Of a DNA stretch of 64,000 nt, positions 1-64,000 are shown piece after piece. The stretch covers positions 1,727,631-1,791,630 of the forward strand of contig BDGG01000002.1 of NCBI GenBank assembly GCA_001949185.1, written 5' to 3'. Positions within the stretch are counted from its first letter, which is position 1. Each line of letters opens with the position of its first letter. Made by a program: the position numbers and the translations under genes. The notes under the pieces are model-generated. The model had not been told where the DNA came from. It was given only the letters and a program-made list of their open reading frames with translations, and searched no databases. The stretch is from Ramazzottius varieornatus (taxonomy: Eukaryota > Animalia > Tardigrada).

Positions 1-906
1 AATGATGGTCCCGTCACTCCCGTGGGTCTGAAATTCGAGGAATACATTGAATTTTCTTGCTGCAGTGACGTCACGCTGTATCGATTTCTGCCTACCATTA
101 ACGTGATTACTTTTACAATTCGAAACTGCATGGTCAGGTAAAAGTTATCTCTGTCCGTTACTTCTAGAATTGTCAGGCAGTCTGTTATGATGATTTTCAA
201 CGAAATTCTTATTGCTTCAAGTTTAGTTATCGCTGACAAACTGAGCGGACTAACGAGTCTGAAGTACCACTTCCACTTTTGGAGTGTACGACCACGACGA
301 GCCAAATCAGCTGAACTTTGCCTACTTATCGAACTCCCAACTCTAAGAGCACAGTTCACTCCAGCGTAAATCATAAAATTGATAGACTACTACTGTAGTA
401 CAGCGTCTTGCATCACACGTGTTGCCATTTTTGATGTCCATGTGATATGGCTCGTGTAACTTTCCAGATTTCGTCCAAAACACACCGTGAACGCGGCGCG
501 GTCCGGATCGCTCGTCCTTCCATTTCCGTTCCTCGACGGAGACCACACGATGACGGAATGGAAGACAGTCTAACCGGTAAATGCATCTACCGTTCAACCT
601 TCTGAAGTTCTATCAAATCGGAGGCTGGTCGACACAACGTACAAGAGAGTTATTCCAAGTGGCGCACTTTTTCATTGGTACTGGGTGGAAGCGTGCGCTA
701 GTCAAAACATCAATCTTGTACGGGTCGCTGGCCGGCACCCGGATTAGTTCTGCCTTTCTGCAAAAAAACAGTCGTCAAGGCCGTGTCCAGCACGGTATTG
801 GATAGGCACCAGAAAAATGGCAGATATGCCTGACCAGATGATTTCCCCATCAAGACCATTGTGCATGCAGTGTCTGTTGGAATATCTATAGCTGGTTTGA
901 TTATAG

Positions 907-3154
<2,248 letters not shown>

Positions 3155-3714
3155 ATTTCTCCATAGCTCGATAGCACAAAACTTCACTGTTTACCCCAAA
3201 TTAGTTTCTACCCTGGTAATGCTCAATGAACACTGTCGGTGATTTTGTCAATGCATGGGCCCTCTTCAGAGTTCCTCTTAAACTGTGCACTGTTCCAGTG
3301 TTGTTAATGGCAGACTACTCTTTTGGTCCTGCTTTTTCGTCTTTCATTCTTGCTTTTTAGATCCTTTTTCCCAGGTTTCGCCGGGGGCAGCGCACGAAGA
3401 AGAGGCAGCGGCAGACCGTGCACCGAGTCACTACGTAGAAGGTTTTCTTCCTTAGTGAAAGAGAGATTCAAGTTACCAGTGCGTTCTCGGTCTCGACAAT
3501 GTGATGGTCTCGAAGCATTAGCCTTCAGCGTACAATGTACCAGTTTACGCTTTATACAGTTTTTTAGTGCGAGCGCCGAGCGGAATAAACCGTAGCGCTG
3601 TTGAGAAGCTGTGTGACGCACAGAGGGAAATCTGTGAACAGCTGATCCACATATTAAATCATTTTCCTGTTCATGAAAAGAAAGTGACTGTGGAGCTTGG
3701 GGAGAGAAGTCTAG

Positions 3715-5784
3715 ATGGCAAAATGGGAGAAATGGACGGTGTTGGCTTGTTCCTGCCTGTTAACCTTCGCCCACAATTTCTTTTCGGAAATTACTACACC
3801 GTTGAGCCGGCGGCTGGAGGGAGATTCGACGGTGTGTAGAGTAAACAGCAGCCATCCCGATCACTGCTTGGACCTCTCAAGTACCGAATATAACGGCCTG
3901 ACCACCGCCTTCTTCTTCGCCACAGCTGTCACTTGCTTCTTCGCCGACTTGGCCCTAAAACAGTACGGGCAAAAATGGCTGTTGTGGTCGGCCGGAGCCC
4001 TTTCCGTGATCGGCGTGTAAGTAAAAGTGTAGTCAACTCGAGCAACATAGTCGGCAAACGAAATGTACAAGATCGTTGCATCCAATGGCGCACGCTTAAA
4101 TTCGAAAGCAGCAACAAATCGCTTGACACGACGATCTTGTATTTTCCGTTTGCCCACCACCAAATCGTATTTTAAATGATTTGCGGAATTCTCTGATCGA
4201 TCAATTTTAACCGAAGGTTTCCGGTAGGTTGATTTTCGCTGGCGGAAGTTACCTAGAAAATAGCCGAGCTGCTTTCGCCGTGCTGCTGGTTGGGCGTATC
4301 ATCTACGGTTTCGGTAACGGCTTCCGGACGGCGGTTTGTGGTCATCGCGTCAACAAGATATGGAAGGACAGCACCCAGATAAAGAGCTTGTTCACACTGT
4401 CGGCCCGTCTGGGTTCCGCGTTCAGCTTCCTGCTGAACGGTGGCATACTGGACACCATTGGCATGTCCAATGCCATTTGGATCGCCTTTGGTCTTACGGC
4501 TCTGTCTGCGGTCGCCGCATGGGTCGAGGGTTACATCGACACCAAAGGGTACAGTGACGACGACGACGAAGAAATTTTCGGCCGGACGTTGTGGCAGTCC
4601 ATCAAAGATGGCCTCTGGGAGTTCAGGAAGAACGTCGATAAACTTTTCTGGTTCTTCACCATTGCATACGTCGTGATTCATTCACTGATCACCACATTCA
4701 CCGCTAACGCCCCCGCTTTACTCGAGGTATTACTGTACAGCCGTATGTGAACCAACAGAAGTCGAACCTTTATTTTAGTACTCCGATGACTAACTTACTT
4801 GGGAGCTCGGTAGGCGAACTCGACTAGATTGGTTTTTCAGGTGGCGCATGCTAACAGCAGGTATCACAGCAAATGTGCGCCACCTAGGAACAACAAAGTC
4901 AATAAGATTGTTTTCCCAACCCGCGCACAAGTTTCAGCCTGCAACACCGGATACGTGCGCTACTTGGGAAAACGGGCTGTTGAGGTTGTTTGCCAGCTCC
5001 ATTTCGTAAATTCCCGGAACAGTTATCTGAAGAATCTCTTATTTTGAGCTTCACATACTGTAAATACATATGGTTTCTTATCGTATGGCCATATACATTC
5101 TCGATTGCATGTAAGAGTTTCTTGTTGTAGGATCGAGGTGGTTATTCGGAGCGCGACGCCATCTGGGTGATCGGCATCGTCTACGACATGAGTCTTCTAA
5201 TTCCGCTGGTCGGGCTGATAGTGGACAAGACAGGTCACCGCGACTACTGGATGACACTAGGAACCATCTTTATCTTCAGCGCATTCGCTGCTTACCTGTC
5301 CTCCAACCAGATCAGCGCCATTGCCATGACGGTCTTTATCGGCCTGGGCTACGCCATCTTCAGCCCCGTTTCTTCAGCCAGTACCTCCATGGTGGCTCCT
5401 GACAAGACGGAGGGCTTCTCCGAAGGACTCCTCAACTTTTTGCGCTACTTTACTGCAGGGAGCTTCGCCTTGGTTGCCGGTCTCATTTTGGACAATGACA
5501 AGGTCGAGGGCATCACCGAAAGGATGGCGTGGTACTACCTGATTGTGGCCTTGTTGGTGGTTAGCGTCGTCGGTGCGCTGGCTTCCTTGTTGATGATCTA
5601 CGCCAACCATCGGAGCGAAAAGCAGCCCTTGACAAGAGATATTAAGGAACATAAGAAGATGAAGCCAATGGAGGACGCCGAAGCCGGCGAACGAACACCA
5701 TTGATTTCCGATGGCGATTCACCGCACAGCAGCGAGAAACGAGACAAGACGCTCTCTGGAGAAAAGAGTCCTTCGTCAGCTTGA
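3715..5784 (+). CDS. MFS transporter, MFSD1-like, paralog A (3 exons: ~3715-4016, ~4229-4726, 5131-5784)
   Basis: Multiple TM helices, YNGLTTAFF, LLVGRIIYGFGNG, ARLGSAFSF, PLVGLIVDKTGHR (MFS motif A-like); collinear with paralogs B and C. Confidence 0.85.
4839..4965. repeat. Paired N27 palindrome units (MFS A intron 2)
   Basis: AGGTGGCGCA 4839-4848 / TGCGCCACCT 4876-4885 (27 nt); second degenerate unit 4918-4965 (28 nt). Confidence 0.75.
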
Positions 5785-6595
5785 ATGATGATGAGGCACC
5801 CACCTTCATCAATGCGGGGTCCGCTTTCGACAGTTCTCTGACGCCTACAGTGTAAAAATTTCGTATCCAAATTTTGGTGTTGGTCTTACCCACTTCGCCT
5901 GTGTACAAGTAAAATACTCCTCGTTTGTAGCATTCGCCACCGAAGCTTGTTACCGCCGGTTCGAGTGGTAGTCTCTGACCTAGCCGGCAGATATCTTTTG
6001 CCGACACTGCCTACGTGTAGTAACGGGAAAGTTGCGTAACTTGAAGCGAAGAACACGCACAATGGTTCTCCGAACGCGTGGAGACGATTATGGTTGGCGA
6101 TCCCCGAAAGGCTTTTTCCCTTTCCTGTCGTCTGGCGGTCTACCTTCAGTACTACAGCGGGGTTCTCCGACGACGTGGTACGGAACCAACCTGATCACAT
6201 TTACCCTGGTCGGCTCCAGTGGTAACTTTTGGACACTCTAACTACCAGTGTGGATGTCGCATTCTACCTTGAGCGTGGTAAGTTATACAGTGAAGCCGGT
6301 GATGGTTGGGGCGGGAGTGTGGGTGGAAAAACCGAGCGGTAAGAAACACGAAAAACAAAAGTTTGCATAACTACTGATTTCCACAATATGCACATCTTCA
6401 ACAACAATTGCCTGCCTGAAGCTTGTAGGAAATTAGCAAAGCTTGCGGCTATACTGTACTTGCAGCAACCGACTGCTGGTTATTTCATCCGTTAAGACTA
6501 GTATAGTAGCTGCGTCCTATCTGCAAAATTCGCAGTTTGTCATTCTTCGCCGTAACGCTCGGTCTGGAGCAGGGTTGAACATTAGCAACCTGATC

Positions 6596-8909
6596 ATGAG
6601 TCCCGCCGCCGCCATGAAGACTGTCCCCAGCATGTCGACGACCATGCAACCCGAGCTGGCTCGGCCCATCACCCGCATCTGCGTAGTGGGCGCGGGTCTC
6701 TCCGGCCTGTGTACTCTGCGCCACTTCACGGCCGATCCAGCCTACAAGGTGACGGCATATGAGCAGCAAGACCGGGTCGGCGGCCTGTGGAACTATCCGG
6801 AAGGCTGCGAGAACTACAAGAACCTGCAAGACGATACATCGCCCTACTTTTGCCGCATGCATCGCAACCTCAAGACCAACGCCACCAAGTTCTTCATGAC
6901 GTTCGCCGGCGAACCGCGCATGACTGAGGAAATGGACATGTTCCCCACACCGCAGATGGTCGGCAAGTACCTCAAGACCTATGCAGAGTACCATGGCTTG
7001 TACAACCACATTAAGGTATGGAAGTAAGAATATATTCCTTTTTCAAAAATACATCGCATCTATCGTCGATCGTGGATGGCATGAAGCTAGCTGATGGACT
7101 GTTGTCCTTTGCAGATGAGACACGTTGTCAAAAGCATCTCTCCGCTCGGGGACAACCCACAGAATCCCAAAGGTAAGCAAGCTGAGAACGTCGCTTTTGT
7201 CTTATGCAAGCTCGGCAAACAGACTCAAGTGGCCCACGTTTTCAGCCCATGATTACTAGAAATGTTAGTGAAACAAGCTCGACCAGAACATTCTGACGCA
7301 TGCTTCCAGCCAATACCACTGAGAACGCACGCCACTTGGGGGAACAACTGGTCGAGGTGGCTGAAACGAGCTCCCGCTATGGTTCACGCTGCTCTCTGTG
7401 CGGTATGCAGCAATGAGATTCTGTAAAATTCCCAGTGAAAAAACATCAGAAAAAAATTCTAAAAAGGGACATATCGCTTTTCCAGTGGTGAAGTAGTAGT
7501 AAGAGGGGGAAAACCACTAGTTGCTGCAGGTGTTTTGGTTTTTGCGGTTGAGCAAGGCTTCAGACTTTCCGTCGGAAAAACCTGGCAGACAGAAGGGCTG
7601 CAGGCATTTCGTGTCCGAAATTGCTTTACCTAAGTGCCTCGTCTACTCAGCCGAGTAAACGAGTAAATAAGAATGTGCCAGAAAGACATCAAATAATGTG
7701 TAAATTTAGCGGTAACGACTTTCCGATGTTCACGTTCAAGACTCGTGCGGAAGACCACAACGAGCTGCACCTGTCACTCACAGCTAATTCAACCAAAACA
7801 CTGAGTCAAAAACTGAACGGTTGATTTTAACTTGGAAGAGTTACCTTTCTTCTTCGGCCATACGTATATTTCAGCTGTAATTTGGTGATTCCTTGAATTG
7901 CAGAAAAACAGCGCTGGAAGGTAGTTGTGTTCGACTTAGCCACCAGTTCGTTGAACGAGGAAATCTTTGATGTGGTCATCATTTGCAATGGGTGAGTGGA
8001 ATTACAGTCTCAACATTTCAAAGAGAAAATGGTGAATTTGGCGTGAGATGTACAGCTTGGTGCCGTTACAGACAATACCGCAAGCTTCACACTCCCGACA
8101 TTCCCACCCTGGAGAACTTCGGCGGCACGGTCCTTCACAGCGGGGAATACCGCACTCGACAACCCTTCCAGAACCAGAACGTCCTTCTCATCGGTTCGGG
8201 CCAATCAGCCAATGACCTGACCTGCGATCTACGCGTGGTGGTCAACAAGATGCTGGTGGTTCGTCGCCGACAGACCGACACATTCGACGACACGGCCCGC
8301 TTCCCCAATATCCTCCGCATCTCCGAACCGTTGCACTTCACAACCAACGGTGTCATTCTGGATGACGGTCAAGTGATGCCATTAGACACGGTGATTTTGT
8401 GCACGGGCTACGATCTAGACTTCCCCTTTTTGACCCCGGAATGTCGTGTCAAGTTCAACCGAGGGAGGGTTTGGCCCTTGTACCACCACATGATCAACTG
8501 CGACTATCCCACGATGGCCTTCATCGGCTGTATCCTCAAAGCGATACCGGTCCTGCCGGTGGTGGAAGACCAAGTGCGCTACTATAAGGTTCTGCTGGAC
8601 GGAGGCTTCAGCTTGCCTTCCACGGAGGAAATGAAGGCAGAATGCGAGCAGGACTATCAGAGCAGGATGAAGAAGGGTATGAGCGATCACAAGGCCCATG
8701 TCATGAGACCCTTTGACCTACGCCTACTCCCCTACCTCGATCAACTGGCGAAGGAAGCCGATCTGATACCTTGGACTTTGGTCATGCGCAAGATAGCCAT
8801 AACATGTGACAATTCTAATACGGTGGAGCCCTGTGACGCCAGAAACTATCATTTTGATATCATCAACGGCGAGAACTTTACCATGAAGAGAATCCAGGAA
8901 AGCTCATAA
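6596..8909 (+). CDS. Flavin-containing monooxygenase (class B FMO)
   Basis: FAD motif ICVVGAGLSG, EQQDRVGGLW, FMO fingerprint FGGTVLHSGEY, NADPH motif IGSGQSA, VILCTGY; GT-AG introns near 7016-7114, 7173-7903, 7993-8072. Start chosen at first in-frame ATG. Confidence 0.92.
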
Positions 8910-10890
8910 AGTCACTCCACCTTTTTATGTTATTTTGACTAATTCGCACCTCTTCCTCATCGAACATTCGTTATCTTCAATCCCGACTATGTCTTGCATT
9001 TACATAATGTTCCACACACCATGCTGCACATGTATACTAGCCACTTAGAGTGTAGTACGTAGCATCTATAAACGCGAACAACGCTTTTCACACCGTTTCA
9101 GAGTTGAATACTACTTTTTCCCACGCATACGGTCCCCCCACCTGGTTTGCCTTGAACTTGGGATAACTAAATGTGCCGGGAGTATGGTCACAGACTCACA
9201 GCGTCCAATCAAATTCTGAACGAATCGCAACGCGTAGTATGTAATAAGCGTTTAGAGATAGACTTTGCTTTCATCGTAGTTGTCCACCTGCCTAACAAGG
9301 GGTTATCCCACCTCTTTTTAGTCAAGTTGTCCTAGCGGAACGATAGAGAAGATTCTCCTCTTGGATTGGAGCCGAATTTCGCGGCGATCCTTCCATTACT
9401 CAAGTGGCGTCCATTGACCACTCAAGTAAGCTACAGTGTCGTAAAGTTCGTTTGTCGCTAAGACACCGAATAATGGTTTGTCGCCAGAACACCCTGACGA
9501 TGCCTGATAGCACACCGTCCGGCCCAGTCTGACGATACACCCTCAACTGCAGCTGTCGAATCAGTCGCAGTTTCTTCAATCAACCTCCTAGGTCTTAATC
9601 AAAGATCTTCACTTCACTACAGTAATTTAGATCCGTTCACTTCCGGATCCTGCAGATTAATTCAGGTTCGGCGCGGGTTTAAGCTACCTGGCTCAGATGC
9701 AAGATGAACTTTCCTCTATCGTTTCGTCAGGATAATTTGACCAAAAAGAGCTGGGGGCAAGCACAATCCCCTTGTGAGTCAGTGCGTCGTCGGGTTGGAA
9801 AGCCCATATCCTATCGAAGCGGATTTTTTGGCAAGCTGGTCTCACATGAACGCGCGGTTTAGCTGCTTTAGCAGCACTACAGTGTTTCTTCGATGTTTGA
9901 CCTGCACTCCAAATATTATCTAATACCAACCTCAGCTGGGCGTCTCTTGGATCAAGTGAACGACGAGCCTTCATGGCAGACGCTAGGGGACGTGCGGTGG
10001 ATAATTGGCTACCTGACCGTATTGTTTCGGGTTAGCTGACGAAGCCCGATGTTAGCCCGCGTACCTTCTCCGGTCATCGCTGCTCCGCGGTTTCTGTGTT
10101 TCTATCTCGCTGCCTTCGTGTTCTCCTAGAGGTGAATGCTCGGATATCGTGGGAGTCACCCTAGGATGTGAGATGAATGATTAGCCACCTCAGCCTACCT
10201 GACTGCTTTGCTTCAGGTTGTTCGACGTAGCCCCGGGTTGGCCAGATCAACTTCGCCTATCTGCCTGCCTTGGTACGGTGTGACGCATCAATTCTGATAG
10301 GCGTGTTGGTGTGCTGCGCCTCTACCCCAATCACGTTCAATACAATTTGTCCACTCTTGCGTAATTTCCGGGCTACACAGCCGCGGGACTGTGCAGAATA
10401 TAAGCAGTCTGCCAATAGTCCTAAACTGTGGTTGAAGCAATACCGCTCCTTTACAGTTCAAACTGCCGTACGAGACGCATACCACTGTTCCAGAAGCCAT
10501 AATTTCAAGAGCCGCATTGAAATTCTCTTGACAAGAATTCTCATTGCAGATCTACAACCAGCACACCACCGTTCCATAAAGACATCAGATATTATCGACC
10601 TTTCCTTTTGCAGGTGGGCACCGAACATGTTTCCGGTCTCATAGCGATCTATGAGATGGTTCAGATGGCCGAACATGAACATATAACTACCGCCTTTTTA
10701 CAATATTCGTAGATATCGATTTGGAATTCGGTTTTGTAGTGAATCCGCTGTCGACAATGCGGAACCTGAACATCTTAAAAGTAAATCCAACAACAACGCG
10801 TCTTTTAGAAACTTCAGCAAAAATGCATATGAAAAGTAGCGAGCGCCAAAAGTCACATCTGCGGTCCCTCAATAGACGCAGAGTAGGTGC

Positions 10891-17845
<6,955 letters not shown>

Positions 17846-18620
17846 GGCTACTTTCCCGGTCGATCACTCCCGCTGGTAAACCCTAACAAACTCATGCGAC
17901 TTCCGCATGCATCAAACCGACAGAAGTCGGGGAAATCTTAATATCTACGCCACACATATTTGCTACAGCCGGGTCCTCCTGCTGGGTGCAACGAGGTTTG
18001 ACGAATAAAATGAAAGCGAACTTCTGACTTTCAGAGTGGATGTGATTTTAAGGCAGTCGACTGTTGGAGCTCGGTCACAGATCGAGCTACCGAACCACGG
18101 AAGATCTGCGCCAGTTGTAAAAGCATGCGCTGTCGAACGCCGGCTACTCAAAAATCCACCTGTCTTTAGCTTTTTCTTGTAGTTGAGTAAGCGCGATGTG
18201 CTCCAGATCTTGTTAGACTGCTTTCAGCACCACTATCAGACCCTTGGGCGTTTTCTTACATGGTTCTATCAAATAAAGTGACAAACTGCAGACGCGTTGA
18301 AAATCGGAATTTCCCACTAGCCCACGTGTATTTGTCCTTGCCGGCTTGCGGAGTACAGTATGTTAGAAGTTAAACCCAAGGCAGGACAACACACCGAAAG
18401 TACCATCAAATATTCGTCAAGGTATTGTACAATATACTGTGTACAAAAGGAGCAGAATTCTTTCGACAAAATAAGGCTTTTCATTAAGTATACCATGTTG
18501 TCAATCATATGATCGAGCAGAGAGACAGAAGTAGGTGAACGAGCCGTTGTGTGTACCGTAGAGCCGTATAACATGGAAGCAGAAGCACTTAGCACAACTG
18601 ATCTAATACGCACCGCGGCC

Positions 18621-19022
18621 TAGAGCACTGGGCCGCAGGTCCAAAAGTACGCTGGGCTGTGCTGCAAAACGTTTATGCCCAGTGGCTAAGCAGCTGTGCT
18701 GTAGATGCAAGTTGACCTGGTGCAACTGCGCGGAGCGCCGATGTACGTATTGGCGTGGTTTGAATTTAGTCAGTGAAATCGGTAGTCAACCTGGAGAACG
18801 TTGCCCTAAAGTGCGGCAAAGCTGAGACGGCTGACGTTCGAATGCCCAAAAATCTGTAATTTTTGATAGTTTTCGGTAGGTGCATCTGCGCGGTAGTCTA
18901 TGGCTTTCTGCTGTATGCTGTGCTGTGCCGCACAAATTTCGTCAGTTCACGCGCTGCAGCTCTGCTGCAGCACAGCACAGCTGCATTGCAGTGCAGCGCA
19001 TGCGGCCAGATTCCGTGCTCTA
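18621..19022. mobile_element. Non-autonomous hAT-like MITE (402 bp)
   Basis: Terminal inverted repeats TAGAGCAC...GTGCTCTA, exact 8-bp flanking direct repeat CCGCGGCC (18613-18620 and 19023-19030), subterminal GCTGTGCTG/CAGCACAGC repeats. Confidence 0.8.
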
Positions 19023-22000
19023 CCGCGGCCACACTCGGGTAGAATCGTGATTCATTTGGCCGGTCTGGCTCGCACCGTCTAGCTCACCGGGTTACCCCGA
19101 GAAAAATGAAATTTTCCCAAGTCATAAATTTCAGCGTAGCTTCGTCACAGTGCCAGTCAGGCAATGAACCTATCATTGAAGGACTGGTGTGACGTACATA
19201 CGTGTCCCTCTACCCCCCCCTCTAGTCTCTCTGATCGAGTACGTTTCGGCGCCGGGCGCAGAAAACGGAGAGGGGTATGTGGCAGGATCAGCCCTTTCTG
19301 CCTCTGCAGGCAGTACAGGTCGGGTGGCGTTCCGAAAATCTAATTTACTCGCTGATTGGACGCCACAATACTGTATATAGATCTGTTGTATCCGAAATAT
19401 TAATACGTACGTCGATTTCCGAACCGACCCACGAATAGGCCGCAGTTGTCGCAAAACCAAATTCCTAAATAATTAGACACGAAGTACAGGGCTTCGGGCG
19501 GTATGTGAGGAGAGCAAGTTTACGTTAGGAATTTTCACCCCAGCAACCACAGCAAAAAGTGGTGCCATCTGTCGTGGTACCCTGACCGAAGCTTAATGAG
19601 CAGAAAGGTAGGCGGTGGAGTCCCTCGGTTCTTCCAGCGAAAACAAGCCCTTCAACTGGACCAGTCTTCCCTTAGTCCGGTGAGTTTCGTTGTCGTTCCC
19701 TGCATGTGGATGGTTAGTGTTATCAGTTTCATCCAGAGAGTGTAATGAATTGATGGGCTGGTGCCCATTTCATGCATCGATTCCCATCAGAGACTTGTCC
19801 CGATGACCGATGCTAAGCGGCGCATCGCATCGCACCGATACACCGCCGATCTCTTGGATGTCCCCCTGCATATTCCTTCAACTCAGTTGGAATGTTGACT
19901 GACAGAAATAAGCCATCCTTCAGCCAGCTTTCATCTGATGGTAAGCGATCTTGCGCAGCACTTTTTCACGCCGTTGCAGTCTACGTCTCCATCTCAGGCT
20001 GTCAAGGAACGGGAAGTCGGACTTATCCGCATGCTGACGACATGAAGCAATCTAAATTTAAATCACGGTCAGAAGAACAAATTGCTCTGCTTAAACTGTA
20101 GCGAAGGCTACGAGATGCAATCGCAGAACTGAATCGACTAAATAGCCATGATTCTTGCGCAGCTTTTAGCGGTTCTTGCTATCTCTTTCCTTCTCAGTTA
20201 CTAAAATCAGAACCAGACATATTCTTCGGTGCCACACGACAAATTCTTCCACTTCCTTCACCTCCCATAAGAACACTCAATCGCCTTCCGATCATTCGTC
20301 AGGCACTTAAATCTGAGCTGCGCATTACAGCGTGCCATTGTTCGCCATTCCGAAATCGCCGTATTTATCACGGTGCTTTTCCGAAATCTTCCAATAACGA
20401 TAGACTATTTTTGGATTTTGCTCTGTGACCAACTGGAAATCAGATTATCGGGAGGGAAAAACCAACATCAATTTTGCCTGGATGTGCTCTACTATTATCG
20501 TTCATTTGGATGAATATTTTTTCAAGAAGGTCGCGCAATCAAATTTAAGTGGGGGAATGTTTGGCCAAGGCAGATTTGACCGTCTTCTCGGCAGAAACTT
20601 ATTGGCAAAGAGCAATCTGGGACGAGGGGGCCTTGAGGAGCGGAAAGAGCCGAGCGGACGGGCTGTTGCCAAAAGGGAGTCATCAGGAGGAATAGTTCAA
20701 CGTCGTATTTGCAAGTCAAATCAGCCTCTATCGATCGACATCGCCCTCTCCCAACTTTTTCGGCATGCACTACTCCTCAACAACAAGCAAGTTAGTTTAT
20801 CGACTTTTGGACTCAACGTTGGACGTGCGCATCCGGCCAGTGATAAAACAACCGGCCGAAGGAAAAGAGATGGATGGACGAAGGGAGCTTGTTGTGACAG
20901 GAATGAATAGAGAGGATATATATGTGCATATATACGCAGGCGCTATGCTCCAGCGCCCAAATTGACTTTCCTGCCTTTTCTTCCCGTTCCCTTTTCCCCC
21001 ACTACACACAGTGTTGGAATGCGCTCAAAATGGGTCGATGGCTGTCAAGTCTGGCCGAAGGAAGAAAGTTGGCCAATCTAAGGACTTTCGTACACTGCGC
21101 CAGGCCGAAAATAGAACAGGGAAAATGAAGGAAGGGGAGGAAGGAAGAGGCTAATACTCTGGAGGCCCATTCGCTGCTTGGACGCTGAAAGAGGAAACTT
21201 TACTACACTGCATGGGAAGGGATGGTTGCGGCGCAGCTTTTTTGCAGAAGTCCATCGATCGGTTTGTGTTATCGTAGGCTGTGGCTCGGGCCCATTCCCC
21301 GATTACTCTTTGCAAAAGCTGAAGCTCCAGTTTCAACTCTGGGTATAAACATTCCGGCTAGCTTCTGTGAGCTTGCAGCCACTAAAGGCAGTAACAGTAT
21401 AGTGAACACTTGTCATCCCCATCAATATCCGACATTTATCCCTCCGTCCACCGCCGCAGACAGTCTGACATGTTGTTGTGGCACGCATTGCATCAGCTTC
21501 GGCACTTTGACCGATTAGCTCTCGGGCTTTTTACCCCATGTCTTTTCACGAAGTCGGATGTGTGGCTGCCATAATGGAAGGTAAGTTATTCTGCTACAGC
21601 ACAAAAGCGAGAATTCGTCCTGTTGATTAAGTTTCTCATTGAGCGGAGGTGTATCGTATTGTAAGTGCGACTGCGGGACAGAAAGAAGTTTATTGGGCGG
21701 ATGTCATCATTTTGGGATATGTGCGATGGGTATTATACATGTGGGAGTAAAGTCTATTTTGATCCCACTTGCTTTTCCTATATTTACTTCCGCTGTCTGT
21801 AACACATTATCCACTAAACACCGACCAGCAGACAGACCAGCAGGTGCTAAAAATATGCTTGAACCCGCGCACATGTGTGTCACGCACGCAGCATATCTGA
21901 ATTTTTCAGAACGAAGTTGAATGAGAATTGTCGTACGCAAAACTCAGTTCTTTCCTCCACTTTGCTCCGATGCATCTCTGATGCTCCTTCTGAACCAAGA

Positions 22001-23238
22001 ACCTTAGCTTACCTCGCAAGCCAATCGGCGAAAATTCCTGCACAGTGTAGGAGAAAGTAGTTGTTCGTTACTCCAGAACCGTTTGACTCAAAGTAATAAT
22101 TTCTTCTCGAAGACTCTGAAAGCTTTGAGATTTATAGAAAAAGCTCGCCGTTGATACTGTTGACTTTAGCTCAGTAGCATCTATAACCTGGTACCAGACG
22201 GGGGGACTGGCCTCGCGATAGTTGATTATTCAGAAGCTGAAATTTTCTTTGCTTGATCATCCTGAATAACAAACAGGCCTATGAAGCGGCGAGGCAAAAT
22301 TTCTCGCTAGTCCAAGACGAAGGGAAAGGAGAACGCGGGAGTATGGCATGATTGAATTATTGTTGACTGATGGCCAGTCCTAGCCTGAATGACTATCATC
22401 AATGGCGCTTCTGCCCATAATCAACCTAAATGTTGTCCTTTTCCCCCATCCTCATTCTATACCGACTCCTTTCTCCTCAGTGCGTTCCAACAGCACAGCA
22501 ACTTGAGAAACAGGATGGCTGTTCAAACAAGCTACACACTAGCCGCGTTGATTCACCCCACAAACATTCCTCATCTTCAATCAACCGTAAGCAGTACGAG
22601 ATAATATAAAATGTCGCAACTTCATCCAACACACTTGCGTTTCTTTGAGTCATTGCAACTCCGGTCTTATTACCCTCATCCATTAGGCGTGCAATATTGG
22701 AATGGAACAAAAGTACAGATGTTACTGTTCACATCATCTCCTGGTGTCTATCGCTGCATTGACTGTACAATTCTGCATTGTTGACTTGCTTTGCAGGGCA
22801 ACATGCAGAAACGAGCAAAGAAACTGCATTTCGCTACGAGCATTTCGGAAGTTCGCCATCATGCCAAGACAGTGGCCGGAGGGTCAATGCATCTTCCCCA
22901 TCTAGACTTTCGCCACTTAGAAATTTATTCAGACAAGTGGACGGAGTGTTAGATAGGGCAAGATTCATTGACCAACGCAACCTGACCAGCTCCAAGTCCG
23001 CCAATCACAAGAGTGATCGGCAACAGGCCACCAATCCATGCAGTGAGGTAAGTGCCAGCGCCTGGCGGTGACACACAAATCGTGCCCGAAACCTCGGCGG
23101 TCCAGTCGTCTGTGCACTTTTGTTCCCTAGCAGCACACCAGTGGAAAAAAGTCGACATTGAATGACTCATCTGGAAGAAGGCTTGTGTTGTTGTTTTTTT
23201 TATAAAAATGGTAGATGCTTTTTTTCTGACGGTGAAAC

Positions 23239-26200
23239 ATGAGAAGTTTATGCGGGGAACATCTGAGGTTCATCTTGCTGTTATATCTGTGCAAAGCTCG
23301 GGAATGCGAAGTGTTGCCGCGCATTTCTCTAAACGGTATCGGTAGTTCTGCCGCTCGACAGGTGATGGAGGCCGTGCTGAGCGCCTACAAACTTGTGCGG
23401 AGTAACGTGGTAGGCAACTACACGATGGAGACACGTTTGTCCAGTCTCTTGTTCCGAGTAGTCGGCGGTCGAGATCCCGCCATTAACGTGTCGTTTGGGG
23501 CAGTTTTCGGGCAAACACCCGTCGACACCACCAACACCCTCATAACCATCCCCGTCATGGCTCAGTCCATCGTCATCATCTACAACCTTCCCAACATCAC
23601 CCTGCGTTTGGACAAGGCCCAGTTCGTCGGTATCTTCAGCCGAACCATCAAACGCTGGTCGGACCCCAAGCTGGCCACAGCCGGCGTCCAACTGCCCGAC
23701 GCTCCCATCGAAGTGTGGATCCGTGCACAAGGCTCGTCCGGACCGTTGGTCCGACGATTGATGGCCAAGTATGATAATTCGGACATGCCTGATAATCCGC
23801 GAGACTACTGGCCGCAGAGTCTCGACTATAGGACGGCAGACTCGGCTTTTGGTGAAGCGGGAGGGGTGGCGTTCTACAACAATACTATTGGTTTCGTCGG
23901 TTATTCCACCTACATGACCAGCTGTAAGGAATTGGACAGAGTTGTCCTACAGGCGGCGTGGATGCCGAATAGCGCAGGCGTTAGCATAGAACCGACACCG
24001 GGAGCGGTGAGTATCGCTCTAAGTTGCCTGTCTCGCTCCCAGTACAAGCAGGAACAGGAAGCTTGGGCCAGACGGAAAGACGGCAGACTGAAAATCCAAC
24101 CGTAGAAAACTGCCGAAAAGTACATGGGTGTGAATTACACCCTTACGTACGTACTTCAGTTCCGCTGTTTCGGAATCGTCTGGCCCAAACTTTTTACTGG
24201 CTCAAACTTCCTTTTCGTACGTGTGGTGATATTCATTGCTGTCGTTGCAGCTGAAGGATAGCATGGCTCAACTGACTTTTGACGACAATTATCAGGAGGC
24301 CATTCTGGCCCCAGATGGGGATACCGCCTACCCCTTAGGTTCCTTCCTTTACGTTGTGGTCAGGAAGGTTTCCTCGGACGCGGAGGTCCAGCTGGACTGT
24401 GAGACGCAAGCCGAGATATTACGCTTTACCTTGTGGCTGGCGACGAGTGAAACTGGACGTGCCATCGCCAGTGACAACTTCTTTGTGTCCCTGCCACCCA
24501 ACTTGCTGGCCACTGTGGTTAAGCCCGCTCTGCAGGAAATGCGCTGCGGATACGACAACTTGGGCGTAGTATGGGACCTGGTCAAAGCCGAAGTGGATGC
24601 CGAACATGCCGTCATCGAATATGGGTAAATCTTTCAAACCTAGGGGTGGAATGTTACTTGGAAGGCCGGCGAAGGAAACGCAGGAGATCGGGCTTTCAAG
24701 TGGCGCGGTTTTACGGTGGTTTTGCTTGAAAGCCTGCGTCACTTGAGCCAATCATCTTGTAGGTTTCGTTGCCTGCCTGCTTTTTCTGTTTGTCTACGCT
24801 TTGTACCAAGATATTCCGCGAAAGTTGGTGGGCTGATTTTGTGACACCGCAGGTAGGTTGGAAATTGGATTGACCGGTGCTTTGCTGATGGTGGTAGCGT
24901 TAGTCGTTTGGTTGGCTCACAAATTGTGGCTGCATATGGTGATGTTCCGACAAGCTCAGCGGCAAATCTACGTGGTACCAGGGAGGGACATTGTTATTAT
25001 TCATGCCTCGCAAGAAAAATACGAGCAGATGATGGTGGCTCGGTGCTTCATGGAAGGACGCGAGTCGCGACCCGTCTTTGTCGTTGGCGAGTATCAGGAA
25101 GACGTCGTCATGCTCCGCCGGATGGACATTGTCATTTCCCAAATCGACATGAGACTTCGCTTGTGTCTGGTACGCTTGATGAAGAAAATGCGACATCCAA
25201 ACATTGCGCGCTTTTATGGCCTGACACAAATCAGCGGATTTCAGTCCAAATGCTTCCTTATCAGCCAGTTCTGTAAGGTCCCCACCACATCATTAAAAAA
25301 TTCGACCAAGTGTAACTAACCACTATTCTGGAAGGTCCATTAGGTGATCTGAGAACCGCGTTGGATAACAAGCGAAACGAGCTAGACGCACCGATCAAAT
25401 TTGGCATGACGAAAGGCATCACCGAAGGTTTACTCTTCCTTCACTCCAAGGGGATTGTTCACGGTAACCTCCGCAGTACTTCGGTGTACTTGGAAGCCGA
25501 CTGGACCACCAAGATTTCCGACTGGGATCTGACGTCCATCGAGGTCCTCGCTGACAAGTTCCACAACCGGGAGCGTGTTGCGCGCTTCAACCTCAGCGAG
25601 CAAGAAGAAGCCATGTATCTCCCGCCTCTTTTGTGGTCAGCGCCGGAAATTCTGCGGGCCGTGGCCAAAGACCAAATTTTCCGCCCTACTAAAGAGTGTG
25701 ACGTGTACAGGTGTGCTAACAGTTTTTGCGAAGTGGAAGGCTCAGATGGCATATAATTCAAGTCGGTAACAATGGAAATGTGCGTTACTTGAGAAAACAG
25801 ATTTGGCAAGACCTGTTTCTTCGAACCGGCGCATGCTATGGCAGCTTATATCGAAGACTTGCGCCACTTGATAAAACATTGTCCACGGTTTGTTTCGTTC
25901 AGCCCCCAAATGAAATAGTATATTTTGACGTTCACATTTCAGCTTCTCCATCATATTTTTCGAGATCCTCACCCGTGATCTTCCTTACGACTACCACCTG
26001 GTTCCGCAAAGCATGACATACGACCGTTTACTAGCTATGGTCCGTCGTTCAAAGAATCCTCTTCGACCACTGGACTTCAAAGAGAAGGACCAGATCTGGC
26101 AGAATATCCCCAGGTCAGTCATCCAGATCATGAAAGCCGGCTGGTCGCCCGACCCCACTCGTCGACCGACCATCCATCACATTCGCGAGATCCTCCACGC

Positions 26201-28777
26201 TGTCAGTTCTGAGATGAAGCGCCTGGCTGATCTGACCATCGTTCACACCCGCGCACAAATCGAACAGTACAAGAGGAACATTATCAAGAACAATGAAGAA
26301 GCGCTAGAGTTGATCAAGGATTTAGAGAACACAAAGGTGGACTTCCTGACGCGGTGGGTGTACGAACTGACCTTGAGTGGGCAGGTGATCGAACCACGAT
26401 GTTATCAGGTCTTGTATGTTCTGCGCTGTGCCTTGGTCAACTACGAAGCTCTCTGTACTTCGACCCACGGAGATGCGGTGCTGTATTTTGTCGACCGGTT
26501 CTATCGGATTATTGACATCGTTCTCCCACCAGATCGAAATATCCACCGTTTACATTCTAACGGCGACGAGATTACTATCGTGGGTGCGCTCCCTGTAGGC
26601 GGTGTGGAGTACGCTTCGAAGCTGGCGATTCTCGCATTGGATGTTTTAGTCGCGGTAAATTTCAACATGAGTTCTACCCGTTTTCACCGATTCAAATTAC
26701 GAAATCACCTACTGTTACACTATTTATACTTATCTCAAAAAAAATACTGAATATGATATGTCTAAACTAGACAATTTCGCCAAGTGCCGCATTCCTCCAG
26801 ACATCGAAATCGAAACCGTGCGCCACTTGGGAAAACCATCAAGCTTGACGAAATCGTTTTCCCAAATGGTTCATCCTTTCGCCCAACGACACTTAAAGAA
26901 GTGCGCCGCTTGGAAAGACGATCCGGTCGAATTTGTTCGCTGAGCTTCCATCTTGCCTCAAACTCAGGATCTCGAGGGAAAGAAACCGTATCCCTTTGCA
27001 GGTTTGGTCGGCGGACTTGCTGGACATAGACTGGGACCGAATGGAAGTCAGGATTGCCTTGACATGTGGGCCCAGTGTGGCCGGGATTTACGGCAACAGC
27101 CATCGGTCTTTCACGGTGGTGGGTTCGGCTAGCGATGAAGCTAGCTTGGTGGAAAGTGCCGGTGCCACTTATCGCGTCCTGATGAGTGAGGCCTACTACG
27201 AAGCGCTCAAAATGTACCCGGACTTTACCGCCCAGGAAAATAACCATGATAAGAAAGTCCTTCCTGGCGATCAGAAGACTTACTGGCTACGGAAGAAGGA
27301 CAACTACAAAAACCAAAAGATTTTAGACGATATCGCTAAACTGTACCCACCACCCGACTCTCGAGGCATCGTGTCAGAAGATTTCCACATCCGGTCAGTC
27401 AGTTATGAAAAACTCATGTGATTGTAATTAGTTTAATTTTTGTTATGAATACCTTGTCTTCTTGCAATTTCAGATATTTTCTTTGAGATTCGATATAGGG
27501 AATTTCTTTGCAGGTCCCGCGATCGCCGCAAAGCTCAAGCAGCCAAAGCCTCTCTACAAGCAGGTCCCACCGGTTCATACATCGAGAAAGATCTCCGCTC
27601 AGGCTACCTCATCGAACACCGCGATCGCAGTAAAGAAACAACCAGCGTACTTTCCGTCGTCCAGACCAAAGACGCCCAGAAGAAGTCTCGGCCACGTTCC
27701 ACCACCAAGGATCTCCGCAGCAGCAGCAACAACACACCCTCCGCTATCTTCGGCAGTATGGTCGGTCCTCAAGGTTTCACCTTCTTGAAGGAGCCTTACC
27801 GCCGCGAGAAGATCCGACAACATGGCGCCTTCGTTCTCAACCAGGACCATCTAGTCGCAACTATGCTGACCGGCCAGCTCGGCCACCGACGAGTTCAGCA
27901 TGCCCAGACAGCTCTACTGACCGTCCCCAGTACGCACCACCATCATCATCACCACCACATGCATCCTCACCGCCACCACTATCCTCACTCTCTCCACGGG
28001 TATGTACCGGAGCACGACAACATCTTCCTACGAGTGCCGATTGATGTGCGCCATGTTATGTCTGGACCTTCAGTGACTTCGGCGGCTTTCATCGTATCGG
28101 ACCAACCTTCCGGAAGTCAGATCCTTCAAATTGACATTCCGACCGAAAGATCACCGCTGGGACAAACTGTGGTTGCTCGACCCACCAATAAACGAACGAG
28201 TCAGTCAGATGAACAGATTAAGCAGACTGCTTCGGAGGTTGTGGAGGAACTCGACCGAACTCGGTTGACTTCGACCGAACAAGAAACCAGCGAAGAAGAA
28301 GCCAAGAAGAAGGCCAAGCCTAGCCTGGTGGAGGAACGCATCGCCATGTACGAGCGGAACATACACAAGAACCACGGGGAAGATTCGAGTCGTGTGCGCG
28401 TCAAGCACCATCGTCACAGTAAGAAGAAGCGACGGCGTAGCAAGCCAAAGCTAGCGCAGCGTACATCCTCCACACGGTCGGACAAGCTGCGCAAAACCAG
28501 CTTGTGGGTGGCGCAGTTACCCGACACTTCGGTCTTGCTGGAGGAAGATGATCGCCAAGCCGAAGGAGCGACCGACGAAGAAAAGGAAGAAGGAAAAGAA
28601 AGCAGATCCAAGTCGCGGATTCGAAGAAGGAGTAAATGTCGAAGGAAGAGTACTCGATCGAAAAGGCGGAGAAGAACAACGGAAGGTCTGGCCGATCAGG
28701 AAGAAGGGACGCCCATATTGAGTGTGGAAGTGACGGACGACGAGAGGACAACGGAAGAAGAGGATGAATATCTATAG
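23239..28777 (+). CDS. Receptor guanylyl-cyclase-like protein: signal peptide, PstS-like (type 2 periplasmic binding) ectodomain, TM, kinase-homology domain, degenerate class III cyclase, low-complexity tail
   Basis: Ectodomain ISLNGIGSS, IPVMAQSIVIIYNLP, GIFSRTIKRWSDP, IRAQGSSG, AYPLGSFLYVVVRK, FVSLP align by eye to PstS; TM IGLTGALLMVVALVVWLA; KHD MRHPNIARFYG, HGNLRS, LLWSAPEILR, CDVYSF; cyclase-like NGDEITIVGALP, VRIALTCGPSVAGIYG, KTYWL. An intron at ~27394-27513 joins in frame to the 27758-28777 ORF. Confidence 0.82.
24698..24744. repeat. N27 palindrome unit (rGC intron)
   Basis: AAGTGGCGCG-N27-TGCGTCACTT. Confidence 0.7.
25744..25869. repeat. Paired N27 palindrome units (rGC intron)
   Basis: Units 25744-25790 (27 nt) and 25824-25869 (26 nt). 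Confidence 0.65.
26782..26911. repeat. Paired N27 palindrome units (rGC intron)
   Basis: AAGTGCCGCA-N27-TGCGCCACTT and a second unit 26864-26911 (28 nt). Confidence 0.7.
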
Positions 28778-29254
28778 TTGATCTCATCGATATAAAGCAA
28801 TCATGGAAATTAAAAGGGTGGGTTAGCTAGCTCGATTAGTTCGACATCTGTATTTATTACAGTGTAAACACATTATCGACTTCCGTTGGAGACATATTAA
28901 AAAGTGAACGCTCAGCATGTGAAGGATGATGGTTGACGTGTAAATTCCTCAAACGTATGAGGACCGTTTAGTACGTCTCTCCGGATCTTGAAGTTGCCCA
29001 GCCGATATCTGTCCGATGTCACTGTTCTATGACGGCTAATTGATCCATCCAGTACCATGGAGAAGTGGTATGTCAAGACGGAAAACCGAGCTTGGGGATG
29101 GAGCAGCGTGTTAAGTGCTGTCCCACAAAGTTCTACTTTCCAGTCTTCAGATCTCGGATTACTCTTTTCCGGCTGAATTAGTTATTGGCATCGATGTATC
29201 TAAACTGCTAATGTGCAGATGTGTCTTGCGCGCTGAATTCTGAGCGTATCCGAA

Positions 29255-30158
29255 ATGGATATCGAGAGGCTGAAAGTGGACCTGGACGGTATCAAGAGCC
29301 AGCCGGGCCCAGAGCTGGACGAGGTCAGCCCGCTGTCCGGCCTGACTATTAGACAGCGTCTCTTGATCGAACGCAGCTGGCGGGAAGTGCTGCAAATAGG
29401 CCCCGTTAAAGTCGGCATCGAACTTTTCAAACTGTAAGAGGACTGGATTTCTCCTGATCTAACTAACTGCAGCTTTTTCGTGTACTGCATTGTGCTGCAG
29501 GTTCTTTTCGAGACATCCGGAGTACGTTCAGCTTTTTCGCGCTCTGCGGGAGATACCGCCCGACAAGCTGCAGTCCAGTGCGCGATTCAAAGCTCATGGA
29601 ACCATTGTTGTACAGTAAGCCAATCACTAAACGTCCTGGTAAAGGTTGCGCATAATCGATTGAGTCTTTTTTTTTCTCAGAGCGATCAGCGGTATTATCG
29701 GTAAGTAAGCTGAATTTGCCGAAGATACTACTTGCTGTCAAGTCGCAATCTTCATTTCATGACAGCTAATCTGGAAGACGGAGAGACCATGGTAGATGTA
29801 CTGCAGAAAATCGGTCGGGATCACGTGCGTCGTCACTTGACACCTCAACATTTCGAGGTGTGCCGTTTGATTCTGGTGCACTTCTCACTAGAAGTGCCTG
29901 ACGTGAGAATCAGAACTTCTGATTGTTTAGAGTCCGACCCACAGCAAGTTTACATCTATCGTTTTACGTCCATTACAGAATTTGAAAGGCACCATCTTGC
30001 TGCTGTTGGAGACGGTGTTGGGAGAGGCATGGAGCGTTGAAGTGGCCAACAGCTGGCAGAAGGCCTTAGGCGCCGTCATGAGTACCGTTCAGAGTGCTAT
30101 GGCAGGCGAGGAAACAATCCAGGACATTAAGCAGGCCTTCGGACAAACCGACACCTAA
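29255..30158 (+). CDS. Single-domain globin (5 coding exons)
   Basis: Spliced: ...LIERSWREV...GIELFKL|FFSRHPEYVQLFRAL...FKAHGTIVVQ|AISGII|ANLEDGETMVDVLQKIGRDHVRRHLTPQHFE|NLKGTILLLLETVLGEAWSVEVANSWQKAL...TDT*. CD1 Phe, E7 His and F8 His present; introns at the ancestral B12.2 and G7.0 positions. Confidence 0.93.
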
Positions 30159-30321
30159 TTTCCAGCTGGTCTTTGCGTAATTATTGTCACCATCGCTTCC
30201 GATCTATCTACGACAAATACGACACAAATCGTTTTCACCTTAGCTAGGCCTTCTTTGCGCGTTATGTACGTATGAAGTAAACTGATACCTTTGGGTTGTT
30301 TGTGTAAAAGAAGACGACGCT

Positions 30322-33300
30322 TCAGCCGCTGTCGCCCGTTCCATAAATATCTTCGTGATATCTTTCCCCAATCTGCAAAAGTGTAAAACCCATCAGTTAG
30401 CAAAGCCTTTAAGCTCTTTTTGATTAGCTGTGCTGGCTTACTTTTAGTTTGTCCAGTAAGCCTTTGGCTTTATCTGGAGTCAGTCCGCGTTTCACGAAGG
30501 CCTCACGCAGTGCATCGGCAACACCGTGCGCCATCGTTACGCCTCCGCAGATGTAGATGTGGCCATTACGGTCCCTGACGTCGACTAGGAGTCGATCGGC
30601 CACGGCTTCCACCGTATCCTGAACGTACATCTGCAAGGAACTCGACATGGCTATGTGATTGTCTTTAGCGGATAATCGTTGCCGTACCTTCTTGACGCCC
30701 GATTGACGCGAGACAGCCAACTGGAAATCAGCAATGATCTTGGTTCTGAGCAATAGATCAATTTCATCTTTGAAAATATGATCGATCCGGGCGTCGCGAC
30801 ATCCAAACATCAGTGTCACATTGGGTCTCTCCACTTTAGTCTGCTGAAGGTGCTGCCAGAATGCGCGGAAGGGCGCAATGCCGGTGCCGGCACATATCAA
30901 GTAGACCGGAGTTGATGGATTGTCCGGCATGTAGAAAGAAGGGGCGCTAAAATCAGCAATACGTTCATCAGCTCGCTTTGTTCGACAGCAAAACCAAAAT
31001 TAGCTTTTTCGGAAAAAGCGAAAAGAGCTGAATTGAAGACAGAACGTCGGGTGCCTGAGGTGGCATTGGCCCTACTCGTACAACGATTATGGCGCGCAAA
31101 ATGGACCTGGAAATGCGGCAGACCCTACGCTTCGTGAGCGGACGGTTCTGGTTTCGAACCTCGGATCCGCCACTTTTGCCTGACCGAAACTCAAACTTTG
31201 TGGTTTTCACATTGAATTTGGACTACCCGTTATACTTTTCTGTACCGTGGTTCGCTTCAGGAGTACGAAAAAGTGCTGGCTTTTTTTCGGTCTGTATTTA
31301 AGGCTGAAAGGCTTTTGCCGTGGGTGGTGGCGTACCTGCGGACGAAGAAGAGACAGCCACTCTTCGAAGGGAGGTTGTTCAGGTAAGTGGTGCACAAGCC
31401 ATGGTGCACCGGACCTTGTCCATTCTGCGTTCTGAACGACACGATACCGACGGTCAGATCGAAAGTCTGCTCTTTGGTCAGCGGGGACGAACTGACCGAA
31501 TAATATCTCGGCTGCAGAAGCGGCAGTTCCAGGAGCAGCAAGGTCGGATCCGCCTCCACCGATGGGAACTCCTGCAGGACTTCCAGCAGGGAAGGCCAGT
31601 TGAAGGCTCTCCATGCTTGATACTTTTTCGAGTCTTTACCCAACTGCCTCAGCCGCTTCTGCTGGCTTTTATCACTAGCCAGGTCTCCAAGATGCGCCAG
31701 AAGGGTTTGCGAGGGTGGCGTGGTAATGTCGAGAAACGCGGCAAATAGCGTGGATAATGGCATGATGGGTAGACGCTTGACTACCTTCCACGACGCCTCG
31801 TCGTTCTCGTCGATAACGTCGTCGTAATCAGAGTCTAGTACCATGACTTCTAGCTGGACGGGCCGCTGACCGGTGCGAGTCTCAATGTCGAGGCGCTTGA
31901 GCAAGCTGGTCACTGTGGCCATGTCGTTTTGAGCAAAGATGGCGACGTGGTCGCCTGGTATGTACGACACCGGGGTTTCGCTTCGGAACTGTACCAGGAT
32001 GGTCTGTCGGTCGGAGGAAGGACTTTGTAGCTGCTTCCGACCGAGAAGTTTTCCTACTTGCACTTTCTTGTTGTGTAAGCGACTCAGAGCTGCAACCGAA
32101 AGACAACAACAGTGGGACGTCAACCATCTGAGAAAGGAATCACAGTACGAGGTAGATGCCATAATTTGGGCAAACTGTAAATATGCGATGCTAGTGAGGC
32201 ACGACGCCGGTCCGGTTTCACTGCGTGCACAATGGGGGTGCATTGTCACGCGTGTGTCCGTACTGCGAGATAGCATCGAATATCTAGAGTAGCTGTTTCC
32301 CGGACGTAATTCGGGTAACCCATATCTCTGCACCTGTCATGCCTACATGTGTACGCACTTTCTTTTAGTTTTGTAAGACAGAAGAATCGCTTTCATAAAG
32401 CTTTCAATCGGTTTATCAGACTGCAGTGCCTGAACTTTTGCATTACCCGTGTTGTGTCCGGAAAATGAGTATGTCCGAATTATGTTTTCTACCTCGTATG
32501 TGTACGAAAACATCCGTTTTTCCATTCCGGACATTTCCTTAAGAAACAGACTTACATTTTTGAATAAGTTTTGCAGGTCTTTGAACAACTCGTCATCCAA
32601 CGCGCGCTCAACCTGTACACTTGTCCAAGGCAGACACATGACTTCCGTCAAATTTCCGTTTTATTTTGAGACAAAGGCGGAGGTGTAAAAAAATGTGGTA
32701 GTATCAATCAACCAGTACAGCGGAACAGTTTTGAGGAGCTGGTTTGTCCGGAATGGAACGTGGGTGTGAGGGAAGCATAAAATTGATGCGAGAATGCTGG
32801 GAATCTGAAGACTCATTAAGTTTATGGAAAAGTTATTTACCGGAACGAATGTCTTCGTTGACTGGTGCAGACTTGAAGCCCAACCGGAATTTGCCTTTAC
32901 TCCAGCCAGCCCCACTATTTTTGCCATTCTTGAAATTTACACCGTTGGTTTTGCTGGAGGAAGACTTGGCGGGTGGCGCACTGATACCGAAAGCTTCGCA
33001 GGCCGCAGACAAGATTTCCAGGGACCATTCTTTGAAGGACTGGTCTTGACCGTTCAGCTCGTCACCTGTATGCATAGGCAAGATACGCTTGCCGCCCAGA
33101 TTGAATAGGCATTCGTCGACGTAATGAGCGAACGCGCAGTAGTGCGGGTAGGATGTTGAGCCCAGTCCGAAAACGGCAAAACTGTGGGAAAATAAAATTC
33201 TGACACACCCGAAATGTTCAAGAAATCTGAAAATCTGAAAATTAGACTGGAAAATAGAAGGCCGCCAGACAAAACGCACGGTACAAGGTCGTTGTCTCAA

Positions 33301-36300
33301 GTGGCGCATGCGATCATACAGTGACAATGAAAACGTGCGCCAGTTACAGAAAAGTTCTTATACGATCTGTTAACCGATCTCTCAAATACGTATTGCGCCA
33401 AAGACACTTTGCTTACTGGATATTCCTCAATATTCCGCTCGAATCTTCCGCCTTGCCAGTTTGCGATTTCCGGCGGTTGGGTTTCTTCACGGCGTCTTCG
33501 ATTCTGATGTATGACTCCGTTCGACTCCTGAGAACGTGTTCATAATCGAAATGCAATCAGCGTTTTATTTCCACATTGTAAATTAATCAAATGTTTCGCG
33601 GCGTTTGCCTTACCAGCGACGTCCACTTCGTTTCGGAGTAGATAAAGAAGAAGCATCTTTGCCGCCCGCAGTTGATCCACTTGATCCAGACATCTGGTGC
33701 AAGGCTGCTGCAAACTCTTTTCCGTTCTCGGGTGGGTCGCCATTGCCGAACGTACTGGTGATCACCAGAACCAATTGCTCATCCTTCAGATTCTGTACGT
33801 CGTACTCGTTAGCCGCGACGACGTTGACATCAAAGACCTACAGCGTTGCCAACTCACTGCGCGACTTGGGCACAAACTACGAAATATGAACCGTGTCTGG
33901 TAACATCAGTTCTTTCATACCTTTTTGAGAACGTCACCCATCATGAGGGCGAACTTATTGGACTTTCCAGTTTCGGAAGCGTAAATGACCGTGGCGCGAA
34001 CTTTGTCGGCAGCAGAGAGCTGTAGCTGCGGAACCTGGCTGGACCGGCTCGACCCCTGTCTATTCTGCAAGGTAGAAACGCCATCAATGACACTTTTCTA
34101 GCCGGTAGTTTCATCTGAGGTACGATACGAGGCTGTTAAGAGAGCCCTACAGATTTAGCGCTGGAACTTGTGCGGACTACCGGCTGCGCCAGTTTCTTGT
34201 CACGCCAGACATGATGCCTGTAGGGAGGGTCTTGGTACTCGTAGCTGGGAGTCAGACGGTACTCGATCATCTCTTGATGGAAGACTGGTAGCAAACTACC
34301 CCCCAACGGTGGTACAATCCAAATCTACGATGGATTACACACTATTTGCAGGTTTAGACCGCATGCAGTTTAGTCATGACATACCCAATCGGCTGGACAC
34401 CCTCCTCGCAATCGCTGTAACAAACGCAGATCAAATGTTCATGAACCAAATCCAGCCTGGAATTTAGGTAGCGGTACTGCACTACCGGCTATCCTCACCT
34501 GTTCGTTCTGAAGATGTGTCATGAAGGAGTCCGATATGGAATGATGGTCGGAAATGGTCACTTTTGCAACTTGCTGAGACAATCAAAAAGATTCATGAAA
34601 CCAAGACCGAGATACTTCGCTGCACTTAAACAGGCAACTGTACCTGGAAGCTATAGAGAACAGCGCGGTTGACCTCAAGGAACGTCTGATCTTTCCACAA
34701 AGAGGACAGCTTGCTGGTATCGAAGCCAAAGACACTAGCCAAGTCTTCCAAGAGGTTGTAGCGGTTGGCGTCACAGAAGTCACGCGCGACCTCGGTTTGC
34801 AAGTACCACCCTGAAACACAAAACGCCTGTTGAAGCCTCGATGTCTAGTCGGTATACGGGTACGGGTAACATTACGTACCACTAAAAGCACATGCCGGAA
34901 AAATCTGGCCGCCAATGTCCAGAAACATGTTGGCTACTGCTGGCAAAGCGTACCATCTTAAACCCATTTCCGCAAACTCTGGATACCTGAAGAAAAGGGT
35001 GGTTGACTGACTGGCATGATCATTTGACGAAACGAACGGTATACTCGGGGTGAGCGAGGTCAACTTCCAGAACGGCATCTTTGGGGATCTCAAAGTACTG
35101 CGGGTCTTGACCATTTGCTTGCAGAACTAAGGGAAGGACGTCAAAACGTCCACCGGGTCCGTGCCATCCTAATCTTTGACAAACCTATGGTGTAAAACAA
35201 ATCACTTGATTTTTCATTGAAAGAATGACAAGCAATTTTTGCTCTGTTGACATAACAATAATCACAATAGCACAAGCCATCGAGCGGCGCGTGATGTAAG
35301 TGACTAGCAATAGCTGAAACAGCATCTGCAGAAACTGACCAGCCAAACTTGAGTAACAGTTTTGACATCAGCGTTTCTCACAGGTATCGGTGTCAGTCAC
35401 TGTAAGTTTGTTACGACCCACCAGATGACACACCTTTCCCCGTCGGAAAACAGGACATTCATTATAGCAACGGAAATTCCGTACCTCGGTAAATTCCACG
35501 TTGGCAGGATCTCCGACGATGCTGCCGTCGGGCATTTTATACCCGGCATAGCGAACGAGCTGGGCATTCCAGATGCGAAAGTCGTCTTCTGGGCCGTTCA
35601 TGCGTTGTCGGAACAAAGTACAGGCGGAGCGGAGGTTACCTCCGTTCGTAGCGTAACGAATGTGCTTGACCAGAACGTCGAACATTTTCTTCGGGGTATC
35701 GCAATCTCGGCCATCGAAAAACTGCAGTAAACCCAGCAGTCAAGATTTCCTACTCGCCCTAGAAAACCCGCGATGAAATTACCTGAAGATTTGACCACTG
35801 AATACGGCCAATACAGCGTTGGGCGTTGCGCCAAGCTGTTCTAGCACCGAAGTACAGTTCGGGCGGTTCGAACTCGTAGGATCCCTTGGACAAGATGTCG
35901 TTCTCTACGTCTGCCCATCGTTCCCTGTGTGCCGAACTATCCAGCCTGCAAAAAGAAACCGAATTTGAGGTCCCTTGAATGAGACGCAAAAAGATCGGGT
36001 AGGTCTAAGAACAATTCATAACAACAATCTCCTGTTTTTGCCGGCTGGCGCGGATGGTTAATGACATCGTTGTGGGTTAGAATTAGAGCGCTATATGATC
36101 GTTTTCGAACTCAGCACCTCGGAGGCTCAGACCTCTTCATAATAAGACCAGAAGTAAGCTTACTGCTTGATATTCTCAAAGTACTGCTTGAAGAAGTCCT
36201 TGGTCTCTCGCAGAACCTCCTCTTGAGTACGGTTGGGGATACCGACTGGCTTGTCGGATTTCATCAGCGAAGCTGCGCACGTTGTTGCATCGCATTCCAC

Positions 36301-37440
36301 ACGCTACAAGGAATAAATAATGTAGCTACACAGTGAGAAGTCAGAAACGTAACCATCTTGAAGTTTATAATGATACGTTAGCTCACATTGCGACTTTTGT
36401 AGTGAAGGGTATCGACGATGGTTTTCCCGTCCAGCACATTGATCAGCTCCATAGGTTCCTGCGGGGTTTCTTTGTTTGAGCCCGCTGAGCTGGAAGATTT
36501 TGCAAGCTTTACAGGCTGACTGTCGGCGTTCCTTTTAGAGACCTGCATCGAGCGCGGGCCACCATTTGTGACGGGTGCCGGTCTCCGGTCCGTAAATGCC
36601 CGCCCATTGCCTGCATCCTCCTCTGTGTCTTCCTCTGTTTCCGGAATAGCATTCCGTCCGTCGCGGAAAACGTTGCGCTGTCGCGGAGGCTGTCTGGAGG
36701 AGTCTATGCGGACCAACGTAAGATTACTAAGTGACCCGAGTATCATTCAAGATCATAAATCAACTTAAATCAAAAAATCCTAAAATTCCATTCCAGTCTG
36801 AAGGAAATTTACCGATCGACTTCCCTAAACCGGAAGGCTAGCGAGATTTTCGTCGTAATAGAGTTTTCTCATTCAAAACCTTATTACCGTGATTGCCGTT
36901 TGTGAAAGACTTGCTCGATCTGACAGCTGTCTTCCCAAAACCATTTGAGGATCGCTGTAACTGGGACCCACGAGCTTGCGGTTGATCGTCCTCGTCGTCG
37001 TCATCGTGATCCGATAAGTCCGATTCCTGAAAAATGGTGTGTCCCTGCTTGCCTTTCTTGACTTTCATCCGGCCCCGAAGGCTACTCAATAGATCCATCT
37101 TGGCTTGTTCGGTAGCTTCCACCGTTTCGTAGTCAAGGATGGAGAGCTGCGAGTCCAGCCGACCGCGTTTCGGCGGGCCTTTCAGCATCAGCGAAACCCG
37201 TTGACCAGTCGGAATCTGATCGACCAACCGTAAAATCTGATCGAAGGTCAGGTCTTCAACGTCGACGGAATTGACTGCGCTGATATGATATCCCACTCCG
37301 ACCACCACCGGATCGCCGCCGGGCGCGGCTCCGGAGACCACTGCTCGGTCATTCTCGGCTCGCAGCAGGAAGCCAAACGGTCCTGGCGAGCTTCGCTTGG
37401 TCACCCGTAACTCGATCACATTATAGGCATCGCGATCCAT
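30322..37440 (-). CDS. NOS: Nitric oxide synthase with N-terminal PDZ domain, many exons
   Basis: PDZ ([16 protein letters not shown]..), Zn motif CDATTC, heme Cys [51 protein letters not shown] / [12 protein letters not shown] / [61 protein letters not shown]; ends [13 protein letters not shown] (stop 30322-30324). Confidence 0.96.
33299..33345. repeat. N27 palindrome unit (NOS intron)
   Basis: AAGTGGCGCA-N27-TGCGCCAGTT. Confidence 0.75.
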
Positions 37441-40400
37441 CTTTTCGAAAAACTACACAACGTCGCACAGGAGAGTGAGGGAACTTTCCGCGGACATCAC
37501 GTCTCGGAATTGTACGCTGGGGTTGCTACTCTGCACATATATCTTCAGTGTTTGGGGCAAGAGTTGATTGAACGTAAATGAATCGGATGAGAAGATGAAT
37601 AGGAATGCTGATTAAGGTTTTCGGGGTTGGGGGCGACGTTTGTGCGAACAGAGGACACGGCATTTGTTGTCGTTTGATAAGTGCTTACAACCATGATGAT
37701 GAAGGACCAACTACGTTTCGCAAGTGGTTGTTTCTCATAAGACAGACCCATCAGCGGAAGCTTTCGATCTGCTCTTTGTCACAGATGATCTGCTGATTTT
37801 AAATAACAATATGAGCACGCTTTTGACCGCCTACAGTAAACACTTCTCAAGCGACTGTGATAACAACGCCAATGGTCGCGTAACACGTGCGCATGCAGGT
37901 TCCGCTCTGTCAAATCCATTCTCACAGTACCACGGTCCTTCTACAGCATGAGAATACAGACACCAGAATACCGACGTCCAAACAATGTCAGAATTCTGGT
38001 ACATGTATATAAACTCAACTGCATTTGGTGCATTTTCATGATGCAGCTCGTCACCGTCGCCGTTTGCTTCTCGGGCAGTCTTCGTCTTGGCTGCCTCTGC
38101 CACTGTCCCCGTCGGGAGGTTTTCCTGTCCCATTGGCCATGGCACATGAGCTGCAGTGGGCAGGTTGCGGCCCACGCGCTCACTTCGCTACGCCGCGATC
38201 AGCTGATCGGTGGACGATCGCATTTCTACTTGTGTGCGCGTCTGACTCACGAGGGCGGGACGACTGAGTTCAGAATGACACGCCTTTTCACGTTGCTGTT
38301 TCTCCTACAAGAGTTGTGGCCAGAGTTCCAAAATTCTACACAAAGTGCGAAATGAAAAAGTGCGTAAACCGAAACTTTGGCAAAGCAAGGTGGGTGGTTT
38401 AACACTCTGCGTACGACCGTCCTTTTTCTGTATACAATCACTCAGTTCTATTCACCTTCCAGTTTCAGCTTTAGGTCTTTCGGGTCTGGGTCTTTTTGTT
38501 TGCGTGTACCTCGGTCTTCTCACCAAAGCAACACTAATGACCAGCGGTCAGCAAAACCCCAGCACGCTGGAAATTTTTTCTACGGTTTCGAGTGGTTTTG
38601 GTGAAATTTGGTGTTTCGTCTCTTCGCACGAGACACGTGCACGGTATTCCCTTAGGAAAACTGCAGCACTGGGGACAGTCTTATCTATCGAAGCCAAGGC
38701 TGGGATAAATTTTGTAGTCATCAGTGCGGTCAGAAGAAAATCAAGACGAACAGTTCTCCCTTTTGAGATTTAACGTTCATGGCCTGCCAGTTATCCGAAT
38801 TTTGAAATTTCGAAAATTGCCTATTGGTTGGACCAGCCCCCGCAACACGCTACCAGCCAATAAAATTCCTGTATACACGAAGAGAACGGTAGTATTCTGC
38901 AAACATGAAAACGGTCGTGCTGAAAGTGTCGAGAAACTTGGGCAGGACTTTTCAATGAAATAATTTCGGCACACACGAGCCCTACACACTTGTCACCTAT
39001 GCCCTATTCGAATCAAAAAGAACTGAATTTTTGAGCTAAAGAAGCATCGAATATGCTGTTTTCATGTTTTTAAAAAGAGCTTTTTCTGTATCTGAAAACA
39101 AGCAGTTTTGGAAACCGAAATGATGTTTGTTCAGTATCAGAAAAGGTTCGAATTGTCTGTTCTTTTAAGCAGAAAAATGGCGTGATTCAGGCACAGATTT
39201 CACTGTTTTTCTCAGCTAAAGCAAAAACGAAAAACATGATTTCCGGTGAAAAATTCATTTCCTCCGAAACGAACCAAAACCGCGCAAAAACTTCGTAAAA
39301 CACCGCACTACGACAGGTATGAAACTGCATTAAATTTAGCGAAAAGTTCGACAAAGATCGCAGAAAGCCAAAATACATGGAAAACTGGAAATCGTGGATT
39401 CAGTCTCACCGTGTCGAGTTCGAACCAATCTTAAGTATGCCACAACACGGGCAAGAACAGATAAGATATGCAAAGACAAGTTAGGAAGGTTATGTCCCGG
39501 CTGCAGATGGGTTGACCTGTGGACAAGAAGCAGTGATCATTCATCAAGCAGCAGGAATATACGCCAGCCGACATCAAAATTCCATAGAAAAGCAAAATAT
39601 TCCAAGGAGCAAATTCAAAATGGCCGCCTGCTCAAAATAGAAGTACTGAATCAAGCCAGGCTCGATTGATTCAAGCCAGGGAAATTGCCAGCTGTACCAG
39701 TGAGGCTCCGCCTCCATCCGTTTTCTGTCTGGCCTAAGCTTTCTTAACACCCTGGCGACCAAGGTAGATACGCAGTGTCCCAGCGTACAGTAGAACTGCT
39801 ATGAAAAATTCTGTCTGGTGTTCTTGCCGGTGGAACTGTCTCCAACTTATAAGCTTACTATTTTCCGCAAGCTTTCTTGTTGAGATGTTATTCCCGAGTG
39901 CGATGAAATATCCATCAGGTCTTCATTACACTGCCCAAACTACAGACTATTCCGGTTCCATCCAGATTTGTTGTTTCTCACATATAAAAGGGACAGGCAG
40001 CTAGGCTGTTCATCACTCCGTCGGCCTGTTCATCAGATTCACCCGGTCATCCCCGTCCGTCAATGTCAGTACGTACCCAGGTTTGCTCTTTCCATGACTA
40101 CTCCTAAAGGTTTCCTAAAGGTTCTAGCTGTAACGTTAATGTTATCAATGGGACTGGCCAAACTGAACCTTGCGTTTTTCTTGGCAGTGAAATAAATTTC
40201 GGTTTGCTGACTATGCAGTGATAGTTAGAGGGTGGACAGTGTAAGTAAGGGGCAGCGTACAGTACTTGTCTGGAGAAGCTTGGACAGAACGAATCACTCC
40301 ATATATGGACTGCGCAACATGAGACCCAACTAGCGGCAGTTTCATGTGAGCGAAACAAAGTGATATGGGATCAACACAAGGTCGTCAGCTGGTGCCTCCT

Positions 40401-40806
40401 GCTTCCCGCTGATTAACCTTCACGCGTCTCGCTATTGCGAGATCCCCAAACTCGAACGGTATTGACCAGAGATCAAGTGTCGATCCTTTCCACAAGGGGA
40501 AACACTTGTGCCATGTGGTTTCAATTAAGAGAGCTTTTCAGGAACAGCTAGGCACTCTCCAGAGCAAACATTCAAACAATTCGGAATGATCGGACAGTAA
40601 GTGTGCTTGCGCAGTACGATCGAAAACACACGGAAATACATCTGAGGCAGGTATGTGTGAGCAATCCTTCCTTATAAATAAAGGGAATCCCAAAATTCAA
40701 AGCCGTTTTTTCGTGCTTTACTCGCGTGCAGGCATCTTCGAAGCTCGGCTTCTGAGTTAGGAAAGTTCTAGCAGTACAGATTTGCATGCTCCTCCGAACT
40801 AATATT

Positions 40807-42614
40807 ATGGCGTTAGAGCCGGATCAAGCGCTCATTCATATGGTAACCGATGTTATTAGCGAAAGTCACTTGTCCTACCTTCGTTTTTCTGGGCTGTATC
40901 CGTCATCATGGAGAGTTGCCAGAATGGGCAAAAGCCATTCGAAACCGTCATGGGCGTTGATTTGGACGCACTGTGTTGCGGTTCTCATTTCCGCATTGGC
41001 GGTTGTAAGCCTGACGGATTATACAATGTAAGTGACTGGCTCTGTTGTACACAACAGTAAGGGTTGCGATACCTGAGTATGTAATACTTTACTGAATGTC
41101 GAGATTTGCTTGATAGGTATTTCATAAAAGACATAGCCAAGATGGAATTCTTTCGTTTTATGACCTTCACACTTCGCTTAGCCTTGACCGAACAAACGGT
41201 CAGTATCTTTGTTATTTTCATATGGAAACGACGAGAAATATCGGAGCTGCTGCTGGACATGTCGCGGATTCTGACCTGGATGGAAAAGAGGTATTCATTG
41301 CGTTTGAGGCGTATTCGAAACGTCAGCGCCCTCCTGGCTTTCATCTGGATCGGTTTTTGGCTGGGTGTTCACGTGATCGGATATATTACGTTCCAAATAC
41401 AGGAAGACCTTTCGACTTTGTTCGGTTTCACTAGGCAAGCTCGCTTTCTTTCCTTGGTTGGTGCGCAGGTTCCAGCTTACGTGGATGACATTGTGGGCGG
41501 AGCCACTCTCTTGATCAATACTCACACTGAATTGGTGGCAGCAACCTTTGTATATTCGATTATTGCTTTGATGATCACTGGATTTACACACGTGCTACAA
41601 GATCTGCAGAAGGTTGCTATTCTTCCATCCGAGAAGGAGCAAGTGATAGCTGTGCAGAAAGCATGCCGGCTGTATTTGAGATTTCGAACACTGACTGCCA
41701 AGTTTAACAAGTGTTTCGCTCTTTTGTTTGCAATATTCTTTAGTCGAGACGTCTGGTCTTTTCTGGTCGTTTACGCCGTTGCGCTAAGGATAGACAAGCT
41801 GCAAGGTCCCGAGGAAAGCCAGCACATGTTCGAGTACCGTAAGAAGAAAGATTTCGATCACGGCCGACATGATATCATTGTTGGCAGCATCGGTTTGGGC
41901 AATGCCGCGTTGAAGCATCTGCTGTGTCTTTACTGCCATATAACCGTAAGTCTAACGACAGGTTTACAAGGTATAAAAACGATGCATGATGTGACCGGTT
42001 TGTGTTTTGAGCTAAATTTATCATTCGTTCAATTTCAAATAGATCGTTATTTTAAGCCGCGCACTTTTCTAGCCAGCAACCGAGAAAACTGTGCCACTTA
42101 GAAGAACGATCACTGCGAGATTGTTTGTCGGTCTGGCAAATCTATTAATCTATCAACGACAGAAAGCTAGTCATGGTCTTGTGCCTAGGTTCGAGACATA
42201 GTTATGGTCTTGGAGGAGTTGGAAGACAAGATCGAATCGCAAGATGTCCAAGCAGAAGTCACGGAGATGCTGAGCAAAATTCAATCGTGCAGTGGCGCCA
42301 TCTCGGCTGGCGGCGTTCACATTACCACTGAATCTGCAATGGCTGTGCGTGATGTCACTCTTCGCAATCCGATGTTCCTAACGCTTACTTCTACTTGGTT
42401 TTGAGCGGGTGATTGCCACTGTTTGATGACACTAGCATCTTTCTTTTCATCACAGGTACTCGGTATGCTAGCGAGCTATGCTGTCATAATCTACCAGACG
42501 CGCGACGCAGCTCTTGGTGACCAAGAATACGCGAAGAAGACGGACCTACCGCAACTGGCCGAAATGATACGTGGCCTTATGCAAAATACCTCCACAAGCG
42601 ATATAAAATTTTAG
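40807..42614 (+). CDS. Gustatory-receptor-like (7TM chemoreceptor ion channel family) protein
   Basis: YLRFSGLYP near the N-terminus, several hydrophobic helices, C-terminal ISAGGVHIT..|VLGMLASYAVIIYQ matching the GR TM7 TYhhhhhQ motif; short 3' exons typical of GR genes. Confidence 0.75.
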
Positions 42615-42705
42615 CACAGAATAGCGTCAACATCTCCTATCATAATATGCGTGCAAATTAGTGTGGATACTCTAAAGCCTCATGATCAGTGGAATTCGAA
42701 ACTCA

Positions 42706-42991
42706 CGAGGGGATTATGCCTGTCCCCACCTCTTTTTGGTCAAACTGTCCTGGCCGAACGAGAGAGGAGAGTCTCTTCTAGGATCCTGGAACAAACTACA
42801 GGGACTCGGAAGTGAAAGTCCATNNNNNNNNNNNNNNNNNNNNNNNNNNNNNNNNNNNNNNNNNNNNNNNNNNATGGACTTTCACTTCCGAGTCCCTGTA
42901 GTTTGTTCCAGGATCCTAGAAGAGACTCTCCTCTCTCGTTCGGCCAGGACAGTTTGACCAAAAAGAGGTGGGGACAGGCATAATCCCCTCG
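42706..42991. mobile_element. DNA transposon/MITE with >=118-bp identical TIRs and 3-bp TSD (TCA); centre is an assembly gap
   Basis: 42706-42823 is the exact reverse complement of 42874-42991; TCA flanks both ends (42703-42705, 42992-42994). Confidence 0.75.
42824..42873. other. Assembly gap (50 N)
   Basis: Run of n characters. Confidence 1.
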
Positions 42992-44437
42992 TCAGACCTT
43001 GCAAGTCTGGCCTTCGTAAATTTTTTTCGATCCATCTGTCCATCTGGTCGTTCAATCCACCTTCCAGCACACTTTTCCATGCACCGGTTTCGCCTGTAGA
43101 TAGATGAACCCACTGCATCGGGCAATTTCATTTGTTCCATAATTCGAGGCAGTAAGAACAATGGCCTACCTTTTCGCATATAGGGTGAGACTTTAAAGTC
43201 CATCACCCCATAGTTTTTGTCCTGCTCTTGTCTGTTGGTCATCGGGTTGTCCTTCATAGATTCGAAGGAGCATTCGCGGCAGATAGTCTCAATCTGATCT
43301 TTAGTCAAATCCTTCTTGAGGAACTTCGCGATCTGAGTGACTTCGGTGAACGTGTCTCTCTTCAAACGCTCGAACGAACAAATGTATAAGTTTTCCTTGT
43401 TGGGGATATTCCAATAGCTCGCCAGCTGATCAAAGTAGGGGGCCATACCAGGCTGGGCGCTTTGGCAGTCCGTCGGTTAACTGTTCGACAAAGTACGGAA
43501 TTTCGTGGTTGTATTGCACGGCCTCCAAACCGCGCAGCCAGTGGTGCATCAAGACTGCCACGTCTTTCGGGTTCCTGTACATGTAAATCATCTACGACAA
43601 AGGTAATTTGCCTTTAAGAAATTGTGGACGAGTTGACAGCACTCAGCTATGCACAGGAAGATCAGCGAAAGACCGGCAAATCGAGCGCACAGATTCCTGA
43701 TTGTAAGTGGCGCACAGTTCCAGTCGGCAACGGTAACCGAATGCGCCACTTGAGCGATCATGCGTTTCGGTTGCCAGCCTGCAAAGTTGAACTGCACCTG
43801 GGCTTTCTGCCAGATGCTTTGGGGAAATCCGTCAGCAGGTAAGTGGGTGGAGTAGAGACGAGGTGAGGGCATGCCAGCCAGACGGTTGATGTTCCACAAC
43901 TCAGGCTTCGCCATTTGCGATGGAATGACCTGCTCGATGAAAGGAACAGTTTCGCGGAGAGGCTTACCCGAGTGTAGGCATTGTGGATCAGCGTTGTTCG
44001 TAATCATGAGCACGATAGCTGCCATCCATTGCGACCCTGGAAAAAAACAGAACTCCCGCAACTGCTTGATCGGCTCTCTAGAACGTACCTGATTTTGGGT
44101 ACGAAGCGGAACAGATGTCGCCCTCAAGCGCTTCGAACCGCTCAATGTCACCGCTCTTAATTGGCAGGTTCCAGGGCTGCGGTACTGCAATGCCTTTGTA
44201 CCTGAAACTAGAAAATTTTATGCAGAAATCAGAAAATCGTTAACGGTTGTAGGGCGTCAACAATGGACTAGACGACTACTTTTACCAGTAAAAGTCATCG
44301 TCGTACGGGATACTGAAACAAAACTGCTGCCTAGTTGGGGAACGTGATTCCGGCTCCGATGTCTCACTACCCTCTATTGTGTTGTGAGGATCATGGCCGT
44401 CGTTCTGACCGATAAAAGCGGAAGGAGGGGAAGTCAT
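42882..44437 (-). CDS. Cytosolic-type sulfotransferase; C-terminus altered by transposon insertion, possibly decaying
   Basis: 5'-PSB loop ASYPKSG|SQW, PRLYSTHLP, YMYRNPKDVAV, SFERLKRD, CSFESMKDN, YMRKG|ETGAWK. Confidence 0.85.
43705..43751. repeat. N27 palindrome unit (sulfotransferase intron)
   Basis: Perfect arms AAGTGGCGCA-N27-TGCGCCACTT. Confidence 0.8.
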
Positions 44438-45003
44438 GGTTTTGCACACATAGAAGTCACAAAAATTAAACAGAATTCTCTCGACGACGACGACTCCGTA
44501 ACTGTTCAAACTAATACAGCATATTTTGTTCTTGGAGAGTTCTTTGCGCAAAATATTGCCAATAATCACACATCGGAAGTGGCGGCTCGATCACGGCAGG
44601 TCAGAATAATAGCACCCGAACACACCAAAGGCATCTTTGGTGCTGGATAGACGAATCACCATTTGCTTCAGGCTATGGTTTCGTTACTTAATCACATTCT
44701 TTTTTTTGGTCCCTCTATAGAGTGCAAGGCTGTCGAGACGTAACTCCGGGTCGCGTTTTTCTCTTTTTGAGTTTTAATGGTAGTCATGAAAGCACTTCAT
44801 GAAGTACTGTGCTACAGTATCATCATAGTACTATGTGGTCTGTTAAACATGATGTTAACAAAATTCAGCAATATGTTGAATTTTGAATTTTGATGTATGT
44901 TCAGGAGCGCGGTCAAGACTAAAGAAGCAAAACGTTCTGATTCTCTAAATGCAAAAAGTTATTACGGTGGAAGTCCGCAAAGCTTAACGGGTGAATTAAT
45001 TCG

Positions 45004-46919
45004 TTAGGAAGCCAGGCTGCTGTATTTGTTGCTGGCACCAAACGAGCTCGATGCCATGTGACTTCGCTCGTCACTTTCACCGTCCTTTTCATGCGCCTTT
45101 TTCCTTCTTTCATCTTCCGTGATGTTCAGCGGTTGCTCTTTAGTTTGACGATTACCCCAGATCATACCCAACGAAGTCACCGTAGCAATCACAGCCATAA
45201 CCAGAAGAAGAATGATCAAGTACCGCCACACTTCCTTGTCGCTCGTGTCCTCCTTCGTTTTGTCCAATATGCCACCAGCTATCAATGAAAACGTACCGGC
45301 ACCGATATACCGAAGAAACTTCAGAATGGCGTCCGCCACGCCGCGCGTGTGCTCGGGCGCTACGATGGAAGTGCTCGCTGAAGAGATGGGACTGAAGATG
45401 GCGTAACCGATGCCGATTAGGACCGTCATGATGATCGAGTTGAAAGAGTCGGAGGCCAAGTAAGCCGCGAAGGCTGTTAAGATAAAAACGGTGCCTAAAG
45501 TCATCCAATAATCGCGACGACCGGTCTTGTCCACAGTGAAACCGATCAGCGGGATGAAAATACTAAGGTCATAGACCAAACTGATGATATAAAGGGCTTC
45601 CATCTCCGTGTAACTGCCTTTACCCTGCAAAATACGAAACAAGCCGGGTAAATTCATTCGTGGAAGTTGGGCCCACAAATTTAGCACGACTGTCTCCCCA
45701 AGTGGCGCACGTTTTCAGCTCTGCTGGCACAAACGGTGCACCACTTGACGAAATCATTTTAACCGATGGCGCACGCTTTCGAACAACAATATTGGGCGTC
45801 TGCGCCACTTGAAAATCAGTTTTGTCGAGTCGTTCTGATGGGCTCCTGCATATTCGGATTTCTGAACTGTGGTTTTCCGCGATAGTTTACAGTGTCGTAC
45901 CCTGAGAAGTGTAGGGGCGTTGCTGGTGAAGGTCGAGATGATGACGTGAACCAGGAAGTAAGCAACGGCGAACCACCAATACATGGATTCGACATGCTTT
46001 CTAAACTGATGGTATCCCTTTTTGGTAGAGTCCCACAGCGTACTCTCCGATCCATCCTTGTCCTCGTTGCTGTCAATCCGACCTTGAATGAGAGCCGCGA
46101 GGGCCGCAGCGATAGTGAGCGCCACGGAGATCCAGATGGCATTGCTCATGCCGATGGCGTCTAACGTGGCGCCGTTGAGCAGGTAGGCACAGGCAGACCC
46201 AAGCCTTGCCAAGAGTATATACAACCCCTTTAACAGCGTGCTGTCTTTCCACAAGCTGTTGACTCGATGGCCACAAACGGTCGAACGGAGCCCGTTACCC
46301 GCGCCGTAAAGGATTCGTCCGATTATCAGGAGGGAAAAGGCCGCTGTGGTGTCTTCCAGATAAGACCCTCCCACGAAAAAGAACCTGTGCGAAACGTCAC
46401 TTGAGGGCGTCATAATGAGGGCAGGGCAAATGAACTGAACCAGATCATTTTCGCACGGGGCGCACCTTTTCAGCGTGCGCCACCTTAGCTAGTCGGCAAT
46501 CTGGTTTGATTCGTTTGCGCAGCATCCAAATGGTTAATATCCATAAGAGATATCATGGTCGGTACATACGAGCCGATTACGGTCAACGGGGCAGCAGACC
46601 AAATCATCCATTTTTGGCCGTATTGTTTAATGGCTAGCGCAGAGTACACTGCCAAGAATCCAGTGGCGTATGTGAAAGCTGCGGACAAGCTGTTGTACTC
46701 GGTGCTGCTGAGGTCTAGGCAGTGGTCCGGTGGCTTCTCTTCCGAGGAGCTTGATGTGGTGCTGGTAGTTGCAGACGTAGAACTGCCGGAATTGCGGCAT
46801 GCAGGAGAGTCGCCTTGCAGACGACGACTCAGCGGAGTCGTGATCTCCGAAAAGAAGTTACCGGAGAAGGCACACAGGCACGAACATGCCAGCACGATCC
46901 ATTGTCGCCTATTCGCCAT
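45004..46919 (-). CDS. MFS transporter, MFSD1-like, paralog B (3 exons)
   Basis: MANRRQWIVLACSCL..EITTPLSRRLQG, DHCLDLSSTEYN, LIIGRILYGAGNG, PLIGFTVDKTGRRDYW; same exon structure as paralog A. Confidence 0.85.
45700..45810. repeat. Paired N27 palindrome units (MFS B intron 2)
   Basis: Units 45700-45746 and 45764-45810, both spacers 27 nt. Confidence 0.8.
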
Positions 46920-47307
46920 CCGTAATGATAGCTTTGTGCGGGTTTCTGAATATGAAAATGGGGAAAACCTTTCTCTAGCTTCTTAGTCTTTAACCGCAAC
47001 ACTTTCATCGGAATACCAATGTTGTGCTACCTATAGTAACATATGCTGAACTAGTGCGCGTGTACAGGCGATTGGGCTTCCGAGTAGCATCGCTTCAGGT
47101 TCTATCGCTTTGCCTCGAGGGTTACTTCAAGCTGAACATAACTCATACCCAGCTCTCGTTGTGGTTTGCATTCGCGTTGAGATCAACAGTTACTACAAGT
47201 AAATGCTTCTAGGTATGGTCACAGTACACGGGGAATACAAATACAGTAAACTCGGACAACTGACGACTGAACTCTAACAGAATAGATTCCCGAAATACAC
47301 GAACGAT

Positions 47308-49129
47308 TCAGTCAGAAAGCAGTGGCGTCGTTTCGTTATGTTTGGTTTCTTTTGCATGTTCTCTTCTTCGGTGTTCTTTTTCTGTTAGAGTCAGCGGTTT
47401 TCCCACGCTGCGATGGTTAGCCCAAGACAGACATAAGGAAGCCAGAATGGCCAGTATCGCCATGGACAGCAAGAGAAGCAACAGGTTCCTCCATACACCA
47501 TCATGGGTAATCAAGTCAACTTGCTCGTTCAAAATGGCACCGGCAATCAGAGCAAAGGTCCCCGTCCCGAAATAGCGCAGGAACTTCAGGACCGCGTTGG
47601 AGAATCCTTCGGTGTTTTGGGGAGCCACAATGGTCGTGCTCGCCGAGGATACCGGATCAAAGATGGCGTAACCGATACCCAAGGTTATGGTCATGACGAT
47701 GCTGTGGACCGTTGTGGAAGCGAGGTACGCCACGAAAGCGCTCATCACCACAACGGTGGCTAGAGTGATCCAGTTTTGCCGATATCCCGTGTGGTCAACT
47801 ACGAAGCCGACAACGGGGATGATGATACTCATGACGTACACTACGCTGATGATCGTAAGGGCTTCGATCTCCGTGTACCGTCCTCTACTCTGTCAGGGAC
47901 AACATGACCCGGTTGAAGCATAGTGAACTACCCCGCATCTTTACGATGAGCCCACAGATGGTACTTCGATCGGCAACAAACTTGCCCAGATCGTTTTTCC
48001 AAGTGGCGCGCGTTTTCAGTGTTGCTGCATGGCCTAAAGCGTGCCCGATTATGAAAGATCGTTGCTTACAGTAAATGAGGCACGAGCTCAGCCAACAAAA
48101 CTGTAAGCGTACGCCGCTTCGGAAAAGTGTCTTTCCGTGTTTGCTTGCCGAGCTAGCAAACTTTCCCTAGCTTAGTTCATGGCAATATAGAGAGATTTAC
48201 CACAAGTAAATTCGGGGCATTGGTTGTGAATGTCGAGACGATCGAGTGAATGAGGAAGTAGGGGACGGCGAACCAGCAGTAGAGTGCATCAACATTGGTG
48301 AAGAACTGATTGACTCCACGCTTCGTCGACTCCCATTTGCCCACACCCTCATGGTCCAGATCATCCTCTGTGTCAATGTAGCCTTGGAACAAAGCGGCGA
48401 AACTAGCGATAATAGTCAGTCCGACGGCAATCCATATAGCATTACTCATCCCGATCGCGTCCAACGTGACTCCGCTCAGCCAGAAACTAAAGGCGTTACC
48501 TAAGCGTCCACTCATCACGTACAGTCCCTTCATCAACGTGCTGTCCTTCCAGAGATGATTGACTCGGTGACTGCACACGGTCGTTCGAAAACCGTTACCG
48601 AAACCATAGAGCAATCTTCCTATCAGAAGCAGCGCGAAAGCGGTATCGTTGTCTTCCAAGTACGACCCGCCAACAAAAAGAAACCTGCATATAATGACAC
48701 AATAAACGTTCGTAGAATGGACGACTCTGAATAACCCAAGCGGAGCACATACCAGTATACTTACGCGCCTGTAACTGCGAGTAGTCCGGAAGACCAAATC
48801 AACCATCGCTGACCAGAGTGTTTGACAGCCAAAGCAGCAAAGACCGAGGCAATCGCGGTAGCGTATGTGAAAGTGGCGGAGAGACTGTTGTATTCGGTGC
48901 TGTCCAGGTTGAGACAGTGGTCCGGTTTCTTGTAGGCTGATGGGTCGGTGGCGTTGACTATTGCAGCGACCACAGTCGAATCCGTGTTCATATTGCTGAT
49001 AAAGGTGCACGCTAACGATTGTCCTTGTAGTCGACGACTCAGGGGACTGAGGATCTGTGAAAAGAAGTTACCGGAGAAAGCTAACAGGCATGAACAGACC
49101 AAGACAATCCATTGCTGCCTTCTCGCCAT
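47308..49129 (-). CDS. MFS transporter, MFSD1-like, paralog C (3 exons)
   Basis: MARRQQWIVLVCSCLL, DHCLNLDSTEYN, LLIGRLLYGFGNG, PVVGFVVDHTGYR; ends ETTPLLSD*. Confidence 0.85.
48001..48119. repeat. Degenerate paired N27 palindrome units (MFS C intron 2)
   Basis: Left arm AAGTGGCGCG at 48001; second unit 48073-48119 with 27-nt spacer. Confidence 0.55.
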
Positions 49130-51011
49130 TGAACTTCCTGCTAACACATTCGGCTCATCAGGCTGCCGTATCCGAAGACCGGGGACAGTTAGTCCATTTA
49201 GGAAGCATCCATCTGCTTGGCCCCGATACCCAACGCACGATATCCAACCACATGCCACTTCAAGTTTGCGGGAAAGACATGTAAACAGGAAATGCTCGAT
49301 CTCTTGTTTTGTAGTCTACGGTTTCCGTTCGCGACGGAAGTACAGTCAACAACGGTAGGACATGGCCTTGGGCTTGTTTTCCACTATAGCGATGTTTCTT
49401 CCTCCAGGCCAGGTTCTTAATGATCAGCGGTTCTTTCTTACCGTGTGAGAATGGGCAGTTAACCCGATACAAACAAAATCGGCCTGCTCGATAATCCATT
49501 GCAGTGAGGCACGCTTCCGGCCGATGGGGCTGAGAATGTCCTCCACTTGGGAGAATAATTTTGTCGAATTTTCATGCCGACATCCCAATCTTTTTCGAAT
49601 CGTTGTTCCACACAGGCGCAACGAAGTTCTCGGGTGCCCCCTCCCCCGCACCACTGCCCATCCCTCACCTCGAACTGTATTGCTCCTGCTTACGTTCGTA
49701 CCGGCAGCCAAGCAGTAGCAGCATCCTTCGTTTCCCTTTGACCTGGTTGGCCAGGTATGTCTTTCCAGGAGTGCCTGCCGTGACTTTGGAAATGCCGACG
49801 AGGCAGAGAACAGGAACGCATTCTTGATTCACCAATACTCCGCTTAAATGAAACATCAAGCGGTGATTTGTACAGTATAATTCAGCTAGACTGATATGCC
49901 ACATTTTCCAGATACTTTCAAAATGTTGCATATGCACTTGTTGCATTGTATATAACTACCGTTAATCACAAGATTCTTTGTTCCATCTACCTGACGCATT
50001 TATTTGGTCGATGTCTCGCTAAAGCTTTTTTAACATGGCTCTCAAGGGAGGCTTCTTCACTCCATGTCAAAGCGTGTAAAGCATGACATTCTGCTTCAGA
50101 ACCTATAACATTACAACGTTGTTAGTAAGTTTTAAAACGCATCCTGCCAGAAAAAAAAAATGAGCTGTCGGCAAATAACTTGAGATACATGTAGATCGAT
50201 GTTCCAAGTGGAGCCACACCAGGCGCATGAAGAATCGGATGATGAATTAACATACTGTTTTCAGATTCTTCACTGGCCTAATTTTGTGATGGAGCTTCTT
50301 CAAACGAGAATGTGGGTCAAGCCAAAGTATTACGTATCTTGAAGGAAACGATTCATAGCAAACCAGCATATCCGGTTTGCAAGCAACTTCCACAATACCA
50401 GCTGCACAATAACCAAGAAATGTCCCTATTGTATCAATATTCGGTCTTCATGTAAGAAAAGCAGCAGCTCGCTGCAATGTGGAAGCATAGAAAATACGAA
50501 GACTGCAGCGCCACGCTGCGGCAAGTTATCGACACCCGTCCCCGAGATAGCTGGAGTACGTGTAGTGCGAAGTAAGACTCACGGGTAGTGGTCTTTGAAA
50601 TTGAATGTGCGAGTACACGTCCGCGTACGGTGCTTCTCGCTGCTGTGCGTATCTGCATGAGACCGGTTCATGCTGTTTAGCCAAAGCACCATTCGAATTC
50701 CCGTTCATTCTGCATTTTCGAAGAAGTACCTCTTGATGCGCCATTAGGTACTTCACAAGACTCTTCTTGAGAAGGAACAAGGTACAGTAGCAAGCACAGT
50801 CACACATGGAGGACCGGGGTGTGATTCGAAAGACGGCTGCCACTTGTTGATCATCGCGCGAAGAAGCTTTGTTGTCAGCAGCTTCAGCTCAAGTGCACTT
50901 CCTTAACGTCTTGGCCAATACTTCCTTGAAATATGTTTACTTTCAAGACGCCGCCCGATCATTTCCTCTTGTCGACTTGTATGCTTAGTTTGCATAACTT
51001 TCGTTTACGCC

Positions 51012-52230
51012 ATGTTTGTGCCTTACGGAATCTCCTTATTTTTCGGACTATGGATAATCTTGACCAACTGTTATCATGCGGAGGGATACGTGTTAAACAC
51101 CAACCCGACATTTGCCAAATGGCCCGGAAACACCGTCCCTTTCCTCATTTCTCCCGAATATAGTGCGTGGGGTTACTTATTCCCTGCCGCACAAAGCTTT
51201 CCCTACGAAGATTTTACGTGTCTGTCCTTTTCCAGGTCCTGCCGAACAGAGCACGATCCGGCTGGCAGCGGCGCAGCTACAGGCTGATATGGGGAACTGC
51301 ATTCGGTTCGTCGACTTGACCAACAGCGGTATTCCGACCAATACTCATTACGTCATCATATCCAAGAGCGGAGGACCTGGGTACGTTTCAGATCGGTCGC
51401 ATATTTTCTTCTGCCCTCTTGCTACGAGTTCATGCGTAAAAAAACGTGAACGAAGTTTCCGTAGAAAAAAAGCAGAATATTAAAGTGTTTTACGATCTCA
51501 CGGGCAAAAACTCTAATTGTCGCTCGTATTATGTAGGGTTCCAGCGTCGAGTTGCTACTCTTTTCCGGGCATGGTAGTCTCTCCTAGCCAACCTCCTCCA
51601 TCTTACGCGCAGCACATGGCTATCCAGAACGGTCCAGGCGGATGTCTCAGTAGTACGCGACAAGTCATGCGGTTTCTGGCTAGCGTTCTTGGCTTACGAG
51701 GAGAACACAACAAGTAAAGCCGAGAGGAAATGTATATCAGCGGGGATGGTTTATAATCGTCGGCTAAGATGTGATCATAAATTTGCAGGCCGGGAAGAGA
51801 TAACTTCATCCAGATCAACATTCAAAATGTCGATCGCTGTAAGTTATCGTGCCATAAAAAGCGAATCGAACTCAGAAAGTACCACGCTGGTATGTTTTGC
51901 TAGTGGCGCCGCTGGTTGGTGCTTTCAACGAATACGATCCGCGTACAGTGGCCTTCAATGCCACAGACTTTGACTACAATTCGATATCGATGTTGGATCC
52001 TTTGAGTTATTCCCGTAACGGCGCACCCGTTATCGTTAGCCGGAATGGAAGACCCATTTTTAACGGAGGACGGCTTAGTTTTCGAGACTGTTATGCCCTC
52101 AGCCTCATGTATGGATGCATGGTTCAGTGCCCAACCTGTAAGTGTAACCGGAAACCAAAGCGAGTACTTACACCAACCAGAAACCCGCGCGATTGAAATT
52201 TTCACCCTGTTTTTCGTTTCAGTTTATTAA
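51012..52230 (+). CDS. Secreted astacin-fold (M12A) protein lacking zinc ligands
   Basis: Signal peptide, KWPGNTVPFLI, CIRFV, SCYSFPG, GCL, LGLRGEHNK|PGRDNFIQINIQNV, FDYNSIS, RLSFRD..MYGC follow astacin order; HExxHxxGxxH reads RFLASVLGLRG. Confidence 0.8.
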
Positions 52231-53350
52231 TCCTGTCCGATTTGCACGTTTCCCGGACCTGCCGTTCTTAGCCTCTCTCTGTACGAGTCTCGAGCTCTCT
52301 CTTTCCTCCCAAGAGTCTTACCACGTTCCGATGGCTGGTGGACGAGAAGATGCCTTGATGAATTCAAGCGAACGATAAGCTTTGGAACCTTTAATGGGTT
52401 TCCTACTTGTGTGAGGGTGAAAATGCGATAAAAATTATGATCCAGCTATGGAGAAGGTTTCGCTTGATGCACGAGTCAGCAGTGAAATTAAGATCGAAAA
52501 TTCGATCTCACCCGGGTACTTCACCGTTTATGGATTTGTGTCATATCGAAACGCTGTTTGCATCGCTGCTTTACCAGAGAAGCATTCCCAGTCTCCCTAG
52601 TACACTGTGCTGTTTCCGTGAGCCCTGGATGAGGAGCTGTGGCAGTGGATGGAGCTCCCCACGCTTGTCCATCGATCGGTTTGGTTTTCCCTGCTCGTGA
52701 TGCTTTATCGTGATTGCCAACAAACCGTTCCAGCGTTCATCGCAAACATCAGCCAATACCGCCTACTACTCTGTCCATTTCTTTCTCTTGTCTCCAAGTC
52801 TCAAAACTTTTCTCGCGTTGACCTAGGAGTTCTCTTTTTGAGCGGAACCAGGCTATCGATAGCACAGACCGTCACAATCGACGCTTCCTTCAGCGTTCTC
52901 ATTGTTGCTTCTGCTACTTAACGCGTGACGAGACTTGATCTGCACCAGGACGGGAATATCTCTGGAAGGAATAATTTATTGGTAAGTCATTTCTGTCTGC
53001 ACGCAAAGATCACAACGGGTCACGGGGACCACGCGAAAAGTTGCGATCATTCTCTGCGTTACGTAAGAGGAACGTATACAGGGTGTACGATAATATGGAA
53101 ATCTGGAGAATCGATGGATGGCTTTGACGCGAGATGAAATGAGCCTTATGGAGAATCTCAGCTTCTTCCAGGAATGGTCTTGAGCCAGAGGGAAGACGAG
53201 AAAAATCACGACAACGAACAAGGGGATTACGATTTAAGCTGGTCTCTCAGTGCCATTGTGATACCGCATCGAACCCGATTCTCGCCATTCCTCACTTGAT
53301 CGAGTACCTCTAATCAATCTTTTGTTGCAGATTATTCAAACTTATCCAAG

Positions 53351-54415
53351 ATGGAGTTTATAGCCAAGCAGATGCTGTCCAGCAAGATGGGAGAAGTGAA
53401 AAACCTTGCAGGAGGCGGCGAAGGCGAGAAGAAGGAGGGCGAAGAAGGAACCGAAGGAGGGCTGGATCCCGAGATTATCAAAGCTCGAGAAGAAGCAGAG
53501 GAAGCCAGAAAAGAAAAGCATCGTAAGATGGAGGAGCAGCGGGAAGGAATGCGACAAGGTATTCGGGACAAGGTAAGAATGTCGTAAAATTCAAAAGTTG
53601 CCTTGCTGTGAAACTAACTACTGTCATGCTTCATGAACTTCGCGTAGTACATCATCACACGCGAACAGTTGAACCTCGGTCCAAAAACTTCGCCCTAAAT
53701 ACCCCCTAAGGGATGTTTTTCGCATGTGATGACGTACATCGCGAAGTTTATAAAGCATTACAGTGCTTTAATGTGCCAATGATGTAAGACAAGATTGGTC
53801 CAGGTCCGCGTAAAGAGTCCCCCCGGTACGCGCAGTTTTGGCTCTTATGCCCAATTCTAATTTAGTACTGGTGGGACCGTCCCGTCCTACTGATCAAGCA
53901 TAAAATTGAACGGCATATGGCCACATGTTCGTTCTGCTCGGAAACTACAGGGCTCGGTCACGTGGTTTCCCAACATTACAGCATCCGAGACTTCGTCCGA
54001 TTGATTGCCGCGATCTGTTTGGTGGCACTTCCGGCATGGAAGTCTCGATAGCAGAACGGTTATCGCCGATCATTTTCTGTGAGTCTCCGACTTTTCTCGT
54101 CGTTTTGTAGTACAACATAAAGAAGAAGGAGGTTGTGGTGGAGGAGGTTCCTCAGGCACTTCCGGGAATGGAAGGTCGGTTGAACAAGCCCAAAGCTGAT
54201 CAAGCCCTGCTGGCACAACAAGCCGCCATGGCCGATGAAGATCTTCCCTGTAAGCTTCACTCATTTTCCGGACTTTAGCTTCGAAACCCTCGAAGACTCG
54301 CGAGGAGCTTTGATACCTGTTGTCCTTTGTAGTAATGCAACAAGTCGAAAAGGGACTGAATACAGTGAAAGAGGCTGCAACGGGGCTTTTCGCGAAGCTT
54401 CCCTTCTTTAAATAA
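53351..54415 (+). CDS. cpx: Complexin (3 coding exons)
   Basis: MEFIAKQMLSSKM..EEARKEKHRKMEEQREGMRQGIRDK|YNIKKKE..EGRLNK..|..GLFAKLPFFK*. Confidence 0.93.
53621..53763. mobile_element. Short palindromic MITE in complexin intron
   Basis: CTGTCATGCTTCATGAACTTCGCG...CGCGAAGTTTATAAAGCATTACAG imperfect TIRs, TA on the left; the same end sequence recurs at 63959. Confidence 0.6.
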
Positions 54416-55059
54416 CTTCTGAATAAAATTCAAGTTTGCTTCTTGTGAACCTCAGAGTTTATCCCGTGTCTGTCGATACTCAATTTGATTTCGTTCCTCT
54501 GAACTTATCACTCCAATGTCCAATAATTTCCTCACTCAACCAGAATGTACAAACTGCCTCACTGTGCTGTGAGACCAATGACAGAAAATTCGGGTGCAAA
54601 CTGCAAAGAGCCTTGCTTTATTTGGCGATAAAAAATCTGTAAAAAAGATGCAAGGCTGCAAACAGCGAAGGAGCTGTGGAAGTAAAAGGCACAAAACCGG
54701 AAGGCAGCTTTCATTCACAGGCGAAATACGAAGAACTCGGAGGCCACAACTCGCAACTCCTTTGAGCAAAAAGAAACTTCAAATGCATTCGGTCAGATCA
54801 AGATGAAATAAAACTCGAAGGCACAATGCGCTTAAAAGAGGGAAGGCTAAAATTCTGCAGAACCATCACCGAGCAAAAGGAAAGACGAATCTATGGAATG
54901 CTTTACTGAGGCTTCTTGGAAGTAGAAGTCACCGGTTGAGGAAAGTGGAACGCTCGAGCGCCAAGGAACGTCGTGTTGCGTGCTTCTACAATCGAACTAA
55001 AATCAACAACTCCGCTTACAAGACTATCACTCTTGAAAAAAATCGAAGGCAAAGCCAGA

Positions 55060-56936
55060 CTAACCTGCGGGGCTAGCCGTCACCGCCGAAACTGGGTTGG
55101 GGACATCAATGAGACCTGCAGTAAAGATATGACCATCAACTTCAGGCCCAAACGTTATCATCAAAGCTCGCTTCCAACCGTCGATGGTTCTCATCGTGCC
55201 ATTCTCGACGCTGCCGATCATCATTGGAGAGAGCTGGGCAGGACCAGGCGAGGCTGTGAAGAGATGGCCGGACGAAGCTCCGATCACTTCCGGATCGTTT
55301 ACGGTGAAGCCCATGCCTGAAACTGAGAAGACGTCAGGATTTAGAAAAGAACGATTGACGTCAGATACCAATCTCAGGGCAACCGTGAATTTCTTGACGT
55401 CACCAACTCAACCTACCAACTTCCGGTACGAGGCGCATCGTTCCCGTCAGAGCCCGCTGCATCAGCCAAGCTGCTGGACGGACCGGGCGGCATCCGCATT
55501 ACGTGAACAACCCGCTATATCCGACGTCGCAACAGAACAGAAAATAGAAAAAGTCTTACCTGGAGTAGCAGGCATTTGATGGATGTTTGGAGAAACCGTT
55601 GGATCTGCATCAATGACGAGATCGTTGGAGCGAGCGCGAGGTGCACTGACGAAAGACATGAGACCGGTAGTTCCTGCTCCTACGCTGTGCTGTGTGGCTG
55701 TCAGGGGAGCAGGTCCTACTGCTGCGGCATCGCTCAGTGGCAGACCGTTGGTTACGTTCACGGTTATGTTGGTGTTGGGTGGGACGATAATCCCCACAGC
55801 ATTGGGACTTCCTTAAAAAATAACCGTCAACCCTCATCCAGAGAATCAAAGGATGAAAGAGGAAGGGCAACTTACCGTTACCTGAGTGCAGGTCCACATC
55901 AGCGGCGGAAACTCTGGTCCCATCTTCGCCGAGAAAGTCCATCAGCGCCACTGCGTTTCCTTCCGAAGTCGTTACCGTGACAGAAGAATTACCGGAAGAA
56001 GAAACCACGACGGTGCTGTTATTCGGTACTCCCACAGTGATGTCGAAGCTGGTGGCATCTTGAGATCCTGAAAGGAGAGATCCAGAATCAACAGGGATTT
56101 AAATAACCGAAAAGTAATGACGATACCTGATGAGCTACCACCACGAGTTCCGTTCCCAGCGACACCAGCAACGACCATGGAGTCAGCATTTTCCCTCATC
56201 ACTAGAAAATACAAGGCAAAAGTTACTTCAGCTAAAAAAAACAAAACGTCAGGAAAGAAGGTCGTGACACTATGACTGGAAATAACCTAGAAGTGCATGC
56301 CCAGTTGAGCGGCGTATCTTGTTGGGCTCAGCCAATGGTGAAATGCGGCAGTTTAGTTAAAAAAGCCAGAAATGATATTTCAACCAGACTTCATTCTTCT
56401 GCACTTACTTTTAAGGAAGACGATGCCAACCACAGCTGTTCCCACCCCAATGAAGGCCAGAATAATAACGGAGGCAACCTAAAAAAGTAAGAAGAAGGGT
56501 AAGCTATGCGCAGGAATGAAAGAGGGGAGGGGAAGTAGTTTCTGGTTCATGCTCTTACCGCACATCGCCAGCACGAGCAGCAGTTCTTGCGATATCTGTG
56601 TTCATGGTAAGCTCGGTAAGACCTAGTAGGACGCAGAGGCATCAGGGCAGCTCGTGAAGAGGAGGCATGGCCGTTGTCCCAGTCAGATCCGCCGTAGGAA
56701 GGATGGTTGACCGGGAAGGAGGGTCCATTCCAGCCGTATCCTCCGTTCTGTTGTCCGCCCATCGGCACAGGAACAGGCACCATCACGTACATGGAGTTAC
56801 CTGTCTGTCGTCCTTCATTGTTGTTGTACATGGCTGAGCCTTTGCCGAATGAGGAAGTCGGGAAAGAGGAGGAAACCTTGTCGGCTCGGGGAATGTATTC
56901 GTCGAGGTGGTAGGCTTTGTGGTTAGGAGAGTCCAT
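55060..56936 (-). CDS. Unknown single-pass (likely type II) membrane protein; 3' end uncertain
   Basis: Exon 1 MDSPNH...YRKNCCSCWRCA| splices to a TM exon VASVIILAFIGVGTAVVGIVFLK|, then Ser/Thr/Val-rich exons with several N-x-S/T sites. Confidence 0.55.
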
Positions 56937-57812
56937 CAGCTCACTGCAGGCACCAGGCTGGAAAGGGACGATGGATCACGAATACCGGGGATACCTGCTG
57001 CACGTAGAAAGTAACAGGAAGAAAATAGGGTTAAAGCACGTTGTCGGTGAAGGGAGCAGTAAGGAGAGAAGAATCAGAATCCCGGATCTATGCAATGAAA
57101 ATTTCCACTAACTTTTGAGCTCTTGGAGAAAAAGCTCAACGGCCAAACGCACAGTGCCGAGTCAATTAAACCAACAACACCACGTGACACGTGCTACGTT
57201 GCAGAAACTGAACTTGTCCACGTGGTACTAACTGCGAAATATAATCCGAGACATAAACCGAACGCAATGGATCAGTACGCTGTGCTGGGTCCTGACTGGC
57301 CGATCGAATACGTGCCGACCATTGTCCGTTTGGAAGGCAGATTTATCCTGCTAGCTGCGCTTTTGACTGGACATTGCTCAGCGAGACGAACGGGGAAGAC
57401 GACAGCTCCCTCCTTTGTCTTATAGATTACAATGCCCACGGGGACCGCCCATTGAGCCACCTTATGGCACACGAACCGGAAGTGCCTGTGTCTGAGCCGT
57501 TCGGTTTATTGCACAACCGAGTTCGACCATCTGAAACTTTACAGTTTGTAGTTCCATCTTCCATACTTTTTTCATCTCGCAGATCCAAAGCATTGTTATT
57601 GGGAGGCAAGGTATCCCGATGGCCGAAGCTCAACCGCATGAAACATAACACAAACAAGATCAGAGCACATAATTCTACTGGTCAAATATTAAATTGGCTC
57701 CTGCCAAACCTGCCTTGACAAACCTTCTAACAAAGAGCCGACCGGTCATGCCAGTAAACTGTTATAAACACATAGAAGCTAGTGGAGCCATCTCCCCAAA
57801 AGAAGAAGCAGT

Positions 57813-58225
57813 CTAAGGCCGCAAGTAATTTCGCATCTTTTGACGGTATGGATCGTCGGCGAGAGCGTCCAGCGTAATCAGGTTGGCAGTGAAGGCGTCC
57901 TGATTCGCGTTGTTGCTCTCTTCACGATCAAAACCCCAACGCTTCCGACTCGCCCCCATCAATCTTCCCACTGCTGAACACCCGCCATAACGGTTACAAA
58001 ACGGACGCTTCGCCGGTGGAAGGACCAAGTTCTCACTTGCGGAAGGCTCCATCTCTCCGTTCTAAATCAAGAAAACGGAAGTAAAAATTGAAAGCATCGA
58101 AAGTAATCCCAGAAGAAACTTTGTAGTGCTGAAAACTTTCTGGATACCTGAGCGAGCGTTGAGTGAAGAACGAAGACTACGAAAATCCACAGAGCGCAGA
58201 AGATATAGTACCGCGAGAGGTGCAT
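57813..58225 (-). CDS. CCAP: CCAP-like neuropeptide precursor (2 exons)
   Basis: Signal peptide MHLSRYYIFCALWIFVVFVLHSTLAQ|, then KR-PFCNRYGGC-SAVGR...RKR; compare CCAP PFCNAFTGC. Alternative start at 58252. Confidence 0.75.
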
Positions 58226-58571
58226 GGTGGGTTCGAACAAAGCAAGTTTCATGCAGGAGAAAGAGGAACGAGTACAAAGTTGAGATGCAGTTTTTCGTGA
58301 CAACTTCGTACTTTTATGGGAAACTTCCTCCCGAATGCCTCAACGTCAAGGCTCCGTTACTTATGGGACGTCACGCTCTTCGGCGGATACTGCTGGTCAC
58401 AATGCACAATCACCCTCACTTCCGGCTGTGACAAAGGTATCACATTATATTATAAAGGACAACAGTGGTACGGGCCAAGATCACAACTCGAGGAAGAAAT
58501 GCGGGGAACACAGTTGCCTTTATTTGGTGTGAACAAGGCAAAAGAACAACAGTGGACCACTTCCGATTGCG

Positions 58572-61035
58572 TCAAGCGCACAACGGCGTTTTATAAACGC
58601 CATCGATCAAGCCAATGTACAGTTCAAAGGGAGTAAAAGCTAGCCCGTACACCGACGACGCCGCCGTTGTGTCGCCCACTTCTTGCGCCATGGATCGTGT
58701 CTGTGAACAGAAGACAACGCGTGGAACCAAGAATACCGCGCTGACGTCCAGGAAGTGGCGAGAGAGTAGATACCTTGACGGCGTACCGGGGGAAACGTTT
58801 ATCCCAATAACAGACCGCGTTGTAGTTGGCGTGACCGCTCAACAGGGAGTAAAGACCGTCGCTGGCGAAACAATACACTGCAGAGTCCATGTCGGAATCC
58901 AGCTCGATCGCGCATTCATTCTGCAAAGAAAAGATACACACGTCTCGATGTCCGGAAATAAATGTTCAGAAAAGTAACATCATTTAAAGACCAAGAGAAA
59001 CAATCAAGAAGTGATTGAGGTTCGGATTTTCGATCAAACAGTGTGGTCGAGCATTAGTAAGGTTTCAGCGAAGAAACTTACCGTTCGCAAGTCCCATTGC
59101 CGTAATATTCCGTCGTGTCCACCGCTCAGCAAGGTCTGGTGGTCGACGAACTGGGTTCCCAGTGTTCCAAAGCCATGCTTGAATCCATCATCCAAATTTC
59201 CAACCATCGATTCTGCGAACAGAAGTCGAAGACTAATGACAAAGGATGCAATTCGTTTCAACTTGGGCTCGGGGCATGTAAACCGAGGCAGATCGTTTTC
59301 ACCAGTGGCGCACGATTTCAGCCAATAACAACAAAAAGCTACGCTTCGTGAGGTAACGATCTGGTCCTCTCTTTCTCGGTTTTTCTTTTCAGACAGGATA
59401 AAACTATTATAACATTTAGTTTAAAAGGGGCGATTGTTAGCATCGGATCGTTACTTTTCTCGAAGTCGTACAGCCGGAGATTGGACGGTTCAACCTCGAA
59501 GACCTTCACCGCTTCACTTCCCACTGGTTCCTTGAAGATGCGAACAACAGGCTTCTTGGCCGTACCGGAAGTGCCCAAGGCGATCACCGGGTCCACAGGA
59601 TGAATGGCCACTGACCACAGACGATCATCGACGTTGATCAGAGCCAGCGAGGAAACCGATTCTTCTTACCCTCACAAGGGAAACGAAATAATTTATCAAT
59701 TTTATCCTTATCAAATTATGATCTTGAAAATCTCTGCTCACACCAATCCAATCGTCAATCTTTTCAAAATCGCATTATAACTTGAGAAAGGCATACCCAG
59801 ATCGAACAAAGAGACGGTGTGGTCTCTTGAGCCACTGACGACGAGAGAATCCCGCACGGCGACGGAATGAACGTCAGAGATGTGCGGCTTGATCGTCAAA
59901 ACTTCCTCGTTGACTTGCCCAACATCTCTCACACTCACGGAACCATCCCTGGACCAGCAAAGATGCATGTTACAGCTTTCAACATGCTCTCGTTGCAGGG
60001 AGAAGGAAGACATACCAGTGACCAGTGACAAGACGCCGAGAGCTGACAGCAAAGTCCCCGACGTTCCACGTCGGTTGATCATCCCGCCGGAACTGTTGAG
60101 CTCGTCGAGGGTCTGTCGTTAGTGTCTGTGCAAAACCAGGCTGCAGCTTCCAAGGAAGCCGCACGACGGCCTCGGCGTCCGATGTCCAGACACCGACATC
60201 GTCGACAAAGACTTTGTGCATGCATAGACGATTGCGAGGCGGACCGGAAGTACGGCTGGACTGTAAGGGAAACTTGAGACGAGTTGGCTGCTGGGACAGC
60301 GTTTCTTTGCTCTTACATCGAGTGATGAGATGGCACTGTGTCTTGGCTGGCAAAGACCTCCATGCGGTGGATACCCTGAAATCACAGAACGTATAGTTGG
60401 GAAATTGGGATAGAAGGCGAATAGATAAATTGAAAATCTGCCGAACCGCATGACACAAACCAGGTTCAACTTAGTTTTGGCAAACCGCGCCGTTGTTACA
60501 AGAAAACCAAAATGACGGAAACAGTGAGTCACCTCAAAGGATGGAATTTTGGCACGCCATATAGCGCAAACGAAACAGCTAACTCAAATAATAAGTCAAA
60601 TTTAGAATTTCGAAAATTTGGATCCATTTGAACTGATTTTCTCGTTACTGTTCGTGATTTCTTGCGAGCTCGCAGCTGTTAACCTTGTTTTCAGGATTAC
60701 TGGCACCTGCGGGAAGACACAGGCTTGCTGGGCTGGGAATAGCAGTTGCTCGTTCGATAACCACCGTTAGAATGGATCTAATGAAACCTTCATAACAGAA
60801 CTCACCACTCAATGCTGGAGCTGCCGATGCTCGGACCACGGAAAGGCAAAAAGAATTTGCGAAGAAGTTTCCTCCACAGCAGTTCATCAGCACACAAAGC
60901 GGAAAGTTTACGGTTGACGAGAGCAACACTGGCCAAGGATGCCACTTCACAGAAGCAGAATATCCTCAGCAGCACCTCCACCGGTAAGTCTTCCAGAAAG
61001 ACGCTTTGCGACGACTTTGAAGATCCATTTTCCAT
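58572..61035 (-). CDS. FBXW4: F-box/WD40 protein, FBXW4-like
   Basis: F-box LEDLPVEVLLRIFCFC..LWRK; WD repeats VVSGSRDHTVSLFD, LLSGGHDGILRQWDLRT, DSAVYCFASDG..YWDKR, SSVYGLAFT resembling the FBXW4 C-terminus. Confidence 0.78.
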
Positions 61036-63810
61036 GCTCTACAGGACCTGTGATCACAGAAAGTCAGTGTGTATGCTCCGTGAACTGAAAGACGTCAAGT
61101 GCAAAGAGGATAACTTAAAAATAAAACATAGAAAAATCAGCCGGAAAAAATGCATTTCCGGTCGGTTTTGCCCCCACAGCTCGCCATAACCGTAATATAA
61201 CTTACGTGTATAATCACTATGACATGAGTTAGATGACATAACTCAACGCCTACCCGATACCCTAACGTTACAGTATGTCAATAAGTTCTCTTGAAGTCTT
61301 GATTGCCTGCGGGTTTAACTCATTCTAAATGCACGAATCGCTTTTGGCGTTTTGCCCTATTTGTTGTGGTCTTACCGTTTTACTCTTTTCTGGAATGTTG
61401 AAGTTGTTGCCCGTTGCCCGATTCCGGTTGCCTGTTCCGCGAGCAGCTGACGACAATGATCTCTTCCTCGGCTTCAGGAAGCCTCCAGAAGAGTCTGCTG
61501 GCTTTCGCTGCTCGTCCCCACCGTCGTCTTCGCCGGCCCAGGCAGCATCTTAGCCTATGCTGGAGAGAATAGTCAAACCGGGCAAGTTCGTCCCTTTGAA
61601 GAAGATTGCGCTGGACCAGCTGCCGCTGGCTGTTTTCCTTTCGCTGTGGCAGTTCGTCGGCGGCGATGGTTTTGAAGAGTCTGGTACGTAATCTGGAAGA
61701 TTCGTTGAGCTTTTTCAGGCATAGACTGTAGAGGGTATGTTCTGAAAGCTGGACTGGACACTGGACGTGGGCAATGGACAACATCAACAAGTTTCCGACC
61801 GGACTTCTCCATTAACACCTTGAGCACGACGCGATTTTGTGTTTTCGGAACACGAGGTGAGAAGGACCTGGCAGACCGGCTCACTTTGCCTCCTCTTAAC
61901 TGGTTGAGGTCGGTGGGCGGCAATTTGACAAACCAGTCTGAGCCAACCGAGAGCCTTGCTGAACGAAAATTTACTAGCCACGACGAAATTTCATCGAAAA
62001 CGGAAAAAATTCCGGGCAGTTTTTCCATAGCCACTGTTCAGTGGCCGTTAGTTGCAGTTTCAGTAGAAGGTGGTTCTTCAAGCAAACGTAAAAGAAGCGG
62101 GTGGCAAAAGTTGAGCTGGAATCTCGCTTGTACAAGGCGCTCGCACCAACTTGCTACCGCCCATGAAAGGATGCCTTTTCCGAGTGGATCATTACTTAAC
62201 TTTCAAACTAGTTTTTCCTGGTCTGACATCCTATTTGCAATCTCGTAAAAAATTACCGACCAAAAATCTTTTCAGCAGGAGTCGTAACCGACATTAAGCC
62301 GAGAGTCTATCGACTTTCTCAGTTTTTGGGGTCGTTTCCAGAATCCAGTATTTCAGTTTTTCGTCCAAGTTATGCGGCAGTGCGATTCAAAACAGTTAGA
62401 TTACGAGCTGGATCACTCGAAAAGTGATTAAAACCATAAATTTTCCGATCAGGTCAAAAGCGGAAATGTTTTCATAGAGCAAGGTTTCCCGGCAAAATAG
62501 TCGAATTTGCTGTTTGAAATTCATTTGCTGAGTTATCTTGATGTTCTCGTGGATCTTTTTAATTTTCACGGACAACCAAGACAGTTGTTGGCCTGTTGAT
62601 AACAGATGTCGGATCGAAACTCTAACATGGGATCCTGTGGACAACAGTTTTAGCCGTTACGGTAGGTCTTCCCTACCGGAAGTCACAGTAGTCAGATTCG
62701 TCAAGCTGCTGTTCGGTATCATAACACGGCTCACACACCCTGTCCCAGCCAACTTGCTACCGCTCATTATATTGAGTTGGTCTCGACTCGATTATTGTAC
62801 AACGTCCGAACTACTTTACCTTGGTTCAACATCCTATTTGCCATCTCACCAAAATTACTGGCCGGGAATCCGTTCACAGGAAGTGGAAATCGACATAAAA
62901 GTAGAAAAGGTGCAAGGCGAAAAAAATCACAACTTTTGCAGTTTTTGGGACCGTTTTCGAAAATTATTTCTGCAGTGTCTTACTGAGCACCTGCAGTTTT
63001 TGTTGGAAAAAAATTAAAACCGAGTCTGAGCCACACACAGGAGAATCGGAAACGTGAATCTGCCTTCCTGAAAGAGAGCAAGAAGTTTCGCCTCAAAACG
63101 GCTTTCCCGCAAAATGGTCTAACTCACTAGTTCCATTTATGATTCATTTGCCGAGCTAGTTCGATATTCCTATGGTCTCTTTTGCAATGACAACTCAGAA
63201 ACTTGTGGGCCTAACATCATCAGACTGGTGATCGCAGCTCACATACAGAATTCTGGAGACTGCATTTTAGTCGTGGCGACATGTCTTCCCCACCGGAAGT
63301 CATATCAGTGGACTGTTCAAAGCTATTTCTTGCTGTAACCTATCGAGTCATCGCTCACTTGACAGGGCATAAAAAGTTGCATGAGCACTGTTGAGGAAGG
63401 ATCGGATAACCAGCAACTTGAATTTTTTGGCGTCGAAGTTCGAGGTGGTAGCAAATGGCTAGGACAAGATGTAGTTCAACCGAAACAGCTTGAAAAGTTG
63501 TATGAATAGTGTCCAAGAACAGGCGGAAAAGAAAAAATCTGATTTTTTCCTCGTGGAAGTAACAGGTGGTAGATAGTTGGTGCGAACGCTCTGTAGAAAG
63601 AGAGCTTCCCGCCCCGTGCTCATGGTGCTAAAAAAGATCCCACACGGAATTTGGTCTTTGGGAACACCCCAAAATTCTTTCTGTTCTGTAGCGCTGTCAG
63701 TTTGCTCTGGAACCCCTATATGGCGTTCGTCATTCGGGAGGCGCCGGTGGACCTGCCGCTGACAAACACTTATCCTGAAACAAGAAAAGATTGATCCGTT
63801 GTAGCAGTTA

Positions 63811-63956
63811 CTGTAAAAATTCGATGCGTCCGCGCAGTAAGTACGCCTACGTGACGATGCATCCCCCGTAGGGGGTTGAACAGGCAGTCAAGCCGGACCT
63901 GGGCTGTACTTCGCATATAAGATGATGTACTGCGCGGACGCAGCGAATTTTTACAG
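63811..63956. mobile_element. TA-flanked MITE (Tc1/mariner-like), 146 bp
   Basis: TA|CTGTAAAAATTCGATGCGTCCGCGCAGTA ... TACTGCGCGGACGCAGCGAATTTTTACAG|TA near-perfect TIRs. Confidence 0.75.
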
Positions 63957-63958
63957 TA

Positions 63959-64000
63959 CTGTAATGCTTCATGAACTTGGCGAAGTGAGTCATCATACGC
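63959..64000. mobile_element. Start of a second MITE (family of 53621-53763), truncated by window end
   Basis: CTGTAATGCTTCATGAACTTGGCG matches the 53621 terminus; shares the TA with the previous element. Confidence 0.55.

Follow-up and report, generated by a model that had tools for sequence, protein, structure and literature searches.

Animal receptor guanylyl cyclases, such as GC-A (NPR1), GC-C and the nematode GCY proteins, are assembled from one order of parts, from a signal peptide to a class III cyclase, with a single transmembrane (TM) helix, a kinase-homology domain bearing HGN and a coiled coil; their ectodomain is of the type I ANF_receptor fold. Here we describe a locus of the tardigrade Ramazzottius varieornatus whose predicted product shares all of these intracellular and membrane features, but whose ectodomain is of the type II fold of the bacterial protein PstS, whose cyclase domain is without the first metal-binding Asp, the Asn and the Arg of those enzymes, and whose C-terminus is a low-complexity tail of 420 amino acids.

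In bacteria, PstS (of PstSCAB) docks on an ABC transporter, whereas the tardigrade domain is predicted to be tethered to a membrane receptor. The two have the same fold with both lobes collinear, and have the equivalents of Arg135 and Ser139 in common; they differ in that alignment identity is only 23-28%, that Asp56, Asp137 and Thr141 are replaced in the tardigrade domain, and that the latter contains a spliceosomal intron and N-glycosylation sequons. No PstCAB ABC transporter genes were found among the ORFs of the window (the whole 64-kb stretch of DNA analysed here).

Periplasmic-binding-protein folds have been recruited as receptor ectodomains in trypanosome receptor adenylate cyclases, class C GPCRs and ionotropic glutamate receptors, but the first two are LIVBP-like (type I) and the last is LAOBP-like (type II), and neither kind belongs to the PstS family. 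A PstS-like (PBP_like_2) sensor does share one chain with a kinase in the bacterial Ser/Thr kinases P0021, P0080 and P0145; there, however, the sensor is C-terminal, an active-type Pkinase comes first and a cyclase domain is lacking. (The JGI/IMG name of P0021 is of a bacterial type.) The same Pfam family is also found as the sensor module of surface proteins in protists and a giant virus: Chromosphaera perkinsii P0005 and Entosiphon P0003 and P0004 have three to four PBP_like_2 stretches each (Pfam), with a sub-threshold match to a TRP-like channel in P0003 and P0005, and with DUF7630 as the only other domain in P0004; metagenomic P0068 combines PBP_like_2 with 7tm_3; Pandoravirus dulcis P0108 combines it with a cyclase and kinases; and Arcella P0122 is another PBP_like_2 protein of the protist group. 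These proteins are non-animal, none has its parts in receptor-cyclase order, and their per-domain similarity is 20-39 bits. Finally, the DING proteins, including the 'human phosphate-binding protein', are PstS superfamily members obtained from eukaryotic samples, and give weaker fold matches here (4f1u, 2q9t, 4m1v); to our knowledge they have no eukaryotic genes and are widely held to be bacterial, whereas the tardigrade gene has introns and lies in a 9-Mb animal scaffold.

The PstS-type ectodomain and its ligand residues

The locus lies on the 9.03-Mb scaffold BDGG01000002.1 and contains seven open exons, all on the forward (+) strand and 4302 nt in total, with a predicted product of approximately 1433 amino acids. 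Adding 1,727,630 to a window position gives the position on this scaffold. The locus is flanked there by genes for ABCC and NO synthase (NOS); a globin is a further genome neighbour, as is, on the same contig, the FMO gene RvY_03998.

Exon 1 (23239..24006) runs for 256 codons from the ATG to a GTGAGT donor and encodes a hydrophobic, signal-peptide-like N-terminus (judged by eye from the translation), followed by the first two-thirds of the PstS-like domain, with four N-x-S/T sequons; the final third is encoded by exon 2 (24251..24624). Exon 1 matched Pfam PBP_like_2 (PF12849) with an E-value of 9.2e-12 (45.7 bits, cut-off 27) and the NCBIfam PstS profile TIGR00975 over positions 64-221 of 315 (E 1.2e-14), and exon 2 continued the same profile over positions 238-307 (E 1.2e-4). 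Thus the PstS order is followed along the whole ectodomain, through both lobes. Pfam, at E <= 10, returned PBP_like_2 alone for exon 1 and no family for exon 2; ANF_receptor was returned for neither. The top PDB sequence matches of the ectodomain were all PstS proteins: 2z22 (E 5e-7), 5wnn, 1pc3 and 1ixh. An AlphaFold2 model of exon 1 (pLDDT 75.6, pTM 0.71), which covers part of the domain and whose input alignment was built from PstS relatives, was compared with the PDB, and 45 out of 45 hits with E <= 0.001 were phosphate-binding proteins, the best being 7dm1 (E 2.7e-10, TM 0.61). These results assign the ectodomain to the type II binding folds of the PstS kind (PBP_like_2). The initial annotation had read PstS motifs in order over the entire extracellular region, had assigned the region to type II rather than to the ANF-receptor fold, and had proposed Pfam and structure prediction as checks; on each of these points our results bear it out. 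PstS equivalog cut-offs were missed (54.1 bits against 205 for TIGR00975 and 26.2 against 339 for NF008171), the scores being lowered by scoring the exons separately, but with a sum that is still far under the cut-offs.

We compared the ligand positions using the alignment to 2z22, a chain of 321 residues like those of E. coli, whose numbering we assumed to be equal. We take the phosphate ligands of E. coli PstS (1ixh) to be Thr10, Phe11, Ser38, Asp56, Arg135, Ser139, Gly140 and Thr141; the tardigrade residues at these positions are, in order, Ser, Ala, Arg, Phe, Arg, Ser, Ser and Gly. Only Arg135 and Ser139 are therefore unchanged, with Thr10 to Ser a conservative replacement, and the full ligand set is not present. 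The partial retention of phosphate ligands had been pointed out before, from two motifs which we find exactly as quoted: RAQGSSG aligns to RADGSGT, and FGAVF to FGASD. Asp56, a key phosphate ligand of PstS, is replaced by Phe; Asp137, the partner of Arg135, by Gln; and Thr141 by Gly. At Phe11 and Gly140 the phosphate contact in PstS is made through the backbone NH. The Ser38 position is Arg in R. varieornatus but Ser in its relative. In the exon 1 model, residues 68-98, which form the loop bearing the Asp56 position, have pLDDT < 50, so that pocket geometry there is unreliable. The loss of Asp56, Asp137 and Thr141, while Arg and Ser stay, makes an altered mode of ligand binding likely.

Exon structure and splice junctions

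Intron 1 (24007..24250; 244 nt, GTGAGT...TTGCAG, phase 0) divides the PstS-like domain. In the relative L001 an intron of 62 nt (GT...AG) occurs at the same codon and the conserved protein sequence resumes in exon 2 after it, while the tails of the ORFs that read through from exon 1 are unlike between R. varieornatus and the relative. This cross-species intron comparison supports the splice between exons 1 and 2, which we regard as shown.

Intron 2 (24625..24856; GTAAAT...TAG) separates the ectodomain from exon 3 (24857..25272), whose translation contains a hydrophobic TM helix of about 20 residues, basic residues and then the kinase-homology N-lobe. The initial annotation had ended exon 2 at 24625, but the donor GT is 24625-24626 and the true end is 24624. 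This is the sole GT after the last PstS-homologous residue; it leaves 2 nt, to which the TAG acceptor adds 1 nt, and the join via this acceptor gives an open frame into the TM helix. Followed backwards from exon 3, the open frame ends at a TGA (24834-36) and offers no ATG ahead of the TM helix, which must therefore be preceded by another exon. Conservation of the donor and acceptor regions extends to L004, a Logan contig which we rejected as a transcript since it is genomic, with introns present; the splice signals themselves are identical in it. Intron 2 is 87.5% identical between the two species, against 95-96% for the flanking exons (94.7% at the nucleotide level for exon 2). Ahead of the deposited start, the part of exon 3 that encodes the TM helix (24857-24941) has 95.3% identity with L004; three of the changes are synonymous and one is non-synonymous (pS 0.155, pN 0.015). 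Taken together, the frame, the conserved splice sites and selection on the TM extension suggest that the exon 2/3 splice, which would create the fusion, is likely. Downstream, the exon 4 acceptor is the AG at 25333-34, common to R. varieornatus and L004, which adds an in-frame Pro-Leu-Gly; the AG of the deposited model (25342-43) was rejected, as it is GG in L004.

The deposited annotation places three genes at this locus, with products of 288, 121 and 1021 amino acids. Read literally, it would mean a secreted, soluble PstS-like protein (exons 1 and 2), whose stop would be either the TAA that follows the donor or the TAG past the CAG acceptor, and a separate intracellular kinase-/cyclase-homology protein beginning at an internal ATG within 24888-24942. 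The TAA stop that follows the donor G immediately, and the stop that follows if the first acceptor AG is chosen, are consistent with such an arrangement, as is the absence of the fused protein from protein collections: no long protein with exon 1 was found among approximately 15 billion collected proteins, and thus no assembled transcript there supports the fusion. However, the 288- and 121-amino-acid products are, from their TIGR00975 match positions, two broken halves of one binding fold, a split which the cross-species intron comparison contradicts. The 1021-amino-acid spliced model matches exons 3-7 exactly in length (exon 7 tail included), but its start falls just past a complete, in-frame TM helix which has no upstream ATG, which is conserved chiefly through synonymous change, and which, with an ectodomain, receptor cyclases need. 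Moreover, the pipeline behind the R. varieornatus annotation is stated to have split its transcript models into ORFs that do not overlap (PMC5034306). We consider separate genes unlikely.

The acceptor of intron 2 has two AGs 4 nt apart, at 24851-52 and 24855-56, and only the second keeps the frame. By general rule the first (CAG, 24850-52) is the stronger acceptor; its use would add one Gly before a stop, giving a soluble PstS-like protein. Both forms might therefore be made, with acceptor choice or intron retention switching between a soluble binding protein and a membrane receptor. Identity between the two species reaches 100% over some 78 nt at the acceptor (24799-24875), a stretch that includes the last 60 nt or so of the intron, compared with 80-85% for the remainder of the intron and 95% for the exons; at an overall divergence of 7%, this invariance could be partly chance or ordinary branch-point and acceptor constraint, and we regard such a switch as improbable, to about the same degree as separate genes. 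Rfam gave no family in the window, and none on a conserved hairpin.

Kinase-homology and cyclase parts

The basic residues after the 20-residue hydrophobic stretch (His-Lys and Arg), together with the hydrophobic N-terminus, suggest, by eye, a type I single-pass topology. The kinase-homology core is encoded by exon 4 (25335..25710), which matched Pfam PK_Tyr_Ser-Thr (E 5.4e-9, 36.2 bits, cut-off 23.1) and has HGN instead of HRD, as does the kinase-homology domain of GC-A. Exon 5 (25943..26654) encodes the kinase-homology C-lobe, the coiled-coil/signalling helix and the N-terminal half of the cyclase; its top solved-structure matches are GC-A, with alignment to residues 745-921 of the human and rat structures (E 2.4e-5), and GC-C. 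The C-terminal cyclase half, in exon 6 (27002..27393), matched Pfam Guanylate_cyc (E 1.6e-9, 38 bits, cut-off 21.9) and class III cyclases in the PDB. Exon 7 (27514..28777) is an open frame of about 420 codons with a stop at its end, encoding a His-rich tail of basic and acidic low-complexity sequence without a Pfam family match. The TM, kinase-homology and cyclase exons claimed for an rGC-type receptor are thus real; their fusion to the ectodomain is the likely but less secure part of that claim, and the deposited gene calls split it.

The cyclase retains the second metal-binding Asp, but has Cys in place of the first, Asp in place of the catalytic Asn and Leu in place of the catalytic Arg. 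As one metal-binding Asp, the Asn and the Arg are lost, this is a probable pseudo-cyclase, and the domain probably has no cGMP output of its own. Given the established mechanism of class III cyclases, both half-sites would with these replacements be defective here, even in a heterodimer. These changes bear directly on the idea of a working sensor, in which the PstS-like domain detects extracellular phosphate and a catalytically active receptor guanylyl cyclase responds with cGMP; this is one way of taking the initial annotation's sensor for phosphate or another anion or metabolite. In its favour are the receptor-cyclase architecture, purifying selection on the gene, and the Arg135 and Ser139 equivalents with a Ser at the Thr10 position, as described above; but the cyclase residues above, the replacements at the Asp56, Asp137 and Thr141 positions and the variable Ser38 position all speak against it, and we find this reading very unlikely.

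Relatives, selection and possible function of the receptor

Among 1.84 billion representative proteins only one close relative was found, the metagenomic P0002, which is 67% identical to the exon 1 protein. Word searches with exons 1 and 3, whose length filter excludes full-length receptors, returned only the locus's own exon 1 ORF, one relative at 67% and one at 98%; JGI metagenome contigs scanned with the exon 1 alignment gave no match. Measured against two relatives, omega was 0.17 for exon 1, 0.12 for exon 2, 0.035 for exon 3 beyond the TM-coding stretch and 0.18 for exon 4, and all tested exons are under purifying selection. Degenerate catalytic and ligand residues might be expected of a decaying locus, left by an accident of domain shuffling or as a pseudogene. 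Such decay is nevertheless contradicted by seven exons open over their whole length, by these omega values (0.04-0.18 with rounding) and by the conserved splice sites, and is extremely improbable.

In the best tree the tardigrade domain was sister to the eukaryote-rich clade of the protist and giant-virus receptors (support 88/90), but the AU test rejected neither this placement (p 0.88) nor one with classical bacterial PstS (p 0.17). On the horizontally acquired domain that the initial annotation had considered, the trees thus speak neither for nor against. A quick tree, which had set the tardigrade pair among bacterial PstS, was discarded as constrained and careful searches gave better trees, neither placement being significant. 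Multi-domain proteins of protists, hit with E 1e-20 to 1e-16, were likewise dropped as nearest relatives on per-domain scores, which were approximately 9-33 bits for each protist domain and approximately 50 bits for single-domain bacterial PstS. The other eukaryotic PBP_like_2 receptors that we found were all from protists or a giant virus, with no animal among them, and our literature search on PstS with receptor cyclases, tardigrades or PBP_like_2 found nothing relevant.

On balance we favour, at somewhat better than even chances, one seven-exon gene for a type I receptor, in which a PstS-family domain takes the place of the ANF-receptor ectodomain on an animal receptor guanylyl cyclase chassis, with an altered ligand and pseudo-cyclase signalling. 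Its order would be signal peptide, PstS-like clamshell, one TM helix, kinase-homology domain, coiled coil, cyclase-homology domain and long disordered tail. The ligand is likely to be a small anion or metabolite, bound otherwise than phosphate is in PstS, and its binding would probably rearrange a dimer and so signal through the pseudokinase, the pseudocyclase and the tail. The receptor could pair with active tardigrade guanylyl cyclases in a regulatory or dominant-negative role; the guanylate cyclase family is expanded in the R. varieornatus genome (PMC5034306). A more elaborate scheme, in which the tandem acceptor toggles the anion-binding clamshell between a secreted form and the membrane receptor, and the dead cyclase together with active paralogues tunes cGMP to an oxyanion (phosphate or a relative of it), seems to us distinctly unlikely. 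Whatever its output, the favoured single-gene receptor would be an unusual, lineage-restricted sensor rather than a simple phosphate-to-cGMP receptor.

Receptor guanylyl cyclases are viewed as a class with a single kind of ectodomain, and in this tardigrade the sensor has apparently been swapped for one from a bacterial phosphate-uptake family, with no second animal relative of the PstS-type domain in the searches that we ran. Domain-architecture surveys would miss such a receptor, because in the public annotation the locus stands as three genes. If the fusion is true, it would be a natural case of the modularity of the ectodomain/TM/kinase-homology/cyclase chain; the protein would be a candidate animal sensor of a small inorganic or organic anion, and a pseudo-cyclase whose function is open to experiment.

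The PstS-like ectodomain and its ligand pocket

The putative receptor opens with two exons on the forward strand (window coordinates; adding 1,727,630 gives the position on BDGG01000002.1 of GCA_001949185.1): exon 1 (23239-24006), whose 256 codons start at an ATG and end at a GTGAGT donor; and exon 2 (24251-24624), entered in phase 0 through a TTGCAG acceptor. The region given in the initial annotation is correct, save that exon 2 ends at 24624 and not 24625. All profile and structure searches, and the fold, were run exon by exon. Pfam assigns exon 1 to PBP_like_2 (E 9.2e-12, over the curated cut-off), and in the NCBIfam PstS model TIGR00975 (315 positions) exon 1 occupies positions 64-221 while exon 2 carries on at 238-307, bearing out the PstS order proposed along the ectodomain. 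PstS proteins were also the top solved structures by sequence search. AlphaFold2 folded exon 1 alone with pLDDT 75.6 and pTM 0.71 (residues 68-98 below 50), and this predicted model matched only phosphate-binding proteins in the PDB at E <= 0.001 (45 of 45), molybdate-binding ModA appearing only at E ~0.01. These searches together uphold the PstS-type ectodomain; a Pfam search to E <= 10 gave no ANF_receptor signal in it. Exon 1 carries four N-x-S/T sequons, three of them common to P0002, a protein 67% identical to exon 1, which fits an extracellular location.

The phosphate ligands, which we take to be those of E. coli PstS structure 1ixh and number accordingly, were transferred to the ectodomain through phmmer and MAFFT sequence alignments to PstS. 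The earlier view that they are partly kept agrees with this alignment: Arg135 and Ser139 are retained, with Asp56 replaced by Phe, Asp137 by Gln and Thr141 by Gly. Elsewhere Thr10 is Ser, Phe11 is Ala, Ser38 is Arg (Ser in P0002) and Gly140 is Ser. Around Asp56 the two alignments differ by six residues, and neither places an acidic residue there. These states suggest a pocket with an anion-binding Arg/Ser core, without the full phosphate site; the protein is a member of the PBP_like_2 family that does not pass the PstS equivalog tests.

One gene or three products

The deposited annotation divides this locus (23239-28777) into three separate products of 288, 121 and 1021 residues, and each can be read from the DNA: the first is exon 1 reading through into intron 1, the second runs from an ATG within exon 2 to a TAA following the donor, and the third is spliced (24942-28777). 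According to the genome paper (PMC5034306), transcript models were divided into non-overlapping ORFs, "to dissociate artificial fusions", and combined with ab initio models. A procedure of this kind would break up a genuine multi-exon gene with unresolved first introns. Comparative evidence argues against three products. Two ENA metagenome contigs (L001 and L002) carry a relative that shares exon 1 at 71% nucleotide identity; in L001 the intron at the same codon is 62 nt (GT...AG) against 244 nt here, the conserved exon 2 start then resumes, and the read-through tails are not alike between the two species. Exons 1 and 2 are thus spliced and, judged from these alignments, the 288- and 121-residue products are artefacts, the halves of one binding fold.

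For the join of exon 2 to exon 3 (24857-25272, +), we turned to a closer relative, the genomic Logan contig L004 (SRR28173874), which spans exon 2 to exon 4 at 93% nucleotide identity (exons 95-97%, introns 81-89%). A TGA at 24834-36 closes the exon 3 frame upstream, there is no ATG ahead of the transmembrane helix, and the stretch upstream of the deposited 1021-residue start (24857-24941) shows three synonymous changes and one replacement against L004 (pS 0.155, pN 0.015), which argues that it is coding and requires an upstream exon. Past the last residue with PstS homology there is a single GT; its use leaves over two bases of a codon, which a TAG acceptor at 24854-56 completes. Against this join stands a CAG four bases upstream of the TAG (24850-52), use of which would end the protein right after exon 2, CAG being normally preferred over TAG as an acceptor. 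We nevertheless consider it probable, from sequence evidence, that the ectodomain and the transmembrane, kinase-homology and cyclase parts form one gene. Of the splicing to these parts claimed in the initial annotation, the exons exist and the exon 1/2 splice holds; the exon 2/3 join is argued from frame, splice signals and selection.

Some 78 nt across the intron 2/exon 3 boundary (24799-24875) are 100% identical to L004, above exon conservation, with the remainder of the intron at 80-85%. Within this stretch lie both AG acceptors, separated by 4 nt: use of the first leads to the immediate stop, use of the second to the transmembrane helix. The invariance of the stretch hints at regulated splicing that yields either a soluble or a membrane-bound protein.

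Kinase-homology and cyclase-like parts

Exon 3 encodes a hydrophobic helix of ~20 residues, basic residues and then the kinase-homology N-lobe, and exon 4 (25335-25710, +) matches PK_Tyr_Ser-Thr (E 5.4e-9). The exon 4 acceptor of the deposited 1021-residue model (AG, 25342-43) is GG in L004; an AG 9 nt upstream is common to both and adds Pro-Leu-Gly (25333-25345), restoring the CPxGxL motif typical of kinase subdomain V. In L004 a compensated frameshift (matching window ~25600-25627) alters six residues immediately ahead of the conserved WSAPE motif. The kinase-homology domain carries HGN in place of HRD, a feature found in other receptor cyclases too. Exon 5 (25943-26654, +) aligns with GC-A 745-921, comprising the kinase-homology end, coiled coil and N-terminal half of the cyclase; exon 6 (27002-27393, +) is recognised as Guanylate_cyc (E 1.6e-9); and exon 7 (27514-28777, +) encodes a 420-residue, His-rich and charged tail with no family match. 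The seven exons total 4302 nt, that is 1433 codons and a stop.

The class III cyclase active site takes two Asp from one subunit and Asn/Arg from the other. Here the first metal-binding Asp is Cys, the second being kept (exon 5 alignment), and the catalytic Asn and Arg are Asp and Leu (exon 6 alignment). As both sets are defective, the subunit could not complete an active site even in a heterodimer, and the domain is predicted to be catalytically dead. Omega is low, at 0.17 for exon 1 and 0.15 for the exon 2 start against L001 (dS saturated), and at 0.12, 0.035 and 0.18 for exons 2, 3 and 4 against L004, the last inflated by the compensated frameshift; on these values across the tested exons the gene is judged functional rather than decaying.

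Setting, distribution and proposed function

Contamination is excluded by the even GC (45-51% across the window) and by the animal genes around the locus, with an ABCC transporter gene on its upstream side and globin and NO synthase genes on its downstream side. The small multi-exon globin gene lies at 29255-30158 (+; Pfam Globin E 5e-5 on exon 29490-29618), convergent with the NO synthase gene at 30424 to ~34100 (-; NO_synthase, Flavodoxin_1, FAD_binding_1, NAD_binding_1). Three NO/cGMP-linked families thus stand side by side, which may be coincidence. Also present is the FMO gene RvY_03998 (~6443-8909), whose ORF at 7983-8906 is 100% identical to the Ramazzottius varieornatus protein of that name on a tardigrade contig of 9,028,361 bp. 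Further putative genes, read from ORF translations at 4229-5784 (+), 13237-14761 (-), 41106-42101 (+), 42916-43446 (-) and 45004-49010 (-), include several paralogous membrane-transporter-like ORFs on either side of the window, a seven-TM chemoreceptor-like ORF and a sulfotransferase-like ORF. A 92-nt element at 22883-22974 (strand unsettled), ~265 nt ahead of the receptor's ATG, is 91% identical to L001:32-123, against 71% for the adjacent coding exon. It folds as a single long hairpin (MFE -35.2 kcal/mol, z -6.6), its changes either fall in the loop or convert A-U to G-U pairs, and Rfam gave no match to it; it is a candidate conserved pre-miRNA.

A HMMER search of 1.84 billion representative proteins gave 341 matches at E <= 1e-3, with P0002 the sole close relative, no long protein containing exon 1, and no other animal among the 150 matches listed (source checked for 28). 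PBP_like_2 proteins occur in Entosiphon sulcatum, Arcella intermedia and the green alga Pycnococcus; an ichthyosporean protein (Chromosphaera perkinsii) joins four such domains to Ephrin_rec_like and a sub-threshold TRP-like channel match; and a Pandoravirus dulcis protein combines one with a cyclase and two kinase domains. Fusions to Pkinase occur in P0021 (bacterial-type in name), P0080 and P0145. A metagenomic protein (P0068, 1444 aa, intron-less), a predicted class C GPCR with 7tm_3, carries PBP_like_2 where the ANF_receptor Venus flytrap is usual, a second unusual eukaryote-type receptor use of this fold.

Per-domain scores are higher for bacterial PstS (~50 bits) than for protist domains (~9-39 bits). 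In the careful tree the tardigrade pair, whose stem measures 1.97 changes per site, is sister to a eukaryote-rich clade with support of 88/90, which is not decisive; AU tests reject neither that placement (p 0.88) nor one with classical bacterial PstS (cost 14.8 lnL, p 0.17). The domain could have descended from old eukaryotic stock, or have been acquired from a protist or a bacterium. The comparisons make clear that the gene, introns included, has been part of the tardigrade genome since at least the divergence that 71% nucleotide identity reflects.

From the architecture and residue states, which are seen directly, we infer ligand and output as follows. The product would be a type I receptor whose clamshell ectodomain shuts on a small anion or metabolite; a dimer rearrangement would be relayed via the transmembrane helix and coiled coil to the pseudokinase/pseudocyclase pair and long tail; and output would be through protein-protein interaction, plausibly modulating active cyclases, with no cGMP synthesis of its own. 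The guanylate cyclase family to which those active partners would belong is expanded in this genome (PMC5034306). The locus would work like, and derive from, a receptor guanylyl cyclase, yet without two of its defining features, the ANF-type ectodomain and the catalytic residues; the literature searched held no paper tying PstS-type domains to receptor cyclases or tardigrades. PstS-type receptor ectodomains already exist in protists, and this receptor is so far restricted to Ramazzottius and its close relatives.

Follow-up and report, generated by a model that had tools for sequence, protein, structure and literature searches.

Gene content of the locus

The window, a 64,000-nt stretch of Ramazzottius varieornatus DNA, lies on the 9.03-Mb scaffold that is the largest of this species. 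A receptor-cyclase-like gene, a low-complexity open reading frame (ORF) and the globin gene RvY_04003 follow one another on the plus strand, and an NO synthase (NOS) gene faces them from the minus strand (Table 1). These three gene identities (NOS, globin and a cyclase-like receptor) had been proposed in the first-pass annotation; all were borne out by Pfam domains, and NOS and globin also by tardigrade proteins. The three genes were searched exon by exon. Domain coordinates given for NOS are the limits of tblastn matches and not exact exon borders.

Table 1. Coordinates of genes, domains and spacers in the window.
Feature	Position	Strand	Remarks
Receptor-cyclase-like gene	23239..27421	+	Pfam, NCBIfam and PDB matches
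Signal peptide and PstS-like ectodomain	23239-24625	+	PBP_like_2, PstS
Receptor transmembrane helix	about 24858-24930	+	
Receptor kinase-homology domain	about 25170-26195	+	PK_Tyr_Ser-Thr
Receptor dimerisation helix and degenerate cyclase domain	about 26427-26702 and 27035-27292	+	Guanylate_cyc
Low-complexity ORF	27758..28777	+	339 codons; His run, K/R/E-rich stretches, C-terminal -DEYL
Spacer 5' of globin ATG	28778..29254	.	477 nt; presumably 3' end of upstream gene and globin promoter
Globin RvY_04003	29255..30158	+	five exons, about 194 codons; TAA at 30156-30158
Globin exons	29255-29433, 29501-29614, 29681-29700, 29766-29857, 29979-30158	+	all borders GT..AG
Spacer between the two stops	30159..30321	.	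probable zone of 3' UTR overlap
NOS	30322..37440	-	complete; ATG at 37440, TGA at 30324..30322
NOS NADPH domain and C-tail	30325-30948	-	tblastn; 57-nt in-frame intron at about 30640-30696
NOS FAD domain	31320-32093	-	tblastn
NOS FMN domain	32848-34010	-	tblastn
NOS oxygenase	34193-35956	-	tblastn
NOS Zn Cys-x4-Cys hook	36163-36300	-	tblastn
NOS PDZ-like N-terminus	37174-37440	-	tblastn

Pfam NO_synthase matches were found on five NOS exons, and the reductase matched Flavodoxin_1 (5.7e-13), FAD_binding_1 (1.4e-49) and NAD_binding_1 (7.8e-16). The tardigrade NOS proteins P0007, P0005, P0002, P0170 and P0171 aligned by tblastn across the whole gene. The closest full-length relatives were P0170 and P0171, with 46-47% identity over the tblastn matches. 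As shown by the alignment, the oxygenase kept the heme-thiolate Cys, the Zn Cys-x4-Cys, the arginine-binding Glu (WYLQTEV) and the pterin-site ADWVWIVPP, and the motifs for FMN, FAD and NADPH were all kept. The C-terminal end consists of RYHEDIYG followed by five residues. The N-terminus was 37% identical (E 1e-10) to that of P. metropolitanus NOS P0171, which bears a precomputed Pfam PDZ; its own match to Pfam PDZ (E 0.02, 15.7 bits) lay under the 23.2-bit cut-off. The gene should encode a full-length enzyme of constitutive type, predicted to make NO from arginine as in any animal NOS.

In the NOS tree, the tardigrade proteins formed one clade (support 100/99). A long stem (0.61) carried the window NOS together with two fragments of 94% and 81% identity, and RvY_14857 and H. 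exemplaris OWA50884 had short branches. RvY_14857 is a second, slower-evolving NOS of R. varieornatus on another scaffold. Judged from the tree, R. varieornatus possesses at least two NOS paralogs, and the one in the window evolves fast. A word search with P0005 recovered tardigrade NOS proteins, and the window's own annotated NOS was absent among the best 120 matches.

The Pfam Globin family matched exon 2 (E 5.5e-4) and exon 4 (E 0.015 for the exon, 3e-4 for the ORF) of RvY_04003. The annotated isoform RvY_04003-2 (P0169, GAU91816.1; precomputed PF00042) was 100% identical and confirmed the junction of exons 4 and 5. His E7 (in KAHG), His F8 (in RDH), Phe CD1 (the Phe six residues past the C2 Pro) and Phe B10 were all present on direct reading in register with myoglobin. 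Exon 3 is a 20-nt microexon, which must be included to give the E7-to-F8 spacing of 32 residues. A splice model that skips the microexon (acceptor 29723-24) was rejected, as it yields a spacing of 39 and is without a polypyrimidine tract. The ancestral introns B12.2 and G7.0 are kept; intron 1 interrupts the codon of Leu B12 behind its second base, and intron 4 lies between codons at HFE/NLK, in agreement with P0169. RvY_04003 is classed as an intact 3-on-3 globin, intracellular and of the neuroglobin/cytoglobin/non-symbiotic-haemoglobin type.

The best PDB globin match to any piece of RvY_04003 had an E value of 5e-5. In the same database the C-terminal half was nearest to leghaemoglobin/non-symbiotic Hb, cytoglobin, thermoglobin and flavohaemoglobin (E 5e-5 to 2e-3), classes tied to NO chemistry. 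Word searches with P0169 and with the 108-residue stop-free stretch around exon 4 returned only the window's ORF and RvY_04003-2, in a search set that excluded proteins of ~194 residues. Identity of RvY_04003 with Kumaglobin was rejected, as no PDB chain was identical or nearly identical to any globin piece. The globin C-terminus -QTDT was likewise rejected as a PDZ ligand; its last residue is not hydrophobic.

The receptor ectodomain matched Pfam PBP_like_2 (9.3e-12), PDB PstS 2z22 (3.7e-7) and NCBIfam PstS TIGR00975 (1.4e-16 for exon 1, 1.1e-4 for exon 2); it is not of the ANF-receptor type usual in such receptors. Pfam placed PK_Tyr_Ser-Thr (1.3e-7) after it, and then the class III cyclase domain Guanylate_cyc (2.1e-9). 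The receptor aligned to GC-A (E 2.9e-6) and to GC-C. Alignment to GC-A and bacterial cyclases revealed that the first metal Asp was replaced by Cys, the Asn by Asp and the Arg by Leu, and that the second Asp was kept. In class III cyclases these Asp residues bind metal, and the Asn and Arg act in the transition state. No H-NOX was found by Pfam on any receptor exon ORF scanned, including four that were scanned at E up to 10.

The label 'rGC' given in the first-pass annotation fits the kinase-homology and cyclase domains; it does not fit the ectodomain, which is PstS-like, or the catalytic residues, which are replaced. The accompanying claim that the receptor is not an NO receptor held: H-NOX is lacking, and the cyclase domain has lost three of its catalytic residues as well. 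The upstream receptor is a catalytically degenerate cyclase relative with a PstS ectodomain, unrelated to NO and no functioning cyclase of the NO pathway. Of the features seen at the locus, a PstS-type ectodomain joined to a cyclase-like receptor is perhaps the more unusual.

The ORF at 27758-28777 had no Pfam match, even at E 10. It contains a tandem repeat of His codons at 27935-27988, and its earlier assignment as the last exon of the receptor gene is putative.

Spacing and 3' ends

The globin and NOS genes are convergent on opposite strands, with 163 nt (30159-30321) between their stop codons, and 477 nt lie between the stop of the low-complexity ORF (28775-28777) and the globin ATG. Both distances had been given earlier and proved exact to the base when the sequence was read. 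The start codons of NOS and globin are ~8 kb apart. The two genes are not fused and have no common strand, common promoter or joint transcription unit.

The two 3' UTRs had also been expected to abut or overlap, and the convergent layout does leave scant space for them. The canonical poly(A) hexamers AATAAA and ATTAAA are absent from the 163-nt spacer. ATTAAA was found at 28809 and 28896, inside the 477-nt spacer. The sole variant hexamers between the two stops were AGTAAA at 30276 (+) and AATAAT at 30185 (-). If these were used, the NOS and globin transcripts would overlap by roughly 130 nt. The tight convergence indicates that the 3' ends of the two genes probably overlap. Repeats or hairpins of note were not present in the 163-nt spacer, nor did it give a match in an Rfam scan. 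Rfam, repeat, tRNA and tandem-repeat scans across the locus gave nothing relevant.

Possible causes of the NOS-globin adjacency

The genome of R. varieornatus comprises 55.8 Mb with 13,917 genes and 23.9 Mb of intergenic sequence, and local synteny is rare between tardigrades (PMC5531438). On average, an intergenic span measures about 1.7 kb. Tight spacing of NOS and globin is to be expected because the genome is this compact. On such priors we consider it rather probable that two ordinary genes were packed together by a compact genome and that their closeness is coincidental. NOS, globin and receptor would then be three separately transcribed ordinary genes, and the tight convergence would most likely stem from compaction of the genome and not from selection of a module. 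RvY_04003 could bind O2 and consume NO, like most such globins; this scavenging would be generic globin chemistry and not a dedicated partnership. The identities, intactness, layout and paralogy of the genes were observed, and from them we infer the UTR overlap, the biochemical activities and the lack of a dedicated NOS-globin coupling.

Two points stand against coincidence. A NOS-globin adjacency specified in advance would arise by chance at roughly 0.1-0.3%, an estimate based on 13,917 genes, two NOS and an assumed handful of globins. Functional partnerships of NOS and globin, and one natural fusion, are also known (PMC6104048, PMC5394235, PMC9613979).

The pair came to attention post hoc, out of a scan for any suggestive neighbours. 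No report of a NOS-globin pair was found in literature searches, some of them tardigrade-specific. There were no rows for RvY_04003 or RvY_04004 in the supplements of PMC5531438 and PMC9145152, and supplement and text searches for RvY_04002 to RvY_04005 and RvY_14857 yielded nothing. A metagenome scan with the NOS NADPH exon returned 18 loci, all of them ~30% identical reductases and none from tardigrades.

A dedicated NO source and sink, as put forward in the first-pass annotation, in which the globin would be co-expressed with this NOS paralog and shape its NO signal, and in which selection would have kept the linkage, is unlikely in our judgement. The globin would act as an NO dioxygenase if oxygenated and as a nitrite reductase if deoxygenated, and overlapping 3' ends would aid co-regulation. 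Recycling of the globin by the NOS reductase had also been proposed, but nothing in the sequence pointed to it. Consistent with such a pair, both genes are intact, the C-terminal half of the globin is nearest to classes linked to NO chemistry, and adjacency has a low a priori chance. Precedents are provided by the SyNOS fusion (PMC6104048), the control of vascular NO by cytoglobin (PMC5394235) and endothelial alpha-globin (PMC9613979). However, NOS and globin are read from different strands, their separate promoters are about 8 kb from each other, convergent overlap leads to interference more often than to co-activation, and the pair was chosen post hoc. Any NOS-globin module would moreover be young, because this NOS is a lineage-specific, fast-evolving copy.

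The same convergence could act antagonistically, with interference or antisense small RNAs making NOS and globin expression mutually exclusive, as a switch and not a partnership. The stops 163 nt apart without a canonical poly(A) signal between them, and the overlap of ~130 nt implied by the variant signals, speak for such a switch. Nevertheless, overlap of neighbouring 3' UTRs may be common in a compact genome and is often without consequence, and neither structure nor repeat was found in the spacer. We regard this explanation as distinctly improbable.

We hold as highly improbable a wider scheme, in which the Ramazzottius lineage would possess a linked NO unit made of a fast-evolving, PDZ-bearing NOS paralog and a private globin. 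Convergent, overlapping transcripts would tie NO production to NO removal, the NOS would perhaps be anchored through its PDZ to the neighbouring PstS-type pseudo-cyclase receptor, and the unit would be an unfused animal counterpart of the cyanobacterial globin-NOS fusion.

A three-gene unit, in which the PDZ-like head of NOS docks on the acidic C-terminus (-DEYL) of the receptor-like protein, a PstS-type (oxyanion-sensing) receptor governs NO synthesis and the globin serves as buffer, is barely credible: homology links the N-terminus of NOS to the PDZ that Pfam annotates in P. metropolitanus NOS (E 1e-10), and the C-terminal -E-Y-L of the ORF loosely fits a class III PDZ ligand, but this fit is weak, the PDZ of nNOS favours Val as last residue, the acidic residue at -2 is likely by chance because the tail of the ORF is acidic, this ORF is only putatively part of the receptor gene, and the NOS PDZ match is under the Pfam cut-off (15.7 against 23.2 bits).

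Coincidental packing of two ordinary genes is the explanation we favour, and the present value of the locus is mainly descriptive. It supplies verified gene models of a tardigrade globin and of another, divergent NOS, and sets right the identity given to the neighbouring 'cyclase'. Should the pair prove conserved and co-regulated, we would know of no earlier animal genome in which a source of NO is hard-wired to a sink. The pair would then offer a simple model for the shaping of NO signals by globins, in a desiccation-surviving animal.

Comparison with known systems

In the cyanobacterial fusion protein SyNOS, the globin domain is reportedly the part that converts the NO. SyNOS of Synechococcus PCC 7335 (PMC6104048) resembles the R. 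varieornatus locus in that a globin and a full oxygenase-plus-reductase NOS occur at one locus. It is described as mobilising N from arginine to nitrate, and a preprint (bioRxiv 10.1101/2020.10.08.331702) describes about 70% of the NO made by SyNOS as quickly converted further. Chemistry of this kind is what the first-pass annotation proposed for the tardigrade pair. SyNOS is one polypeptide, whereas the R. varieornatus NOS and globin are separate genes that lie on opposite strands and have their own promoters.

To our knowledge, the partnerships of alpha-globin with eNOS and of cytoglobin with NOS-derived NO are not encoded by linked genes, and cytoglobin is said to be reduced by cytochrome b5 and its reductase, not by NOS. 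In these systems, with alpha-globin in the endothelium and cytoglobin as the vascular NO dioxygenase, an intracellular globin sets the lifetime of NO derived from NOS (PMC9613979, PMC5394235, PMC7948950). The cellular reducing systems that support cytoglobin are the topic of PMC7948950. RvY_04003 shares the distal and proximal His (E7 and F8) with these globins, and the spacing of 32 residues between the two is cytoglobin-like. Kumaglobin (cited in PMC12403961), which is hexacoordinate and has been crystallised, shares species and superfamily with RvY_04003 but is a different protein.

Metazoan NOS1-type enzymes with an N-terminal PDZ have the same domain order as the window NOS, in which all cofactor motifs are kept. 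The window NOS differs from them in its fast evolution (stem 0.61) and in its PDZ match of 15.7 bits against a cut-off of 23.2. Like GC-A/NPR1 and GC-C, the window receptor has a transmembrane helix, a kinase-homology domain (HGNLRS), a dimerisation helix and a class III cyclase domain. Unlike them, it carries a PstS-type ectodomain instead of an ANF-receptor, and one metal Asp and the catalytic Asn and Arg have been replaced.

Structures of the globin and NOS genes

The window has 45-51% G+C and contains many genes with very short introns. The ATG codons of the receptor-like gene (23239) and the NOS gene (37440) set the limits of the locus under study.

Features of the locus and its neighbors in the window
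Feature	Position	Strand	Basis or remark
S-adenosylhomocysteine-hydrolase-like gene	1130-2198	+	
Major-facilitator transporter	4229-5784	+	one of three related genes
Flavin monooxygenase	6443-8909	+	
ABC transporter	10891-14761	-	ABCC-like by sequence reading
PstS-type ectodomain (bacterial phosphate-binding-protein fold)	23239-24625	+	TIGR00975, PBP_like_2, PstS structures
Cyclase region, three catalytic residues lost	26427-27292	+	alignment to known cyclases
Globin ATG	29255	+	sequence
Globin exon 1	29255-29433	+	read from sequence, GT..AG
Globin exon 2	29501-29614	+	read from sequence, GT..AG
Globin exon 3, 20-nt microexon	29681-29700	+	read from sequence, GT..AG
Globin exon 4	29766-29857	+	read from sequence, GT..AG
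Globin exon 5	29979-30158	+	read from sequence, GT..AG
Globin stop TAA	30156-30158	+	sequence
NOS stop TGA	30324..30322	-	sequence
Sulfotransferase	42916-44190	-	
Major-facilitator transporter	45004-46919	-	one of three related genes
Major-facilitator transporter	47308-49258	-	one of three related genes

The globin assigned in the first-pass annotation was confirmed by Pfam Globin matches on exons 2 and 4 and by P0169, 'hypothetical protein RvY_04003-2 [Ramazzottius varieornatus]' (GAU91816.1), which also carries Pfam Globin and showed 100% identity to the window ORF across common residues. The stop-free stretch that includes exon 4, used as a word-search query, recovered 2 proteins, the window's own ORF and P0169; such exon-sized queries placed full-length globins outside the length range compared. 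The five exons encode about 194 codons, and the exon 4/5 junction agreed with the annotated isoform P0169. Exon 2 matched positions 7-42 of Pfam Globin and exon 4 positions 51-81, and the microexon between them, which has a consensus donor and a strong polypyrimidine tract, fills the gap. It codes for the end of helix E, and the reading frame depends on it. With the microexon, His E7 and His F8 are 32 residues apart, the spacing found in neuroglobin and cytoglobin; without it the model gave 39 instead of the normal 32 and was rejected. In myoglobin helix numbering, the globin retains His E7, His F8, Phe CD1 and Phe B10, and its introns occupy the ancestral B12.2 and G7.0 positions. The C-terminal half was closest to leghaemoglobin/non-symbiotic haemoglobins, cytoglobin, thermoglobin and flavohaemoglobin (E 5e-5 to 2e-3). 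Kumaglobin, another R. varieornatus globin, has a crystal structure (cited in PMC12403961); the window globin is not Kumaglobin, because no PDB chain was identical to the globin pieces.

The NOS exon ORFs matched Pfam NO_synthase, Flavodoxin_1, FAD_binding_1 and NAD_binding_1, which bears out the NOS identity, and the gene aligned along its whole length with full-length NOS proteins of fish and tardigrades. All cofactor motifs are kept (Zn Cys-x4-Cys, heme thiolate, substrate Glu, pterin site, FMN, FAD and NADPH), as is the RYHEDI tail. The N-terminal 90 residues gave a weak PDZ score (E 0.02) and share homology (E 1e-10) with the N-terminal region of P0171, a Paramacrobiotus NOS that has Pfam PDZ. 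A 57-nt intron in the NADPH domain (~30640-30696, minus strand) is in frame and stop-free, so that plain ORF calling shows it as an 'insert' of 19 residues.

The FAD exon, searched against all libraries, matched two fragments from close relatives (94% and 81% identity), a second R. varieornatus NOS, RvY_14857, on a 1.8-Mb contig (55%), and H. exemplaris NOS (45%). Word search added the tardigrade NOS proteins H. exemplaris OWA50884.1 and P. metropolitanus XP_055327334.1. A maximum likelihood tree of the FAD exon alone grouped all tardigrade NOS into a single clade (100/99), in which a long stem (0.61) leads to the window NOS and the two fragments, whereas the branches of RvY_14857 and OWA50884 are short. 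On the sequence of this exon, the globin-adjoining NOS is therefore the fast-evolving copy. P0172, a NOS protein under a sturgeon assembly flagged 'UNVERIFIED_CONTAM', came directly after tardigrade NOS in similarity to H. exemplaris NOS; its source may be a contaminating invertebrate.

Receptor-like gene and other neighbors

Exons 1-2 of the receptor-like gene aligned with TIGR00975, a PstS model of 315 positions, over positions 65-307 (E 1.4e-16, 1.1e-4) and also matched PBP_like_2 and PstS crystal structures, so the predicted ectodomain is PstS-type, not ANF-receptor. Among the alignable phosphate ligands of PstS, Arg135 and Ser139 are retained and Asp56, Asp137 and Thr141 are lost. A transmembrane helix comes next, then kinase-homology and cyclase domains, both of which align to GC-A. 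In the cyclase domain Cys takes the place of one metal-binding Asp, Asp that of the catalytic Asn and Leu that of the catalytic Arg; the protein is probably a pseudo-cyclase, and oxyanion sensing by such a receptor is possible. The gene identities first assigned are correct, except as regards the nature of the "rGC". As had been claimed, the protein is not a direct NO receptor; it has no H-NOX domain and therefore lies outside any NO-to-cGMP route. Our literature search found no paper on a PstS-type ectodomain joined to a cyclase-like receptor.

The ORF at 27758-28777 (plus strand, 339 codons) ends exactly 477 nt before the globin ATG, as annotated. It is of low complexity, with K/R/E-rich stretches, a His-codon run forming a tandem repeat (27935-27988) and the C-terminus -DEYL, and had no Pfam match. 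It may be the last exon of the receptor gene or a separate gene.

Two of the three related major-facilitator genes are in tandem, and the trio looks like a local gene-family expansion. No link to NO is evident in the hydrolase-like gene, flavin monooxygenase, ABC transporter or sulfotransferase. An ORF at 41106-42101 (plus strand, 331 codons) has many hydrophobic stretches and no Pfam match; its product may be a lineage-specific membrane protein.

Adjacency of the NOS and globin genes

The globin and NOS stops lie on opposite strands with exactly 163 nt between them. No canonical poly(A) signal was found in this spacer; the only hexamers there are variants, whose use would make the transcripts overlap by ~130 nt. 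Of the proposed alternatives, abutting or overlapping 3' UTRs, overlap is thus the likely one.

Coincidental packing is the reading we favor, with some reservation. At 55.8 Mb, with 13,917 genes and intergenic spans that average ~1.7 kb, the R. varieornatus genome is very compact (PMC5531438). H. exemplaris and R. varieornatus rarely share local gene order (PMC5531438), so linkage of the pair would be informative if conserved. The supplements of PMC5531438 and PMC9145152 gave no expression values for the two genes. Spliced models were compared exon by exon only, and the metagenome scan gave no tardigrade loci among the matches listed. That the two genes form a true NO source/sink pair, as first proposed, appears unlikely. 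By our own estimate, the probability that a NOS and a globin gene named in advance would be neighbors is 0.1-0.3%, but this adjacency was picked out after the fact. We consider an interference switch between the two genes more doubtful still. A PDZ-linked unit of NOS, globin and receptor is very improbable.

A source/sink pair would be a reasonable idea by analogy with known NOS-globin systems: SyNOS, the cyanobacterial globin-NOS fusion (PMC6104048), cytoglobin (PMC5394235, PMC7948950) and endothelial alpha-globin (PMC9613979). However, none of these systems is known to rely on gene linkage.
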